Origin: an uncultured Ignavibacteria bacterium
GTDB taxonomy: Bacteria > Bacteroidota > Ignavibacteria > Ignavibacteriales > Ignavibacteriaceae
Direction: 5' to 3'
Length of the DNA: 64,000 bases
Assembly (NCBI GenBank): GCA_963721075.1
Contig: CAVRHV010000008.1
Coordinates: 8,057 to 72,056, forward strand
Shown here: positions 1-64,000 of the stretch, one piece after another
Layout of the letters: every line of letters begins with the position of its first letter
Position numbering within the stretch: the first letter of the stretch is position 1
Made by a program: the position numbers and the translations under genes
The notes under the pieces: model-generated
Database searches by the model: none
What the model was told of the DNA's origin: nothing
What the model saw: the letters and a program-made list of their open reading frames with translations, nothing else

Positions 1-84
1 ACTAATATTGGAAGGGTTATGTTCCCGTTGGTAAGAATTACCGGAAATATTTTTAAGAGGTGCGAAAAAATTTATTCACTCAGA

Positions 85-122
85 AAAAGAGCAGTGTGAA
101 ATTAATCACCTACTGCTCTTTT
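85..122 (-). terminator. putative hairpin terminator overlapping the stop codon of the OmpA/TSP3 gene
   Basis: 10-bp inverted repeat AAAAGAGCAG (85-94) / CTGCTCTTTT (113-122) with an 18-nt loop. On the minus strand the 3' arm runs into a T tract. Confidence 0.3.
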
Positions 123-1543
123 ACAATTACTATTCTGCGGTTTTTTGCTCTTCCTTCCTCGGTCGTATTGTTGGCTACCGGGAATTTATCTCCAAGACCA
201 TAAATCGTAAATTTTGAAGCATCAAGTCCGTGCGAAATGAAATAATAATAGACTGCTTCGGCGCGTTTTGACGACATTGTCCTGATCCATTGTTCAGGAC
301 CCTGGCTGTCCATATGTCCCTCAATCCTCCAGTTCGCATTTGGATTTTTCTTTATCTTAGCCACAATTTCATCCAGTTTTCTGTATGCATCAGGTTTTAT
401 TTCAGCACGGTTGGTATAGAAAATATCGTCTCCCTGAAGGGTGAATGTATCGGAGGCTTGGTTTACAGTCTCTTTTTGCGGAGCTGTTTTTTGTGAATCA
501 GGGGCAACATCAGGACATCCATCGTCGTCCAGATAACCATTTACTGTTTCCGGCTCATTCGGACATTTATCATCTACATCAGGGATCCCGTCATTATCAT
601 TATCAAGATCCGGACACCCATCCTGATCCTGGAATCCATCAAAGTCTTCTGCTTCATTTGGACATTTATCATCTTTGTCTAAAATTCCGTCTCCATCGTT
701 ATCCAGATCGGGACAACCATCATTGTCCTGGAATCCATCAAAATCTTCTGCTTCATTAGGACACTGATCCTTAATATCAGGTATACCATCACCGTCATTA
801 TCGTAATCAGGGCATCCATCCTGATCCTGGAATCCGTCATAATCCTCCGGTTCCTGAGGACATTTATCATCAGCGTCTAAAATGCCGTCGCCGTCTGAGT
901 CCCGGCTGCTTAAGAAAGCATATGAAATTCCAAGTGATACTGTTGAGAAGAAATCTTTATTCTTGCCGAGCGCCTGGTCATCAAGATAATCATTAAATAC
1001 AAAATGCAGAGCCGAATTCAGCTGTAAACTTATCTGCTGGCTGACAGGAATATTTATGCCTGCTTCCGCGTTGAAGCCAAAAGTACTTCTAGCATAAACG
1101 CTGTTCCGGTTATTTATTAAGAGTTGCCCGTTATCATTTTTGGGGCTGAAAGAAATAAACGATAATCCCACTCCAACATAAGGCAGAAAATCCTGAGTTA
1201 CGGCATAAGAATAGAGCAATGAGCCGCTCAGCAAGAATATATCCGTACTGAAAGTCGTGGGTGTTTTAGTTAAGTCCTTTCCCTTCACCGTTGCAATACC
1301 GCCTAAGAGTCTTAATCCAAGTATGTTTTCATCCATCGCTGGAAAAAAATAGGTTGCTGAGAGCACTCCGTTTATGCCCAGCTTTACATCTTTGTAATCG
1401 GTTTTTCCGATTGTTATTCCGCCGGCAGCTGTGCCTAAAAGAGACTGTGAAAAAGGATGAATATCATTCTTGATATAAGATTGAGGGTAGTTTATGAATG
1501 TAATAAACAGAATTAACCCCGCTAACAGTTTCAGTCTGCCCAT
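110..1543 (-). CDS. OmpA-family outer-membrane protein with thrombospondin type-3 (TSP3) calcium-binding repeats
   Basis: Signal-like N-terminus and a beta-barrel-like Gly/aromatic-rich region. Central DxDxDGxxDxxDxCP repeats. C-terminal OmpA_C signature (RIEGHMDSQG...NRRIVIV). Confidence 0.9.
   Translation of the reverse strand: MGRLKLLAGLILFITFINYPQSYIKNDIHPFSQSLLGTAAGGITIGKTDYKDVKLGINGVLSATYFFPAMDENILGLRLLGGIATVKGKDLTKTPTTFSTDIFLLSGSLLYSYAVTQDFLPYVGVGLSFISFSPKNDNGQLLINNRNSVYARSTFGFNAEAGINIPVSQQISLQLNSALHFVFNDYLDDQALGKNKDFFSTVSLGISYAFLSSRDSDGDGILDADDKCPQEPEDYDGFQDQDGCPDYDNDGDGIPDIKDQCPNEAEDFDGFQDNDGCPDLDNDGDGILDKDDKCPNEAEDFDGFQDQDGCPDLDNDNDGIPDVDDKCPNEPETVNGYLDDDGCPDVAPDSQKTAPQKETVNQASDTFTLQGDDIFYTNRAEIKPDAYRKLDEIVAKIKKNPNANWRIEGHMDSQGPEQWIRTMSSKRAEAVYYYFISHGLDASKFTIYGLGDKFPVANNTTEEGRAKNRRIVIVKEQ
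506..901 (-). repeat. coding tandem repeats (TSP3 Asp-rich repeats, about 40-aa super-repeat)
   Basis: Repeated 'DKCPNEAEDFDGFQDQDGCPDLDNDGDGI(L/P)D' units at aa 215-346 of the 477-aa protein. The repetition is also visible at DNA level. Confidence 0.8.
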
Positions 1544-1688
1544 TTTGCACCAATATATATTTTACAATAACTCAACTAGATTTATTTACCCCTTAATTCA
1601 TATAATTCTTATTTGCAATATTCTATTTTTTTGTGAATAAATAAAGCTTTCTCTTGAAATACTATTCCGAACATTCCGGTTTAATCGT

Positions 1689-2778
1689 TTAATCAACTAT
1701 TTTAAATTCAACCCTTCTGTTAAACGCACGGTCTATCGGCGAATCATTTTCACGCAGCGGCCTCTTTTCACCAAATGCCTCTTTGGTGATGCGATCTTTA
1801 CTAACACCATGTGAAACAAGATAATCATAAACCGAATTAACTCTTCTCTCAGATAACTTAATGTTATATTCATCCGAACCGAAACTATCAGTGTGTCCTG
1901 ATATAACCACTTTCATATCCGGGTATTCTTTCAATACATCAAGTGCATGTTCAAGTATCGGATAAGATTCTACACGTATATTAGATTTATCGAAATCGAA
2001 ATTTACATTGAACAGCATCGGCTTTGTACGGTACAGAGTATCCTTCTCTATTTTTACTACAGGAACTTCTTTATACACTGTGTCGGTTACAAAAACTTCT
2101 CTTATACCTTCCGGAGTTTTTTTGCAGATGGTAGAAGGTTCACCCTGTGAAAACTGCCATATAAAGCCTAGTTCAAATGTCATATATGTATCGCCGTTCC
2201 CTCCGAGTATACCTTTATCCTGTTCATTAACGCTGTAATTACCATCCAGCTTGTTATGTGAAACAGTGTGATAATTCATTTCTGCTTTGAGCTTCCACTC
2301 ATCAGACATATTCCAAAATGCACCTAAGCCCAAGATTCACCTGATAGCCTGCTACAAAATCGTTCAGCTCAGGATTAAAAGAATTTTGAGATTTTGAGCC
2401 GATAAATCCCCCTCCGGCCAGTATGAAGGGAGTAAGATCCTCACAAGGTAAAATCGTATATAACAGGTCAAGATCTGCAGCAAAGGCATTAACTTTCTGA
2501 AGATTAGCTATATTTTCCTTGTAATAATAGGATTCCATATGATAGACGCCGCCTTTTAACCTCAGAGAAATATATTCCGAAAAGTTTCTCTCGAAAGACA
2601 AATATCCTCCGAAGTTTGTATTTGCCGAATATCCGTCTCCTGATACACTTACAAACCTGGGATAGGTTGCTCCGAAACCCAAACTCCAGCCGTTGCTGGC
2701 TGGCTGGGAATAATTTTCATTAAATGATAATGCGGTTAAAATAAGAATGAAGAGAAATAAAGAGAATTTCATCGCCAA
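1689..2778 (-). pseudogene. OmpA-like porin (N-terminal beta-barrel plus C-terminal OmpA domain), split by one frame break as assembled
   Basis: ORF 2302-2778 has a signal peptide and barrel and ends '...YQVNLGLRC'. ORF 1689-2333 starts 'LGLGAFWNMSDEWKL' and carries OmpA_C (ISGHTDSFGSDEYN...NRRVEFKIV). The two join cleanly if one base near 2334 is skipped. Confidence 0.7.
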
Positions 2779-3172
2779 TGCCTTTTATGTAGAAGAGTTA
2801 CAATAATTAAAAGATCTTTTTGCGAAGGAATTTCACAATATATGTGCCAAAACGAAACAGGGTAAGCTAAGCTTAATTCTTTAATATTTGCTTGAAAAAC
2901 CTGGATTGTGAGACCCTTGTAATAGATCCCTATTGAACAAAATTCTCAAAATGAAACTTTTACTCAAATGATAGACATTATTACCTGATCCGATTCAATC
3001 AGATTTTGCTCCTTCTTATGCCGGAGTAGTCTCGGGGTTTAAGGCCGAGATGCCAGAGGCCGAACAAAGGCCGAGGAGTAAGTAATTTGTTTAAAGATAT
3101 AGAAAGGTTTTTCGTTTCTTTATTATATAAATTTTAGCTCTCATAAACAAGATTTTCTTTCTATCAGCGATA

Positions 3173-5061
3173 CTACTTCACCAGAAGCATTTTACGGATT
3201 TGTGAATAGTTTCCTGAAGTGAGCCTGTAAAAATATATGCCGCTGGGCAGTGATGAACCATCAAAAGAAATTTCGTATTCGCCCGCACTCATCTCTCTGT
3301 TAAGCAGTACACTGATCTCTCTCCCAAGTACATCATAAATAATGAGTGATGTTTTTTCATAATGCGGAAGAGTAAAACTTATCTTTGTCGATGGATTAAA
3401 AGGATTGGGGTAATTTTGTGCAAGACTGAAATCCAGACTGGAAATTTTCTGATCATCATTACCGGTGACGTTAAAATGTATTTCTTTACTTTTCATTATA
3501 ACCGGATTTTTATCCGCCTCTTCGTACATCCGGCTGAACCTGTTTATGTCCAATGAATTCATTCCGGCAAGGTATTCGGCAACTTCCGGTTTCAGAGTCT
3601 GATAACATACCTCAGCAGTAATATTCATCTCAGATATTTCATTAACCGGTATTCTGTATTTCACAACATCAGTGCCTGTGCCTTCATTCCCGTTAGCTTT
3701 ATTAAAATCAGGGTCATTCACAGCATAACCATATACAGCGGTAGTATCATAACTCGATATGTGATGACTTAAATCCCAGGGGCGGTATTCTGTTATCTTT
3801 GATAAAAGTTGATGCCCTGAGCAGGGTATAGGTTACGTTTCCGTTTATATCTATCGGTACTGCTTCATATACCTGCACTTCATCATCCCGATTTATTACG
3901 TTGTAATGCTTCTCAAATGGAAGATCCATTCCGTTTATCCTGCCTTCAACTGTCCCAGCTTCCCGATTCGAAAATTTTATTATTGTTTTCATCGGAAGCT
4001 TTAAGATGGATCCACATTCTCCTTAAAGGAATTCCGGTCGGAAGTTTGTGTCCTGTTATGTTTTGCAGCTTCACGCTCACGGTCAGCGAATCATTAATCT
4101 GTTCAGCTTCCACATAAAGATTAAGAGAAAGATCTTTAAGATTCCTTTCGGCAAAAGCCAGTGTAGTATCAAAATGACTGGTTTCTGCGGTTACCTGCAG
4201 TGTATCGGGGTAGTCGCGCAGCATCTTCAAAATAAAAGTATTTCCACCGACAAACGTTTCTTTCCAGAAAGGCGATCTGTGTGTAGTGTCCGACTCAGGA
4301 ATTGTGGCAATATCAATAGGATCAAAAATCTTTGGCGAATGGCAGCTTTGACAGGTGACCTGCTGTGCCGGGTAGATACTGTTTTTCCACTCAAGATAGG
4401 GGGTCTGTTCCGGAAAGTCACCGACTATATTGCCTTGCTCATCAAGTGTGGGAGTAAATAAGGTGTGGCATGTCGCGCATAAATCCGAAGTCAGTGATTT
4501 CGGCTCATAAGTAGGAGTATATCCGATAAACTGCTGCATAAAAAATGTATCGGGGTACTCATATGGCCCATAAACCAGACTGTCATCGGTAATTATGTAA
4601 TTACCTGAGTAAGATGACTGCTGCCCGAAGTTCGAAGGATTTATCTGATGGCAGACAGTGCAGCTAACTCCATCATTTGCAAGAGGATCCAGCCTGAGAT
4701 CAGCCATTGTGTATTTGGTGTGACCGTCATATAGAGCCTGGGTATATCCCATCGGAGCATGGCATTTGGTACAAAGCGTCTCAATTGTGTCCTGCAATGA
4801 CGGAAATTCATTCACTTCACCGGAAACCATTGCTCTCCATAAGGGATCTTTGCTGGAATTTGCCATCATAGTTGAACGCCAGTAAGTGGGAGGTGAAATA
4901 TCCACACCATTTAGCGATAATACATCTCCGTTGCCTGTATGGCAGTCGGCACAGTTTCCTGATCCTGAAAATAGAATGGAATTTTCGGTAGGAAGGGGAT
5001 ATTGTCCGAAAGCAGTTCCGATAATAAATTGGATAAGGACCAGAAAGTAAAATATTTTCAT
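3173..5061 (-). pseudogene. multiheme c-type cytochrome with T9SS C-terminal sorting domain, in three frames as assembled
   Basis: Signal peptide. Five CxxCH sites (CADCH, CTKCH, CTVCH, CATCH, CQSCH) in 3946-5061. The continuation '...DNRIPPLGFKSSH' lies in 3747-3992. The tail in 3173-3721 carries 'NYPNPFNPSTKISF...IYDVLGREI'. Frame breaks at about 3946-3992 and 3750-3770. Confidence 0.7.
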
Positions 5062-5377
5062 CAGCAGATTAGGTAATTGTCGAATTACAGGTAAAATATT
5101 TAAGTCTTAGCAAAGATAACAGACAAATTTACATCAATTTGGATTATTGTCGAAAAATCGACGACTGTTTCATTTTAATTATCCGCGTTTTTTAATAAGA
5201 CACGCCATTTTTATATCGGCATATTAATTGTGTCTCAATCCCTGCAATTATTTAGATTTCCGGCAAAAGACGGCATCCGGATGAAAGTGACGTCAATAAT
5301 GTCGGACAGTATTTGTGTATACGATTAATACAGTGTTAAATAAAATAGTTAATAAATAACAAAGAGAGGCAGCAGCA

Positions 5378-5764
5378 ATGTCTATAGGAAAAATTGGTTT
5401 CCTCGAAACCTACGCGCCGGATGATAATGGCGGTGTTATGGGCGCAATTCTTGTCACCGATGCGGATACAAAACCGCTGGAGTTCAGGGTAACGGCTCCG
5501 ATAAAAACTACCAACTTCCAGAAAACTTTATACGGAGACGTTCTTCTTGAGCACATCCTGGTAGAATTAATATCAGTCCCCCTGATAAATGCTCTGAATG
5601 AAGAGATTGATATAATACTGGTAAAAGATAATCTTTTCCTCGGAGCAAATAACAAGCAGGGCGTCAGAGTTGTCAGAGTTTCCGGAGATGACGATTTTCT
5701 GCTAAAACAAGTAAAGGTTCTCAGGAACTCAAGGCCTATAACGGCAGCGGAAAGATGTTCGTAG
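5378..5764 (+). CDS. hypothetical protein (128 aa), first gene of the SNF2/Mrr-like unit
   Basis: ORF preceded by AGAGAGG about 8 nt upstream. I recognise no family. A second open frame (5692-5907) continues to a TAATG junction with the next gene. Confidence 0.5.
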   Translation: MSIGKIGFLETYAPDDNGGVMGAILVTDADTKPLEFRVTAPIKTTNFQKTLYGDVLLEHILVELISVPLINALNEEIDIILVKDNLFLGANNKQGVRVVRVSGDDDFLLKQVKVLRNSRPITAAERCS

Positions 5765-5906
5765 AAACTTCGAAGAAATATGAAGCTGAACTTGGACAAA
5801 TAAAAGATCTCTTAAACGAGGTTGCTGAAAACAGGAATCTCCTTGAGCCCTTCGACCGCTTGAAACAAGCTTGCGAACAGGTCCATTTACAGAAAACAAG
5901 TGACTA

Positions 5907-8558
5907 ATGTACAGAGTCGTAAGGAAGAAGGTCGCAGAATCAGTCAGTAAGCTTGAATTTCCCGAGCATTACGACTGGAATAAATGGCTGAGAGAACCGG
6001 ATACTGATGATTATTATATAGACAACATCTATACATCGGTTCTTGATACGGATAACCTTAATGTCTGGCCTGAACTTCCTTCAACCAGGGGTTACTCATT
6101 TGATCTCCCCAAAGTAAAATATTCAAAAGCCTTTAAACAGCTTAATATCCAGAAACAGAAGAGTAGCAAGGTATTCTTCAGCTTCCCTAAAACTTCTTTA
6201 TCGGAGATAAAGGAAATTCTCCAGGAAGCAGATATTGCGTACTCGCTGTCGGTTTCGGATTCAGGAAAAGGTGCTATCTTTCGTTTAAGCGATGGTAAAC
6301 CTAAAAAGGTTTCCGGGCCTTCGTCTGAAATACTTATCCGTGAGTTTTACCTGCTTGTTCCCAGGCTTTTCAACTTTCCAATGCTGGTGCCCGGAGAGAA
6401 GGTATACTCTATTACCGTCGGACTTAACGATAAGGTTAAAGTTCTGGATCTTCTCTCTAACCTTAAAACAGAGGTAATGAAGGTTGAACTTCTGAATTCC
6501 GATAACATAATAAATCCTTTGAACAAAGCTGAAAACAGGGTAATTGAATTTCAGCCTCTGCAGAAATCTAATTCGGTAAAAAAGGTTGAGGTCGTGCAGC
6601 TGGAAAAACTCCTCGGTTCTATTAAGGATCAGAAAAAGTTGATCAGCAAAGTCGACTTTGGAGAAATTACTGTCGGAGATAAACCTGCTGAATTTAAGAT
6701 CCCGTCAGCTGTAAAAAATAAACTGAAAATACTTTCCGTCAAGAATATCAGGATTGCTGCCCCTAAAGTTAAACAGGGTGTAAAAATAACTGATAAAATC
6801 CTTTCTGAAACGAACGGTTTTTCGTTTAGCAGCCGGCAAGATGTTATCGATGAGAGTAAAGATGTGCTTTCCAGGGACCTTGAAGTCATCCTGCAGCCTG
6901 TAATGAATTTCAGTACAGAGGAAAAAGCAAAGATATACGATTTCCTTTATGACTATCAGAAACCCGCGGCGGATTTCCTTACGGAAAAAGAAAAAGTGCT
7001 TCTCAATGATGAACTCGGTACCGGAAAGACACTCGAGGTTATCGGAGCTCTGCAGATTCTTTTCAGGAAAAAGGATATATCTAATGCATTAATCGTCTGT
7101 CGTAAAGAAGACATTGGATGGGATAAACGAAATCAGTTATTAAGCAGCACAAAGCTAAGCGGATGGTATGATCACCTGCAAAAGTTCTCGCCTTCAATAA
7201 CAGCAAGCATAATTCACGACAATAGTGAGCACGAGTGGAAGGATCCATCAGCTGTTAAAATTATAGATCACAAATTGTTTAGTGAGGCAATTGAGAAAAA
7301 GTTCATATCTCTGAATGAGCTTAATCGCAGAAGCTGTCTTGTGATAGATGAATTAGAAGATTTTCCCGACATAGTACTTGAACCTGCTCCAAAATACCTG
7401 TGGATGCTGAGCGGACTGCCAACTGAAAAATTGAAAGATAAGATAGCCCTGATTGCTAATACCGAAGAACCTGTCGACAGCTTTGGCAGAACGCGGGAAG
7501 AAATTGCAGAAAAATCTCCCGTTAAAATTAAACAGGATTACTGGCTTGAAATGGATTCTGAACAAAGACTGGAATATGAGAAGGCTCTGGAATCCGGAAG
7601 AGAAAAGATTTATGATCTTGTACAGGCAGGCAATCCATTCCTGGTTCAGTCCAATGTATTTACATTAATCCATCAGCTCACTCAGATCGGCAACTTCTAC
7701 GGAAAAAAAGAATCAAGCGTTAAGTCTGATCTGCTTCTGCATCAGGTTAAAAGCATTCAGCAGAGCGGAAAGAAAGTCATGATATACTCACAGTACGACC
7801 GTCAGGGTACACAGAGACTCGAGAAGCTTTTTGCAAAAAACGGTATAAAGTATGTTGTCTATCAAACCGGCATTTCTCTTAAAGAGATGGAAGATGCTGT
7901 GAAAAAATTTGTCAGGGATAAATCCGTTACGGTTTTTCTGGCTGGTATGAAGGCGCTCAACGCCAAATTCAATCTTGATAACGTGCACTATCTGATCCAT
8001 TTTGATCAGTGGTGGAGTCCTGTAACTACCTGGCAGTCAGAGGAAAAGTTAAATTCAACTGAGAATAATAAGACCAGTCTGAATGTATATAACTATTTCA
8101 TCAAGAACAGCATAGATGAAAAAATTCAGATGAAACTTATCGAGAAGGGACTCGATAACAAAAATATGTTCGACCTCCTCAGTTCTGAAGGTATGTATGC
8201 ATTATTCACTAACGAGGACTGGCTTGAAGTACTGGAACTGGTCGAACCTAAAGACCCATCTTCAGTTGAGACAATGAAAAAAGAACATCTCGATTATATT
8301 GTTAACCTTACTACCGACGATTTTTCGCATAAAGTTAAAGCTCTGCTGGGAAGAATAGGATATAAGAATGTCAGCTTTAAAACGGCTTTCAATCCTGATG
8401 AAATGCGATTATACGCATCTACTATTAAAAATTCAGTAGAGGTTAAAGCAGCTGTTCAATGTCTGAATACAAAAGTTGTAACAAGGAAAGCTGTTAAAGA
8501 ATTTACAGAATCTCTTGTTTCAAACACCGAAAAAATGATTCATCTTCACAACAGGTGA
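5907..8558 (+). CDS. SNF2-family helicase-like ATPase with unknown about 340-aa N-terminal region and C-terminal Mrr-like (PD-(D/E)xK) domain. The reading frame probably continues to 8658 after a +1 break near 8538
   Basis: Motif I 'LNDELGTGKTLE', Ia 'ALIVCRKEDIGW', II 'LVIDELED', III 'WMLSGLP', IV 'VMIYSQY', V 'FLAGMKALNAKFNL...HFDQWWSP'. The tail 'LLGRIGYKNV...AAVQCLNTKVVTRKAVKEF' resembles Mrr_cat. Confidence 0.85.
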   Translation: MYRVVRKKVAESVSKLEFPEHYDWNKWLREPDTDDYYIDNIYTSVLDTDNLNVWPELPSTRGYSFDLPKVKYSKAFKQLNIQKQKSSKVFFSFPKTSLSEIKEILQEADIAYSLSVSDSGKGAIFRLSDGKPKKVSGPSSEILIREFYLLVPRLFNFPMLVPGEKVYSITVGLNDKVKVLDLLSNLKTEVMKVELLNSDNIINPLNKAENRVIEFQPLQKSNSVKKVEVVQLEKLLGSIKDQKKLISKVDFGEITVGDKPAEFKIPSAVKNKLKILSVKNIRIAAPKVKQGVKITDKILSETNGFSFSSRQDVIDESKDVLSRDLEVILQPVMNFSTEEKAKIYDFLYDYQKPAADFLTEKEKVLLNDELGTGKTLEVIGALQILFRKKDISNALIVCRKEDIGWDKRNQLLSSTKLSGWYDHLQKFSPSITASIIHDNSEHEWKDPSAVKIIDHKLFSEAIEKKFISLNELNRRSCLVIDELEDFPDIVLEPAPKYLWMLSGLPTEKLKDKIALIANTEEPVDSFGRTREEIAEKSPVKIKQDYWLEMDSEQRLEYEKALESGREKIYDLVQAGNPFLVQSNVFTLIHQLTQIGNFYGKKESSVKSDLLLHQVKSIQQSGKKVMIYSQYDRQGTQRLEKLFAKNGIKYVVYQTGISLKEMEDAVKKFVRDKSVTVFLAGMKALNAKFNLDNVHYLIHFDQWWSPVTTWQSEEKLNSTENNKTSLNVYNYFIKNSIDEKIQMKLIEKGLDNKNMFDLLSSEGMYALFTNEDWLEVLELVEPKDPSSVETMKKEHLDYIVNLTTDDFSHKVKALLGRIGYKNVSFKTAFNPDEMRLYASTIKNSVEVKAAVQCLNTKVVTRKAVKEFTESLVSNTEKMIHLHNR

Positions 8559-8736
8559 AATTGATGAAAAACTGGTAAAAAGTCCCGGAGACGAAAGAAT
8601 TGTGCTCATTAACAAAAACCAGGCAGCTGAATACTTTTACTTATTTAACCTGATTTAAGGTTATCCGCCTCACCCATTATCCCAACCTTCAATTTCTGTT
8701 TCGCTAATCACAAACATTTATTCTTTTCTTTATTTA

Positions 8737-9420
8737 TTGATAATAAAGGATAGAATGATGAGTTTATTTAAGGACAGATATGATGCCGGAAGATTGCTCG
8801 CTTCAGAGTTGAAAAGATTTAAAGAAGAAGATCTAATACTGCTGGCGCTGCCAAGAGGCGGAGTTCCTGTGGCATATGAAGCTGCAAAGAAACTGGGTGC
8901 CCCGCTTGACATTTTTATTGTTAGAAAAATTGGTGTGCCGGGAAGAGAAGAACTCGCTATGGGGGCAATTGCTATAGGCGGGGTGAAAATATTGAACGAT
9001 AATGTCATAAATATACTTAACCTATCCGAAGAAACAATTCAGGATGCAATACAAAAAGAGAAAGTGGAACTTCAGAGAAGAGAAAAAGAGTATCGGGGCA
9101 GCCGTCCTTTCCCAATTATTGAAAACAGAACAGTAGTGCTTATTGATGACGGCCTGGCTACAGGTGCCAGTATGAAAGCAGCAGTTAAAGCTTTAAAGAA
9201 GCATAATCCGAGCAAAATAATTGTTGCTGTTCCGACAGCTTCTGAAGATACCTGCAATGAATTTCAATCGGAAGTTGACGAAATAATCTGCGCTTACACT
9301 CCCGCAGTCTTCAGAGGCGTTAGTGAATGGTATGATGATTTTTCGCAAACGACAGATGAGGAAGTTATGAATCTTCTGGAAGATTCTTATAGAAGAAGAT
9401 ATATCGATGTTAAAGCTTAA
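8737..9420 (+). CDS. phosphoribosyltransferase-family protein
   Basis: 'LALPRGGVPVA...' and the PRPP-binding motif 'VVLIDDGLATGASM'. Confidence 0.85.
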   Translation: MIIKDRMMSLFKDRYDAGRLLASELKRFKEEDLILLALPRGGVPVAYEAAKKLGAPLDIFIVRKIGVPGREELAMGAIAIGGVKILNDNVINILNLSEETIQDAIQKEKVELQRREKEYRGSRPFPIIENRTVVLIDDGLATGASMKAAVKALKKHNPSKIIVAVPTASEDTCNEFQSEVDEIICAYTPAVFRGVSEWYDDFSQTTDEEVMNLLEDSYRRRYIDVKA

Positions 9421-10756
9421 AAAGAAGGAAGATATGAGCAGAATAGAACTGAAAGAAAATACTACTGAGAATATCATAAGTTATGTTGACAATTTTTCAA
9501 CCGATTTGAATAACTATAATGATCTCGATCCTTTGCTGGAAAGAGTGGGCAGTGCACACTATGTTCTGATGGGAGAGGCCTCACACGGAACTCATGAATA
9601 CTATACCTGGAGAACAAAAATTTCAAAAAGACTTATAAATGAGAAAGGCTTCAACTTTATAGCTGTTGAAGGGGACTGGCCCGACTGTTACAGAATGAAC
9701 CGCTATATAAAGAACTATGAAAATTCTGAAAATAATGCTTCTGAGCTTCTATATCACTTTGAAAGATGGCCTTCATGGATGTGGGCGAACTGGGAAATAG
9801 TTGCACTTCTTGAATGGCTGAAAAATTTTAACTCGGGCCGCCAGAAGAAAGTCGGTTTTTACGGACTGGATGTTTACAGTCTTTGGGAATCAATGCAGGT
9901 AATAATTAAATACCTTGAGGATAGCTATCCTCAAGCTGCCGCTTTGGCAAAAGATGCTTACAAATGTTTTGAACCTTATGGTGAGAATGTTGAAAACTAT
10001 GCTATCAAATCACGACTTGTTCCTGAAAGCTGTGAACAGGAGGTCGTTAAATTGCTTACAGATATCAGAAGAAAAATAAAATCATTTGATTCAGACCCTG
10101 AAGGAGCTCTTAACGCAGAGCAAAATGCTTCTGTATTGGTTAATGCTGAAAAGTACTATCGTGCAATGGTAAGCAGCGGACCGGATTCATGGAATATTCG
10201 CGACAACCATATGGCTGACACTCTCGATCGTCTTAAGGATTACTATGGTAAAAATTCAAAATGTATTATCTGGGCACACAATACGCATATCGGTGATGCG
10301 CGTGCTACAGATATGGCCAAGGCAGGAATGAAAAACCTGGGACAGATAGTTCGTGAAAGACACGGTGATGATGACACTGTTCTAATAGGATTCGGCTCTT
10401 ACCAGGGTAATGTTATCGCAGGAGAAGAATGGGGATCGCCTATGGAGGTTATGGATGTCCCTATAGCAAAACAGAACAGTTGGGAAGATATCTTTCATAA
10501 ATCAGGCGATAAAAACAGGCTGCTTATAACTGATGAACTTGAGGATAAAGAAGAAATGTACAGGATACGAGAGCAGAGAGCTATCGGAGTTGTTTATAAC
10601 CCTTCTCGTGAACGTAATGGAAATTATTTGCCCACAGTTTTGCCTGACAGGTATGATGCATTTATCTATCTCGATGAGACTAATGCACTTCACCCGCTGG
10701 AAGAAACTCCGGGTGAAACACTGCACACACCTGATACATATCCATGGGGAATATAA
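9407..10756 (+). CDS. erythromycin esterase family protein (start could be the downstream Met at 9434)
   Basis: N-terminal 'YVLMGEASHGTHEYYTWRTKISKRLINEKGFNFIAVEGDWPD' is typical of the erythromycin-esterase fold family. Overlaps the upstream gene by 14 nt. Confidence 0.8.
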   Translation: MLKLKKKEDMSRIELKENTTENIISYVDNFSTDLNNYNDLDPLLERVGSAHYVLMGEASHGTHEYYTWRTKISKRLINEKGFNFIAVEGDWPDCYRMNRYIKNYENSENNASELLYHFERWPSWMWANWEIVALLEWLKNFNSGRQKKVGFYGLDVYSLWESMQVIIKYLEDSYPQAAALAKDAYKCFEPYGENVENYAIKSRLVPESCEQEVVKLLTDIRRKIKSFDSDPEGALNAEQNASVLVNAEKYYRAMVSSGPDSWNIRDNHMADTLDRLKDYYGKNSKCIIWAHNTHIGDARATDMAKAGMKNLGQIVRERHGDDDTVLIGFGSYQGNVIAGEEWGSPMEVMDVPIAKQNSWEDIFHKSGDKNRLLITDELEDKEEMYRIREQRAIGVVYNPSRERNGNYLPTVLPDRYDAFIYLDETNALHPLEETPGETLHTPDTYPWGI

Positions 10757-10783
10757 ATTATTGCAAATATTCAGGAGGTTAAA

Positions 10784-11065
10784 ATGCTGGCATTTCAGGA
10801 TGAAGAAATAATGAAGGGAGAAAAAAGGATTGCAGAATGGAGATCAAAAATTGTCAGACTCCAGGGCAGGCTTAATAATGCTTCAGATAATATTTCTGAT
10901 CAATTCGTGGATATGCTGCTGAAACTGGATGAAATGAAAATTAAGGTTGAGGAATTAAAGAATCCGGGCAGCACCAACTTTGAAACAATAAGAGATGAGA
11001 TAAATGAAATTGACGGTCACATAGGAAGGGAATATGACAGAATACAAAGAAAATTATATTCATAA
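10784..11065 (+). CDS. hypothetical small coiled-coil protein
   Basis: ORF only, with a charged heptad-like sequence. Sits directly upstream of ppsA. Confidence 0.4.
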   Translation: MLAFQDEEIMKGEKRIAEWRSKIVRLQGRLNNASDNISDQFVDMLLKLDEMKIKVEELKNPGSTNFETIRDEINEIDGHIGREYDRIQRKLYS

Positions 11066-11079
11066 TGGAATTATAAAAT

Positions 11080-13494
11080 ATGGAAGATAGCAGGAAGTTT
11101 ATTCGCTGGCTCGGCAGCCTTAATAAAGATGATGTAAAAGTAGTTGGTGGTAAGAATGCCTCCCTTGGTGAAATGATATCCTCGCTTAAGCATGAAGGTA
11201 TTAAAGTACCCGATGGTTTTGCTACCACTGCAGATGCATACCGCGAATTTCTCAGGCAGAATGAAATGGAAGAAGAAATCAGAGATCTCCTTGAAAAACT
11301 TAGAGGCGATAACTCCAATCTGGCACATACAGGCAGGGAGATCAGGAAATTATTTCAGAAGAATGAGTTCCCTGGTGAGATAAGACAGACCCTATCTAAA
11401 GCATACAGGGATTTGAGTGATTTGTATGAAACTAAAAATGTTGATGTTGCTGTACGAAGCAGCGCTACAGCGGAAGACCTCCCGGATGCAAGCTTTGCTG
11501 GTCAGCAGGAAACTTATCTGAATATTTCAGGGGAGGATGACTTGTTTGAAGCCTGTCGGAATTGCTATGCTTCATTGTTCACTAACAGGGCTATCAGCTA
11601 CAGGAATGAAAAGGGATTTGATCATATGAAGATAGCTCTATCTGTGGGAATTCAGAAAATGGTCAGATCTGATAAAGCAGGTTCGGGGGTAATGTTCACA
11701 CTTGATACCGAAACCGGATTCAGGGATGTGGTGGTAATAAACGCTGCCTGGGGTCTGGGAGAAAATGTTGTTCAGGGCGCTGTTAATCCTGATGAATACC
11801 AGGTATACAAAAAACTTCTTGAGAATAAGGATGCTGTTCCGATTATAGAAAAAAAGCTCGGCGATAAAGAAAAAAAGATGATCTATTCAAGGGGTGATTC
11901 TGGAAACACTAAAAATGTAGAAACTTCAAAGAAGGAACAAAGAAGTTTTGTACTTACGGATGAGGAAATTATTAAACTCGCCAGATGGGCTTCTGTTATT
12001 GAGAAGCATTACAAAACTCCTATGGATATAGAATGGGCTAAAGACAGCAAAATGAAAGAATTATTTATCGTCCAGGCCCGGCCTGAAACAGTGCAGTCGC
12101 AGAAAACATCACAATCTATGAAAGCCTACAAGCTGAATGAGAGAAAAGAACCTATTATTAAAGGCCGCAGCATCGGGGATGCAATTGCCGCAGGAAAGGT
12201 TCTCGTATTAGAAAGCGCCGATGAGATAGATCGTTTTGAGGATGATGCTATACTCGTAACCGGAATGACTGATCCGGACTGGGTGCCGGTGATGAAAAGA
12301 GCCTCGGGTATTATAACCGACTATGGGGGAAGAACTTCACACGCCGCTATTGTCAGTCGCGAACTAGGTATCCCGGCTATCGTTGGTACAGGCGAAGCAA
12401 CTGAAACACTTAAAGATGATCAGCAGGTTACAATGTCATGTGCTGAAGGTGAGAACGGTTTTGTATATGATGGAATATTAGACTTCGAAGTAGAAGATAT
12501 TGAGCTGGGAGAAATACCTGAAACCAAAACCCGTATTCAGATGAATATTGCAAGTCCTTCCGCTTCCTTCAGATGGTGGAGACTTCCTAATGAAGGGATA
12601 GGACTGGCCAGGATGGAGTTTATCATAAATAATATAATAAAGATTCACCCGATGGCACTTGTTCATTACGATGAACTTGAAGATAAAGATGCTAAGAAAA
12701 CGATACGGGAACTTACTAAAGGATTTGAGAATAAGGAAGACTACTTCATCGAGCATCTTTCCAGAGGGATCGCTAAGATAGCTGCGCCTCAGTACCCTCA
12801 TGATGTTGTGGTGAGAATGAGCGACTTTAAAACAAATGAATATGCGCAGCTTATCGGTGGAGAACAGTTTGAACCTGATGAGGAGAATCCGATGCTTGGG
12901 TTCAGAGGCGCCTCGAGATATTACAGCGAGAACTACAGCGAGGGATTCGAACTTGAATGCAGGGCTATTAAAAAGGCCAGAGAAGAGATAGGGTTAACAA
13001 ACATCGTTATAATGATCCCTTTCTGCCGTACACTTGATGAAGCCGATAAAGTTCTGGAAGCTCTTGCAGATAACGGACTGGTGAGGGGACAGGACGGTCT
13101 CAAAATCTTTGTAATGGCAGAAGTGCCTTCTAATATAATACTTGCCGATAAATTTGCACGCCGCTTCGACGGATTCTCGATAGGAAGTAATGATCTGACC
13201 CAGCTTACCCTTGGAGTAGACAGGGATTCATCTATTCTTTCGGGATTATTTGACGAAAGGGAGGAAGCTGTAAAACGGATGATCGAAATGCTTATTCAAA
13301 AAGCACATGAAAATAATACCAAGGTTAGTATATGCGGACAGGCTCCCAGCGATTACCCCGAAGTTGTAGACTTTCTTGTTAAGACCGGGATTGATTCAAT
13401 TTCACTGAACCCTGACAGTGTTCTTGATATGAAAAAGCGTGTGGCTGAACTTGAAAATAAAACTGCAGCACGTGAGGAAGAAGTTGTTCAATAA
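11080..13494 (+). CDS. ppsA: phosphoenolpyruvate synthase (pyruvate, water dikinase)
   Basis: Full-length match to PpsA architecture: 'VGGKNASLGEM', phosphohistidine region 'GGRTSHAAIVSRELGIPAIVG', and C-terminal PEP-utilising TIM barrel 'GSNDLTQLTLGVDRD'. Confidence 0.95.
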   Translation: MEDSRKFIRWLGSLNKDDVKVVGGKNASLGEMISSLKHEGIKVPDGFATTADAYREFLRQNEMEEEIRDLLEKLRGDNSNLAHTGREIRKLFQKNEFPGEIRQTLSKAYRDLSDLYETKNVDVAVRSSATAEDLPDASFAGQQETYLNISGEDDLFEACRNCYASLFTNRAISYRNEKGFDHMKIALSVGIQKMVRSDKAGSGVMFTLDTETGFRDVVVINAAWGLGENVVQGAVNPDEYQVYKKLLENKDAVPIIEKKLGDKEKKMIYSRGDSGNTKNVETSKKEQRSFVLTDEEIIKLARWASVIEKHYKTPMDIEWAKDSKMKELFIVQARPETVQSQKTSQSMKAYKLNERKEPIIKGRSIGDAIAAGKVLVLESADEIDRFEDDAILVTGMTDPDWVPVMKRASGIITDYGGRTSHAAIVSRELGIPAIVGTGEATETLKDDQQVTMSCAEGENGFVYDGILDFEVEDIELGEIPETKTRIQMNIASPSASFRWWRLPNEGIGLARMEFIINNIIKIHPMALVHYDELEDKDAKKTIRELTKGFENKEDYFIEHLSRGIAKIAAPQYPHDVVVRMSDFKTNEYAQLIGGEQFEPDEENPMLGFRGASRYYSENYSEGFELECRAIKKAREEIGLTNIVIMIPFCRTLDEADKVLEALADNGLVRGQDGLKIFVMAEVPSNIILADKFARRFDGFSIGSNDLTQLTLGVDRDSSILSGLFDEREEAVKRMIEMLIQKAHENNTKVSICGQAPSDYPEVVDFLVKTGIDSISLNPDSVLDMKKRVAELENKTAAREEEVVQ

Positions 13495-13502
13495 TCAGAG
13501 GC

Positions 13503-14006
13503 TTATTCTCTCTTCTGCCTTTCGTATTCGTCGGAGCCCGGAATCGGTTTATGTTTTATCGTTATAGTGGTATAGAGTATATAGATTACGATAAGGTTAA
13601 TAATGATGAATATTATCGGTAAAATCCCGGGGTGCCTTGCCAGGTCGTAGATCTCATACGGTAGGTAAATCAAAGATGATATCAATCCTATCCATTTGGC
13701 CCAGTTTGCCTGGTGCCATAATCCATAACCCTCTGCAAATCTTAAGGATGAGTATAGTATTGCAAAAGATGCGATTATAATCAGCAGCGAATCCTTTGGG
13801 TTGGTTATAGCTCCATAGATACTGCTGGTGATTTTTCCCTGGGGACTGTAATTGAACTGGCTGACAAAATATTCAAATTTTTCCTGTATTTTGTTATTTA
13901 AAAGACTGAGTACACCAAACCCGGCTATCAAAACCAGTATTCCTTTTGAAAACTCGAATACCGCAATAGTTTTAAGTGATTTCTCAGATTTAAATAAATT
14001 TCTCAA
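13503..14006 (-). CDS. small integral membrane protein (DUF2127-like)
   Basis: Four predicted TM segments. The N-terminal 'LKTIAVFEFSKGILVLIAGFGVLSL' pattern resembles DUF2127 from memory. Confidence 0.65.
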   Translation of the reverse strand: MRNLFKSEKSLKTIAVFEFSKGILVLIAGFGVLSLLNNKIQEKFEYFVSQFNYSPQGKITSSIYGAITNPKDSLLIIIASFAILYSSLRFAEGYGLWHQANWAKWIGLISSLIYLPYEIYDLARHPGILPIIFIIINLIVIYILYTTITIKHKPIPGSDEYERQKRE

Positions 14007-14343
14007 TGGATTTAGCTGCTTATCTAAGTGTTCATCTGAAAGTTAATAAAAAGGGGCAGGAGTTTAAGTGACTGGGTTAGACAGATCCCGGAGCAAGCAA
14101 TAAGAATACTTTCTCCGGGATTGAAAAATTGGGTGAATCGCTGTTAGTGTTATCTATAATTTGCTGAATAACAGAGGTCTGTGAGAACAGAAGGGTCTGA
14201 AAAGAAAATAGAATTGCCTACAAAAAAAGAAACTTCGTTTTCATATAACTCCCCAGAATTATTCAATGAAAAGATCGTGTGTGTGCTAACTTAAGGAAAA
14301 AAATATCCAGATATAAGAATTTATATTTGTTAAGCCCCTGTAT

Positions 14344-15723
14344 TTAATTTTTTAACTCCTCTTCATGGTAGATAATATTATATTTATTTATGAGTCTGTG
14401 GATTGATCTTCTGTCCAGTCCGCATACCTCTGCGGTCTTCGTTATATTTCCATTATTCTTTTTCAGATGGTGAGTGAGGTATTCGACCTCGAATTTTTCT
14501 AATAACTTTTCTTTTGCTTCTTTGTAGGGAGGATTAAGGAATGATCTGTCGGCGTCACTTTCTTCTCTGGATGCTGGTATCGGAAGGTCAGCTCTTTCAA
14601 CTATGCCGTTTGAGCTGAGGAAATATGCACGACCTATCAGATTCTGAACCTCTCTTACATTTCCCGGCCAGTAATAATTTTTTATAGCTGTTTCGGCTTC
14701 TTTGGAAATGACAGGTACGGGTTTATCGTCGCGTAAACAAAGATCGGCCAGGAAGTGTTTTGCCAGCAGGATAACATCATCCCTTCTTTCCCTCAGAGGA
14801 GGTACATCTATCCTTATTGTATTCAGCCTGTAATACAGATCTTCCCTGAATCTTTTTTCGGCGACTTCTTTTTCAAGGTTTTTATTGGTGGCGGCAATGA
14901 TACGTACATCTATCTCAATCTCATTACTTGCCCCTACTCTGCGGATCTTTCTTTCCTCAAGCATCCTGAGGAGTTTTATCTGAAGTGACAAACTCATATC
15001 GCCGATCTCGTCAAAGAAAAATGTACCCTGGTTCGCAAACTCAAGAAGACCTGGTTTGGTCTTTACAGCCCCGGTGAATGCCCCTCTTTCATGGCCGAAC
15101 AACTCACTCTCAAAAAGATGTTCAGGCAGTGCTCCGCAATTTACGGGCACGAAGGGATTCTTATTCCTTTTACTCATTGTATGAATTGCCCTTGCAATTA
15201 GCTCTTTGCCTGTACCGCTTTCGCCTGTTATAAGAACATTCATATTTCCGGGAGCAATCTTTTTTACATAGCCTATTATCTGCTGCATCTTGCTGCTCTT
15301 ATAGAGAAGTCCCGGTATTTCTGTCCTTACATCTTCATCTTTTAAATCATCCGGCTGTGAACCATTTTGCAGCGCACGCTCAACAGAATCGAACAGTTTC
15401 CTTGAAGTAAATGGTTTCTCCAGAAAATCAAATGCACCGTTCCGCATTGCATCAACGCTGGTTTCAATTGTTCCATATCCGGAAATCATTATAATTTTTG
15501 AATCCGGAAAATTATCCAGGGCTGTTTTAAGAATATCCAGACCGGAATACTCTTTCATTTTAAGATCAGTAATTATAAGATTAAAGCTTTCCTTAGCTAC
15601 TTTATCCATTGCTTTATGATAGTCATCAATCAGCTTTATATCATATTCCTGGTTCCTTGAAAGCAGTTTATTGAGACTATTGAGCATTTCCTGTTCATCA
15701 TCAATAATTAATATTTTTTTCAT
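14344..15723 (-). CDS. sigma-54-dependent response regulator (NtrC family: REC + AAA+ + Fis-type HTH)
   Basis: 'ILIIDDE...DLKM' receiver. 'GESGTGKE' Walker A. 'ESELFGHERGAFTGA' GAFTGA sigma-54 contact loop. C-terminal HTH 'GNITKTAEVCGLDRRSIHRLI'. Confidence 0.92.
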   Translation of the reverse strand: MKKILIIDDEQEMLNSLNKLLSRNQEYDIKLIDDYHKAMDKVAKESFNLIITDLKMKEYSGLDILKTALDNFPDSKIIMISGYGTIETSVDAMRNGAFDFLEKPFTSRKLFDSVERALQNGSQPDDLKDEDVRTEIPGLLYKSSKMQQIIGYVKKIAPGNMNVLITGESGTGKELIARAIHTMSKRNKNPFVPVNCGALPEHLFESELFGHERGAFTGAVKTKPGLLEFANQGTFFFDEIGDMSLSLQIKLLRMLEERKIRRVGASNEIEIDVRIIAATNKNLEKEVAEKRFREDLYYRLNTIRIDVPPLRERRDDVILLAKHFLADLCLRDDKPVPVISKEAETAIKNYYWPGNVREVQNLIGRAYFLSSNGIVERADLPIPASREESDADRSFLNPPYKEAKEKLLEKFEVEYLTHHLKKNNGNITKTAEVCGLDRRSIHRLINKYNIIYHEEELKN

Positions 15724-15725
15724 CT

Positions 15726-17181
15726 TTAATTGCTCTTTCCGTTAAACTTAATTCTGAAGGTAGTCCCTTCTCCTTCATTGCTGACAACAGTTATATCAGC
15801 ATTATGATTTTTACAAATATTTTTAACAATGTAAAGACCAAGACCCGAGCCCTTGCCTCCGGTTTTTGTCGTGAAGAAAGGAGAAAAGATCTGATCTTTG
15901 ATGTTCTCCTTTATTCCGCTTCCACTGTCCTTAACTGAAAGTACATATGAAGAATTTTCAGCATTTAGTGAGATAATCAGACTTCCGTCGCCGTCCATTG
16001 CATCCAGAGAGTTTATCACAAGATTTGTAAGCGCCTGTTCAAGCTGAAGAGCATCTCCGGTTATTATTGCTTTTTCAGGCATTATTGACTTTGACAATTT
16101 AATGTTTTTCTTCTTCAGTATCGGGTTAAGAGTAGTAAGAGTATTTTCAACAACCTCAGAAAGATCTACCTCCCCGAAATTCTTCTCAATTTTTTTACTA
16201 TGCTGAAGTACGTTCTTTGTTATTTCGGATATTTTTTCGGTCTGGCTGAGAATAACGTTTATATCATCCGAATAACCCATAATTTTATTATTCTGTTCGG
16301 CTTCAAATGAAAGGTAATCAGCGCGTGACATAATTATCGCGGTGTGGTTATTAATTTCGTGTGCAGTTTCTGAAGTGAGCTCGCCAAGTGTAATTAGTCT
16401 ATCAGCATGCTGAAGCTGTTCAAAGTGGAGCTTATTTATCTCCTCCTGTGAATCACGAAGTCTGTTCACCATAAGGTTAAAGTTACGGTTAACTGTTCCG
16501 AATTCGTCTTCTCTTTCTACCGCCAGATGAGCCGATAAATTACCCTCCCTTTACCTCTCTCATCGCGAATATTAATTTCTGAAGGGGCTGGTTTATAAAC
16601 GACTGGAAAATGAAATAAAAACCGGCAGTGATAATAAGTAATACTGCAATTCCAAGAAAAATCATATGCCGTGTTCCGGTATAGAACTTTGTCTCAGCCG
16701 GGGTAAGATTCGCTCCGACATCCAGATAGGCAATAATATTTGGGGTATGACAGCTTCGGCATTCAGGCTTATTATAAATCGGGGAAAATGCGTGATACTC
16801 ATTATTCTTAAGCAGATTAATCCTGCCGGATGCAAGTGAATCAGGATTGAGACCAGGATGGATACTCCGAAGTCCCATGCCGATATCTTTCCTGGATGAG
16901 GCATATTTTATCGTGCCGTCAGGACTAATTATTCTGATATGGTCTATTCCCTTCCTTTTGCCGAGATCATCAACCATTGACTGAATATTTTTCTGGTTTC
17001 CCTGCATCATTGCGTTATCGAGGGTATAGTTCATAAGGTTCAGAGTTGTCTCCAGCATCATAACTGAGCGCTGATTGAAATTCTCGCGAAATTGTGAGAT
17101 AAGAAAATATCCCGGGATTACAACGCTTAGAATAATTAAAACAAGAGCAAAGAAAATAAATTTGGTCTTTATGGATTTCAT
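15726..17181 (-). pseudogene. sensor histidine kinase (TM - periplasmic domain with CxxCH - TM - HAMP - HisKA - HATPase), interrupted by one frame break in the HAMP region as assembled
   Basis: ORF 16540-17181 ends '...AMREVKGG*'. Skipping one base at about 16542 continues 'NLSAHLAVEREDEFGTVNRNFNLMVNRL' (HAMP) into ORF 15726-16472, which has 'SETAHEINN' (H-box) and 'GSGLGL' (G2 box). The periplasmic segment contains 'CRSCH'. Confidence 0.8.
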
Positions 17182-17502
17182 ATATATCCCCGAAAAAGTG
17201 CCTTCACTCCTTCAATCTGATTCTGGAAAGTAATTAAATATTAAACAAATCTGAGTTAGAATATTATTGAAAAATTATACAGTTACATTCGAATAAACAC
17301 AGTAATGATAAACTATGCCAAAAAATAATAATGCATTTTTATTCGATTTTATAGGGACATTGATGTCACAGTGGGATATTTCTTTCTCAGTAAAGAGAAG
17401 TTATTCGCATATTAAATAATTTGTTTTGGATAAAAATACGGCAAAAACAGCGAAATTCTTAGAATATGGAGGGGGTTGAGGGGTATCAATCTATTGTAGA
17501 AA

Positions 17503-17517
17503 TGGCATACACATTGA
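17503..17517 (+). promoter_or_regulatory. candidate sigma-54 (-24/-12) promoter
   Basis: TGGCAT-N5-TTGA against consensus TGGCAC-N5-TTGC(A/T). Lies in the divergent region next to an NtrC-type activator. It is only about 13 nt from the annotated ATG and the -12 GC is imperfect. Confidence 0.25.
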
Positions 17518-17530
17518 TATTGCGGGGCTG

Positions 17531-17917
17531 ATGAGAATTGTTACAATTAGTAGTGATACCAGTCTGATAGAGTTGATTGACAAACCCGAAGTCAAGGGAA
17601 AGAATCAACTTCTCGTTTACAACAAAAGCAATGACCTGCTTGATGTGGTCTCATTTATCCATACAAATCATCCTTCGATACTGATCGTAGACGATGATTT
17701 TCTTAAACCCGATACAGCTCATCTCCTGCAAAATGTAAAGAAATTAAATCCCGACATGGCTATCGTATTTATTACCTCAGATTCAGGAATTGAACTGGGT
17801 AAGCAAGTAAGCCAGGTAGGAATACACTTTTATGGCCTGAAGCCTTTAAGTGATAATGAATTAGAAGATTCGATTCGTTCGATTACTAAACTAAAAACAA
17901 CCTTAACTCAATATTAA
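17531..17917 (+). CDS. stand-alone receiver-like (CheY-fold) protein with atypical acidic pocket
   Basis: 'SILIVDDDFLKPD', 'VFITSD' and 'YGLKP' align to REC beta3, beta4 and beta5. The N-terminal DD pair is replaced by 'SSD'. Confidence 0.5.
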   Translation: MRIVTISSDTSLIELIDKPEVKGKNQLLVYNKSNDLLDVVSFIHTNHPSILIVDDDFLKPDTAHLLQNVKKLNPDMAIVFITSDSGIELGKQVSQVGIHFYGLKPLSDNELEDSIRSITKLKTTLTQY

Positions 17918-17932
17918 TCTAATGGGAGAAAA

Positions 17933-19928
17933 GTGATGAAAAAGACGTTGATACTGTTTATGATAGCTTTCAGCACAGTATTACTCTATTCACAGTCTGC
18001 CAAAGTTGTGACATACGGAGTAGATCCCCGTCAGGCGGAAGGAGATAGTACAGATATCTTTGAACTTCCTTATAATGGTCTGACAAACGTTGGTGAAAAT
18101 ACCCAGATGTATCTGGAAGCTATTTTAACCGATGCTACTCTTGATAATCCAACCTGGACTGTAGTAGAACAACCAAATGGTTCTAATCCAGTATTCGGAG
18201 CCAGTGTTAACCTGTCTGACGCAGAACAGGTAATAGAATTCAAACCTGACTTATCAGGTACTTATAAAATTGTTTTTTCAGATGGTTCAGTTTCTTCTGA
18301 TCCTCTGGTAATTAAAGTGGGCTTATATCTCGGATACCAGTATTCTTACCCTGTATTACCGAATCATGCCTGCCAGGATTGCCATGCTGACAAAACAGCA
18401 CAGTGGGAACAGACAGGGCACTATTCAATTTTTGAAGAAGGTTTGAACGGTACCTTAAGCAATCATTATGGACCGACCTGTATAAAATGTCATACAACCG
18501 GTTATGATGCTAATGCAGTTAATAATGGTTTTGATGATTTCGGTTTCGTATTCCCCGATACCTTATTCCCTGGACAATTCGATAATATGGTTGCCCAGTA
18601 TCCTGATGCAATGCTTCGCGCACGTATTCAGTGTGAAAGCTGCCACGGACCAGGAAGTATGCACGTAGGTGCTGCTAATGTAATGTCAGTTACTCTCGAC
18701 GTTCAGAACTGTGCTCTCTGCCACGATGAAGGACACCATGTATATCCGGCTCAATGGAGAGCTTCAGATCATGCTATGTTTGCCAAATCCGGCGGCGAAA
18801 CCAGAGCTTCCTGTGCACAATGTCATGATGGTGCAGGATTTGTTGATTATATCAAAGCAGGAAAAACACCTCCTTCGAGCGACTATTCTGAAGTAACTAA
18901 GATTACCTGTGCAGTCTGCCATGATCCTCACAGTGTTGAGAATCCTCATCAGCTGAGAACAATGACTGCTACTTTAACAAATGGTTATGAAATTACCGGA
19001 GCCGGTAATGGTGCTATCTGTATAAACTGCCACAAAGCCCGTCAGAATGCCGTAGATTATACAAACAATTATCTTAAGTAACTTAAGCACACACTATGGA
19101 CCTCATCATGGTCCCCAGGGTGATTTATTAGTAGGTAAAAATGCTATAACATTCGGTCAGAACATTGAAAGTTCACCGCACTTAGCAGCTACTACCGATG
19201 CATGCGTTAGATGCCATATGTATCCGGCAAGTTCTGATGCAAATGGAAATGTAATCCTGGTAGGTTCACACTCATTCAATATGTCATATGATGGCGTAGA
19301 TAATGTCGCTGCATGCACAGACTGCCACGGTGACTTTGGTCCTAACTTCTCAGATAAGCTTTGCTATATAAACGGTACAGCAGATCTTGACGGCGATGGA
19401 GTTGCTAATGGTCTTCAGATAGAAATTGAAGGCCTGCTTGAACAGCTTCATGATTTACTGCCTCAGGATGGTAATGGTAACGTAGTTATTAACGATTCTT
19501 CTGTAACATTAGCCGAGGCTCAGGCTGCTTATAACTACTTTATGGTAGAAGATGACGGAAGTATGGGCGTACACAATCCAAGATATATATTCGGAATTCT
19601 CAAGGCTTCTATCGAAGCTTTAGGCGGAACAGTAGCTGTTGATTATGCTAAGAGCGATATGCCTGAAGATTTCGTATTGTCACAGAACTATCCTAATCCG
19701 TTCAACCCAACAACTACTATTCAGTATCAGATACCCGAAGGTTCTAATGTAAAAGTAGTTGTTTATGACGCTCTTGGAAAACAGGTAGCCGTTCTGGTTA
19801 ATGAATACCAGGGTGCCGGTTCTTATAAAACAAACTTCAATGCATCTAATCTTGCATCCGGAATCTATTTCTGCAGAATGGAAGCAGGAAGCTTTGTTAA
19901 AGTTAACAAGATGCTTTTACTCAAGTAA
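17933..19928 (+). pseudogene. nine-heme c-type cytochrome with T9SS C-terminal sorting domain (paralogue A). One extra base at about 19076-19079 creates an in-frame TAA
   Basis: Colinear with the intact paralogue at 20117-22087. Has 9 CxxCH (CQDCH, CIKCH, CESCH, CALCH, CAQCH, CAVCH, CINCH, CVRCH, CTDCH). Removing one base restores '...YLNNLSTHYGPHHGPQGD', matching the paralogue's 'YLNNLSTHYGPHHGPQAD'. Tail 'NYPNPFNPTTTIQY'. The likely start is ATG 17936 after GGGAGA. Confidence 0.8.
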
Positions 19929-19962
19929 TATAACTTGAAAATACCTCTGAACTAAGCATACT

Positions 19963-19991
19963 AAGGCTGCTCATTGAGCAGCCTTTTTTTA
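19963..19991 (+). terminator. rho-independent terminator
   Basis: GGCTGCTC (19965-19972) / GAGCAGCC (19976-19983) stem, followed by T7. Confidence 0.8.
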
Positions 19992-20116
19992 TATTCTTCT
20001 GGAACCCACGGTAATATTAATCACACAAACTTCTATCGATTTTTCTGAGATTAACATGCAGATAAATTCAAAATCAATGCAGAATTTAAATAAGAAGCTT
20101 CTTATGGAGACAGGCG

Positions 20117-22087
20117 ATGAAAAAAAAATTGTTACTGTTTATCTTTTTCCTTTCTTCAATACTCATTTTTCCGCAAACCGCACATATTGACACATACGGA
20201 CGCTCCCCTATACAGGTTGATGCCGATTCAACAGATATGTTCAATATACCTTATAATGGTCTTACTAATGTGGGTATATATACGCAAATGTACCTTGAGG
20301 TCAGCATGGATGGTGCGCATTTAACTAATCCGCAGTGGAATGTTATCCAGAAACCCAATGGATCCAATCCTCAATTTGGTACATCAACAAACCTTACCGA
20401 CTCAAATCAGGTAATTATATTTATACCGGATTCCTCGGGAACATATAAAATAGATTTTACAGACGGATCTGTTGCATCTGATACACTTACAATAAATGCA
20501 GGTTTATATTTAGGATATACAGGAGGTATTTTTAAGTGCGGGAGGTGCCACGGTGAAAAGGTGGATGAATGGCAGCAGACCGGTCACTATATGATATTTG
20601 AAGAAGGTCTGAATGGAACTCTCAGCAGCCACTATGGACCCAGCTGTATAAAGTGTCATACTACTGGATATGACGAAAATGCTGATAATAATGGTTTTGA
20701 TGACTTTCCGTTTGTTTTTCCGGATTCTCTCTATCCTGGTGTTTATGACCAGATGGTTGCACAGTATCCTCTGGCAATGCAGCGGGGGAGGATTCAGTGT
20801 GAAAGCTGTCATGGTCCCGGAAGTGAACACTATGGAGCCGCTAATATAATGTCGGTTACTTTAGCAGCTGAAAACTGCGCCTGGTGTCACGACGGCGGAC
20901 ATCATGTTTTCCCCTCACAGTGGAGGATCTCCAAACACGCAACATTTGAACATGGAATGACCAGAGCGGCATGCGCTCAGTGCCATAACGGTGCCGGCTT
21001 CGTGGAATATATTGAATCGGGCAAGCAGCCTATTGCGCAGGATCTTGCAAAGGTTGTACCGATAACCTGTGCAGTTTGCCACGACCCGCATAGTGCTGAG
21101 AATCCTCACCAGCTTAGAACTATGGATGTTACACTTTCTGATGGTGAAACTGTCGAAGGCGGGGGTAATGGTACAATTTGTATGAACTGCCATAAAGCCA
21201 GAGAGGATGCGGTTGAATATACAAACGACTACCTTAATAACTTAAGTACTCATTACGGGCCGCATCATGGCCCGCAGGCAGATATTCTTTCGGCAAAGAA
21301 TGCTGTTACATTTGGACAGAATATTCCCTCATCGCCTCACCTTGCGGCTACGGGTGACGCCTGCGTAACCTGTCATATGTACCCTGGAACGCTGGATCCG
21401 TATGGAGATATAATACTTGTGGGTTCACATACCTTCAGTATGTCACACGACAGCGTTGATAATGTGCAGGCCTGTTCCCCATGTCATGGAGATATAGGAA
21501 ACAGTTTTTCCGATAAGAAGTATTATGTGAATGGAAATGCTGATCTCGACGGTGATGGCGTTGCAAACGGACTACAGATTGAAGTTCAGGGACTTATGAA
21601 TCAGCTTAAGTCAATGCTTCCCCAGGATGGAAACGGTAATGTAGTAGTTAATGATTCATCCGTTACTTTAACACAGGCTCAGGCAGCATACGACTACCTG
21701 ATGGTTGCGGAAGACAGAAGCTACGGTATTCATAACCCGGCTTTCGTATATGGTATTCTGAAAGCTTCAATTGAGGCTCTCGGCGGTGTTGTTGCGGCGG
21801 GAAATGATAATAATCAGCTGCCTCACGATTTTGATCTGGCGCAGAACTATCCTAATCCGTTTAATCCGACTACAACAATAGAGTATAAAGTACCGGAAGC
21901 TTCTAATGTGAAAATTATCGTTTATGATGCACTCGGCAAGCAGGTTGAGGTACTTGTAGACGGTTATCAGAATGCGGGAACATATACACTGAATTTTAAT
22001 GGTTCAAACCTTGCTTCCGGAATATACCTTTGCAGAATGGAGGCAAAAGGTTTTGTCAAGGTTAACAAGATGCTTCTGCTTAAATGA
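20117..22087 (+). CDS. nine-heme c-type cytochrome with T9SS C-terminal sorting domain (paralogue B, intact)
   Basis: Signal peptide. 9 CxxCH (CGRCH, CIKCH, CESCH, CAWCH, CAQCH, CAVCH, CMNCH, CVTCH, CSPCH). C-terminal 'NYPNPFNPTTTIEY...VYDALGKQV'. GGAGA RBS. Confidence 0.9.
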   Translation: MKKKLLLFIFFLSSILIFPQTAHIDTYGRSPIQVDADSTDMFNIPYNGLTNVGIYTQMYLEVSMDGAHLTNPQWNVIQKPNGSNPQFGTSTNLTDSNQVIIFIPDSSGTYKIDFTDGSVASDTLTINAGLYLGYTGGIFKCGRCHGEKVDEWQQTGHYMIFEEGLNGTLSSHYGPSCIKCHTTGYDENADNNGFDDFPFVFPDSLYPGVYDQMVAQYPLAMQRGRIQCESCHGPGSEHYGAANIMSVTLAAENCAWCHDGGHHVFPSQWRISKHATFEHGMTRAACAQCHNGAGFVEYIESGKQPIAQDLAKVVPITCAVCHDPHSAENPHQLRTMDVTLSDGETVEGGGNGTICMNCHKAREDAVEYTNDYLNNLSTHYGPHHGPQADILSAKNAVTFGQNIPSSPHLAATGDACVTCHMYPGTLDPYGDIILVGSHTFSMSHDSVDNVQACSPCHGDIGNSFSDKKYYVNGNADLDGDGVANGLQIEVQGLMNQLKSMLPQDGNGNVVVNDSSVTLTQAQAAYDYLMVAEDRSYGIHNPAFVYGILKASIEALGGVVAAGNDNNQLPHDFDLAQNYPNPFNPTTTIEYKVPEASNVKIIVYDALGKQVEVLVDGYQNAGTYTLNFNGSNLASGIYLCRMEAKGFVKVNKMLLLK

Positions 22088-22095
22088 TTTTATGA

Positions 22096-22123
22096 AAGGC
22101 TGCCAATCAGGCAGCCTTTTTTT
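22096..22123. terminator. bidirectional rho-independent terminator between convergent genes
   Basis: GGCTGCC (22098-22104) / GGCAGCC (22110-22116) stem, flanked by an A-run on the left and T7 on the right. Confidence 0.8.
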
Positions 22124-22649
22124 ACCACTTATTAAAATGTACGCGTTCCGGTTTATATCTCTCGGGCTGTGCCGGTGATTCACCGGGATAACCCATCACT
22201 ACCATTGAAACAGGTACAATATTCTCCGGTAGTTTGAAGAGTTCCTTTATACCTGCCACAATTTCCTCAAACGGATAAATACCTACCCAGACTGCTCCCA
22301 GTCCATATGAATGAGCAGCCAGCAGCAGGTTTTCGGTTGCTGCCGAGATATCCTGTATCAATAAACCTATGTTTTCCTCGAGCTTTCTGTCGCCGCATAC
22401 TATTATCGCATGAGATGCTTCTTTTATCATTTCGGCATGAGATGCGGCTTTGAGAATATCTTCGAATATTTCCTTTTTATCCGCTGCAATAAAGTGCCAT
22501 GGCTGGTAGTCGAACGCTGAAGGCGAATACATTGCGCAATTAATTATCTCTTTAACCAAATCCCCGGAAATTTTTTTATCCTGGAATTTTCTTACGCTTC
22601 TTCGTGTTTTGATTGCTTCTAAAGAGTCCATATTTCTCCCCGAATTCAA
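22122..22649 (-). CDS. nitroreductase-family protein
   Basis: 'IKTRRSVRKFQDKKI' and a typical about 175-aa nitroreductase layout. Confidence 0.85.
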   Translation of the reverse strand: MNSGRNMDSLEAIKTRRSVRKFQDKKISGDLVKEIINCAMYSPSAFDYQPWHFIAADKKEIFEDILKAASHAEMIKEASHAIIVCGDRKLEENIGLLIQDISAATENLLLAAHSYGLGAVWVGIYPFEEIVAGIKELFKLPENIVPVSMVVMGYPGESPAQPERYKPERVHFNKW

Positions 22650-22788
22650 ATTAAATTATTCCTGCACTTCAAATATAACAATCATTAATCATTGATTTTT
22701 AATTCAGAACAGAATAAATTCTTGTTATAAGCAAATATCTCTTCTTACTGAGCTGTTATTATCCATTAAATTTACCGGGGAGGGTATC

Positions 22789-23100
22789 ATGGATAAAAAA
22801 CAAATCATATTTGAGGACCTGCTGAGCCAGCTGGCAGAATGGAATGAAAAGTATTGTGACCTCGTGTCCCGCTGGTCTGAACTGCGTTCTTCAGTTAAAA
22901 CAGATTTCAACGAGTATATAGAAGTTCTTCATCCTGAAATAAAACTTGTTGAAACCAGAATGGCCGGACTTCGGGAAGCCAGGGAGGAAGTCCGTGAAGA
23001 GCTGATACACGGACTTAAAAAAGCCGTTAAGGAACTGCGGGAATCTTATGTCAAAGCATCGCTATCCGGCAGCAGACAGAAAGAAAATATTTTAGCCTGA
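22789..23100 (+). CDS. hypothetical small coiled-coil protein
   Basis: ORF only. Charged helical sequence. Confidence 0.4.
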   Translation: MDKKQIIFEDLLSQLAEWNEKYCDLVSRWSELRSSVKTDFNEYIEVLHPEIKLVETRMAGLREAREEVREELIHGLKKAVKELRESYVKASLSGSRQKENILA

Positions 23101-23105
23101 TCTTC

Positions 23106-24413
23106 TCAATAAATAGCGTCGCCAACAGCTTTTTTAAGCTGGTAGGAACTTAAGATGCTTTTATACAGATTCTGCAGGTAAAAGAATCTTGCCTCGGCCA
23201 GAGATGTTTCAGCATCAAGAAGATCAAGATTTGTCCCGACCCCGCTGTTATAACGACTTTCTGCTCTGCTGACCGTTTGTTTAGCAAAATTAACCTGGGT
23301 TAATGTTGTGTTAAGCTGTTCAAGATTTGAATTAAGACCTGCAGCGGCCTGCTGAACATCGCTTATAATATTTCTTTTAATCGTTGTTATATTCAGCTCT
23401 GAAACATTGGTATTAACTTTGGCTTCGCTTTCCTTATACCGGGTCATAAATCCGTTGAAAATCGGAACTCGTACAGATAATGCAGCTGCCCAGTTTCCTC
23501 GTAATGCATCAAGATTAGGTTCATAGCCGTTTTTAATTCCGTAGCTTAAAGTGGCATTCAGACTCGGCATATCCCCCAGACCCGCAAGGTTCTCCTGAAG
23601 GTGTGAGGTGTTCAGCTGATCTTCGGCGAGCTTCAGTTCCTGCCTTTGCCGGAATGCAGCAGTGATTAATGAATCTGTACTGTTTGCAGGAGATGGAGGA
23701 GAAAAATCTCCTGTTACCGTCAGCGAAGTATCCTGTTCTTTTCCGAGTAACTGCTTAAGAGCTATCTTCTGCTGTTGCAATTGATTTTGCAGCCCTATTT
23801 TTTCGCTCTGCGCCTGCGAAATTCTAACCTGTGTACTTAGTGCGTCATAATCTGTCGCAGAACCGCTCTCAATTCTTTTGTTGGTCACCCCGAGATGAGC
23901 ATTTAACGCAGCTATCTGGGTATCCTTTACCGCAATGCTTTTTTCTAAAAATAATATTGAATAAAATATTTGCAGTGTCTGGTATGACAGGTTCGTTTTA
24001 ACCAGTTCTATATTGTCAGATGCCGACTTTTTATATGAGGAAGCAACATCAACAGAAGCGCTTCTTCTTCCGAAATCATAAAGCTGTTCGTTCAGAACGA
24101 CATTCAGGTTATAGTTATTAGCCGGGGCAAGAACCAGTTTTTCACCTCCGAAATTAAAAGAGGGGAGAGGACCGATCCTTGTATATGATGCCTGTCCCTC
24201 AACATTGGGATAGAAAAAGCTTTTCTGCTGCTCTATACTGTAATCAACGGCTTTCAGTTTTTCCTGCTGCTGTTTTATGAGCGGATAATTATTTATCGTC
24301 AGCTGAATTGCTTCATTCAATGTCAGAGGCTTTTGTAACTGAGCATAGCCCGCAGTTGTTATTAATAAATATGCAGTTATAGAGGAGATTATCTTGAAAT
24401 ATATTCTGTTCAT
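23106..24413 (-). CDS. TolC-family outer-membrane efflux protein
   Basis: Signal peptide, two OEP repeats ('LTLNEAIQLTINNYP...', 'DLLDAETSLAEARF'), and position downstream of MFP/MFS genes. Confidence 0.9.
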   Translation of the reverse strand: MNRIYFKIISSITAYLLITTAGYAQLQKPLTLNEAIQLTINNYPLIKQQQEKLKAVDYSIEQQKSFFYPNVEGQASYTRIGPLPSFNFGGEKLVLAPANNYNLNVVLNEQLYDFGRRSASVDVASSYKKSASDNIELVKTNLSYQTLQIFYSILFLEKSIAVKDTQIAALNAHLGVTNKRIESGSATDYDALSTQVRISQAQSEKIGLQNQLQQQKIALKQLLGKEQDTSLTVTGDFSPPSPANSTDSLITAAFRQRQELKLAEDQLNTSHLQENLAGLGDMPSLNATLSYGIKNGYEPNLDALRGNWAAALSVRVPIFNGFMTRYKESEAKVNTNVSELNITTIKRNIISDVQQAAAGLNSNLEQLNTTLTQVNFAKQTVSRAESRYNSGVGTNLDLLDAETSLAEARFFYLQNLYKSILSSYQLKKAVGDAIY

Positions 24414-24433
24414 TTAATTTCCTGTATTCGTAG

Positions 24434-26033
24434 TTATTCGGTTATCTCAATTTTTTGCGCGTTCTTCTTTTTATGGTATTTAAGAAAGAACAGCGGAATT
24501 AGAATTAATAGTGTTATAAGAGCACCCATAAGAAAGTCATCGTCGATGCCTCTTACGAAAGCCTGTGAAGAGATGTTCTGGATTATTAGTCCTTTTGCTT
24601 TCGCCATAAGCTCCGTGCCGGAACCGCCCGTAGTTTGTTGAACAAAACTTCTCAAACCGTAAAGTGTATGCTGAAAAGCCGTTGATGACTGATCAGCTGC
24701 CTGGCTGAACATAGCCGAATGGAAAATTACTCTCCTTGTAAGGAGAGTACCAAGGATTGCAACTCCAAAACTTCCTCCCACCTGCCTGATAGTATTGAAT
24801 AACCCTGTAGCCTGTGCCATTTTTTCCCGGGAGATATCGTTTATTGCTATCGTGCTTAACGGGATGAACATAAAACCAAGTCCGAAGCCTCTGATTATAA
24901 GGGGAACCATCAGCGTCCAGTACTCGGTGTCAAGAGTCAGATCTTTATAAAGATACATGCTGAGGAATGTCAGAACTATTCCGATGAAGATAGGTATTTT
25001 GGGATTGAGCTTGTCGGTCATCCATCCGGCTACGGGAGACATAAACATCATTATGAGTCCTACCGGTAGAAACATAAGACCAGTCTGGAATGCAGTGTAT
25101 CCGAGCGAATTCTGAAGATACAGGGGAAGCAGAAATGAATTTCCGAAGAAAGCCAGTCCGAATATAAAGAGCATAATATTCGCCATTCCGAAGTTTCGGT
25201 TTTTAAGGATCCTCAGGTCAATTATCGGGTGTTTAACTGTAAGCTCGGTGGTAAGGAAAACCACAAAACTTACGAAGGCGATTCCGAAACAGGTAAGAAT
25301 GAAATTCGATGTCCATCCCCCGGTATTCCAGGAAGCATTGCCGTCAGATAATGCCAGCAGAAGGAATACAAGAAATGTTGTCATCGAAACGAAACCAAGA
25401 AGATCAAATGACCTTGCGCTTTCTGTTTTGTATTCTCTCAGTATTACTAAAGTTGCAAGCATTGCAAAAATCCCGATAGGTACGTTCACATCAAATATTG
25501 CATGCCAGCTGAACGTATCTATTAAATAGCCTCCGAGCAGGGGACCAAGTGAGACAGAAGAAGAAGATGCAATACCCCAGAAACCGAGAGCCATTCCTCT
25601 TTTCTCAGGCGGAAATTCATGCGTTATGATTGACATACCTACCGGCATAATGAAGCCAGCTCCGGCGCCCTGTAGAATCCTGAACATTATCAGCATATTT
25701 TCATTGGAACTGAGAGAGCAGAAGAGCGAACCTGAAGTAAACAGGAACAATCCCAGCAGATACGATTTCTTATGACCCCAGTGATCGGCAATCCAGCCCG
25801 ACGAAGGGAAGAACAACCGCAAAAACCAGCAGGTATGCAGTTAATACCCACTCAATCTTATCGACACTTGTACCGAAAGCCGACATCATTTTGGTCAGTC
25901 CGACGTTCACGATGGTTGCATCAAGCACGGCCATAAACGTCCCGATCATAATGTTGGCAAGGACAAACCACCGGTATGACGGATGATCCTGAAGACCAAG
26001 GCCTCCCGAATTATTTCTGAAATTACCGGCCAT
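24434..26033 (-). pseudogene. DHA2/EmrB-type MFS drug efflux transporter (14-TM class), one frame break near 25805 as assembled
   Basis: ORF 25770-26033 gives 'FMAVLDATIVNVGL...WVLTAYLLVFAVVLP'. ORF 24434-25822 continues 'SSGWIADHWGHKKSYLLGL...'. The join is seamless if one base is skipped. Confidence 0.85.
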
Positions 26034-27033
26034 TATTTTGCTGCCTTAATTTTTACTTCAACAGACATTCCGGGAAGTAGTCTGAAGTCCTTTTTAGAAA
26101 CATTCTCGGGATGAATAGATATTTTTATAGGTATACGCTGGGTAATCTTTGTAAAGTTGCCGGCGGCATTCGAAGGAGGTATCAATGCAAACTGCGAAGC
26201 AGTGTTTGAACCAATCTGCAGAACGTTCCCATCGAACTTATGATCCGGATATGAATCAACATCTATCTCAACATCCGCTCCTTCTTTAATGGCGGCAAGA
26301 TCGGTCTCCTGGAAATCAGCCGTTACCCAGATACTGTCCAGGTTATAGATTGAAAGAATAGGCTGACCGGGCTGCACTACATCACCCTTCAGCACCCACC
26401 TCTTTGCAACAACCCCGCTCATAGGAGAGTATATCTCCGTATTATTCAGCTGCGTATTTATAACATTAAGCTGAGCTTTGGCTGTTCCTATTTTAGTATT
26501 TGCAATATTGAATTCTGCTTTTGCCGCCTCAAGAGCACTCTGTGAATGTTCATACTGCTCTTTGGGAATTATATTTCCTTCGAACTGCTGCTTCGCTCTC
26601 TGAAAGTCCTGCTCAGCTTTGTTAAGGTTAACTTTTGCCAGCTGGATGTTGTCGTTAGCCAGCTTAAGCGCATTAACTGCCTGCTCGCGCTGCGCTATAA
26701 GGTCGGTAGAATCAAGGCGAACCAGCAATTCACCTTTTTGAACATTATCACCTTCGTCTGCATAGAGAGCAGTTACCCTGCCGAGCATTTTAGAGGCCAG
26801 CGAGAGTTTATCACCGTCGATGAATGCATCGTCGGTAGAGACAAATCCCAGTTGTCCCTTATACCAGAACCAGAAGATGACGCCTGCGCTACTATGATAA
26901 AAAACGGTATCCAGATTCTCTTCTGCTTAAATATTGAACCTGATTTTGGCTTTTCTCCATTCAGATTCCTGCCGTCTGCAGGTGTTTTTCCGGCTCCTGT
27001 TTTTAACTGTTCTGTTTCAGTGTTAACTGCCAT
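26033..27033 (-). pseudogene. HlyD/EmrA-type membrane fusion protein, one frame break near 26888 as assembled
   Basis: The N-terminal frame ends '...IPFFIIVA'. The other frame continues 'GVIFWFWYKGQLGFVSTDDAFIDGDKLSLASKMLGRVTALYADEGD...' (classical EmrA lipoyl, hairpin and barrel regions). Its stop overlaps the EmrB start (TAATG). Confidence 0.85.
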
Positions 27034-27066
27034 TTAATTATATTTCTCCTGTTATAAATTTCATGT

Positions 27067-27666
27067 TCAGGCTTTTATACCTTTTATAAATATTTCTACA
27101 AAGACCGACATTTCAACGCTCAGTTCGTCGTAGTTTTCTTTTTCCATCCTGTTATCTTTAATGAACTTTATCATCCTCAGCCTTAGTCCCTGCAGCAGGT
27201 GAAGAAAAGCTATAGTTGTTTCATGCCTGAGCCGGCTTTCAAATTCACCGTTCATTTTCCCTTCATCCAGAATTCTCTGCAGAAGCTGAAGTTCTTTCTT
27301 TTCAAAATCCTCAAACAATTCCTTAAACATCAGCTTAATATCCACAAAGGTGTTCACATTAAGCGTGCTGAGGTTGACCAGTTCATGGAAAAACTCCAGC
27401 CTCTTTTTTACATAGTTCCTGAGCTTATTTCGGCTGATATTTTCGGCAGAAAAGCTTCTCAATTTCTTCCGCAAACAAATTCTGTTCTTTATGATTACCG
27501 ACTTAAACAGATCTTCTTTTGTCGGGAAATAGTAATAAAGTGATGCTTTTCCCATTCCTACATCGGAGGCTATCTCCTCCATCGTAACTTTTGAAAATCC
27601 GTAATGTGCAAAGCGGTTCCTGGCAGCTTCCAGGATTTCATTTTCCTTCAGACTGTTATCATTCAT
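27067..27666 (-). CDS. TetR/AcrR-family transcriptional regulator
   Basis: N-terminal HTH 'FAHYGFSKVTMEEIASDVGMGKASLYYYFPTKEDLF'. Confidence 0.9.
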   Translation of the reverse strand: MNDNSLKENEILEAARNRFAHYGFSKVTMEEIASDVGMGKASLYYYFPTKEDLFKSVIIKNRICLRKKLRSFSAENISRNKLRNYVKKRLEFFHELVNLSTLNVNTFVDIKLMFKELFEDFEKKELQLLQRILDEGKMNGEFESRLRHETTIAFLHLLQGLRLRMIKFIKDNRMEKENYDELSVEMSVFVEIFIKGIKA

Positions 27667-27667
27667 T

Positions 27668-27696
27668 TTTCGACCATTTTACTTGAACGGTCGAAA
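27668..27696. promoter_or_regulatory. inverted repeat immediately upstream of the TetR start (candidate operator)
   Basis: TTTCGACC (27668-27675) / GGTCGAAA (27689-27696). Perfect 8-bp arms with a 13-bp spacer. Confidence 0.35.
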
Positions 27697-27858
27697 ACTT
27701 AACAAAATATTTAATGATCAGCAAGTAATTAACCTGAGCATTGTGCCGCAGGACATAATCGTATCGTGATTGCCGGGCTTAATAGAGAACATCATTTCGT
27801 TAATATTAAATACCGTGACCTGGAAAAGGCTTTTCGGCTGAAGGAAGTAACTATTTAA

Positions 27859-27924
27859 AGCGTATTCAGAGCGTATTCAGAGCGTATTCACAACGTATTC
27901 AGAACGTTTTCAGAGCGTTTTCAG
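27859..27924. repeat. intergenic tandem repeat, 6 x 11 bp
   Basis: AGCGTATTCAG, AGCGTATTCAG, AGCGTATTCAC, AACGTATTCAG, AACGTTTTCAG, AGCGTTTTCAG, read directly. Confidence 0.95.
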
Positions 27925-28190
27925 ATGGTAGTTTGACCGTATTACTGCCCTTTCAGGCAGGCAAAGTAAAATCAGATGATTTTTATGTGTCTGGGATACC
28001 TCAGACGTTTTCGCAGTTCTCCCCCGGTCGGGATTTGTTTCCCAAGAACAGTTTATCTAATTCGCTGATCGTTTCCGGTTCATAAGAAGAGATGGCAGGT
28101 CTTTCCTGATTTAGACCGCATTAAGGTACCGGCCTGAATATTTCGGGCCTTATCAATATATTTGCCATCATCGAATTTTGAAGGATAGAC

Positions 28191-28835
28191 ATGCCCCGGA
28201 TTAAGCATGTAATATGGGACTGGAATGGAACGCTGTTCAATGATGTTGAAGTCTGCAGGCAGATTATAAATGGTATCCTCGTTAGACGTCATCTCAATGA
28301 ACTAACCTTAGAAAGCTACCGGAGTATCTTTACTTTTCCAGTGAAAGATTATTATGGAAAAGCAGGACTGGATTTTTCCAGGTATTCCTTCGAAGTACTG
28401 GGACAGGAATGGATGAATGAATATGAGGTCAGAAAGGGTGAATGCAGCCTGCACGATGGTGCTGTGAATATACTTGAAAGGATTTCAGAAAAAGGAATAG
28501 GGCAGTCGATTCTTTCTGCATACTCTCAGCATTCTCTGGAAGAAATTGTCAAACAATTCGGACTGGATAAATTTTTTTCAAATATGGTGGGTCTCGACCA
28601 TATTTATACTACCAGCAAAATCGATAACGGAAAAGAATTAATGAAAAAACTTGGCAATGGTAAGGGAGAAACCCTTTTCATAGGCGATACTGTTCACGAT
28701 TTTGAAGTAGCTGAGGAAATCGGGGCGGAATGCATACTCATTGCGGGCGGGCATCAGGAAAAAGCAAAGCTCGAAGCCTGCGGCGTGCCGGTGTTTAATA
28801 GTCTTAAAGAAATTCCTCTAAATGAAATCTTATAA
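28191..28835 (+). CDS. HAD-superfamily hydrolase (phosphoglycolate-phosphatase-like), motif I variant DxN
   Basis: 'VIWDWNGTLFND' (motif I with Asn at the second acidic position), 'LSAYS' (motif II-like) and 'FIGDTVHDFEVA' (motif IV). Confidence 0.8.
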   Translation: MPRIKHVIWDWNGTLFNDVEVCRQIINGILVRRHLNELTLESYRSIFTFPVKDYYGKAGLDFSRYSFEVLGQEWMNEYEVRKGECSLHDGAVNILERISEKGIGQSILSAYSQHSLEEIVKQFGLDKFFSNMVGLDHIYTTSKIDNGKELMKKLGNGKGETLFIGDTVHDFEVAEEIGAECILIAGGHQEKAKLEACGVPVFNSLKEIPLNEIL

Positions 28836-29397
28836 TGTAAGCTGCGATGTACCGGAACCGATTCTATTGAACTGCTGGAAGCATCATGCCGGTTTTATTA
28901 AATCGAAAATTGCCGGGTACAGAGAATATTCTCCTTTCCCTCAGAAACTGCTGAGGGAAGAGACCCTGTTAATCGGAGGTTCTTTGATGGATCTGTACCT
29001 TGGAAAAATTACGCCTTCCGGGATTGCCCGATCAATAACAGCATACATGAATAAGCAGAACGTTTCAGAAATAACAAGCTACAGCAAATGGCTCCGGGAG
29101 GAAGGGAAGGATTTCAGAGAGGTTGAAATTGAAGATCACTCAAGATGGACTCTGCGCTTTGGAGAGAGGAAGGGAAGATTCATACATATTCATCCCTCCA
29201 GATATTCGCCGCAGACTATAAGAGTGAGGTCGTCTTCGTTGAAATCTGCTATACTTTTTTGTACCCTGTATAAAGAAGAAACTGAGAATATTCTGACAGG
29301 TGTAAACCGGATCCGAAAGGAGTTCCTCGATCTTCCGCCCTTAAAAAATGTAAAATCGGGATCTGCTCTTTTTGAGTTAGTGAAGATCCTTAGTTAG
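28822..29397 (+). CDS. hypothetical protein
   Basis: ORF overlapping the upstream gene by 14 nt. I recognise no family. Confidence 0.45.
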   Translation: MKSYNVSCDVPEPILLNCWKHHAGFIKSKIAGYREYSPFPQKLLREETLLIGGSLMDLYLGKITPSGIARSITAYMNKQNVSEITSYSKWLREEGKDFREVEIEDHSRWTLRFGERKGRFIHIHPSRYSPQTIRVRSSSLKSAILFCTLYKEETENILTGVNRIRKEFLDLPPLKNVKSGSALFELVKILS

Positions 29398-29633
29398 TCT
29401 GCTTTTCAATATCATTTCAAAAAATATCATTCCCATTTCTGAAAAAAAAAGGAATAAACCACATCATTTTAATGGATTTTTGAAGTTTTTAGGGGGATTT
29501 GAAGGGCACAATCATTGATAAAGCGTGTGTGCTGATCCTTTTTTGATGTACAGCAGGGACTGTTGAAAAGTACAACAGTTCATAAGTTCACTTAAAAACA
29601 TAAAGTTAAAGAATCCCGGAGGCAATTATATAA

Positions 29634-30977
29634 ATGGATGCAGTTCTGCTTGCGCGTCTGCAATTTGCACTTACAGTGGGGTTTCACTTCTTCTTTCCGC
29701 CGATTACTATAGGTTTATCGTGGCTGCTGGTTATAGTTGAAACTATCGGCTGGAAAAGAAAGAACGAGATTTATCAGCAAATAGGGAAATTTTTTGCCAA
29801 ACTGCTTGCCATTACGTTTGCTGTCGGTGTAGCGACAGGTATCGTAATGGAATTTCAGTTCGGCACTAACTGGTCAGAGTATTCAAAATTCGTAGGTGAT
29901 ATATTCGGTGCTCCCCTGGCGGCGGAAGGCGTTTTTGCTTTCTTCCTGGAATCAGGATTTTTAGGACTATACCTTTTTGGAAGAGAGAGAGTATCAAAAG
30001 GAGTCCATTGGTTTTCTGCCCTGATGGTTGCGGTTGGTTCAACGATATCGGCATTCTGGATTATCGTTGCAAACAGCTGGCAGCAGACTCCGGCAGGATT
30101 TATTGTACAGAACGGCAGAGCCGAACTCACCAGCTTCGCCGATGCAGTTTTTAATGCTTCTACTCTCATAAGATTTTTTCACACTTTCGATGCTGCTTTA
30201 ATTGCCGGTGCTTTTTTTATGGCGGGTATCTCTGCCTGGTATCTTCTTAAGAAGAGAAATACCGAAATATTCAGATCATCTCTTAAAACCGCTGTCATCT
30301 TCGGATTGGTAGTCTCATTGCTTGAACTTTTCCCGTTCGGACACGAGCACGCAAAACAGGTGGCTCATACCCAGCCCGAAAAATTTGCCGCAATCGAAGG
30401 TCTTTACACCTCTGCGGAAGGAGCTCCCCTGGTAATGTTTGCTGTTCCTACTACACCTCCTCCCCAGCTTCACGGAACAATCGAGATTCCCGGAATGCTC
30501 AGCTGGATGGCCTTCGGAGATGTTAATGCAAAGATCCCGGGCATAAATGAATTTCCAAAAGAAAATCTTCCGCCGCTCTGGTTAACTTTCGTATCATTCC
30601 ACAACATGGTTGTACTGGGAATCCTGTTCATCCTGATCATGCTCTGGGCCGTATGGTCGCTTTACAGGAAGACGATCTGGGAAAACAAAAAGCTGCTTAA
30701 AGTTTTACTCTGGGCTATACCTTTTCCGCTGTTTGCCTGTCAGCTCGGCTGGATTACAGCTGAGGTTGGCCGACAGCCGTGGATAGTTTATAAACTTTTA
30801 AGAACAAGTGAGGCTGCTTCCATAACTGTCCCGGCCGGTAATATTCTCTTTTCAATAATAATGTTCGGATTGATATACATCGTACTCGGAATTTTATATG
30901 TCTATCTGATTGTAAGGGAAGTTAAACATGGACCTGCCCTTCTTAATACCAAAGGAGAAAAGGAGGTGGCCGCGTAA
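29634..30977 (+). CDS. cydA: cytochrome bd-type quinol oxidase subunit I
   Basis: '[23 protein letters not shown]', '[16 protein letters not shown]' and 'EVGRQPW' are CydA signatures. Confidence 0.95.
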
Positions 30978-31994
30978 TGGACTTAAATACAATATGGTTT
31001 CTTCTTGTTGCAGTTTTGTTGGTCGGCTATGCAATCCTTGACGGATTCGATCTTGGCGTGGGAGTTCTTCATCTTTTCACCAAAAGTGAAGAAGAGAAAA
31101 GAATAAATATTAATGCAATTGGTCCCGTATGGGATGGTAACGAAGTCTGGCTTCTGACCGGCGGCGGTGCCTTGTTTGCTGCCTTCCCGGTAGTTTATGC
31201 CACTGTATTCAGCGGATTTTATCTCGCTTTAATGCTTCTGCTTTTTGCGTTGATCTTCCGCGCTGTTTCTTTTGAGTTCAGAGGTAAGGTTGAAAGTGAA
31301 AGATGGAAAAGAACATGGGATACGGCTTTCGGATCTGGGCAGTTTGCTTCCTGCGGTATTATTCGGTGTAGCGGTAGGAAATATTTTGAGAGGTATTCCT
31401 ATTGATGCAAACGGAATGTTTACCGGTACCTTCTTTACGCTGCTTAATCCTTATTCCATTCTTGTGGGTGTTCTCAGTCTTGTTCTCTTTACGATGCATG
31501 GCTCCATCTATATGACAATGAAGACTTCAGATAAGCATCTGGAAAAAATGAAAAACATTGCACCCCGTTTATGGATAGCATTCGTGTCATTATACGTGCT
31601 CACAACAATATATTCATTTTTTGAAGCAGGATATCTTTTTGAATCAGTATTGAGCAGTCCTTTGTTCTGGATCCTGTTTATTGTAATGCTCGCCGCTGTT
31701 ATTTATATCCCTGTTGCTCTCAAATCGGAAAAGTTCGGGCGCGCATTCTTTGCTTCATCATTAACGATCGCCTGTATGATGGGACTGATGGCAGTCAGTC
31801 TTTTCCCGAGACTTGTGCCCTCACTTACTGACCTGGCAAACAGTCTCACTATTTACAATGCTTCATCAACCGAGAGAACATTGTTTACAATGCTTATTAT
31901 AGCTCTTATAGGAATGCCCTTTGTAATCGGATATACAATATTTATATACAGGGTATTCAAAGGTAAAGTTCAGCTGGGAGAGCATAGCTACTAA
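30977..31994 (+). pseudogene. cydB: cytochrome bd-type quinol oxidase subunit II, one extra base near 31340 as assembled
   Basis: '[12 protein letters not shown]...WDGNEVWLL' is in the first frame. '...TAFGSG' then continues as '[20 protein letters not shown]' in ORF 31272-31994. The start overlaps the cydA stop. Confidence 0.9.
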
Positions 31995-32034
31995 AAGGAA
32001 CTTGATAATTTTATAATAGAATAAAGAGAGAAAG

Positions 32035-33556
<1,522 letters not shown>

Positions 33557-33561
33557 AACAG

Positions 33562-33588
33562 AAGGGTACCTTACAGGTGCCCTTTTTT
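33562..33588. terminator. hairpin plus T-tract between convergent nfnB remnant and NUDIX gene
   Basis: AAGGGTACC / GGTGCCCTT (one G-U position), followed by T6. Confidence 0.55.
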
Positions 33589-34246
33589 ATTTTAGCCTGT
33601 TAACAATCTCTCTGACTAACGCCGCCGTTAATCCCCAAAGCACTCCTTCTTTAAGTTTATAAACATATATCTTTCTTTTTCCCGCCCGCCAGGGGCGATT
33701 GTATTTGTCGGGTAGTTCCAGTTCCTGTGAGGGTAGCAGCTGAACAACATTACCTTTTTCATCTGTATAGTGTGGATGAACAACAAGCTGAACAAAATAT
33801 TCCTCAGGAGGATTATTCTGAAACCATGAAACGGGCACAAGAAATACGCTCTCAACTTCCGATTCATCGAAATCCAGTTCATCGATACTATTTATATCCA
33901 GAATCCCTATACAGGAATCTACTGTCACCCCCATCGGTCCTATTAAAGTATCCAGTATTCCAAGCACCTTTATTTTTTCAATTGCAATTCCAAGTTCTTC
34001 AACTGTTTCCCTTACTGCTGTTTCGGTAAAATTCTTATCAAGTTTCGGATCATACTCACCACCGGGGAAACATATCTCACCCCCCTGACGGATATTGGCT
34101 GCACGCTTCTCGAACAGCAAGTGATATTCTCCCTCAATTAACACAAATGGGATAATTACTGCAGAATTAAAAAATTCATCTTTTCGGAGAATGCCGGGAA
34201 CTTCCGGCAAATTCTCAATCAGTTTATTCAGATCTTTCTGGTTCAT
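33587..34246 (-). CDS. NUDIX hydrolase (CoA-pyrophosphatase-like)
   Basis: Nudix box region 'FPGGEYDPKLDKNFTETAVRETVEELGI'. Confidence 0.85.
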   Translation of the reverse strand: MNQKDLNKLIENLPEVPGILRKDEFFNSAVIIPFVLIEGEYHLLFEKRAANIRQGGEICFPGGEYDPKLDKNFTETAVRETVEELGIAIEKIKVLGILDTLIGPMGVTVDSCIGILDINSIDELDFDESEVESVFLVPVSWFQNNPPEEYFVQLVVHPHYTDEKGNVVQLLPSQELELPDKYNRPWRAGKRKIYVYKLKEGVLWGLTAALVREIVNRLK

Positions 34247-34378
34247 TTTTGGCTCGATATTGATACACTAATTTAAGAAAATATCCATAACCGATTTGCT
34301 GCGAATTTCTCTTTCGTCTGATGACAGGAATCCAACGATCAATTTGTTCCATCGATTTATTATCTTTACTTAAAAGAA

Positions 34379-35071
34379 ATGACACAAAAGGCAGCCGGAA
34401 AAAATATGCTCAGGGAAATACCCATGTTTTCTGAATTATCTGAAGCCCAATTAAAGGAGATAACTTCAGAAAGTACCCGCGTTGCCTTTAATAAACATCA
34501 GATGCTCTTTATGGAGGGTGAACAGTACAGGGGCTTTTATATTCTGATTGAAGGCAGTATAAAGGTATTTAAGGTTTCTAAAGACGGAAGGGAGACGATT
34601 ATCCACCTTGTGAGACCTATGCAGGCCTTTGCGGACATTCCGCTTTTTGAAGGTACGGCCTATCCTGTTTCAGCTGAGGCACTTGAGGATTCGGAGCTGC
34701 TTTTTTTCAACGCTTCAAGGTTTATCGGTCTCCTCGAACGAAACCCGAAGATAAGCTTCCAGATGCTGGCAGGCTTTGCTAAAAGGATGAAGTCGCTCAC
34801 GCAGAAGATTGAAGAACTTTCTTCAAAAGAAGTTACTTCACGACTGGCGAAGTACCTGATCCAGGAAGTTAAAGCAGGCGGAACAGCGAAGCTTCCTGAA
34901 CCATTTATTAAACTCACTGTTTCCCGGAATACTATAGCCGGTTACCTCGGTACAATCACCGAAACCCTCAGCAGATCGCTTAAAAAACTTCAGGACGATG
35001 AGATCATAAGGGTGCAGGGTAAAAAAATCTTCATCAGGGACCTTAAAAAACTAAAAGAAATTTCCTCTTAA
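34379..35071 (+). CDS. Crp/Fnr-family transcriptional regulator
   Basis: cNMP-binding beta-roll ('FMEGEQYRGFYILIEGSIKV...DGRE') and C-terminal HTH 'SRNTIAGYLGTITETLSRSLKKL'. Confidence 0.9.
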   Translation: MTQKAAGKNMLREIPMFSELSEAQLKEITSESTRVAFNKHQMLFMEGEQYRGFYILIEGSIKVFKVSKDGRETIIHLVRPMQAFADIPLFEGTAYPVSAEALEDSELLFFNASRFIGLLERNPKISFQMLAGFAKRMKSLTQKIEELSSKEVTSRLAKYLIQEVKAGGTAKLPEPFIKLTVSRNTIAGYLGTITETLSRSLKKLQDDEIIRVQGKKIFIRDLKKLKEISS

Positions 35072-35099
35072 ACTTTCCTTAATATAAATCGAAGCAAAT

Positions 35100-35113
35100 C
35101 TGACTTAAGTCAA
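35100..35113 (+). promoter_or_regulatory. FNR/Dnr-type box with a correctly spaced -10 element
   Basis: CTGAC-TTAA-GTCAA, 9/10 to TTGAC-N4-GTCAA. The core TGACTTAAGTCA is a perfect 12-bp palindrome. TAAATT at 35136-35141 starts 29.5 bp from the box centre, which is class II (-41.5) geometry. Confidence 0.6.
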
Positions 35114-35177
35114 GGAATTCCTTGCCTGTCTCCTCTAAATTATCTCCCGTAGTTTAAGAATTTTATCCGGAGGATAT

Positions 35178-35414
35178 ATGAACAATAATGTAAAGACACT
35201 CGATGTAAGACCAATCATACCCCGGGAAAAACACCCTTCTATATTTTCAACTTTTGATTCATTGTCAAAAGGTGAAACTCTTCACCTGATCAATGATCAT
35301 GATCCTAAACCCTTGTTTTATGAAATGTCGGCTGAGAGGAGCGGACAGTTTTCTTGGGAGTATATAGAGTCGGGTCCGGAAGTCTGGAAAGTAAACATCA
35401 AAAAAGTGGTTTAG
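35178..35414 (+). CDS. DUF2249-like small protein
   Basis: 'LDVRPIIPREKHPSIFSTFDSLSKGETLHLINDHDPKPL...WEYIESGPEVWKVNIKK' fits the DUF2249 pattern as I recall it. This family is commonly adjacent to NO-response genes. Confidence 0.7.
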   Translation: MNNNVKTLDVRPIIPREKHPSIFSTFDSLSKGETLHLINDHDPKPLFYEMSAERSGQFSWEYIESGPEVWKVNIKKVV

Positions 35415-35423
35415 TTAGCAGCC

Positions 35424-35879
35424 ATGTTTACTACAGTCAGATATTTCATTAAGACCAGCATAGTTTTTCTGATTACCGGAATTCTGACGGGGGTGTATAT
35501 GTCGCTTGCACAGAATGTCTTTCACGCCGGATACGGTATTGAACTGAAGTCCGCACATACGCATATCATTCTTGTCGGTTCAGTTATGATGATGATCATG
35601 GGCGTGGCTCTCTGGTTTTTTCCCAAAGCTCAAAAAGAAGATCAAAAATATGACCCTGATAAGATATTAATATCCTATTGGTTAATGACAGCTTCAACCG
35701 CACTTCGTTTTATCTTTCAGGTTATTGCGGCTTTCATATTTATGGAATGGACCGGCTGGATGATAACGATATTCTCCTTATTCCAGGTAGCTGCCATCAT
35801 TTATTTCTTTTATGCGATCTGGGGAAGGATCAGACCGGTAGGAAGCCATATCAGAGAGGCGAAAGGAGAGAAATTCTAA
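35424..35879 (+). CDS. small 4-TM membrane protein of unknown function
   Basis: Four hydrophobic segments. 'AHTHIILVGSVMMMIMGVALWFFPK' is reminiscent of a heme-copper-oxidase subunit I helix pair. Confidence 0.55.
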   Translation: MFTTVRYFIKTSIVFLITGILTGVYMSLAQNVFHAGYGIELKSAHTHIILVGSVMMMIMGVALWFFPKAQKEDQKYDPDKILISYWLMTASTALRFIFQVIAAFIFMEWTGWMITIFSLFQVAAIIYFFYAIWGRIRPVGSHIREAKGEKF

Positions 35880-36013
35880 ACTAAAATAAACTCATGCGAG
35901 ATAAATCACCCGGTACAGTAGGAAATATGTTTTATTTTATTGCCGGCTCCCGGGAAAGTGAAAAAGAATTGTTTGAGAAAAAATCCTTTAATGAAAAATA
36001 AACAGGTAATCTT

Positions 36014-38293
36014 ATGAATTATAAAAAACTATGGATTGGATTGGGTCTGGTTATAGTGCTTTCTTTCGTTGTACTGGGTTACTTCGGAACTGAGATATAC
36101 CGGAAAGCTCCCCCAATTCCCGAGAAAGTTGTTACATCAAATGGCGAGGTTGTTTTTACAAAAGATGATATACAGAACGGACAGAATGTGTGGCAGTCGA
36201 TGGGAGGACAGGAGATGGGTACCGTATGGGGACATGGTGCTTATATTGCTCCCGACTGGACAGCTGACTGGATCCATCGCGAGGCTATATGGATACTTAA
36301 ATGACAGGGCAGAGAAAAAATATGGGACAAAAATATGATGATCTTGAACCCCGCTTATCAGGCTGAACTAAAAGAAAGTCTTAAAGATGAGTTAAGAAAA
36401 AATACTTACGATGCTTCATCGGGTACGATTACAATTTCTTCCGAAAGAGCAGAAGCTGTTGAGAATGTCGGTAAACATTTTACCTCACTTTTCTCAAACG
36501 ATCCTAAACTTGACCACCTCAGAGAGGTTTATGCTATTCCGAAAAATGCTGTAAAGGATCCGCAGCGTCTCGCAGAACTGAATGCATTCTTCTGGTGGGC
36601 CTCGTGGGCCTGTATTACTAACCGTCCCGGTTCTGATGTTACCTATACCAGCAACTGGCCCGCTGAGGAACTGGTTGGCAATAAACCTGCAGGGATGGTG
36701 GTAGTATGGTCAGTAATAAGTTTTGTTTTATTACTTGCGGGTATCGGGGCACTGGCATGGTACTACGCCGCTTCAAGAAGAAAACAGGAAGAGGAACACC
36801 ACGAAGCTCCTGAATGGGATCCGCTTCTTGCACTTCAGCCTACTCCTTCAATGAAAGCAACTCTTAAGTATTTCTGGATAGTGGGTGCGCTGGTGGTCGC
36901 ACAGGTTCTGTTCGGGGCAATTACGGCTCATTATGGAGTAGAAGGTGCAGGATTCTACGGCATCAAGATCTCCGAGATTATTCCTTATTCTCTTACCAGG
37001 ACCTGGCATCAGCAGCTCGGCATTTTCTGGATTGCCACAGCCTGGCTCGCAACAGGAATTTTTATAGCTCCTGCAGTTTCAGGTTATGAACCGAAATATC
37101 AGCGTGGTCTGGTAAACTTTCTTTTTGTCGCCCTGATAATAATAGTAGGCGGCTCGATGGTTGGAGAGTATCTCGGCGTTCATCAGATGCTGAGCTTTAA
37201 AACTAACTTCTGGTTCGGGCACCAGGGATATGAATATGTAGACCTTGGCAGATTCTGGCAGTCGTTTTTATTAGTAGGTTTGTTCCTGTGGCTGTTCATA
37301 ATGATCAGGGCTATGCGTCCCGCTCTTCAGAAGAAAGATGAGAATAAACACCTGCTGGGATTGTTCCTTATTTCAAGTGTGGCTATTGCTGTATTTTATG
37401 TTGCCGGGTTTATGTGGGGGCAGCATACGAACCTCGCTATTGCCGAATACTGGAGATGGTGGGTTGTTCATCTCTGGGTTGAAGGTTTCTTTGAAGTTTT
37501 CGCAACGGTTGCAATAGCATTCCTCTTCACAAGAATGGGTCTGCTTGGCGTACGATCCGCTACTACTGCAGTTCTTTTCTCAACCTCAATTTTCCTTTCG
37601 GGTGGAATTATCGGAACGTTCCATCATCTTTATTTTACAGGCACCCCGACATCGGTAATGGCCCTCGGCGCAACGTTCAGTGCCCTTGAAGTAGTGCCCC
37701 TCGTTCTGATAGGATTTGAAGCATACGAAAACCTTACGCTCAGCCGTGCCCGTAAATGGGTCGCTTCATATAAATGGCCTATCTATTTCTTCATAGCTGT
37801 GGCCTTCTGGAATCTTGTCGGAGCAGGATTATTCGGATTCCTTATAAATCCTCCTATAGCTCTTTATTATATGCAGGGACTGGAAACAACTCCTGTCCAT
37901 GGTCACGCCGCTCTCTTCGGAGTTTACGGAATGCTTGGACTCGGGTTCATGCTCTTCTGTCTCCGCGGACTCACCCAGCGTTATGTATGGAAGACTAAGA
38001 TTATCGGGCTTTCATTCTGGACGATTAACATCGGTCTCGCCCTTATGATCCTTATAAGTATTCTTCCCGTAGGCTTGATGCAGACCTGGGCAAGTGTTGA
38101 AAAAGGATACTGGTATGCACGTTCAGCCGAATTTAACCAATCGCCGATAGTTGATACACTCAGATGGTTACGGGTAATCGGCGATACGATCTTTGCTTTC
38201 GGTATTCTTGTTATGGGATATTTCGTAGTCGGTTTGAAGACCGGATGGTCAATCACCAAAGAAAGAGATATTGATGGCACAGGAATTTCCTGA
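36014..38293 (+). pseudogene. norZ: quinol-dependent nitric oxide reductase (qNOR, NorZ/NorB single-subunit type), interrupted at 36299-36352 as assembled
   Basis: N-terminus 'KKLWIGLGLVIVLSFVVLGYFGTEIYRKAPPIP...WGHGAYIAPDWTADWIHRE'. Core 'EYWRWWVVHLWVEGFFEVFAT', 'GTFHHLYF' and 'HGHAALFGVYG'. In-frame TGA at 36302-36304. Confidence 0.9.
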
Positions 38294-38321
38294 AGCGGCA
38301 AAGCAGAATTAACCAGAAATA

Positions 38322-39146
38322 TTACTTCATTGACAGCATCCTCAATTGCCTAAACAGATTGGGGATGCTTATACTTCTTACATTCCTCGCATTTAATATC
38401 TGCACAACTTCCTGATGAATTCTCCCGGAAGCTGCAATAGTACTCGTTCCTTTAACAGGATCATTTCCCTGCATATCGGTAATAACTCCACCGGCCCCCC
38501 TGATAACCGGAATCAGAGCCATTGTATCCCATACAGACATAACAGGATCTATCATAATATCGGCAAAGCCTGAGGCAACCAGGTAATAACCATAGCAGTC
38601 GCCCCATCCCCGCATTAGTTTTACCTTTGCGGCAAGCTTCTGTAACCCCTTTTCTGAATTCACACCAAACGATTTAAGATCAGTTATCAATAAAGCTGCT
38701 TCAGCTATATTTCCGCATTCCCGTACCTTTACCGGTTTGTCGTTTAAGATAGTAACAGTTCCGTCACCGATCATAAGCTCATTAAGTATCGGCAGATTTA
38801 TCGCTCCCAGTAATGGACTGCCGTTCCGGAGAAGGGCAATCAGTGTTCCGAAAAGGGGAGTGCCGCTGATAAAACTTTTGGTCCCGTCAATAGGATCCAG
38901 TACCCATTTATATTCGGCACCCGGATTTACTTCTCCGAATTCCTCGCCCAGCAGACCATGATCGGGAAATTCTTTGAGTATAGCCTCTCTGAGAAATTCT
39001 TCCGTCTTTTTATCTGCAATTGTTACCGGAGAATTATCTGCTTTAGTTTCAATCTCAACAGGTAGGCGGTAATAATTTTTTATTATTCCTGCTGATTCCC
39101 CGGCTAAAAATTTAATAAACGGTATTATTTCCTTAGTTGATATCAT
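38322..39146 (-). CDS. inositol monophosphatase / histidinol-phosphatase family protein
   Basis: 'GEE...', 'WVLDPIDGTKSF' and 'WGDCYGY' IMPase motifs. I prefer the start at 'MISTKEI' (39146) over the ORF-track start at 39278, which would add a 44-aa non-homologous extension. Confidence 0.8.
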   Translation of the reverse strand: MISTKEIIPFIKFLAGESAGIIKNYYRLPVEIETKADNSPVTIADKKTEEFLREAILKEFPDHGLLGEEFGEVNPGAEYKWVLDPIDGTKSFISGTPLFGTLIALLRNGSPLLGAINLPILNELMIGDGTVTILNDKPVKVRECGNIAEAALLITDLKSFGVNSEKGLQKLAAKVKLMRGWGDCYGYYLVASGFADIMIDPVMSVWDTMALIPVIRGAGGVITDMQGNDPVKGTSTIAASGRIHQEVVQILNARNVRSISIPNLFRQLRMLSMK

Positions 39147-39300
39147 AAGATTATTTATTTTTTTCGTTAAAATATAAAACAGAGTTTTAACCTGAAAATC
39201 AGAGAAAGGCTTATAGATCATCAGAAATCCGCAGAAGCAGGTATTTAATTGTAAAATATTTATAAGGAGCCTTGACATAAAAGGTTAAATAGACTAAGTT

Positions 39301-39320
39301 CTGGTTAAACGTTTAACCAG
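39301..39320. promoter_or_regulatory. LacI-family operator (perfect 20-bp palindrome)
   Basis: CTGGTTAAAC|GTTTAACCAG has the central CG and the TGnnnAAnCGnTTnnnCA shape typical of LacI/GalR operators. It lies 7 nt upstream of the LacI-family gene. Confidence 0.7.
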
Positions 39321-39326
39321 GTATAA

Positions 39327-40349
39327 ATGAAGCCCACCATAAAAGACATAGCCGAAAAGGCAGGTGTTTCTATAGCCACCGTTTCGTATGTAATTAATAA
39401 TACCAAAAGTATTTCGCCCGAAACAAAAGAGAGAGTTAAAAAGACTATTAAATCACTTCGGTACCAGCCTTCAAAGTCGGCCAGGAGTCTCGCTACCGGT
39501 AAGACAGGTAATATAGGTTTCATTTTAACTGATGACCATTTTCTTAGAAGCGAACCTTTCTACACAAAAATATTTCTAGGGACAGAATTTGAGGCAAGGC
39601 AGGAAGGCTATTATATACTACTTACTTCAGTGAAAAAAAATTTTGATAAAAAAGATATTCTACCACGCTTTGTTAAAAATAAAAGTGTTGACGGAATCAT
39701 AATTGCCGGAAAAATCCCTCATATACTTATTGACAGGTTAGCTTCTTATAAGATCCCCACAGTTTTCGTAGATTATATTCCTGCACATAATGGTTACCCT
39801 CTTGTTCTAATCGATAATATCGACGGCGGATTACAGGCGACTAATCACCTGATTCAACTGGGACATAAAAATATAGCCTTTGTTTCAAGTGATGTTGAAC
39901 ATCCAAGCTTTTCCGACAGGTTAAATGGTTACAAGCAAGCCCTTGAACAGGCTGGTCTGCCTGTTAAATCAAACCTAATCTTTACCAGGTCAGCTTATGA
40001 GGGCAGGCATGCAGGCATTGACCTTGCCGCACGATTGTTTACTAAGAATAAAGATGTTACTGCCGTATTTGCGGGTAATGATACTCTAGCTATAGGAGTT
40101 ATGCATTACCTTAGAACAAACGGTTACAGGATCCCCGATGATGTTTCAGTAATAGGATTCGATGGTATAGAAGCAGATCTTTTACTTGACCCTCCTCTTT
40201 CCACTATCAGTGTTCCCAAAGTAGAGCTGGGGGTGGAAGCACTAAAATTATTGGCAAACTCTTTAAAGAATAAAAAAACTTTACCAAAAAAAATTGTAGT
40301 TCCTGTTGAATTAACCATCAGAAAATCTACTTCATTCTGTAAATCTTAA
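39327..40349 (+). CDS. LacI-family transcriptional regulator
   Basis: 'TIKDIAEKAGVSIATVSYVINN' HTH and a periplasmic-binding-protein-like effector domain. Confidence 0.92.
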   Translation: MKPTIKDIAEKAGVSIATVSYVINNTKSISPETKERVKKTIKSLRYQPSKSARSLATGKTGNIGFILTDDHFLRSEPFYTKIFLGTEFEARQEGYYILLTSVKKNFDKKDILPRFVKNKSVDGIIIAGKIPHILIDRLASYKIPTVFVDYIPAHNGYPLVLIDNIDGGLQATNHLIQLGHKNIAFVSSDVEHPSFSDRLNGYKQALEQAGLPVKSNLIFTRSAYEGRHAGIDLAARLFTKNKDVTAVFAGNDTLAIGVMHYLRTNGYRIPDDVSVIGFDGIEADLLLDPPLSTISVPKVELGVEALKLLANSLKNKKTLPKKIVVPVELTIRKSTSFCKS

Positions 40350-40358
40350 TGAGAAAAT

Positions 40359-41369
40359 ATGCTGGCGGCATTATTTACCGGCAATAAAAACATAATCGTA
40401 GAAGATTACCAACTCCCCTCTCTGCGGAAAGATGAGCTACTGATCAAAGTAGCCTGCTGCGGTGTATGCGGTACTGATAGACATATCTACGAAGGCAAAG
40501 CCCCATCAAGTATTCCTGTTATTCTTGGTCATGAATTCAGCGGGATAATTGCAGAAACGGGTAATAATGATTCTGAATTCAGCGTGGGCAGCCATGTAGC
40601 CGTTAATCCTAATATTCATTGCGGATACTGCGATTATTGTAAAATTGGAAAAATAAATTTTTGCGAAAATCATAAAGCACTTGGGGTCACATTAAATGGA
40701 GGATTTGCAGAATATGTAATTGTTCCGAAATCACAGGTTTATATGCTCCCCGGTGACTTTGATCTTTCGTTTGCTTCGTTCGCAGAACCTCTCTCGTGCT
40801 GTCTTAGGGGAATACAGCATGCGGATATCAAACCGGGAAATAAGGTTGTTGTTATCGGTGGGGGTACAATAGGATTAATAATGGTGCAGCTGGCCAAAAA
40901 TGCAGGTGCGGCTGACGTTACTCTTGTGGAACCAGATGCTTCCAAGCGGCTTACAGGGATAGAACTTGGTGCGGATTTCGCGTATGATCCTTTCGAGCCC
41001 GATCTTGATCTTAAAATAAAGGATAACCAGCCTTCCCGGATTGATGTAATTATTGAATGTGTAGGGAAGAGTGAAACGGTAGAGCATGCCGTACGACTTG
41101 CGGGAAAGGGCACAAAGATAGTAATATTCGGCCTTGCTCCTTCAGATCATGAAGTTACATTCAACCTGCAGTATTTATTCAGGAACGAGATCCTGATTTT
41201 TAACTCCTATCTGAATCCATTTACTTTTGCTCCGGCAGTTGATCTGCTGGCAGCAGGAAAAGTTAATGTCCGGAACCTTATTTCCGAGAGAATTACGTTA
41301 AACGAAATTCACAGCATTTTTCACAATAGTTCGAATAGCAGTATTAAACAACAAATAATATACAATTAA
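40359..41369 (+). CDS. zinc-dependent medium-chain alcohol/polyol dehydrogenase
   Basis: 'CGVCGTDRHIYEG', 'GHEFSGII', structural-Zn 'CGYCDYCKIGKINFC' and 'VVVIGGGTIGL'. Confidence 0.9.
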   Translation: MLAALFTGNKNIIVEDYQLPSLRKDELLIKVACCGVCGTDRHIYEGKAPSSIPVILGHEFSGIIAETGNNDSEFSVGSHVAVNPNIHCGYCDYCKIGKINFCENHKALGVTLNGGFAEYVIVPKSQVYMLPGDFDLSFASFAEPLSCCLRGIQHADIKPGNKVVVIGGGTIGLIMVQLAKNAGAADVTLVEPDASKRLTGIELGADFAYDPFEPDLDLKIKDNQPSRIDVIIECVGKSETVEHAVRLAGKGTKIVIFGLAPSDHEVTFNLQYLFRNEILIFNSYLNPFTFAPAVDLLAAGKVNVRNLISERITLNEIHSIFHNSSNSSIKQQIIYN

Positions 41370-41383
41370 CAACCGGAGGTTCT

Positions 41384-43945
41384 ATGAAAGGTGTCAATAC
41401 AGTCATACGATGGTGGGTGGGATTTCTATCCATCATTCTTTTCCAATCGGCTTTGTTCGCTCAAAGCGGTATAAACGATATAGGCGGCTTTGAGCAGACC
41501 CTGCCCTCATACTGGAATATGACGTCAGCCCCTTCAGGTGCAACACTAACCTGGGCAACTGACGAATATCGTTCAATGGGTAAATCGCTGAAGATTGAAA
41601 AAACAGCCACAACAGACTCAGCTATGTGGCAATCGGATAATATGGTTGACCTCTGGTCGCAGAGACATTATGCTAATGTCGATATAAAGCTCGGAATGTA
41701 CTATATGACCTCAGGGGTAAATACCAATCCTGTCAATGAGGATGAGAAGTGGTATGTAGCTTATACATTCTATGACAGCTTAGATGCTGTGATAGGAGAA
41801 AAGAAATTTGAGCTGGATCAGAGCGTAGCCAGCACGAGCGGCTGGGTAGCAGATACCACAGCAATAGGAGAAGTTATACTACCGGAGGATGCATTCAAGA
41901 CGATCATCAGGTTTGTAGGAGGAAAGAATGCAACCGGAACCGTATGGACAGATGACTATATATTCGTAGGAAGAAACGGAGGTTGGGCAGGACAGGACTG
42001 GAACACAGCAGTAGGAGTGCCGACAGGCTGGTTCTACTGGCTGCCGCCGATCGGAGGAAATGATGGCGTATTAAATGCAGGATATGAAAATACAGTTGTT
42101 ACTGATGAGTATGCACATACAGGTAATTATTCGCTTAAATTTGATATTCCTGAAGGTTCGCATGACGGCTTTGTCGGAACAATTAAATATGCTCTTGATG
42201 ATGCACAGCCGGGCGATGTTCTGAGAATAAGTGTCTGGGTTAAGGGCGCTAATCTGGAGCCCGATTCTGTAATTGCAGTAGGTGATGCCTGGAGTGTTTC
42301 ACTTACAGCAATCTACCATACTACTATGGGAAATAATGCAGGGTTCGGAGATTATGCAGCCAGCCCTGACATCCCGCTCCAGTTCCCTCAAGCTACTGAA
42401 TTCGATTGGAGAAAGTTTTATGTCGATGTAACAATACCGGATCCTCCGGCTGGTGAGACAGCAAAATCGATTTCAGTAAGACTTCATCCTCTCGGCAGAT
42501 TCTCAGGTACTGTCTGGATGGATGATCTCCATATTGAAAAACTGGATCTTCCGGATCTCAATTCTATCGGAAGTTTCGAACAGGATCTTCCTTCATACTG
42601 GAATAAAGGTTCTGAGCCTGAGAATTCAACACTAACCTGGGCAACTGACGAATATCGTTCAATGGGTAAATCGCTGAAGATTGAAAAAACAGCCACAACA
42701 GACTCAGCTATGTGGCAATCGGATAATATGGTTGACCTCTGGTCGCAGAGACATTATGCTAATGTCGATATAAAGCTCGGAATGTACTATATGACCTCAG
42801 GGGTAAATACCAATCCTGTCAATGAGGATGAGAAGTGGTATGTAGCTTATACATTCTATGACAGCTTAGATGCTGTGATAGGAGAAAAGAAATTTGAGCT
42901 GGATCAGAGTGTAGCCAGCACGAGCGGCTGGGTAGCAGATACCACAGCAATAGGAGAAGTTATACTACCGGAGGATGCATTCAAGACGATCATCAGGTTT
43001 GTAGGAGGAAAGAATGCAACCGGAACCGTATGGACAGATGACTATATATTCGTAGGAAGAAACGGAGGCTGGGCAGGACAGGACTGGAACACAGCAGTAG
43101 GAGTGCCGACAGGCTGGTTCTACTGGCTGCCGCCGGTCGGAGGAAATGATGGTGTATTAAATGCAGGATATGAAAATACAGTTGTAACTGATGAATATGC
43201 ATACGATGGAAATTACTCGCTTAAATTTGATATCCCTGTCGGATCGCATGACGGCTTTGTGGGAACCAAAAAATTTACACTTGGTGATATTCAGCCAGGA
43301 GATGCGATAAGAGTAAGTGTCTGGGTTAAGGGCGCTAATCTGGAGCCCGATTCCGCAATTGCAGTAGGTGATGCCTGGAGTGTTTCACTTACAGCAATCT
43401 ACCATACTACTATGGGAAATAATGCAGGGTTCGGAGATTATGCAGCCAGCCCTGACGTACCACTCGAGTTCCCATATGCAACTGAGTTTGATTGGATGCA
43501 GTATCATGTTGATTTGATTGTGCCTGATCCCCCGGCTGGAGAAACGGCAAAGGCAATTTCAGTCAGATTACATCCGCTTGGAAGATTTTCCGGTACTGTA
43601 TGGATGGATTTACTTGAGGTAACAAAGGTTCCCGTCGGAGTTACCGAAGGAAAAGAATTCCAGCCTGTATCGTATAATTTATTCCAGAATTATCCGAACC
43701 CGTTCAATCCCACTACTATCATAAGCTACTCAATACCTAAAGTATCTCACGTTACTTTGAAGATATATGATATACTGGGTAGAGAGGTTAAAACTTTGGT
43801 GAGCGCTGATCAGAATAATGGAATCCATAGAGTTCAATGGAATGGAGACAATAACTATGGAACCAGAGTTTCCAGCGGTATATACCTCTACAGGATTGAA
43901 GCAGGTGATTTCATACAAACGAAGAAAATGATCCTGATTAAATAA
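41384..43945 (+). CDS. secreted surface protein made of two about 362-aa tandem modules (CBM-like jelly-roll suspected) plus a T9SS C-terminal sorting domain
   Basis: Signal peptide. Internal duplication. Tail 'NYPNPFNPTTIISY...IYDILGREV'. Confidence 0.85.
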   Translation: MKGVNTVIRWWVGFLSIILFQSALFAQSGINDIGGFEQTLPSYWNMTSAPSGATLTWATDEYRSMGKSLKIEKTATTDSAMWQSDNMVDLWSQRHYANVDIKLGMYYMTSGVNTNPVNEDEKWYVAYTFYDSLDAVIGEKKFELDQSVASTSGWVADTTAIGEVILPEDAFKTIIRFVGGKNATGTVWTDDYIFVGRNGGWAGQDWNTAVGVPTGWFYWLPPIGGNDGVLNAGYENTVVTDEYAHTGNYSLKFDIPEGSHDGFVGTIKYALDDAQPGDVLRISVWVKGANLEPDSVIAVGDAWSVSLTAIYHTTMGNNAGFGDYAASPDIPLQFPQATEFDWRKFYVDVTIPDPPAGETAKSISVRLHPLGRFSGTVWMDDLHIEKLDLPDLNSIGSFEQDLPSYWNKGSEPENSTLTWATDEYRSMGKSLKIEKTATTDSAMWQSDNMVDLWSQRHYANVDIKLGMYYMTSGVNTNPVNEDEKWYVAYTFYDSLDAVIGEKKFELDQSVASTSGWVADTTAIGEVILPEDAFKTIIRFVGGKNATGTVWTDDYIFVGRNGGWAGQDWNTAVGVPTGWFYWLPPVGGNDGVLNAGYENTVVTDEYAYDGNYSLKFDIPVGSHDGFVGTKKFTLGDIQPGDAIRVSVWVKGANLEPDSAIAVGDAWSVSLTAIYHTTMGNNAGFGDYAASPDVPLEFPYATEFDWMQYHVDLIVPDPPAGETAKAISVRLHPLGRFSGTVWMDLLEVTKVPVGVTEGKEFQPVSYNLFQNYPNPFNPTTIISYSIPKVSHVTLKIYDILGREVKTLVSADQNNGIHRVQWNGDNNYGTRVSSGIYLYRIEAGDFIQTKKMILIK
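41470..43630 (+). repeat. intragenic tandem duplication, period 1086 bp
   Basis: 41541... and 42627... read identically for hundreds of bases. I saw only three substitutions in the first about 520 bp. Divergence increases toward the 3' part of each unit. Confidence 0.9.
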
Positions 43946-43997
43946 CGACATATGTCGCCTCAGAAAAGATTAAATTAACAAAAAACTGAGGTGATAA

Positions 43998-44843
43998 ATG
44001 AATTTAAGAAGAAGCTTAATAAACAGACAGCAAATAAAAAGTTCGGAAGGAGAGTTCATCTGGGAATTAGAAAACTCATATGAACTCTCTCCGAAGTTAA
44101 GTTCATTAATACTAATAACAGCCAAAGAATGTTTAATAAGGGAGAATAATTTAAGAGAAGGACAAATAGAAGTTACAGTAATCGGGATAGAGGAAAGATC
44201 GGGAAAAGTAATAGAGAAGATGGAAAAGAAAAGAGTTAGGTTGACGATTGATAACGGTATAGAAGACCTGGAAGTTTTAAGGGAAAATGGAAGAGTAGAG
44301 CTGCGGAGAGTAAGGCTGCAGAGGATAAGCCAGGAAGCGATAGAACAGGAAGGAGTCGTAAGTCAAGAAGATTTATCCAAATATTTAGGATGCACAGTAA
44401 GGACTATTCAAAGAGATATAAGGATTATAAAAAAAGAAGGAATAGAAGTAGTAACCAGAGGATATATTCATAATATAGGCAGATGCCAGACACATAAAGT
44501 AAAAATAATAAGTATGATGTTAGATGGGATGACCTATAGTGAAATAAAACTAAGATCCAGACATTCGATAGGAGCAATAAAGAGATACATAGAAAGTTTT
44601 ACAAAAGTCGTAATGGCACAAAAAAAAGGGATATACAGAGTAAAAGATATAAGTGCAGTAACGGGTTTAAGTGAGGGATTAGTAAAACAGTACGTTGAGT
44701 TGCTGAAGGAAAGCAAAAAAGACAAAACAAGGAGAGAGAATCTCAAGCTATTGATAGAAAGAAACAGTTATAGAGAGCATATAAAAAAAACTGTAAAGAA
44801 GCATTCAGAGCCTCTGGCAGCTATGATGGGAGGCTTGTTATGA
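43998..44843 (+). CDS. multi-HTH protein of unknown function (DUF1670-like by recollection)
   Basis: Strong SD GAGGTGAT. HTH-like segments 'SQEDLSKYLGCTVRTIQRDIRIIKKEG', 'MTYSEIKLRSRHSIGAIKRYIESF' and 'VKDISAVTGLSEGLVKQYVELL'. Confidence 0.75.
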   Translation: MNLRRSLINRQQIKSSEGEFIWELENSYELSPKLSSLILITAKECLIRENNLREGQIEVTVIGIEERSGKVIEKMEKKRVRLTIDNGIEDLEVLRENGRVELRRVRLQRISQEAIEQEGVVSQEDLSKYLGCTVRTIQRDIRIIKKEGIEVVTRGYIHNIGRCQTHKVKIISMMLDGMTYSEIKLRSRHSIGAIKRYIESFTKVVMAQKKGIYRVKDISAVTGLSEGLVKQYVELLKESKKDKTRRENLKLLIERNSYREHIKKTVKKHSEPLAAMMGGLL

Positions 44844-45439
44844 GTTTAAATCAGACAAGAGATAGGTATGAAAGCATAAACAAAAGGAATTTTCATCAGG
44901 CAATAGTAAACCTGCTGGAGAATGAATATAAGATACTGGGGTCAAGAAAAGTACTGGATATGCTGGCAGACGATATAGAAGATCTGCACAGGGAATATTA
45001 TCCGGTAAGCAACCAGGTAGGGATCGGAGAAATAGTTTTCAGAACGACGAAGGATGATGGTCAACGACAGAATTATGGTAAGAAGACGGAAGATTATGCG
45101 GCAGTGACAGTAGTACTTCCACTGATAACCGAAGAAGATGTAGAAAGAAGAATCTTCTATAAGAAGGGAGACCGTAACAGTAATTATAAACACCGGGAAG
45201 CAAGAGATATAGAGACAATGGTAAGGTTGCTGAAGGCCGCCAAGGCACAGGGAGGATTACTAAGCGGAGCAGAGCTGAGTGTTTTAATGAATAGAAGCCT
45301 GACTTCAATAAGGAAATATTTAGATGCTTACAGAACAAAAACCGGAGAGATACTTCCATTGAAAGGATATGTGCTGGACCAGGGAAGTTTACCGACACAT
45401 AAAGGAATCATAATAAGTTTATATGAGCAGGTTAAGTAA
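44840..45439 (+). CDS. HTH protein of unknown function, paralogous to the C-terminal half of the preceding gene
   Basis: ATGA start/stop overlap. GGGAGG SD. 'LSGAELSVLMNRSLTSIRKYLDAYRTKTGEILPLKGYVLDQGSLPTHKGIIISL'. Confidence 0.75.
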   Translation: MSLNQTRDRYESINKRNFHQAIVNLLENEYKILGSRKVLDMLADDIEDLHREYYPVSNQVGIGEIVFRTTKDDGQRQNYGKKTEDYAAVTVVLPLITEEDVERRIFYKKGDRNSNYKHREARDIETMVRLLKAAKAQGGLLSGAELSVLMNRSLTSIRKYLDAYRTKTGEILPLKGYVLDQGSLPTHKGIIISLYEQVK

Positions 45440-45451
45440 GAAATGTAGTTA

Positions 45452-45486
45452 AGGGTGCTGATTATTCAGCACCCTATGTTTTTATT
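45452..45486 (+). terminator. hairpin terminator after the cassette
   Basis: AGGGTGCTG (45452-45460) / CAGCACCCT (45467-45475), followed by ATGTTTTTAT. Confidence 0.6.
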
Positions 45487-45526
45487 CACGATGTAGTTAA
45501 TTAATCTTTTATTCAGGAAAAAACAG

Positions 45527-48229
45527 GTGGATGTAATGTTCACTACGAATAACCATATTAAAAGACTGGTGTCGGTTCTGTCCGTGTTAATATGCATGAC
45601 AGCTAGTCAGGTCTTCGCAGGTACAACCGGCAAGATCTCCGGCAAAATTATTGATAAAAGCACGGGCGAAGCATTAATAGGTGCAAATGTTCTGATTGTA
45701 GGCACTTCGATGGGATCATCATCAGACATTGACGGAAATTATTTTATTCTGAATATCCCTCCGGGAGAATACCAGGTAAAAGCCTCAATGATCGGCTACG
45801 CTTCTGTTACTTTTGAACATGTAAAAGTATCAGTTGATCAGACTACCAAAATAGATTTTGAACTTAACCCCGAATCAATTGAACTCGAGAATGTGGTAGT
45901 AACGGCGGAGAAACCGATTGTAAGAAAAGACCTTACTTCAACTGAACAGACAGTGAGCGGTGACGATATCTCTATGCTTCCTCTTGAAGACGTTGCATCG
46001 GTTGTTAACCTTCAGGCCGGAGTTATTAACGGCCATTTCAGGGGCGGCAGGAGTGATGAAGTCCGTTACCTGATAGACGGTGTGCCGGTAAATGATGTTT
46101 ATTCGGGACAATCATCCCTTTCGGCAGAGGTTAACAGTATTCAGGAAGTCCAGGTTCTCGTAGGAACTTTTAATGCTGAATACGGTGATGCACAATCCGG
46201 TGTGGTTAACCAGGTAACAAAGATTGCCGGAGACAAACTTACAGGAAATATTTCTGCATACACAGGTGATTATGTCAGCTCTCATACAGGGATATTTCAG
46301 TACATAAATCATATAAGTCCAAACGATGTTTATGATTTGGAAGGAAATCTTAGCGGTCCTGTCCCGGGCATTGGAAACCTGTTAAAGTTTTTTGTTTCGG
46401 GAAGATACAATCGCGATCAGGGTTATATCTATGGACACAGGATATTTAACCCCCAGGACTCCTCTAACTTTTCGGCTAATGATCCTGCTGACTGGTATGT
46501 CGGCGCTACAGGTGATAAAGCTTATGTTCCTATGAATTACAGTCATAGGCTGTCCCTTCAGGGTAAACTGAGCATAAATGTCGGCAGTGGAAGAGGAATA
46601 GTATTAACCGGACTTTACCAGGACAATCAGTATAAAGATTATAATCATCTTTACCAGTTGAACCCTGACGGCGATTATAAAAAATTCCAGAAGAGTATAC
46701 TGGGAATAGCAAGTTACACCTTTTTGTTAAGCAATTCTGCTTTTATAGATTTATCGGCCTCGGCATTGCAGTCTGAGTATAAACAGTATGTTTATCAGAA
46801 TCCTCTTGACCAGCGCTATGTTAATCCGGATAGAAAAAAAGATGTCAGCGGCGACGCTTTTTATACCGGAGGTACGGAGAACTGGCATTTTAATCATACG
46901 ACAACAAGTTTAACCGGGAAGGCTGATTTTTCATGGCAGATTGATAATATTAATCAGATAAAAACAGGTGTTGAGTTTACACGTCACGATCTGAAGTACG
47001 AGGACTTTCAGATAATAATCGATGCAACTTCAAATTTCAAACCTATGCTTCCATCACCCGGAGCTTTTAATTACAACACTTATCATGCAAATCCATATCA
47101 GGCGGCCTGGTACATTCAGGACAAGATTGAGATCGATTATCTTATTGTTAATGCCGGAGTAAGGTTCGACTACTTTGAGCCAGATGGACAGTACCTTAAG
47201 AACCCCAACAAAATAAACGAACTTGATGAGCTTCAGCCTCCGTTCCCTGATTCATTAATGGTGAATGCCTCAGCCAAGTATCAGTTTAGTCCAAGAATAG
47301 GAATCTCATACCCGATCTCAGATCAGGGAGCTATACACATATCATACGGTCATTTCTTCCAGATACCCCCGTTTGAGAACCTGTACCGAAATCCTAATTT
47401 CAGAATTCCTCTTACCGGTGATTTTCCCGAAAATATCGGCAATGTAATAGGTAACGCCGATCTTAAACCGCAGCAGACAATAATGTATGAGATTGGTCTG
47501 CAGCAGGCTCTGACAAATGATCTCGGAATGACTATAACCGGTTATTATAAAGATATAAGGAACCTGCTGGGAACAGAAATATATATCAAGAATGAATTCA
47601 GAAAATTCAGTAAGCTGGTAAACAGGGATTATGGATCCGTAAAGGGAATTACCCTGTCACTGGAGAAGAGGTTCAGTGGTGGATTAGGCGCTGCAATAGA
47701 TTATACTTTCCAGGTGGCCAAAGGAAGTGCTTCTGATCCTAATGCAGCTTTTAATAATGCTCAGGCAAATCCTCCTATCGAAGCAAACAAACAGCTTGTG
47801 CCTCTTGACTGGGATGGAAGACATACTCTCAGGTTCACACTAACTCTGGGTGAGCCCGGGAATTATATTGCCAGCTTTATCGGCCGGCTCGGATCGGGTC
47901 TGCCATATACGCCGTCCCTGCAGAATCAAAGAACAGGACTGGAAAACAGCGATAACAAACCACCTTATTATGATGTCGATGTATACCTGACAAAATACAT
48001 TGATATTGCGGGACAGCAGTTCTCGATTTTTGCAAAAGTTTACAACCTTTTCGATACCCTGAATGAGAATGATGTATTCGGTGATACAGGCAGAGCAGGA
48101 TATACATTGGAGCTTACAAGAAACCAGGCTCCTCCCAGAGGTGTTAATACCATCCAGGAATATTTTACAAGACCCGATTTTTATTCAGCGCCCAGGCAGA
48201 TTGTTATCGGGGCGGAAGTATCATTTTAG
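45527..48229 (+). CDS. TonB-dependent outer-membrane receptor with N-terminal carboxypeptidase-regulatory-like domain (start may be ATG 45536)
   Basis: 'GKISGKIIDKSTGEALIGANVLIVGT...DGNYFILNIPPGEY', the plug 'VVVTAEKPIV...', barrel repeats and a terminal aromatic '...GAEVSF'. Confidence 0.92.
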   Translation: MDVMFTTNNHIKRLVSVLSVLICMTASQVFAGTTGKISGKIIDKSTGEALIGANVLIVGTSMGSSSDIDGNYFILNIPPGEYQVKASMIGYASVTFEHVKVSVDQTTKIDFELNPESIELENVVVTAEKPIVRKDLTSTEQTVSGDDISMLPLEDVASVVNLQAGVINGHFRGGRSDEVRYLIDGVPVNDVYSGQSSLSAEVNSIQEVQVLVGTFNAEYGDAQSGVVNQVTKIAGDKLTGNISAYTGDYVSSHTGIFQYINHISPNDVYDLEGNLSGPVPGIGNLLKFFVSGRYNRDQGYIYGHRIFNPQDSSNFSANDPADWYVGATGDKAYVPMNYSHRLSLQGKLSINVGSGRGIVLTGLYQDNQYKDYNHLYQLNPDGDYKKFQKSILGIASYTFLLSNSAFIDLSASALQSEYKQYVYQNPLDQRYVNPDRKKDVSGDAFYTGGTENWHFNHTTTSLTGKADFSWQIDNINQIKTGVEFTRHDLKYEDFQIIIDATSNFKPMLPSPGAFNYNTYHANPYQAAWYIQDKIEIDYLIVNAGVRFDYFEPDGQYLKNPNKINELDELQPPFPDSLMVNASAKYQFSPRIGISYPISDQGAIHISYGHFFQIPPFENLYRNPNFRIPLTGDFPENIGNVIGNADLKPQQTIMYEIGLQQALTNDLGMTITGYYKDIRNLLGTEIYIKNEFRKFSKLVNRDYGSVKGITLSLEKRFSGGLGAAIDYTFQVAKGSASDPNAAFNNAQANPPIEANKQLVPLDWDGRHTLRFTLTLGEPGNYIASFIGRLGSGLPYTPSLQNQRTGLENSDNKPPYYDVDVYLTKYIDIAGQQFSIFAKVYNLFDTLNENDVFGDTGRAGYTLELTRNQAPPRGVNTIQEYFTRPDFYSAPRQIVIGAEVSF

Positions 48230-48252
48230 CCGATTTTTTTATTGGAGTAAGA

Positions 48253-51200
48253 ATGTTATTAAAAAGAATTAATACCAGCTTAATAATTCTGATTACAGTT
48301 TTCCTGATCTATCCCTGTCTTGTTTTCGGTCAGAGGATTGTTGATAAAAACAAAGGCGATCATAACCAGACGAAAAAGGGCTTTATGGATGGAAATCTAG
48401 CTGCTACTGTTTATTATAATTTCGGTGAAGTAGCAGACTGGGAAAATGAACCAAGCAGGAGCGGCGTCTGGCCCAAAGGAACCAACCACACATATGTGGA
48501 CGGTGTTGCTATTATAGTGCAGGCTGAAGCACAAGACCCTGCCGGAAATCTCATTCATCCGCTTGAAACAAATTATTATGAGTTCACCCGTTATGATCCT
48601 TCAACAGGAGTAACATACGGCTGGTGGCCCCTTCCGGGTTATTCCAATCCATATAACAGCTCACCTGCCCGCAGCGATGATGCATCTACCTGGCCGACAA
48701 CATGGCCTGACAGACCTGCCGACTGGAATAATAGCTGGAATGGTTTTTTCGGTAAAGGAGTATTTAATGCAGATGTAGAAACGTATTTCGTCTTTGATGA
48801 TGACGAAGATCGCCAATATTTGCTCGAACATAATTTTCACCCGGATGCCGATGACCCGACAAGAGGAGGACTAGGTATGCAGGTGCGAGCAAGAGGATTT
48901 CAGTGGTCGCAGGTACTCGCTGAGGATGCAATTTTCTGGTATTATGAGATAACTAATATGGGTACATATGATTACCCGAAAACTTTATTCGCACAGTATG
49001 TGGACTGGGGGATTGGAGGACACGACAACTCCTCTAATAATGCAGGTGATTACAATGAACTTCTGGATATATCATATGCCTGGTCAACAGTACCGTTTGG
49101 AAGTCCGGGCAACTGGACACCCGTGGGTTATGCCGGCTATGCATTCCTTGAAAGTCCCGGTGTACCTGATGACAATATAGATAACGATCAGGACGGACCC
49201 ACAGACGAGAAGAGAGATAACCTCGCAGTTAATTTTATTAATTCTCCTGACCAGGATCCATTTTTAAGAAATCCCTTACAGGATACTTTAAAATTTTCAG
49301 CTTTCTACGGATACTCATGGAGACCTCACTGGGATGCCGATGAGAATGCTAACTGGAGATCTTTTTTTGATTTGAATGAAAATGGTGTCTGGGATGAAGG
49401 AGAAGCGCTTCGGGATGATGTTGGAACCGACGGAATCGGTCCGTATGATGAGGGTTATACCGGACCTGATCCTGACGGTACGGAAGGGAACGGCCGGCCC
49501 GACCAGGGAGAACCGAATTTTGGAGTTCTCGATAAAGATGAATCCGATCAGCTAGGTCTTACCGGATTCGCAATTTATCCTGTCCACCAGTATGAACTTG
49601 ATAATGATGAAGAAAACTGGCAGGTGCTGTCTGCATTACCTTCACCGCACGGGCAGATTCTTGAGAACGTCAACCTTGCCAATTACTTTTCAAGCTATTT
49701 GTTCAGTATGAACGGCCGCAATACGTATTCAGCAATTACAGGGCAGAATGAAGAAACAGGTGAAACCGAAAGATTTTCGATGTCGATGATCTTCGGAATA
49801 AATACAAGCGATATTTTCAGGAGAAAGAAAACAGTTCAGCAGATTTATAATGCTAATTATAGATTTGCAAAACCTCCTGAAAAACCAATTCTTACTGCGG
49901 TACCGGGTGATCATAAAGTCACTTTGTACTGGGATGATCGGGCTGAGAAAACTTTTGACGAATTTTATCAGAGAATAAATTTTGAAGGCTATAGAGTATA
50001 TCGTTCTACTGAACCTAATTTCCTTGAGGATAAGATCATTACAGATGCATACGGTAAACCAATATACAGGTCCCCGATTGCACAGTTTGACCTTGTTGAC
50101 GGAGTAACGGGACTTCATCCTATTGATGTGAACGGTGCAAAATTCTATCTGGGAGATGATTCCGGATTAAAGCATTCATTCATAGATACTACTGTACAGA
50201 ATGGCCAGACATATTATTATGCTGTTGCAGCTTACGATAAGGGATTTGAAACTGTAACAATAGAAGGGAATTTCGAAGGAATTCCTCCTTCAGAAACAAC
50301 CACTATCCTGAAAAAGGATATAAGCGGGAATATTACTACAGATATAAACACTGCGGTGGTAACTCCAAGAGCCCCGGCAGCAGGTTATATCGCGCCGGAA
50401 ATACAATCATTTGAAGGCAGTGGTCCGGGTACGGGAAAGATATCTATTTCTATACTTAACCCTGATTCCATAAAAAATAATAATACGTATAGACTGGAAT
50501 TTTATGACAACGCTCCTTATCACAATTCCGCACATCCGGATTATTCAGTTATCAATGCTGTCACCAACGATACATTACTAAACAAAAAGAATATAAAAGG
50601 AGTTAACGAACAGTCCCCTGTACTCGACGGATTTACTATCGATATTAAAAGTGATACAGTTGTCAGCATTGATTATGATAAATCAGACTGGAAATCAGGA
50701 AACAGCAACTATGTTGTACAGCTTGGATTTGATTCCCGTTTTGCGCCGGCCTATTCTGGTAAGAAAATTAATTACCCGGCGGATTATGAGATCACGTTCA
50801 CTGAACCCGGACAGGGAGATCTTTCGTTCCCTGCTACATCGTTCAGTAATCCTATACAATCAAACATAATTGTAAAAAATGTCACCGAGAACAATGAGCA
50901 CTTTCAATTTATTTTCCGCGATCAAAATCACGATGAACTTTTTAATGCAGGCGATGCCATTTTCTTTGTTTTTGGTGATTCGCTTGGTGCGCCGGCAACA
51001 GGATTTTCAAATCTTCACGTTAGCTGGTCCGTTACTCTGTTTAAGGATACTTCAATAGCAGAGGAAGATCAAAAACCTCCCCAGCCGGGGGATGTCTACA
51101 GTTTTGTGAATACGAAGCCATTCCGTGACGGTGAGTTTTATGAGTTCAAAACTAAAGCACAGGGACTCGATAAATCGCAGGCGGCAAAAGATCTTGCTAA

Positions 51201-51504
51201 TATCGCAGTCGTTCCAAATCCATATGTCGGCGCTGCTTCCTGGGAACCGGCAACTGTAGAGGTTGGCAGAGGAGAAAGAAGAATTTTCTTCATTCATCTG
51301 CCCCAGGAGTGTACTATCAGAATTTATACTATAAGCGGAAAACTTGTAAATACCATACAGCATAACAGTACGATTTCGGACGGGCAGGAAGTCTGGGATC
51401 TTGTATCGAAGGATGGAATGGATATTGCCTTCGGGGTTTATGCATTTCATGTCACTGCACCCGGAATTGGAGAGTACATTGGAAAATTTGCGGTAATAAA
51501 ATAA
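48253..51504 (+). CDS. 1083-aa secreted protein of unknown function with Asp-rich Ca-binding-like loops, an FN3-like module and a T9SS-type C-terminal domain
   Basis: Signal peptide. 'DNDQDGPTDEKRD' and 'GTDGIGPYDEGYTGPDPDGTEGNGRPDQGEPNFGVLDKDESDQLGLTGF'. 'VTLYWDD...EGYRVYRS...YYYAVAAYDKG'. Tail 'VVPNPYVG...IRIYTISGKLV...GVYAFHV...KFAVIK'. Confidence 0.85.
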   Translation: MLLKRINTSLIILITVFLIYPCLVFGQRIVDKNKGDHNQTKKGFMDGNLAATVYYNFGEVADWENEPSRSGVWPKGTNHTYVDGVAIIVQAEAQDPAGNLIHPLETNYYEFTRYDPSTGVTYGWWPLPGYSNPYNSSPARSDDASTWPTTWPDRPADWNNSWNGFFGKGVFNADVETYFVFDDDEDRQYLLEHNFHPDADDPTRGGLGMQVRARGFQWSQVLAEDAIFWYYEITNMGTYDYPKTLFAQYVDWGIGGHDNSSNNAGDYNELLDISYAWSTVPFGSPGNWTPVGYAGYAFLESPGVPDDNIDNDQDGPTDEKRDNLAVNFINSPDQDPFLRNPLQDTLKFSAFYGYSWRPHWDADENANWRSFFDLNENGVWDEGEALRDDVGTDGIGPYDEGYTGPDPDGTEGNGRPDQGEPNFGVLDKDESDQLGLTGFAIYPVHQYELDNDEENWQVLSALPSPHGQILENVNLANYFSSYLFSMNGRNTYSAITGQNEETGETERFSMSMIFGINTSDIFRRKKTVQQIYNANYRFAKPPEKPILTAVPGDHKVTLYWDDRAEKTFDEFYQRINFEGYRVYRSTEPNFLEDKIITDAYGKPIYRSPIAQFDLVDGVTGLHPIDVNGAKFYLGDDSGLKHSFIDTTVQNGQTYYYAVAAYDKGFETVTIEGNFEGIPPSETTTILKKDISGNITTDINTAVVTPRAPAAGYIAPEIQSFEGSGPGTGKISISILNPDSIKNNNTYRLEFYDNAPYHNSAHPDYSVINAVTNDTLLNKKNIKGVNEQSPVLDGFTIDIKSDTVVSIDYDKSDWKSGNSNYVVQLGFDSRFAPAYSGKKINYPADYEITFTEPGQGDLSFPATSFSNPIQSNIIVKNVTENNEHFQFIFRDQNHDELFNAGDAIFFVFGDSLGAPATGFSNLHVSWSVTLFKDTSIAEEDQKPPQPGDVYSFVNTKPFRDGEFYEFKTKAQGLDKSQAAKDLANIAVVPNPYVGAASWEPATVEVGRGERRIFFIHLPQECTIRIYTISGKLVNTIQHNSTISDGQEVWDLVSKDGMDIAFGVYAFHVTAPGIGEYIGKFAVIK

Positions 51505-51537
51505 TGAGATCTTTCAAATTTATTGCAAGAGGATGCC

Positions 51538-52575
51538 ATGCGTAATCTGTCTCATTTAACAATGATTTTAATAGCGCTGATTTGTTTATTCAGCGAAAGG
51601 GATATCTATTCCCAAAATGTTTCAAAGACCGGTACCACTGCAGCTGCATTCCTTGAGATAGGGGTTGGAGCTGCGGCGAACGGAATGGGCGGTGCATTCG
51701 TCGGCCGTGCTGATGACGCTTCAGCGCTTTACTGGAATGTCGCGGGTATTGCCTCCAGATCCCGCAACGAAGTAGTGCTGGTTCATACGAACTGGATTGC
51801 AGATACCAGGTTTGATTTTGCAGGTTTGGTTCTGAATCTGGGTGACTTCGGAAATATCGGGTTGAGCTTTACATCGCTATCTATGTCTGACATGAAGGTG
51901 AGAACTGTCCAACAGCCGGAGGGAACTGGGGAATATTTCAGTGCCGGTGATATTGCAGTCGGGCTTTCATATGCAAGATATCTTACCGACAGATTTTCGG
52001 TAGGTCTTACAGCAAAATATATTCAGCAGTCTATCTGGCATATGAATGCTACCGCTTTTGCGATCGATGCAGGAACCATTTTCAGAACCGATCTTCTTGG
52101 CGGTCTAACCATAGGAGCCGTACTGTCAAATTTTGGAACACCTATGCGCATGCAGGGCAGGGATGCAAGATATTTTATCAGGGTTGATGAAACGAAGCAG
52201 GGATCGAACGACAATATACCTGTGAATATAGATCTTGATTCCTGGGATCTTCCGCTCTATTTCCAGATTGGTGTTTCTACACCTGTATTAAATGAAGATG
52301 ATTATAAAATGTATGTATCTGCTGATGCCCTTGTTCCGAATAACGACTACCAGAGCCTGAATGTGGGCGCGGAATTTACCTTTATGGATATTTTATCTCT
52401 TCGGGGCGGGTATAATTCTTTGTTCCTGAAAGATTCTGAAGGAGGTTTATCGCTCGGGGTAGGAGTAAATTCGCAGATGCTTTTGAGTGTAGCCACCGTT
52501 TATTTCGATTATGCTTTCAGAGATTTCGGACGACTCGATAATGTACATAATTTTTCAATCGGAATAAGGTTTTAA
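51538..52575 (+). CDS. PorV/PorQ (UPF0164)-family outer-membrane beta-barrel protein
   Basis: 'GTTAAAFLEIGVGAAANGMGGAFVGRADDASALYWNVAGIA' is the family's N-terminal signature. Alternating barrel pattern with terminal 'FSIGIRF'. ATG 51538 follows AAGAGGA. The ORF-track start is 51523. Confidence 0.75.
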   Translation: MRNLSHLTMILIALICLFSERDIYSQNVSKTGTTAAAFLEIGVGAAANGMGGAFVGRADDASALYWNVAGIASRSRNEVVLVHTNWIADTRFDFAGLVLNLGDFGNIGLSFTSLSMSDMKVRTVQQPEGTGEYFSAGDIAVGLSYARYLTDRFSVGLTAKYIQQSIWHMNATAFAIDAGTIFRTDLLGGLTIGAVLSNFGTPMRMQGRDARYFIRVDETKQGSNDNIPVNIDLDSWDLPLYFQIGVSTPVLNEDDYKMYVSADALVPNNDYQSLNVGAEFTFMDILSLRGGYNSLFLKDSEGGLSLGVGVNSQMLLSVATVYFDYAFRDFGRLDNVHNFSIGIRF

Positions 52576-52606
52576 TCCGGATTCTATTTTCACGTAAGTT
52601 CTCGAT

Positions 52607-54127
52607 ATGAAAACGAAAATTTTCTTACTCCTGATTTTTCTGTGTAACGCGGTTTTTATATGTGCTCAGGATCTGTTTCTTGAATCAAAACAGGATAGCG
52701 TTGGTAAGGAGGATATTGTAGCGCAGGTTGATACAATTAAGATAACTGCAGAGGAGTTTTATTATTCTTACGAGTTTGGTCCGGCCTTTCCTAAAAGAGA
52801 AAAGAATTCAAAGTCTGTTCATTTAAAATATCTTATTAATGAAAAACTTCTTGCACTGGAAGGCTATAAAACCGGTGTAATGGAGCAGAATGACGTACAG
52901 GGTATGTATAATGACTATAAAGCGGATCTGGCTTCCGAGGAAATGTTCAGACAGGAAATTCTTCCGGATGTTAAGATCACTAAGGATGAAATAGACAGGG
53001 TCACTGAAAAAAAGCTTATAGAATATGATATAAGATGGCTCTATAGCCGCGATGAAAATTCCGCGGCAGGTCTGCTGAAGAAATTAAAAAATGGGGCATC
53101 ATTTGATTCATTATTCAACGGGCAGCTCAATGATTCTGTTTTTATTAACGACAGGAAGATGACCGGCACTTTATATGATATATATATGAAGAATCCTCTT
53201 CTCGCCGGCATCCTCGATACTCTGCAGGCCGGAATTATTCCTCCTCCGATTCATACTGATGACGGATGGTATATTATAAAGGTTGATAATATTCAGAGAA
53301 GTCTTATCAATGGCGAAGCTGAAATTAATAAACTGAGGTCGGAATCTGAAGAGGGAATTAAGAAAAGTAAAATGGGGATAAAGTCGGATGAATTCATTAA
53401 AGGTCTTTTCGATAAAGAAAATCCGGTAATTAAGCGTGATGCATTTAATCTGTTAAGATCCTACCTGGGAAAATTTGTACTGCCGTCTGAGAAGTATCAG
53501 GAATGGGGACTCGAGGGAAAACTGGATTCAGCTTTGTCGGCATTGGGTCTCAAACGAGGCGACAAATATCCAGGAATAATACTGGTCACAGGATCGGTTT
53601 ATGAATATTCGCTGGACGATTTTATTGAATGGTACAGGGACAGGTCGGAGTATATTAAGTTTTCCGAAGATGATTTAAACAGTTTCTCATATTCTCTGGA
53701 AAATCTGGTCTGGATTATGGCGAGAGACAGGATGCTGGCAAAGACAGCGGAGAATAAAGGCTATACTAAATCTCCCTGGGTCAAAAAACAGACATCCTGG
53801 TGGAGAGATAAGATAGCATATAGTGCTTACCGGAACAAACTGGAAAAATCTATTGCTCTTAACTCAGATGAAATTAAGTTGATAAAGGAGAATAAAAAAT
53901 CAAAATCAGATATTATGAGTGAAGAGCTTTCGAAGAAAGTACTTCATAAGGTCCTTCAGCTCAGACAGGAGCATAAGGTTATTATTAACAAAGACATACT
54001 TGATAAAATTAAGGTCTCATCTGAAAACGACAGGAAAGCCATCGACATTTATTTTATTAAAAGAGGCAACTTGATACCAAGAACATTGTATCCCTCTATA
54101 GATAATGACTGGATCAGCTGGGAATAA
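52607..54127 (+). CDS. SurA/parvulin-like periplasmic chaperone or peptidyl-prolyl isomerase (weak)
   Basis: Signal peptide. The 'LQAGIIPPPIHTDDGWYIIKVDNI' segment resembles the end of a parvulin domain. The rest is helical and Lys/Glu-rich. Confidence 0.5.
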   Translation: MKTKIFLLLIFLCNAVFICAQDLFLESKQDSVGKEDIVAQVDTIKITAEEFYYSYEFGPAFPKREKNSKSVHLKYLINEKLLALEGYKTGVMEQNDVQGMYNDYKADLASEEMFRQEILPDVKITKDEIDRVTEKKLIEYDIRWLYSRDENSAAGLLKKLKNGASFDSLFNGQLNDSVFINDRKMTGTLYDIYMKNPLLAGILDTLQAGIIPPPIHTDDGWYIIKVDNIQRSLINGEAEINKLRSESEEGIKKSKMGIKSDEFIKGLFDKENPVIKRDAFNLLRSYLGKFVLPSEKYQEWGLEGKLDSALSALGLKRGDKYPGIILVTGSVYEYSLDDFIEWYRDRSEYIKFSEDDLNSFSYSLENLVWIMARDRMLAKTAENKGYTKSPWVKKQTSWWRDKIAYSAYRNKLEKSIALNSDEIKLIKENKKSKSDIMSEELSKKVLHKVLQLRQEHKVIINKDILDKIKVSSENDRKAIDIYFIKRGNLIPRTLYPSIDNDWISWE

Positions 54128-54130
54128 TTA

Positions 54131-55417
54131 ATGAAGATCCCCTTAATTATAATTTTTAGTCTGGTTCTGCTCTCTTTGAATAGCTGCAGCAGCGATAAAA
54201 AAAATGAAAATCGCCTTCTTTACTGGTGTTCTAATAACTCAGATGAAATAAGTTTTGCAAAGGTACGTACTGCAGAATGGAACAGCGGCAGACCTGAACT
54301 CCCTGTTAAATTTCAGCCTGTTCCTGAGGGACGATCAAGTGAAGAGATCATTCTTGCTGCGGTTGTGGGCAATACTACTCCGGATATTTATTCTAATATG
54401 TGGCAGGGGGATGTTGAAGCCTATGCCCAGGCAGGTGTACTGGTCGCACTCGATACCCTGGCAGGCTTCATGGATTTTATGTACAGCAGATGTGATAGTT
54501 CTGTGATTGAAGAAATCACTTCACAGGATGGACATATATACCAGATTCCGTGGAAAATAAATCCTATCATGCTTATATATAATGTTAATATAATTAACAA
54601 CCTCGGATTGAAAAATCCTCCGCAAACCTATGATCAGTTCTTTGACGCATCAAAGAAATTTCAGAAGGACATCAATGGCGACGGTTATGTTGACAGGTGG
54701 TTCGGATACTCGGAGGTACTTGTTACCTGGTGGCAGAGATTTTTTGATTTTTATCCCCTTTATCTTGGCGCTTCCGGCGGAGCACCTCTGGTTAAAGATG
54801 ATAAAGCTGTTTTTGATAATAAATATGCGGTTGAAGTATTCAGGTTTCTTCAGACTTTATATAAGAAAAAATACTTTGCAAAAGAACAACTGTCAGCCAG
54901 GCAGGATCCTTTTTTGTCGGGCGTAATTGCCTCACGTTTTACCGGACCCTGGGAAATCGCTCACGCCGAAAAATATAAACCTGAAGGGTTTATTTATGAT
55001 TACACAACTCTGCCTGTGCCCGATGACCATAAAGGTCCTGTCTATACATACGGCGATCCGAAGAACATTGTAATCTTTAAAAGCTGTAAAGATCCGGCGG
55101 CTGCATGGGATTATATTAAAACACTGATAAATAAAGAAGGGGATTTGAAGCTCCTGGAATTAACCAACCAGCTTCCCAGGCGTAAGGATCTGGAGAAAGA
55201 TCCTTTTTTCAGCAGCTATTTCAGTAAAAATCCAAAGATGAAAGTATTTGCGGAAGAGGCAAGGTACGTAAAAGGCACAGATGCATCGCCCGTACTGAAA
55301 GAAGTTTTCGATTTAATCTCACAGGAATATGAAGCGTGTGTCGTTTACGGTCAGAAGACTCCTGAACAGGCGGTCAAAGATGCCGCTGATGCAGTAAATT
55401 TATTGTTTATAAAATAA
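54131..55417 (+). CDS. ABC sugar transporter substrate-binding lipoprotein (family 1 SBP)
   Basis: Lipobox 'LSLNSCSS'. Typical SBP_bac_1 length and pattern. Followed by two permeases. Confidence 0.88.
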   Translation: MKIPLIIIFSLVLLSLNSCSSDKKNENRLLYWCSNNSDEISFAKVRTAEWNSGRPELPVKFQPVPEGRSSEEIILAAVVGNTTPDIYSNMWQGDVEAYAQAGVLVALDTLAGFMDFMYSRCDSSVIEEITSQDGHIYQIPWKINPIMLIYNVNIINNLGLKNPPQTYDQFFDASKKFQKDINGDGYVDRWFGYSEVLVTWWQRFFDFYPLYLGASGGAPLVKDDKAVFDNKYAVEVFRFLQTLYKKKYFAKEQLSARQDPFLSGVIASRFTGPWEIAHAEKYKPEGFIYDYTTLPVPDDHKGPVYTYGDPKNIVIFKSCKDPAAAWDYIKTLINKEGDLKLLELTNQLPRRKDLEKDPFFSSYFSKNPKMKVFAEEARYVKGTDASPVLKEVFDLISQEYEACVVYGQKTPEQAVKDAADAVNLLFIK

Positions 55418-55426
55418 AATACAGGA

Positions 55427-56287
55427 ATGAGTAACAGAAAAAAAATATTACCTTACCTGCTTGTTTCACCCTATATAATACACTTCCTGCTGTTTGTTTC
55501 GTTCCCTGTGGTCTTTTCGATAATTCTAACATTCCACAAATGGAATATAATTTCTCCGATGGAGTATTCAGGAATTACGAATTATGTTAAATTGTTTGCC
55601 GATAAAACGTTTTTCAAATCAATCTTTAATACACTTATATTCCTCGTCATTCATATTCCATTGCAGATTATTGTTGCGCTCTTTCTTGCTGAAGTCTTAA
55701 ATCAGAATATTAGACTGCGGGGACTTTTTCGGGGGGCGTTTTTCCTGCCTGTTATAGTTTCAGGTGTAGTTGTGTCAATGTTGTGGCAGCAATTATACGG
55801 CTTCGATACCGGTCTGCTTAACAGACTGCTGACATCTATAGGCCTTGATAAGGTCGGCTGGCTGATCGATCCCAAAATAGCTATGCCTTCGATTGCACTG
55901 ATGGCGACATGGAAAAATGTCGGGCTCTATATAATTTTATTCCTGGTAGGACTCCAGACAGTCCCTGTACAATATTATGAGGCCGCTGATCTCGAAGGAG
56001 CCTCTCATTTTCAGAAATTCTTTAAGATCACCCTTCCCATGATAAATCCTACGATATTTATGGTAGTTATTCTTTCAACTATCGGAGGCTTTTCATTATT
56101 TATTGAACCATATATAATGACGGGCGGGGGACCCTTGAACAGTACGGTATCGGCGGTACTTTATATCTACAAACAGGGCTTCTTTTATTACCATATGGGA
56201 TATGCTGCTACACTGGGATTGTTCTTTGCATTGATCATTCTTGCGGTTGTGGTAATTCAGAAAAAGTTCATAGAGAAAAACAATTGA
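55427..56287 (+). CDS. carbohydrate ABC transporter permease
   Basis: Six TM segments and the EAA loop 'YYEAADLEGASHFQKFFKITLPM'. Confidence 0.92.
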   Translation: MSNRKKILPYLLVSPYIIHFLLFVSFPVVFSIILTFHKWNIISPMEYSGITNYVKLFADKTFFKSIFNTLIFLVIHIPLQIIVALFLAEVLNQNIRLRGLFRGAFFLPVIVSGVVVSMLWQQLYGFDTGLLNRLLTSIGLDKVGWLIDPKIAMPSIALMATWKNVGLYIILFLVGLQTVPVQYYEAADLEGASHFQKFFKITLPMINPTIFMVVILSTIGGFSLFIEPYIMTGGGPLNSTVSAVLYIYKQGFFYYHMGYAATLGLFFALIILAVVVIQKKFIEKNN

Positions 56288-57102
56288 AATATCTTAAAAA
56301 AATATTGTTCTATGCTGCACTGACTATCAGTGCACTGACCTTTGTTTATCCATTCTACTGGATGGTAATGGGTTCATTCTCGCCTGAAAAAGAAATCGGA
56401 AGTCTTACTTTCCTGCCGGATTCAGTGACTTTGAGCAGCTATTCACAGATGTTTGACAAGATACCGATAGGCGGAGCATTTGTGAACAGTATGATCGTTT
56501 CTCTGTCTATCACTATCGGAGTGCTTGTTTTTGGATCAATGATCGGATATGCCCTGGCAAAGCTTACCTTCAGGGGAAGAGAGCTAATATTTTATATAAT
56601 CATTTTTACCATGACGCTGCCTTTCCAGATAACGCTTATACCACAGTACATAATTATGGTAAAATTCGGATGGATTGATACATATCTTGCACTTATAGTC
56701 CCGTACCTCATCAATGCCCTGAGCATAATTATGTTCAGGCAGTATTTCAAGACGATACCCGACAGCCTGATAGATGCCGCAAGGATAGACGGCTGTAATG
56801 AGCTTCAGATAATATTCAGGATATTATGGCCTAATTCGATGCCCGCTATAATAACGATAGCAATTATTACTTTTATGGCTTCGTGGAATGAAGTGCTCTG
56901 GCCTTTGATTGTTATCCGCGATGAAAGTTTAATGACTATGCCCCAGCTTGTTACACTCTTTTCTGTGGGAGGCAGAGCGGACTCACAGCTTGGTGTCAAA
57001 CTTGCTTCGGCAGTAATGCTTGCCCTGCCGATAGTACTGGCGTATCTGTTCTTCCAGAAATATTTCATACAAAGTATGACTTCAACAGGGTTAAAGGAAT
57101 AA
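56284..57102 (+). CDS. carbohydrate ABC transporter permease (TTG start)
   Basis: EAA loop 'LIDAARIDGCNELQIFRILWP...'. 4-nt overlap with the upstream permease gene. Confidence 0.92.
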   Translation: MKYLKKILFYAALTISALTFVYPFYWMVMGSFSPEKEIGSLTFLPDSVTLSSYSQMFDKIPIGGAFVNSMIVSLSITIGVLVFGSMIGYALAKLTFRGRELIFYIIIFTMTLPFQITLIPQYIIMVKFGWIDTYLALIVPYLINALSIIMFRQYFKTIPDSLIDAARIDGCNELQIIFRILWPNSMPAIITIAIITFMASWNEVLWPLIVIRDESLMTMPQLVTLFSVGGRADSQLGVKLASAVMLALPIVLAYLFFQKYFIQSMTSTGLKE

Positions 57103-57199
57103 AATAATTATGCTACTTAATAATTCAAAAACAGGAACTCAGAGTCCTGAAGCAGATAGGTTTGACAAGAGCAAAATGGAAAAACAAGGAGTATCATTA

Positions 57200-58105
57200 A
57201 TGAATAAGATAGTTAAGTATGAGGGTAACCCAATACTGACGAATAGAGATGTTCCGTTTAGGGTTAATTCGATTTTTAATGCAGGTGCGGTTAAAATAGG
57301 GGATCGTTATCTGCTGCTTTGCAGAACAGAGATGCCAGATGGGAGGTCCTCTTTTACCCTGGCTGAGAGTACTGATGGAATAAAATTTATGGTTGCAGAT
57401 AAACCTTGCCTTACGCCGCGCGATCACAAGGATTTTTTTGAATATGTTGAATGGGGAATTGAAGATCCGAGGATTATCCCCATTGACGGCAGTTATTATA
57501 TTACTTACACCGGTTACTCTCAATATCAGCCGCTTGTTATGCTTGCTGAAACAAATGATTTCAAAAGCTTTATCGTACATGGACCGATCAGTGAACCATC
57601 CAACAAAGACTGCTCTTTTTTTCCTGAAAAGATAGACGGCTATTATTGGAAAGTTGACAGACCCTCTGCCGGAAATCGAAAAGATATATGGATCAGCAAA
57701 AGTCCCGATCTTATTCACTGGGGCTCGCCGCGTGTTTTGATGCAGCCGCTTCCCGGAACATGGGAAGCCGATAAAATTGGTTCTTCGAGTAATCCGGTTC
57801 GGACAGAAGAAGGGTGGCTGATGCTTTATCATGGAGTACGGGAGTTTCCTGCCAGCTCAATCTATAAACTTGGAGTTGTTCTGCTTGATTTGGAAAAACC
57901 CTGGGTTGTAAAAGGAAGAAGCCGGGAACCGATTATTTTTCCTGATCATGATTATGAAAGAACGGGAGATGTTATGAATGTGGTGTTTTCCAATGGCTGG
58001 ATATCCGAACCGGATGGTAAACTAAAAATTTACTACTCAGGTGCAGATACTAACGTAAGCCTTGCGGTTACATCGAAAGAATACCTGGTGTCTTTATGTA
58101 TATAA
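57200..58105 (+). CDS. GH130-family glycoside phosphorylase/hydrolase (beta-mannoside-acting family)
   Basis: 'YEGNPILT...NAGAVKIGDRYLLLCR', 'GIEDPRI', 'YYITYTGYS', 'NKDCSFFPEK' and 'GWLMLYHGV...YKLGVVLLDLEKP'. ATG 57200 follows AAGGAG at 8-nt spacing. The ORF-track start is 57110. Confidence 0.85.
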   Translation: MNKIVKYEGNPILTNRDVPFRVNSIFNAGAVKIGDRYLLLCRTEMPDGRSSFTLAESTDGIKFMVADKPCLTPRDHKDFFEYVEWGIEDPRIIPIDGSYYITYTGYSQYQPLVMLAETNDFKSFIVHGPISEPSNKDCSFFPEKIDGYYWKVDRPSAGNRKDIWISKSPDLIHWGSPRVLMQPLPGTWEADKIGSSSNPVRTEEGWLMLYHGVREFPASSIYKLGVVLLDLEKPWVVKGRSREPIIFPDHDYERTGDVMNVVFSNGWISEPDGKLKIYYSGADTNVSLAVTSKEYLVSLCI

Positions 58106-59397
58106 AAATAATTAAAGTTAGATTTTTACTTTTAACTGTCTCCACTTTGTTTCTGTTTTCTTCCTGCGAATCTGCAAATGAACAGATGCAGAGTAAAGAT
58201 TCGCTGGTAAACTCAGCTCACCTTGACTCTCTTTACGAGCAGATAAATGTTAATGATAAAGTTATGGGAATTATCCACATATACAGCGATTATCCATCAT
58301 ATAAATGGGTCTCTGATGATGATGAAGGAGCTGCCTGCGTTGACGATGCTGCCCGTGCTGCGGTTTTTTACCTCAAAGAGTATGATTTAAGAAAAGATAC
58401 TGCAGCACTTGTAAAGGCTGAAAAACTAATTGAATTCTTGCTGTTTATGCAGTCGGATAACGGCTTTTTCTATAATTTCATTTTTGACGATAATACTATA
58501 AACAAGACTCACAAAAATAGTATTAATATTGCAGGCTGGTGGAGTTGGCGCGCAATGTGGGCTCTTTCTGAAGGTTATAGAATACTTAAAGAAATTGACC
58601 CGGATTTGTCCGGCAGGATAGCTGCGTCTTTAGGCAAAGCAGTAAATGCAGCAGAAAAATCTTTTCCGGTTGAGCAGAAAACAAGGAGTGTAGAAGGTGT
58701 AGAAATTCCTGAATGGCTGCCTGATGAAAGTGCCTCAGACCAGGCTGCGGTTCTCTTGCTTGCTTTCTTAAATGTATTTGAGCAGACTAAGGATTCTGTA
58801 GTTCTCAGGTATGCCGATACATTATGCGATGGTATCCTTCTTATGCAGAAAGGTGGCTCTGAAGAAATTCCGTACGGTGCTTTCCTGAGCTGGCAGAATA
58901 TCTGGCATGCCTACGGAAGCAGCCAGTCATATGCGCTGTTAAAGGCTTCCCGAATATTAAAAAGAACTGACATTCGGTCTGCTGCAATTAAGGAGATTAA
59001 TTTCTTTTATGATTATCTGCTGAAAAAGAATTTTCTCAACAGTTTTGAAATTACAAAAGCAGGAAGCAGCTATAATTTCTCTAAGGAGGAAAGATTTTCA
59101 CAGATAGCTTACGGGATAAGACCTATGATATTTTCATGCCTGGAGGCATTCTCATTAACAGGCGACTCAGCCTTTTATTCCAAAGCTGCAAAGATAGCTG
59201 GCTGGTTTTTCGGTCAAAATCCTGCAAATACCCGGATGTACAATCCTTCTAACGGAATTTGTTTTGACGGCATAAATTCTGCCGATGAAGTCAATTTAAA
59301 TTCCGGAGCGGAATCTACAATAGAAGCCCTGCTCTCGATGCAGATGCTTGAACAATATGGATTAAGCAATAGTATTATCAAACAAAGATTGGAATAA
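58096..59397 (+). CDS. lipoprotein of unknown function (helical, possibly (alpha/alpha)-toroid)
   Basis: Lipobox 'LFSSCES'. Trp/Ala-rich helices ('GWWSWRAMWALSEGY'). I recognise no family. Confidence 0.55.
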   Translation: MYIKIIKVRFLLLTVSTLFLFSSCESANEQMQSKDSLVNSAHLDSLYEQINVNDKVMGIIHIYSDYPSYKWVSDDDEGAACVDDAARAAVFYLKEYDLRKDTAALVKAEKLIEFLLFMQSDNGFFYNFIFDDNTINKTHKNSINIAGWWSWRAMWALSEGYRILKEIDPDLSGRIAASLGKAVNAAEKSFPVEQKTRSVEGVEIPEWLPDESASDQAAVLLLAFLNVFEQTKDSVVLRYADTLCDGILLMQKGGSEEIPYGAFLSWQNIWHAYGSSQSYALLKASRILKRTDIRSAAIKEINFFYDYLLKKNFLNSFEITKAGSSYNFSKEERFSQIAYGIRPMIFSCLEAFSLTGDSAFYSKAAKIAGWFFGQNPANTRMYNPSNGICFDGINSADEVNLNSGAESTIEALLSMQMLEQYGLSNSIIKQRLE

Positions 59398-59404
59398 TCT
59401 GAAA

Positions 59405-60862
59405 ATGATAGTGGAAAAGACCCGGCTGCTTTTAAAACCAGACCCTGAAAAAGTACTGCTCCGTCCTCTTGAGCCTTCATCCGTAAACCAAAAGATGAAC
59501 ATCATTAATAGATTGCTGAATCTCACTGAACAGGATGTAAAAAATGAGCTGGATAAGATCAACATCGAATTTAAGAACAGGCACAGGAATACAGAGGATT
59601 TCTTTCTGAAACGTTATAACCAGGTCGCTTCTTATTTTCCGGATAAGAAGGAGTTTAGCAGAGAACGGAAACTTCTTGCCGGCGCTATATTTTCAATGGA
59701 ATATTCTCTCGAGTCAGCTGCACTGTTCAATCCTTCAATTGTTTGGGATCCTGATCAGTCGGGACTCCAGGACGGAAGCAGAAGGTATATACTGAGTCTG
59801 CGTGCAGTTGGTGAAGGTCATATATCCTCGATCGTGTTTCGCACAGGGATTATCGACAGTAATAATAAAATAACGGTTGATGATCCTGCCCGTTTTGTTT
59901 CCGCGCCGGTATCAACAGCTAACCCGGTGTATGAAAAGGAATTGTTCATTAGGAAAATAGAGACTCTTAATTTAGGCGGTGAATTTTCTGGAAAGATTCT
60001 CGGGAGTCTTGGGAACACTTTTACGCTCAATGAGCTTGAGATTGCATTTAAACGAATCCTGTCGGATCCGAATTATGCCGGTAAAAATAACGCTGAAGCT
60101 GCCGAAGAAATTTTGTCTTTTAGCCGTTCAGAATATGAAATATTCTACAATGAAGAAATACCTTTAAGTGAAAGGATCATTTTTCCGGGAAGCCCGGCGG
60201 AATCCAACGGGGTAGAAGATGCACGGTTTGTTGGATTTACCGGAGAAGACGGCAGTATATCATTCTATGCTACATATACAGCTTACAACGGGAAGAAGAT
60301 CCAGTCGCAGCTCCTTGAAACAAAAGATTTCCTGCACTTCAGGATAAACAAAATTTTTGGATCTGAGGCCAGGAATAAAGGAATGGCATTATTTCCCCGG
60401 AAAGTAAACGGGAAGTATGTTATGCTTTCGAGACAGGATAATGAGAATAATTACATAATGTATTCAGATGATCTGCTTTTCTGGAACTCAAAAAAGTTAT
60501 TATCCGAACCTGCCTTTACCTGGGAGATGGTGCAGCAGGGAAACTGCGGATCTCCGGTCGAAACGGAAAAAGGGTGGCTGGTGCTGACACACGGGGTGGG
60601 ACCTGTGAGGAAATACTGCATTGGGGCAATGCTGCTTGATATCGATGATCCCGGAAAGGTAATCGGACGGCTTAAAGATCCTCTTATATATGCCGATGAA
60701 AAGGAAAGAGAGGGGTATGTACCTAATGTGGTTTACAGCTGCGGAAGTATTGTAAAAGGCAACGATTTGATCATTCCATATGCAGTATCTGATTATGCGG
60801 GCAGCTTTGCAAAGGTCAGTCTGTCGGCTCTTTTAAATGAATTAACATCTGAAAGAGGTTAA
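59405..60862 (+). CDS. GH130-fold protein with about 190-aa N-terminal extension
   Basis: 'GVEDARFV', 'YATYTAYNG', 'NKGMALFPRKVNGKYVML', 'GWLVLTHGVGPVRKYCIGAMLLDIDDP' and 'YVPNVVYSCG'. Confidence 0.8.
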   Translation: MIVEKTRLLLKPDPEKVLLRPLEPSSVNQKMNIINRLLNLTEQDVKNELDKINIEFKNRHRNTEDFFLKRYNQVASYFPDKKEFSRERKLLAGAIFSMEYSLESAALFNPSIVWDPDQSGLQDGSRRYILSLRAVGEGHISSIVFRTGIIDSNNKITVDDPARFVSAPVSTANPVYEKELFIRKIETLNLGGEFSGKILGSLGNTFTLNELEIAFKRILSDPNYAGKNNAEAAEEILSFSRSEYEIFYNEEIPLSERIIFPGSPAESNGVEDARFVGFTGEDGSISFYATYTAYNGKKIQSQLLETKDFLHFRINKIFGSEARNKGMALFPRKVNGKYVMLSRQDNENNYIMYSDDLLFWNSKKLLSEPAFTWEMVQQGNCGSPVETEKGWLVLTHGVGPVRKYCIGAMLLDIDDPGKVIGRLKDPLIYADEKEREGYVPNVVYSCGSIVKGNDLIIPYAVSDYAGSFAKVSLSALLNELTSERG

Positions 60863-60863
60863 C

Positions 60864-63427
60864 ATGTTAAAGAATTTACTGAAATTTTTATTGCCGGTTT
60901 TTGTGCTTGTACTTGTGAATTCCTCTGCCTGCAGGGGACAGATATCGGACGACAGGCTAAAAGTTGATTATAGCGGAGACGCAAAGATTGAAGTAGGCGG
61001 ACCTTTTGCGGGAATTGAACTTCACCATAGTTCACCCCTTCTTCAGAGGATCAGTTTCTTTTACCCGGTGGCAAATAGTCTTGATGAAAGTACTGATTAC
61101 TGGAAACGCGATACTTCTTTTATTATGCAGCTTGGTCTTAAAGTGGGTAACGGTCCAAAGGAGTTCATAGGTCGGGAACCATTTGAATTTACTTTGACAC
61201 CTTACTCAGTTGTATTTCATAAGGAGGATGACGAGAAAACTGTTAAAGTCTCTTATACCTTTGCGGGTTCAAAACCTGCGATGGTTATTAAATATGAAAT
61301 TATAAATAAAAAAAAGGAAAATACTCCTTTCGAATTCTATACGGATCTTGAGACTGCGTTAAGGACCAGTCATTCATTTAATTTTATTAATAATGCATGG
61401 ACTGAATACGACAGCAGCAATTCTGCAGTCTTCACAAATTTTGATGATCCGCAAACACAGAAAGCACAGATCATTATTATTAATGCAGGTGAAAAACCTG
61501 CCTCCTTCAGTACCGCAAGTTCTCTTACGGGATTAACTAATCCCGGTAATGATTGGATGACCCTGGAAAAATTAGATAATAAATTTATACCCCGGGAGAA
61601 TCAAAGCCGTCCTGCAGCTAAATTCCTTTACCGTAAAACTCTCAAACCCGGTGAAACCATGACTGTTGTGCAGGTCATAGGCATGTGCAGACAGGACGAA
61701 GGAAAAGAACTCGCAGATTATCTTAGTAAGAATTATCAAAAAGAAGTTAATAATTATGAGCAGGCGGTACTGAACAAAGTTTATAAAGGAACGGAACTTA
61801 GATCGGGCGATTCTGTAATAGATAAATCGGTTTCCTGGGCTAAAGCAATTCTCGAGGTAAATACACATTATATAGACGGCGAATTTACCCCGATGCCCTG
61901 TCCGGCCGAGTATAATTTTTACTTTACTCACGACGTACTTAAAACTGATCTGGCCGCGGTGAATTTTGATACTGCAAGGGTTAAAAGGGATCTGGACTTT
62001 ATTATCCGGCATGCTGATGAAGATAAGATCATTCCTCATGCGTATTACTGGAAGGACAGTGCCTTTGTTACCGAGTATGCGGCACATGACAACTGGAATA
62101 ACTTCTGGCTGATTATAGTCTCCGGAACATATCTTCGTCATTCTGGCGACACGACATTTGTAAGGACTCTTTATCCCTATATACAGAAGAGCCTGAAGCA
62201 GGCGCTTATGACCAAAGGTGACGATGACTTGATGTGGTCGAATATGCCTGACTGGTGGGACATAGGCAAGATCTATGGCCAGAGAACATATATGACCGTG
62301 CTGGCCATTAAAGCTATCAGAGAATATAATTTCATTTCTTCGGTTCTGGGAAATAACATTAATCAACTGCCCGAGTATGAATCTATGGCCGACCGAATGC
62401 AGCACCAATTGAATGCAAAGCTCTGGGATGACAGTCTTAAATATCTTATAAATTATTACGAACCTGGCAAAAAAGATACGCACTACTACATTGGTTCACT
62501 TCTGGCAGCACATTACGGTCTGCTGAGTAAAGAGAGGACGGATGAGCTTGTAGAGACTGCGGGTAAAAAGCTGCTCGATGAAAAGGTTGGTATTTATAAT
62601 GTTTTCCCCATGGATTTTGATAAGCTTGGAAGCTACCTGAAGTTTGTCGGGAATGAAGCGGGAGATCCGTTCCTTTATGCCAACGGCGGAATATGGCCTC
62701 ACGGAAATGCCTGGTATGCACTGGCCCTCATGGCTGATGGAAAAAAGGATAAAGCGTATTCATTTATCAGGAACATAATGACAATCGACGGCGTTATGGA
62801 AGGCCCGAACGGACAGCCGGCTATGTACGAAGTCAGGGATGGAAATTACAACGATCCCGCTGCATATGGAACAGTTGATAAGCCGCAGTTCCTCTGGGCC
62901 GCCGGCTGGTATCTTTATTCATTGTACCATCTGTTTGCGGTTCAGGAAAATGAATGGAACATACATCTTGACCCGTATAATCCGGGTGAAACCCCTGTTT
63001 TAATGGATCTCTACACTAGCGGAAGTCTGGCTGAATTAAATGTAACAGGCAGCGGAAAATATTTAAAAAGATACTCTACGACGGGAAAGAATTGCCCACA
63101 GCAGTCATTCCATATAGTGGAAAATTTAAACATATAGCATTAGAGACAGGTGTGCCTTCATCGCCCTACCTTGCAGACTGCCGGTCGCAGCTTGAGTCAG
63201 CCGGGTACGATGCCGGTTCAGGTGTGCTCAACCTGACGCTCAGAAGTTTTCCCGGGCATGCTGATATGGTCACTGTTATAACACCTGCAAAACCTTCCGG
63301 GGTATTTGTTGATGGTCAGCAGTTAATTGAACAGCCTGAGGTAACCGAAAGCGACGGAGTATATAGTATCAGCTTTGGATTCACATTCAAAAATACGGAA
63401 GCAGAAATTAGAATGGAGTTTGAATAA
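60864..63427 (+). pseudogene. (alpha/alpha)6-barrel glycoside hydrolase (GDE_C/GH63-like clan). One base appears missing in the A-run 63065-63069 as assembled
   Basis: 'LYANGGIWPHGNAWYALAL' and 'PQFLWAAGWYLYS'. Frame change from '...VTGSGKYLK' to 'KILYDGKELPTAVIPYSGKF...' (ORF 63092-63427). Confidence 0.75.
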
Positions 63428-63434
63428 TTTTAGA

Positions 63435-64000
63435 ATGAGTAAAAAGTATTACCTGCATGATAATTGGAGTGTTAAAGTTACGAGCAGCCCGCAAGGGGAA
63501 AAGGACTTTCCAGGCAAAAAACTAAAGAACTGGATTCCTGCTGAAGTTCCCGGAACAATCCATACTGACTTGCTGAATGCCGACATTATTGATAATCCTT
63601 TTAAAGAACGGAATGAATTTAATTATAACTGGATAACCAGAAGCGCGTGGACATACAGAACAGAATTTAAATATCCCGAAGGACTCAGCAGAAGTTCTAT
63701 AATAAAATTAGTTTTTGAAGGGCTTGATACTGCCGCAGACATATTCCTCAATCATAAATTAATCGGCCGTACCGAGAATATGTTTGTTAAATATGAATTT
63801 AATGTTGACCAGGTTTTGAATTCAGGCAGAAATGTCCTTGAGTTAAGATTTGAGTCGCCGCTTGAGCTGGCTGTTAAGCGTGAAAAAGAATACGGAAAAC
63901 TCTCGACTGCAAAAGATTCCTTCAGGGTTTATATAAGAAAGGCTCAGTATTCATTCGGGTGGGACTGGGGACCCTCTTATCCAACAACCGGAATCTGGCG
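63435..64000 (+). CDS. GH2 beta-mannosidase, 5' part (runs off the window)
   Basis: 'WSVKV...WIPAEVPGTIHTDLLNADIIDNPFKERNEFNYNWI...WTYRTEF...LVFEGLDTAADIFLNHKLIG...NMF' is the standard N-terminal pattern of bacterial beta-mannosidases. Confidence 0.8.
   Translation, partial: MSKKYYLHDNWSVKVTSSPQGEKDFPGKKLKNWIPAEVPGTIHTDLLNADIIDNPFKERNEFNYNWITRSAWTYRTEFKYPEGLSRSSIIKLVFEGLDTAADIFLNHKLIGRTENMFVKYEFNVDQVLNSGRNVLELRFESPLELAVKREKEYGKLSTAKDSFRVYIRKAQYSFGWDWGPSYPTTGIW

What the first reader, a model, noticed from the sequence alone, without database searches (positions are those of the whole stretch)
43998..45439. The two cassette proteins are paralogues sharing an HTH-(R/K)GY-x-G-x3-THK-x2-IIS module
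Aligning by eye:
- ORF1: 'RISQEAIEQEGVVSQEDLSKYLGCTVRTIQRDIRIIKKEGIEVVTRGYIHNIGRCQTHKVKIISMML'
- ORF2: 'RLLKAAKAQGGLLSGAELSVLMNRSLTSIRKYLDAYRTKTGEILPLKGYVLDQGSLPTHKGIIISLY'

Both have the same helix-turn-helix followed by an invariant GY...G...THK..IIS stretch. ORF1 then adds two more HTH-like segments. ORF2 has a distinct about 120-aa N-terminal domain.

A conserved His-Lys dyad immediately after a DNA-binding domain in both partners is not a signature of any regulator family I know. It could mark a catalytic or ligand site.
Basis: seen in the sequence. Interest (0 to 1): 0.6.

Follow-up and report, generated by a model that had tools for sequence, protein, structure and literature searches.

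The report
Truncated DUF1670 jumping element, paralogous genes
The two overlapping genes are true paralogues of the unstudied DUF1670 family and are the only genes of a small jumping DNA element. The element inserts, to the base, at the last codon of genes for type IX-secreted proteins, yet contains no recognisable DNA-cutting enzyme; this copy has lost its right end.

Summary
ORF1 (43998-44843) and ORF2 (44840-45439) both match Pfam DUF1670. They are homologous over their whole length, not only in the HTH/THK module.

ORF2 looks shorter only because this copy is cut off at 45431. Intact copies encode a 267-aa ORF2 with the same two extra HTH units as ORF1.

Across about 100 relatives that are at most 50% identical to each other, R-G...G...[S/T]-H-[K/R] is nearly invariant. 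The Tyr of 'GY' is not conserved.

The pair is not a regulator of the local glycan genes. It is the whole coding content of a 1.74-kb mobile element. Congeners hold 0-7 copies that are patchy and near-identical, and orthologous sites in relatives are empty. Both genes are under strong purifying selection (dN/dS 0.03-0.12).

Insertion is highly specific. All 19 copies in genomes and 59 of 65 in metagenomes sit at the final Lys codon of a T9SS sorting-domain gene. The element supplies a new Lys and stop codon.

Structure prediction and fold search find only HTH/winged-helix arrays plus a small N-terminal domain with no known fold. No catalytic domain appears.

Whether the proteins cut and join DNA themselves or recruit a host enzyme is unresolved.

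The parts
41384..43945 (+). Target gene: an 853-aa secreted protein ending in a T9SS C-terminal sorting domain (...TKKMILIK*)
   Evidence: ORF. Pfam Por_Secre_tail covers residues 770-850.
43919..43939 (+). Target-derived left flank ACG AAG AAA ATG ATC CTG ATT (T K K M I L I), the conserved sorting-domain end next to which all copies sit
   Evidence: Orthologous empty sites in relatives carry the same stretch directly followed by Lys and stop.
43940..43945 (+). AAATAA, the Lys and stop codons supplied by the element. It now terminates the target gene.
   Evidence: The left hexamer is constant within each element subfamily, whereas the distal hexamer varies from copy to copy.
43946..43957 (+). 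Left-end palindrome CGACATATGTCG, part of the roughly 18-bp terminal inverted repeat
   Evidence: The palindrome sequence differs between subfamilies while its position is kept (CGACATATGTCG, GTGCCATTTGGCAC, GGAAGATCTTCC, GGTCATATGACC).
43949..44000 (+). RNA stem pairing the inner half of the left end with the Shine-Dalgarno sequence (GAGGTG) and the AUG of ORF1
   Evidence: RNA fold -16.9 kcal/mol, z = -5.5. Equivalent stems with compensatory changes occur in three other subfamilies.
43998..44843 (+). orfA (ORF1), 281 aa, an intact DUF1670 protein
   Evidence: It is 99% identical in amino acids to the active-looking copies L003-L005. AlphaFold mean pLDDT is 88.5.
44457..44498 (+). ORF1 motif R154-G-Y-I-H-N-I-G161-R-C-Q-T165-H166-K167
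   Evidence: Conservation. The helix starts at residue 166 in the model.
44840..45431 (+). orfB (ORF2), 3'-truncated. Only residues 1-197 are element-derived. The open frame runs on to 45439 in flank sequence.
   Evidence: Similarity to every other copy stops at 45429-45431, while those copies continue for about 250 bp.
45362..45403 (+). ORF2 motif K175-G-Y-V-L-D-Q-G182-S-L-P-T186-H187-K188
45434..45439 (+). AAGTAA, the target gene's original Lys and stop codons, displaced to the far side of the element. It now supplies ORF2's stop codon.
   Evidence: The empty orthologous site in G009 reads ...CTGATT AAGTAA GAAATG..., identical to window 45434-45445.
45452..45485 (+). Intrinsic terminator of the target gene, now separated from it by the insertion
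   Evidence: The same hairpin follows the stop codon directly at empty sites in G001, G004, G010 and G003.

Best explanation
ORF1 and ORF2 are the orfA/orfB pair of a DUF1670-type insertion element. Intact copies are about 1.74 kb. This copy has lost its last 250 bp or so, including the right end and the C-terminal 70 aa of OrfB, so it can no longer move.

Shown:
- The element is mobile and multi-copy in sister genomes.
- Its ends carry a subfamily-specific 12-14-nt palindrome inside an 18-bp inverted repeat.
- It inserts in a fixed polarity at the 'AA' of the final Lys codon of genes that end in the T9SS sorting-domain motif KKM-x-L-x-K*.
- It brings its own AAATAA or AAATAG, so the target protein is unchanged. 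The original Lys and stop codons are displaced to the far end.

Inferred:
- The shared module is the DNA-binding core of the family. It comprises a winged-helix-like HTH, a conserved linker (R-G...D-I-G) and the S/T-H-K/R start of a second HTH. These most likely contact the DNA backbone or minor groove rather than bind a ligand.
- OrfA and OrfB act as a hetero-oligomer. Its six HTH units and two beta-hairpin N-domains would read the terminal palindromes and the roughly 20-bp target, and bring them together.

The chemical step is unresolved. I lean slightly towards catalysis by the same complex (about 35-40%) over recruitment of a host enzyme (about 35%).
For: - DUF1670 membership and full-length paralogy.
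- Hundreds of 75-99% identical homologues lie almost only on 1-3-kb contigs, as collapsed repeats do.
- Copy number: three copies that are 99% identical in one MAG and at least six in another, all with different flanks. Within the genus there are 0-15 matches per genome, always in adjacent pairs.
- Empty sites were found for three sister copies and for the window's own insertion in five congeners.
- Junction anatomy.
- Target: 19 of 19 genomic and 59 of 65 distinct metagenomic left junctions follow a T9SS sorting-domain end. Only 126 of 3391 long ORFs in this genome end that way.
- dN/dS is 0.03-0.12 for both genes.
- An IS-style stem sequesters the ribosome-binding site, with covariation across subfamilies.
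- Both models are confident and contain only HTH/winged-helix units plus a small N-terminal domain.
- Fused two- and three-module proteins exist.
- Y1/IS200 and IS110 transposase genes are absent from genomes with recent bursts of the element.
Against: - No catalytic fold or motif of any known transposase or recombinase was found by Pfam, NCBIfam, PDB profile search or Foldseek. The enzymatic step therefore has no direct support.
- H189, Y197, S225 and Y232 fit the ordinary 'S-x-x-[ST]-[IV]-x-R-[YW]' pattern of paired/Hin-type HTH recognition helices. This is my reading, not a test, but it means they need not be catalytic.
- No circle or tandem right-end/left-end junction was found in metagenome contigs.
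- The exact crossover position (AA) is inferred from a comparison of copies, not observed.
- DNA binding itself is predicted, not measured.
Confidence: 0.75

Rival explanations
1. The OrfA/OrfB heteromer is itself a new kind of recombinase or transposase. The near-invariant polar residues (D90, R109, Q117, R154, S/T165-H166-K/R167, H189, Y197) would form its active site, so the reader's His-Lys dyad would be catalytic.
For: - These are the only two genes in the element, they are under strong purifying selection, and they are always paired or fused.
- His residues that stay invariant across subfamilies with different DNA ends are odd for pure base readers.
- Genomes with fresh bursts of the element lack Y1 and IS110 enzymes.
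- The family also occurs in an archaeon, Methanosarcina acetivorans (control line). A common host helper would therefore have to be near-universal.
- Translation of orfA is controlled in the style of a transposase gene.
Against: - Both models are confident and show only HTH or winged-helix units and a small helix/beta-hairpin domain. No structural neighbour is an enzyme.
- No member is fused to a catalytic domain.
- To my knowledge, no enzyme built only of HTH modules is known.
- R154 is replaced by K or T in several OrfB proteins.
Confidence: 0.35
2. The proteins only bind and shape DNA at the element ends and the target. They recruit a host enzyme, such as a Xer-type recombinase, a topoisomerase or replication-repair machinery, to do the cutting and joining.
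For: - Every search returns DNA-binding modules only.
- The palindromic ends flank a short spacer in the inferred joined form, like a recombinase core site.
- Solo-palindrome footprints and one subfamily whose gene cassette is flipped relative to the ends both fit recombination at the palindromes.
Against: - No candidate host enzyme was identified.
- The ends and target do not resemble dif (my reading, not tested).
- Occurrence in both bacteria and archaea requires a very widespread helper.
- To my knowledge, no known host-enzyme-dependent element carries two dedicated proteins that are this well conserved.
Confidence: 0.35
3. The pair is passenger cargo of a non-autonomous element that is moved in trans by the transposase of another insertion sequence.
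For: The element contains no recognisable transposase.
Against: - The pair is the conserved feature across about 960 clusters at 50% identity, and it is under purifying selection.
- Non-autonomous elements normally lose their ORFs.
- Y1 and IS110 transposases do not co-occur with the element.
- The end palindromes change together with the protein subfamily.
Confidence: 0.07
4. The two genes are ordinary paralogous transcription regulators of the surrounding T9SS/TonB glycan locus.
For: HTH domains are present, and the genes lie between a secreted-protein gene and a TonB-dependent receptor gene.
Against: - Orthologous loci in five congeners lack the genes entirely. There the stop codon is followed directly by the terminator.
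- Near-identical copies sit behind unrelated T9SS genes.
- This copy is truncated.
Confidence: 0.02

Closest known systems
Pfam DUF1670 (PF07900)
   Same: Both proteins are full members. Intact OrfB covers profile positions 1-220, and OrfA covers 17-220.
   Different: The family is annotated only as 'unknown function'. I found no paper that mentions it. Its role as the gene content of a mobile element is not part of the family description.
Tn7 TnsD/attTn7 targeting (from my own knowledge of the system)
   Same: A sequence-specific DNA-binding protein reads the conserved 3' coding end of a gene and directs insertion, in one orientation, at or after the stop codon. The host gene stays intact.
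   Different: Tn7 has a separate TnsA/TnsB transposase, the TnsC ATPase and a 5-bp target duplication, and it uses a single site per genome. Here no transposase is recognisable, there is no clear duplication, and the target is a family of more than 100 sites (126 in this genome).
IS630 / Tc1-mariner insertion sequences
   Same: Small elements bounded by terminal inverted repeats. They have paired-type multi-HTH DNA-binding regions and insert at a fixed dinucleotide (TA there, apparently AA here). Weak HTH_23/28/29 Pfam hits were seen.
   Different: There is no DDE/RNase-H catalytic domain by sequence or fold. The element has two paralogous genes instead of one, and a roughly 20-bp target requirement.
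IS110/IS1111 and IS200/IS605 families
   Same: Site-specific, orientation-specific insertion without a classical target duplication, with palindromic or hairpin-forming ends.
   Different: There is no DEDD or Y1-HUH domain in the element. Those enzymes are absent from genomes with recent bursts of the element. No bridge-RNA-sized non-coding region exists, and there is no Rfam hit.
Serine invertases/resolvases (Hin, gamma-delta)
   Same: A small N-terminal domain, then a long helix, then an Arg-Gly arm preceding an HTH. This resemblance is my own reading of the sequence pattern.
   Different: The N-terminal domain has a different fold (three helices plus a beta-hairpin), there is no conserved Ser nucleophile, and Foldseek found no match.

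Membership tests
Pfam DUF1670 (PF07900) | Score above the curated cut-off (25 bits) against the family profile | tested here: met
   ORF1 scores 155 bits, window ORF2 98.6 bits and intact ORF2 165 bits over profile positions 1-220 of 220.
Insertion sequence (generic) | Several near-identical copies with unrelated flanks in one genome | tested here: met
   L003-L005 are 99% identical. L006, L008-L010, L012 and L023 are 99-100% identical, and all flanks differ. The window's own genome holds only this one truncated copy.
Insertion sequence (generic) | Empty orthologous sites | tested here: met
Insertion sequence (generic) | Defined terminal inverted repeats | tested here: met
   Intact copies have a repeat of about 18 bp containing a palindrome. 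The window copy has only the left end.
Insertion sequence (generic) | Target-site duplication | tested here: inconclusive
   AARTAR occurs on both sides, but the left copy is constant within a subfamily while the right copy varies. At most the dinucleotide AA can be a true duplication.
Insertion sequence (generic) | Encodes its own transposase | tested here: inconclusive
   The only genes are orfA and orfB, and no known catalytic domain is present.
DDE transposases (IS630/Tc1 and others) | RNase-H-like fold with a D-D-E/D triad | tested here: not met
   No Pfam or NCBIfam hit and no Foldseek neighbour. The models are all-helical apart from one beta-hairpin.
Tyrosine or serine site-specific recombinases | Catalytic domain fold with R-K-H-R-H/W-Y residues or a Ser nucleophile | tested here: not met
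   No sequence or fold match. No invariant Ser occurs in the N-terminal domain.
IS200/IS605 (Y1 HUH) | Y1_Tnp domain in the element or available in the genome | tested here: not met
   The domain is absent from the element. PF01797 is absent from G010, G001, G008 and G011, which carry multiple copies.
IS110/IS1111 | DEDD transposase and a non-coding bridge RNA region | tested here: not met
   PF01548 is absent from the element and from G001, and only a fragment is present in G010. Non-coding ends are about 55 and 40 nt, and there is no Rfam hit.

The most novel reading that the evidence does not exclude
DUF1670 OrfA/OrfB form a previously unrecognised class of DNA recombinase or transposase. 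It would be built from helix-turn-helix modules and a small domain with a new fold, with the invariant S/T-H-K/R, H189, D90 and R109 residues in its active site. It would be programmed to land on the last codon of T9SS cargo genes while rebuilding that codon.
Probability: 0.3. Interest if true: 0.92.

Novelty: new variant of a known kind. Interest (0 to 1): 0.7.

Why it matters
A widespread mobile element with no recognisable transposase implies one of two things. Either there is an undiscovered way of cutting and joining DNA, or there is an unknown way of hijacking host enzymes. Both would interest the mobile-DNA and genome-engineering fields.

The targeting is also notable. The element reads a roughly 20-bp protein-coding motif shared by more than 100 genes per genome, and it restores the codon it interrupts. 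That makes it a natural 'safe-harbour' insertion system.

There are practical consequences too. DUF1670 pairs should be annotated as mobile-element genes, not regulators. They break short-read assemblies. They also separate T9SS cargo genes from their terminators, as seen here just upstream of a TonB-dependent receptor gene.

Tried and rejected
- Literature searches for DUF1670, PF07900, and T9SS with insertion sequence found nothing relevant.
- Plasmid and phage collections held no homologue.
- A PDB profile search and two Foldseek searches (whole ORF1 and the N-terminal domain alone) returned only weak HTH, winged-helix, HU or IHF-like hits, with E above 0.1.
- Longer family members were checked for fusion to a catalytic domain. 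None was found.
- An Rfam scan of an intact element gave no hit.
- A scan of metagenome contigs for an abutting right-end/left-end junction (circle or tandem) found none.
- A sigma-70 promoter scan found nothing upstream of ORF1. That model may not suit this phylum.
- I considered a tyrosine-recombinase-like reading of R/H/K/H/Y with the H189-x7-Y197 spacing. I dropped it because the fold does not match, and because H189, Y197, S225 and Y232 repeat as an ordinary HTH pattern in the second and third HTH units.
- I considered insertion into a pre-existing hairpin, with solo palindromes as the targets. I rejected this for the present subfamily. Eight empty sites have no palindrome. Solo palindromes are also rarer than full elements.
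- The inverted repeats around 43567 and 45524 are chance matches, since the true right end is deleted.
Full report
**1. The observation**

- The window has ORF1 at 43998-44843 (281 aa) and ORF2 at 44840-45439 (199 aa) on the + strand, overlapping by ATGA.
- BLASTP of one against the other gives 27% identity over 66 residues, E=1e-4.
- Both hit Pfam DUF1670 (PF07900) far above its cut-off: 155 and 98.6 bits. NCBIfam gives nothing meaningful.
- So the paralogy is real and not a chance resemblance.

**2. The window copy is truncated, which changes the picture of ORF2**

- A scan of species-representative genomes found 30 related loci, mostly in Ignavibacteria/Bacteroidota-type MAGs.
- DNA similarity of every one of them to the window ends at 45429-45431, eight bases before ORF2's stop.
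- The other copies continue for about 250 bp. There ORF2 runs on as ...SLYEQG(V/I)SPADIVLKTSHSQ.AVDRYIK...ITGRS.KVVREYIKLY....
- Intact ORF2 is 267 aa and covers DUF1670 positions 1-220 of 220 (E 2e-48).
- It aligns with ORF1 over 132 residues (E 3e-13). It aligns with a family profile over 242 columns, including the N-terminal region (99.9% probability, E 1.6e-34).

**3. Motif conservation**

- An exhaustive search against 1.84 billion cluster representatives found 958 clusters at E<1e-3.
- In an alignment of 99 full-length members, which are at most 50% identical to each other, the conserved positions (ORF1 numbering) are:
  - R154 99%
  - G155 91%
  - G161 98%
  - S/T165 98%
  - H166 98%
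  - K/R167 99%
- Further near-invariant positions are G55, G69, D90, R109, Q117, D125, T136, H189, Y197, F201, S225 and Y232.
- The Tyr after G155 is not conserved (Q 25, Y 13, T 11 and others).
- I compared OrfA-type and OrfB-type proteins from seven subfamilies. S/T-H-K/R, H189 and Y197 are kept in both. R154 becomes K or T in several OrfB proteins.

**4. What the pair is: the coding content of a mobile element**

- The first homology search returned 850 proteins. The top 120 are 75-99% identical and lie almost exclusively on contigs of 1-3 kb. The same holds for more distant clusters. This is the signature of a repeat that breaks short-read assemblies.
- In long-read MAGs the element is multi-copy. 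One MAG has three copies whose ORF1 is 99% identical to the window's, plus one at 76%. Another MAG has at least six copies that are 99-100% identical to each other. Each copy has different flanks.
- Among 61 relatives, 19 carry DUF1670, with 0 to 15 matches per genome within one genus. Matches always come as adjacent same-strand pairs unless cut by a contig end.
- Only 9 of 301 genomes sampled across the phylum have it. The window's own genome has only this copy.
- Intact elements are about 1.74 kb and contain nothing but orfA and orfB.
- Three sister insertions have empty sites in the window's genome.
- The window's own insertion is absent from the orthologous locus in five congeners. There the T9SS gene's stop is followed directly by the terminator and the TonB-dependent receptor gene.
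- dN/dS is 0.03-0.05 between the window copy and its closest relatives, and 0.03-0.12 between subfamilies. Both proteins are therefore maintained by selection.

**5. Ends and target**

- Left junctions read ...K-K-M-x-L-x | AAATAA-CGACATATGTCG-CCTCAG... in the window's subfamily.
- In a second subfamily they read AAATAG-TGCCATTTGGCAC-CTCAA...
- Right ends read ...CCAGG-CGACAAATGTCG-TAATAGT-AARTAR | flank, or ...GGTGCCAAATGGCCC-TATAGT-AARTAR | flank.
- A third subfamily, 38% identical in protein, has the same layout with the palindrome GGAAGATCTTCC.
- A fourth subfamily, about 26% identical, has the same end and target layout, but its gene pair is inverted relative to the ends.
- The hexamer next to the target gene is constant within a subfamily. 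The distal hexamer varies from copy to copy (AAATAA, AAGTAA, AAATAG, AAGTAG, AAGTGA). Its variation resembles the Lys-plus-stop usage at the 126 T9SS gene ends of this genome.
- I infer that the element carries its own Lys and stop codons and joins at the AA of the final Lys codon, pushing the original Lys and stop to its far end.
- The window fits this model:
  - The left side has AAATAA at 43940-43945.
  - The right side has AAGTAA at 45434-45439.
  - An empty orthologous site reads CTGATT-AAGTAA-GAAATG.
  - ORF2's present stop codon is thus the T9SS gene's original stop.

**6. Target specificity**

- All 19 genomic copies examined follow a gene end encoding a T9SS C-terminal sorting domain. 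Pfam Por_Secre_tail confirms this for two of them.
- An independent scan of metagenome contigs for the left-end pattern gave 65 distinct evaluable junctions. Of these, 52 pass a strict KKM-x-L-x test. Seven more are plainly the same domain (G-I-Y-F-Y-R...K-M-L-L), giving 59 of 65.
- Only 126 of 3391 long ORFs in this genome end that way.
- Occupied sites match the consensus ACN-AAR-AAR-ATG-NTN-YTN-ATG more closely than the background does. The downstream flank is not conserved.

**7. Other element features**

- In RNA, the inner half of the left-end palindrome pairs with the Shine-Dalgarno sequence and start codon of orfA (z-scores -5.5, -6.1, -8.1 and -2.5 in four subfamilies, with compensatory changes). 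From my own knowledge of IS10 and IS50, this is the classic device that blocks translation of read-through transcripts.
- Seven 'solo' units of the form AAATAA-palindrome-TAAYAGT-AARTAR occur in four of the ten genomes of the genus searched, and two more lie in right flanks. They look like products of recombination or deletion between the two end palindromes.
- No structured RNA family is detected.

**8. What the proteins look like**

- AlphaFold2 with an 88-sequence alignment gives mean pLDDT 88.5 for ORF1. The predicted layout is:
  - three N-terminal helices
  - a long beta-hairpin (56-63 and 77-83) whose tip carries the conserved E-P-x-G-K
  - a long helix (88-116)
  - an HTH_11-type HTH (123-146)
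  - a linker holding R154-G155...G161
  - a second HTH starting at H166 (166-175, 180-187, 191-209)
  - a third HTH (215-241)
  - a final helix
- Foldseek against the PDB finds nothing better than E=0.1. The top hits are tandem winged-helix arrays (SelB WH2-4, MntR/IdeR, Mga).
- The N-terminal 120 residues modelled alone reach pLDDT 94.2. They have no significant neighbour either (best E 0.6), with faint HU/IHF-like hits.
- A family profile against PDB sequences finds only HTH proteins.
- Longer family members are two- or three-fold repeats of DUF1670. None is fused to a catalytic domain.
- S/T165 sits where a helix N-cap would be, and H166-K167 are in the first turn of the first helix of the second HTH.
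- The pattern G-R/P-G-x-S-H-K-x-x-I-V-x-L-Y-x-x-G-x-x-x-x-E-I-x(5)-H-S-x-x-S-I-x-R-Y resembles the arm-plus-HTH of Hin and paired-type domains. This resemblance is my recollection and was not tested.
- On that reading the His-Lys dyad is more likely a DNA-backbone or minor-groove contact than a ligand site. Its invariance across subfamilies with different DNA ends keeps a catalytic role open.

**9. Who does the chemistry?**

- The element contains nothing identifiable as a catalytic enzyme.
- Mobilisation in trans by IS200/IS605 or IS110 enzymes is unlikely. Y1_Tnp is absent from four genomes with multiple copies, and it is present in three of the four DUF1670-free genomes tested. The IS110 DEDD domain is absent from one genome with five copies and only fragmentary in another with seven.
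- The remaining options are self-catalysis by a new kind of enzyme or recruitment of a near-universal host enzyme. I cannot separate them computationally. I put them at roughly 35% each and the rest on other arrangements.

**10. Prior knowledge**

- No paper in the searchable library mentions DUF1670 or PF07900. None describes an insertion sequence aimed at T9SS gene ends.
- After I had reached the conclusions above, the scan's own notes showed that other agents had independently flagged DUF1670 pairs as an undescribed mobile element in at least 28 genomes. Two of them reported the T9SS last-codon target.
- Those notes agree with my results. I treat them as leads, not evidence.

**11. Verdict**

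- The interpretation misses the main point. This is a 3'-truncated, immobilised copy of a site-specific insertion element of an undescribed family.
- The motif is the core of Pfam DUF1670. No evidence yet places it in an active site.

Noticed in passing
L019:1932-3943: A group II intron is inserted exactly at AAAT^AGTG, the junction between a T9SS gene's stop region and the left end of a DUF1670 element. Rfam RF02005 and RF00029 match, and a 444-aa reverse-transcriptase-like ORF is present. T9SS gene ends may be a landing site for more than one kind of mobile element.
   Followed up: partly
L009:~5683-5710; L012:~5716-5745; G003, G008, G010, G014: Solo units of the form AAATAA-[12-nt palindrome]-TAAYAGT-AARTAR occur without any genes. 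They look like footprints left by recombination or deletion between the two end palindromes of DUF1670 elements.
   Followed up: partly
L033-L039, L049: In one subfamily (287 and 317 aa, about 26% identity) the ends and target have the same polarity as elsewhere, but the orfA-orfB cassette is flipped relative to them. An inversion between the palindromic ends would give this arrangement.
   Followed up: partly
L020, L025-L031, L011/L047, window 45431: Copies that keep the left end but are truncated at the 3' side are common. Some retain only the first 30-70 codons of orfA. The window's deletion ends within one or two bases of where the element's right terminus should be.
   Followed up: no
L071:2687; L095:1164 (reverse strand): Two metagenomic left junctions follow ORFs ending ...(F/L)DTNY-K* rather than a T9SS sorting-domain end. 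This may be a second target type or an off-target insertion.
   Followed up: no
window 41384-43945: The target T9SS cargo gene contains two almost identical modules of about 360 aa in tandem (visible in the translation). This is a recent internal duplication.
   Followed up: no
L032:1309-2487: A left-end fragment of a DUF1670 element (first 30 codons of orfA) is interrupted by sequence that matches a repeated region on contig C16 of the window's genome. This is probably another mobile element.
   Followed up: no

What the first reader, a model, noticed from the sequence alone, without database searches (positions are those of the whole stretch)
45527..54127. TonB receptor, 1083-aa T9SS cargo, PorV-like barrel and chaperone-like protein: a possible SusD-less surface glycan-capture module
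Four co-oriented, tightly spaced genes (gaps of 23, 18-33 and 31 nt) sit between the regulator side and the ABC importer of the sugar locus:
- The receptor has the CarboxypepD_reg N-domain typical of SusC-like proteins, but no SusD-like lipoprotein gene follows.
- Instead there is a giant protein with Asp-rich Ca-loop repeats, an FN3-like module and a T9SS-type tail.
- Next comes a paralogue of PorV, the shuttle or anchor barrel for T9SS cargo.
- Last is a secreted parvulin/SurA-like protein.

Inference: the big protein is exported by T9SS and held at the surface by its dedicated PorV-like partner, next to the TonB-dependent receptor. It would functionally replace SusD. I am not aware of such a complex having been characterised.
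Basis: inference. Interest (0 to 1): 0.7.

Follow-up and report, generated by a model that had tools for sequence, protein, structure and literature searches.

The report
SusD-less TonB receptor surface module
A sugar-uptake gene cluster pairs its outer-membrane importer with an uncharacterised 1,083-residue surface protein and that protein's own PorV-type anchor barrel; this trio recurs in sugar loci across several bacterial phyla and may be an undescribed alternative to the well-known SusC/SusD system.

Summary
Four co-oriented genes lie at 45527-54127:
- a TonB-dependent receptor (TBDR) with a CarboxypepD_reg N-domain;
- a 1,083-aa protein ("BIG") with no Pfam or NCBIfam match;
- a PorV/PorQ-family barrel;
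- a divergent SurA/PrsA-like parvulin protein.

No SusD gene is present. An ABC importer and GH130 beta-mannoside phosphorylases follow.

The first three genes form a conserved, co-evolving triad:
- Among 80 related loci, the TBDR sits directly upstream of BIG in 63 of 70 testable loci. The barrel sits directly downstream in 68 of 75.
- The loci come from Ignavibacteria, Calditrichia, Rhodothermales, Balneolales, Marinimicrobia, KSB1 and Stahlbacteria.
- Pairwise divergences of the three proteins correlate at r = 0.89-0.95.
- Triad subtypes follow the CAZyme content of the locus, not taxonomy.
- Single contigs carry two triads, each with its own barrel, so this is not the general PorV.

The chaperone gene is accessory (34 of 84 loci).

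BIG has a signal peptide and a beta-super-sandwich like the N-domains of GH15, GH94 and GH116 enzymes. Asp-rich loops are inserted in that sandwich. FN3/Ig modules, a variable region and a divergent T9SS-type C-terminal domain (CTD) follow.

The mechanism (T9SS export, retention on the cognate barrel, cooperation with the TBDR) is inferred, not shown. I found no description of this triad in the literature searched.

The parts
39327..40349 (+). LacI-family regulator of the sugar locus
   Evidence: Pfam LacI and Peripla_BP_1. Conserved at the head of orthologous loci.
41384..43945 (+). 853-aa canonical T9SS type A cargo protein; function of its body unknown
   Evidence: TIGR04183 at 47.7 bits (cut-off 23) and PF18962 or FlgD_ig. 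No PDB sequence hit. A CTD-bearing gene lies directly upstream of the TBDR in 43 of 49 loci.
43998..45439 (+). Two DUF1670 helix-turn-helix genes; an insertion specific to this genome, not part of the conserved module
   Evidence: Pfam DUF1670. Absent from all 84 related loci. The region has low GC and strong purine skew.
45452..45475 (+). Terminator-like hairpin (10-bp stem followed by a T run) just before the TBDR; suggests a new transcription unit starts at the TBDR
   Evidence: Consensus scan.
45527..48229 (+). TonB-dependent receptor with a CarboxypepD_reg N-domain; not SusC/RagA family
   Evidence: Pfam CarbopepD_reg_2, Plug and barrel. TIGR04056 scores 65.7 bits against a cut-off of 368. 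No PDB sequence hit at 1e-5.
48253..51504 (+). BIG: 1,083-aa secreted multidomain protein of a large uncharacterised family
   Evidence: No Pfam, NCBIfam or PDB sequence hit. Family size: 4,409 clusters at 50% identity. AlphaFold2 model pLDDT 84.9.
48349..49887 (+). BIG residues 33-545: beta-super-sandwich with inserted Asp-rich Ca-type loops (about residues 301-445, nt 49153-49587)
   Evidence: Domain model. Foldseek hits the N-terminal sandwich of GH15-like dextran dextrinase 9ju0 (E 5e-7), plus GH94, GH116, GH63 and PL26 enzymes. Invariant Asp, Trp and Gly residues. 16.6% Asp.
49888..50502 (+). BIG residues 546-750: FN3-like and Ig-like modules
   Evidence: Conserved KVTLYWD...FEGYxIYRS...TYYYAVxAYD motifs. 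Foldseek hits FN3 arrays.
50503..51177 (+). BIG residues 751-975: the most variable beta-sandwich region; candidate specificity determinant
   Evidence: Lowest column conservation. Mean pairwise distance 0.73.
51178..51501 (+). BIG residues 976-1083: divergent T9SS-type C-terminal domain; the most conserved part of the protein
   Evidence: hhalign against neighbouring canonical CTDs: 95.4% probability, E 2e-8. FlgD_ig E 0.014. No hit to the Pfam or NCBIfam type A or type B CTD models. The only BIG region with residual covariation with the barrel.
51523..52575 (+). PorV/PorQ-family 14-strand-type barrel, a locus-specific paralogue (likely start is the ATG at 51538)
   Evidence: NF033709 at 208 bits (cut-off 90). 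Below the cut-offs for PorV, PorQ and PorV2 equivalogs. PDB PorV 6h3i at E 4e-9. Directly downstream of BIG in 68 of 75 loci.
52607..54127 (+). Secreted SurA/PrsA-like parvulin-domain protein with a degenerate parvulin domain; accessory to the triad
   Evidence: Rotamase_2 at 22 bits, below cut-off. Family profile hits HP0175, SurA and PrsA at E 1e-21 to 1e-23. 14 of 18 relatives hit Rotamase_2. Present in 34 of 84 loci.
54131..57102 (+). ABC sugar importer: solute-binding protein and two permeases
   Evidence: Pfam SBP_bac_8 and two BPD_transp_1.
57110..63137 (+). Cytoplasmic catabolic genes: GH130, an unknown 433-aa protein, a second GH130, and a GH94/GDE-like 757-aa protein
   Evidence: Pfam. 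The GH130 is closest to beta-1,2-mannobiose and beta-1,2-oligomannan phosphorylases.

Best explanation
The TBDR, BIG and the PorV/PorQ-family barrel together encode a three-part outer-membrane nutrient-capture unit. It serves a SusD-less polysaccharide-utilisation-like locus, here probably for beta-mannosides.

Proposed mechanism:
- BIG crosses the inner membrane through Sec. Its signal peptide probably ends at VFG|Q.
- BIG crosses the outer membrane through the T9SS, using a divergent C-terminal domain.
- That domain is not cleaved off. It stays bound to the barrel encoded next door, as PorZ stays on PorQ and as type B cargo stays on SprF/PorP barrels.
- This holds BIG's ectodomain beside or over the co-evolving TBDR. 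The ectodomain comprises a Ca-stabilised CAZyme-type beta-sandwich, FN3/Ig spacers and a variable module.
- BIG captures oligosaccharides or hands them to the TBDR. The neighbouring canonical T9SS cargo protein may release those oligosaccharides at the surface.
- The TBDR imports them. The ABC system then carries them into the cytoplasm for GH130 phosphorolysis.
- The SurA/PrsA-like protein is an optional periplasmic helper for assembling these large components.

What is shown: gene content, domain assignments, conservation of the order, co-evolution, and subtypes that follow the CAZyme content.
What is inferred: T9SS export, CTD retention, the physical complex and glycan binding.
For: - Order: TBDR-BIG-barrel is conserved. 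The TBDR is adjacent in 63 of 70 loci and the barrel in 68 of 75. Most exceptions still hold all three genes.
- Core: unsupervised clustering of all neighbouring ORFs finds only these three as the universal core (84, 77 and 74 loci).
- Spacing: median intergenic gaps are 12-13 nt.
- Co-evolution: pairwise distances correlate at r = 0.95, 0.92 and 0.89. Paralogous triads on one contig diverge together: 65/69/63% against 43/44/47% identity to the window.
- Subtypes: triad clusters follow locus content across phyla. One is a GH130+ABC type. Another is a type with a CBM9-bearing cargo protein, GH9, GH2, GH16 and GH3. A GH144 type also exists.
- CTD: BIG's tail is homologous to T9SS CTDs. It is the most conserved region of BIG.
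- Partial Mantel test: only the CTD keeps covariation with the barrel once the TBDR is controlled for (r = 0.31, p = 0.001). The N-domain and the variable region track the TBDR instead (r about 0.63).
- Fold: the N-domain matches the carbohydrate-enzyme super-sandwich.
- T9SS in use: the window also encodes other proteins with canonical T9SS CTDs.
- Precedent: cognate PorV-like barrels that retain uncleaved CTD proteins are described in PMC10202324. A FadL-like barrel that holds a large extracellular protein against another barrel is described in PMC12578637.
Against: - No experimental data bear on this module.
- No multimer model could be run, so the TBDR-BIG and CTD-barrel contacts are untested.
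- BIG's tail fails the curated type A and type B CTD models.
- The N-domain fold match is partial (TM about 0.35) and does not demonstrate sugar binding.
- The N-domain is strongly conserved between loci of different specificity. That fits a structural or docking role better than substrate recognition.
- Partial Mantel tests are known to be anticonservative on related sequences.
- Two loci (L015, L046) carry BIG without an adjacent TBDR or barrel.
- Distance correlations partly reflect shared phylogeny.
Confidence: 0.55

Rival explanations
1. The PorV-like barrel is a locus-dedicated T9SS shuttle for all CTD-tagged proteins of the locus (the glycoside hydrolases and CBM proteins). BIG is just one more surface glycan-binding protein or cargo. 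There is no specific TBDR-BIG-barrel complex, and adjacency reflects co-regulation only.
For: CTD-bearing CAZymes and CBM proteins are abundant around the triad: CBM9-, GH9-, GH2- and GH16-CTD proteins. A cargo gene lies upstream of the TBDR in 43 of 49 loci. PorV is known as a general shuttle for type A cargo (PMC10994853).
Against: The neighbouring cargo proteins carry canonical type A CTDs, which the general PorV should handle. Their number and identity vary, while BIG-barrel adjacency is near-universal. The window locus has only one other cargo gene. BIG's CTD is a distinct, highly conserved subclass that covaries with the barrel. The TBDR co-evolves as tightly as the other two proteins.
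Confidence: 0.15
2. BIG is a new surface-anchored carbohydrate-active enzyme (hydrolase or lyase), not a binding or lid protein. The TBDR simply imports what BIG produces.
For: The N-domain resembles the super-sandwich that contributes to active sites in GH15, GH94, GH116, GH63 and PL26 enzymes. Many Asp, Glu and Trp residues are invariant. Ca-dependent lyases and hydrolases are known (my own knowledge).
Against: BIG has no counterpart of the (alpha/alpha)6 or TIM-barrel catalytic domains that accompany this sandwich in the matched enzymes; the model is nearly all beta. The same conserved N-domain occurs in loci for clearly different glycans, which is unusual for a catalytic domain. No CAZy-type Pfam hit.
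Confidence: 0.12
3. The barrel and the SurA-like protein are biogenesis factors that insert or fold the unusually large TBDR and BIG, in the manner of the BAM accessory proteins BamG and the PPIases. They are not permanent parts of an uptake complex.
For: In the Bacteroidota BAM complex, a FadL-like barrel and several PPIases associate with BamA (PMC12578637). The fourth gene belongs to the SurA/PrsA chaperone family.
Against: Each paralogous triad has its own co-evolving barrel. That is hard to explain for a general assembly factor. The SurA-like gene is dispensable in most loci. The barrel belongs to the PorV/PorQ family, not to a BAM family.
Confidence: 0.08
4. The triad imports a non-carbohydrate nutrient, and its position next to sugar genes in this window is incidental.
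For: One locus type (L003) is surrounded by FG-GAP/UnbV_ASPIC and TPR/GDSL-lipase genes rather than classical glycoside hydrolases.
Against: Most loci contain CAZymes, CBMs, LacI regulators and sugar ABC or SSF transporters. Even L003 carries CBM9 and CBM6 proteins. Triad subtypes follow CAZyme content.
Confidence: 0.05

Closest known systems
SusC/SusD (RagA/RagB) pairs of Bacteroidota polysaccharide utilisation loci
   Same: A TonB-dependent transporter with a CarboxypepD_reg N-domain is encoded immediately upstream of its surface partner. The pair sits inside a regulated locus with CAZymes and an inner-membrane importer. Paralogous modules are numerous, and their subtype follows the glycan-degrading gene content.
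   Different: The receptor fails the SusC/RagA model (66 bits against 368). The partner is not an alpha-helical TPR lipoprotein. It is a 1,083-aa, nearly all-beta protein with a signal peptidase I-type signal peptide and a T9SS-like CTD. A third obligatory gene, a PorV-family barrel, has no counterpart in SusCD.
Cognate PorV-like barrels that retain uncleaved T9SS proteins: PorZ-PorQ, PorU-PorV, and SprB-type (type B CTD) cargo with SprF/PorP (PMC10202324)
   Same: A CTD-bearing protein is encoded next to a dedicated FadL/PorV-family barrel. The CTD is a conserved, non-canonical subclass, as expected if it is a permanent docking module.
   Different: The barrel is not an equivalog of PorV, PorQ or PorV2. 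The CTD matches neither the type A nor the type B model. The pair is fused into an operon with a TonB-dependent receptor in nutrient loci, not with T9SS attachment or gliding machinery.
Bacteroidota BAM complex: BamA with the FadL-like barrel BamG, which holds the extracellular lipoprotein BamH, plus PPIases (PMC12578637, PMC12611786)
   Same: Architectural analogy only. A 14-strand FadL-type barrel anchors a large extracellular protein against a second, larger barrel, and parvulin/SurA-type proteins are associated.
   Different: Different protein families and function. BamH is a lipoprotein, not a CTD protein. No homology was tested or claimed.
TBDT-only carbohydrate utilisation loci of Proteobacteria, such as Xanthomonas CUT loci (my own knowledge)
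   Same: A TonB-dependent receptor without SusD is clustered with CAZymes, a LacI-type regulator and an inner-membrane transporter.
   Different: Those loci have neither a BIG-like partner nor a PorV-family barrel, and those organisms lack a T9SS.

Membership tests
TonB-dependent receptor | Plug domain followed by a 22-strand barrel domain | tested here: met
   PF07715 Plug at 30.5 bits (cut-off 23.9). PF00593 barrel at 101 bits (cut-off 27).
SusC/RagA family (TIGR04056) | Full-length match above the curated cut-off of 368 bits | tested here: not met
   65.7 bits, covering only residues 36-158, which is the CarboxypepD_reg N-domain.
Canonical PUL (SusC/SusD tandem) | A SusD/RagB-family lipoprotein gene next to the receptor | tested here: not met
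   No SusD-type Pfam domain in any scanned ORF between 36 and 63 kb. The gene after the receptor is nearly all beta and has no lipobox.
T9SS type A cargo (TIGR04183 / PF18962) | C-terminal sorting domain above the model threshold | tested here: not met
   BIG gives no hit at E <= 0.01. Its isolated tail gives only FlgD_ig at E 0.014. Remote homology to neighbouring type A CTDs is supported by hhalign (95.4%, E 2e-8). The upstream 853-aa protein does meet the model (47.7 bits).
T9SS type B cargo (TIGR04131 / PF13585 CHU_C) | Type B C-terminal domain | tested here: not met
   No hit for BIG in Pfam or NCBIfam.
T9SS cargo, functional sense | Export depends on the T9SS, and the CTD binds a PorV-family barrel | not testable with these tools
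   Needs genetics, proteomics or a multimer model. Indirect support comes from CTD homology and CTD-barrel covariation.
PorV/PorQ family (NF033709) | Full-length match above 90 bits | tested here: met
   208.4 bits over residues 38-350. Pfam PorV at 34 bits (cut-off 27). PDB PorV 6h3i at E 4e-9.
PorV proper (NF033710), PorQ (NF033711), PorV2 (NF052325) | Equivalog cut-offs of 250, 220 and 325 bits | tested here: not met
   70.5, 90.8 and 84.7 bits. Two differently diverged copies occur on single contigs, each beside its own BIG.
SurA/PrsA parvulin chaperones | PPIC-type parvulin domain with a SurA-like N-terminal chaperone region | tested here: inconclusive
   The window protein alone is below threshold (Rotamase_2 at 22.2 bits against 27; SurA at E 0.05). 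The family profile is clearly homologous to HP0175, SurA and PrsA at E 1e-21 to 1e-23. 14 of 18 relatives hit Rotamase_2 and 6 hit SurA_N_3. Catalytic competence was not assessed.
Galactose-mutarotase-like / GH N-terminal beta-super-sandwich | Fold-level match to the N-domains of GH15, GH94, GH116 and GH63 enzymes | tested here: inconclusive
   Foldseek E 5e-7 to 2e-3 with probability 0.97-1.00, but query TM-score only 0.30-0.35 and sequence identity 6-10%. The domain model has pLDDT 73.8.

The most novel reading that the evidence does not exclude
The TBDR-BIG-barrel triad could be a phylum-spanning, SusD-independent outer-membrane 'utilisome'. In it, a T9SS-delivered protein of about 1,100 residues is permanently docked by its own CTD on a dedicated PorV-family barrel, and acts as the substrate-capturing cap of a TonB-dependent transporter.

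On this reading it would be the main PUL architecture of the FCB phyla outside Bacteroidia: Ignavibacteriota, Calditrichota, Rhodothermota/Balneolales, Marinimicrobia, KSB1 and Stahlbacteria. It would also give the T9SS a direct structural role in nutrient import. The BIG-barrel gene pair would then serve as a marker for predicting glycan loci in those phyla, as the susC/susD pair does in Bacteroidota.
Probability: 0.4. Interest if true: 0.88.

Novelty: new variant of a known kind. Interest (0 to 1): 0.78.

Why it matters
PUL prediction and much of our picture of glycan foraging rest on the SusC/SusD pair, which is largely a Bacteroidota feature. The lineages that carry this triad are abundant in sediments, hot springs, soils and the ocean, and their glycan-uptake machinery is essentially uncharacterised.

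If the reading is right, it would:
- add a recurrent gene signature, with thousands of family clusters, for annotating polysaccharide loci in those phyla;
- define a large new protein family that currently has no Pfam or NCBIfam model;
- define a new CTD subclass paired with its own PorV-family barrel;
- tie the T9SS mechanistically to TonB-dependent import.

It is directly testable in cultured Melioribacteraceae, and possibly in cultured Rhodothermales if they carry the triad.

Tried and rejected
- Pfam and NCBIfam scans of BIG, both full-length and in four pieces, found nothing except FlgD_ig at E 0.014 on the tail.
- A PDB sequence search with BIG found nothing meaningful. The same was true for the TBDR and the 853-aa cargo protein.
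- Full-length Foldseek of BIG returned only generic FN3/Ig arrays with TM below 0.1, plus weak PorU and PorZ hits. The N-domain therefore had to be modelled separately.
I rebuilt it from sub-sequences of accepted proteins (A4).
- Exact-sequence look-ups of the window's BIG and barrel are not on record, so the source genome was not identified. The nearest BIG is 92% identical.
- One protein comparison failed because the frame was wrong.
None described this triad. The Melioribacter roseus genome paper mentions only a classical SusCDE operon.
- Rejected: that the barrel is the cell's general PorV.
- Rejected: that the four genes form one invariant unit, because the fourth is accessory.
- Rejected: that the DUF1670 regulators belong to the module, because they are absent from every related locus.

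Full report
**1. What is in the window**

ORF listing confirms four co-oriented genes at the stated coordinates and gaps:
- TBDR, 45527-48229;
- a 1,083-aa protein ("BIG"), 48253-51504;
- a 350-aa barrel, 51523-52575, whose likely start is the ATG at 51538;
- a 506-aa protein, 52607-54127, which ends 3 nt before an ABC solute-binding protein gene.

Domain assignments:
- The TBDR has CarbopepD_reg_2, Plug and barrel domains. It scores only 66 bits on the SusC/RagA model, whose cut-off is 368. It has no PDB sequence relative at 1e-5.
- BIG matches nothing in Pfam, NCBIfam or the PDB by sequence.
- The barrel is a clear PorV/PorQ-family member (NF033709, 208 bits against 90). It falls well below the equivalog cut-offs for PorV, PorQ and PorV2.
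- The fourth protein is sub-threshold for a parvulin domain on its own. A profile of 18 relatives hits HP0175, SurA and PrsA at E 1e-21 to 1e-23. Of those 18, 14 hit Rotamase_2 directly.

Surroundings:
- Upstream: a LacI regulator, a Zn-dehydrogenase, and an 853-aa canonical T9SS type A cargo protein.
- Then two DUF1670 genes followed by a strong terminator-like hairpin at 45452-45475.
- Then the four genes.
- Downstream: ABC importer genes (a solute-binding protein and two permeases), two GH130 enzymes closest to beta-1,2-mannoside phosphorylases, an unknown protein and a GH94/GDE-like protein.
- No SusD-type gene is present.

**2. BIG belongs to a large, unannotated family**

- A word-indexed search found 1,997 relatives. 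The top 120 are 71-92% identical, come from Ignavibacteriales and Melioribacteraceae, and are all named "hypothetical" where a name is given.
- An exhaustive HMMER scan of 50%-identity representatives found 4,409 clusters at E <= 1e-3 and 618 at E <= 1e-30. Most are 1,000-1,600 aa long.
- A 51-sequence alignment shows these features:
  - invariant Asp, Trp and Gly residues;
  - DxDxDG-type motifs;
  - an FN3 signature;
  - a poorly conserved stretch at about residues 750-960;
  - a very conserved C-terminus (VVPNPY...GRGER...IRIYT.SG.LV...G.Y.YHV...GKFA.IK).

**3. Conservation of the arrangement**

A scan of one genome per GTDB species confirmed 546 relatives. The best 80 loci come from MAGs labelled Ignavibacteria, Calditrichia, Rhodothermales, Balneolales, Marinimicrobia, KSB1 and Stahlbacteria. 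A few carry doubtful NCBI labels.

Using phmmer against all six-frame ORFs of these loci:
- The TBDR is directly upstream of BIG in 63 of 70 testable loci.
- The PorV-family barrel is directly downstream in 68 of 75.
- Most exceptions still contain all three genes, but rearranged or frameshifted.
- Only L015 and L046 lack the partners. In L046, BIG is split into two ORFs.

De novo clustering of every ORF shows that only BIG (84 loci), the barrel (77) and the TBDR (74) are universal. The SurA-like gene occurs in 34 loci and changes position. Everything else is specific to the locus type.

A gene with a T9SS CTD lies directly upstream of the TBDR in 43 of 49 loci. Median gaps within the triad are 12-13 nt.

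**4. The triad sits in different sugar loci and diversifies with them**

- Orthologous loci in Rosettibacter firmus and other Ignavibacteria repeat the whole LacI ... GH130 layout.
- Another Ignavibacteria/Calditrichia type is flanked by a CBM9-CTD protein, GH9-CTD, GH2-CTD, GH16-malectin-CTD, GH3, GH16 and an SSF transporter.
- A third type carries GH144 "glycoamylase", LacI and ABC genes.
- A fourth carries FG-GAP/ASPIC, CBM9 and CBM6 proteins.

Average-linkage clustering of the three proteins groups the loci by this content, not by taxonomy. The GH130/ABC cluster, for example, spans Ignavibacteria, Calditrichia, KSB1 and Stahlbacteria.

Single contigs carry two triads of different subtype, each with its own barrel (L011+L047; L025+L075). 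One KSB1 MAG carries two as well (L066+L082). This rules out the barrel being the cell's sole, general PorV.

**5. Co-evolution**

- Pairwise distance matrices of the TBDR, BIG and the barrel over 63 triads correlate at r = 0.95, 0.92 and 0.89. Identity levels are nearly equal for all three in every locus.
- Region-wise partial Mantel tests gave a split result:
  - BIG's N-domain and variable region covary with the TBDR after controlling for the barrel (r about 0.63, p = 0.001). They do not covary with the barrel after controlling for the TBDR.
  - The CTD is the only region with residual covariation with the barrel (r = 0.31, p = 0.001).
- These tests are anticonservative on related sequences. 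I treat them as suggestive only.

**6. Anatomy of BIG**

- The AlphaFold2 model built with the 51-sequence alignment is confident (pLDDT 84.9, pTM 0.72) and almost entirely beta.
- Full-length Foldseek returns only FN3/Ig arrays, with weak hits to the T9SS surface proteins PorU and PorZ.
- A separate model of residues 33-545 (pLDDT 73.8) matches the N-terminal beta-super-sandwich of these enzymes:
  - GH15-like dextran dextrinase (E 5e-7);
  - GH94, GH116, GH63 and PL26 enzymes.
- BIG has no counterpart of those enzymes' catalytic domains.
- An Asp-rich, low-secondary-structure insert at about residues 301-445 (16.6% Asp) carries the invariant Ca-type motifs.
- The tail (976-1083) is a beta-sandwich. 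Its family profile aligns to the canonical CTDs of neighbouring cargo proteins with 95.4% probability, E 2e-8. It fails the curated type A and type B models.
- The signal peptide has no lipobox and is probably cleaved before a Gln. That fits the Bacteroidetes "Q-rule" (my own knowledge).

**7. Interpretation**

The best-supported reading is a three-component outer-membrane capture and import unit. BIG is exported by the T9SS and retained, through an uncleaved specialised CTD, on the barrel encoded next door. From there it works with the co-evolving TBDR. The SurA/PrsA-like protein is an optional assembly helper.

Two precedents exist in the literature:
- Cognate PorV-like barrels hold uncleaved CTD proteins: PorZ-PorQ, PorU-PorV, and type B cargo with SprF/PorP (PMC10202324).
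- A FadL-like barrel (BamG) holds a large extracellular protein against BamA, with PPIases associated (PMC12578637).

Whether BIG is a SusD-like lid, a SusE/F-like tethered binding protein or an enzyme cannot be decided here. The conserved N-domain looks more like a generic docking or structural element. The variable 751-975 region is the better candidate for specificity.

**8. Novelty**

Its parts resemble known things: TBDT-centred glycan loci, and CTD proteins paired with a cognate barrel. Their obligatory combination is what appears new. So do the BIG family and its CTD subclass.

BIG matched no model in the Pfam and NCBIfam copies scanned. None of the ten full-text searches I could run describes the triad. 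Only open-access papers and bioRxiv preprints were searchable, so an earlier mention elsewhere cannot be excluded.

**9. Verdict**

The module is a triad plus an accessory chaperone, and the physical mechanism remains inference.

Noticed in passing
window 20117-22087 (+); also 17933-19081 (+): A 656-aa MtrC/MtrF-like multihaem cytochrome carries a canonical T9SS C-terminal sorting domain (Por_Secre_tail, E 1e-10). This suggests T9SS export of an extracellular electron-transfer cytochrome. A second MtrC-like cytochrome without a detected sorting-domain hit lies just upstream.
   Followed up: no
window 43998-45439 (+), with the hairpin at 45452-45475: Two adjacent DUF1670 helix-turn-helix genes sit between the T9SS cargo gene and the TBDR. 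They are absent from all 84 related loci. The 44-46 kb bin has the lowest GC of the locus (0.378) and extreme purine skew (GC skew +0.28, AT skew +0.26). A strong terminator-like hairpin follows. This looks like a lineage-specific insertion, possibly regulatory.
   Followed up: partly
window 41384-43945 (+): The 853-aa protein upstream of the module has a canonical type A CTD, but its first ~770 residues match nothing in Pfam, NCBIfam or the PDB. Orthologues of 830-1,220 aa hold the same position in the GH130-type loci. It may be the surface enzyme or binding protein of this locus.
   Followed up: partly
L030 6735-13213; L038 622-6419: Some loci carry two tandem BIG genes beside one TBDR and one barrel. 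In L029 and L030 the SurA-like gene lies between BIG and the barrel. In L082 the order is TBDR, barrel, cargo, BIG.
   Followed up: no
L046 9977-13223; L015 9968-13225: These are orphan BIG genes, about 70% identical to the window's, without an adjacent TBDR or barrel. In L046, BIG follows an 823-aa protein with no Pfam hit and precedes a MalK-like ATPase. The L046 BIG is split into two ORFs, and a truncated TBDR fragment lies at 16786-17619. This could be decay or an assembly error.
   Followed up: partly
window 58096-59397 (+) and 60864-63137 (+): A 433-aa protein with no family hit is conserved between the two GH130 genes in orthologous loci (13 loci). A 757-aa GH94/GDE_C-like protein has only weak Pfam hits and no NCBIfam hit. 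Both are uncharacterised members of the beta-mannoside pathway.
   Followed up: no
window 110-1543 (-): An OmpA-family protein with thrombospondin type 3 Ca-binding repeats. BIG's Asp-rich loops gave no TSP_3 hit in Pfam.
   Followed up: no
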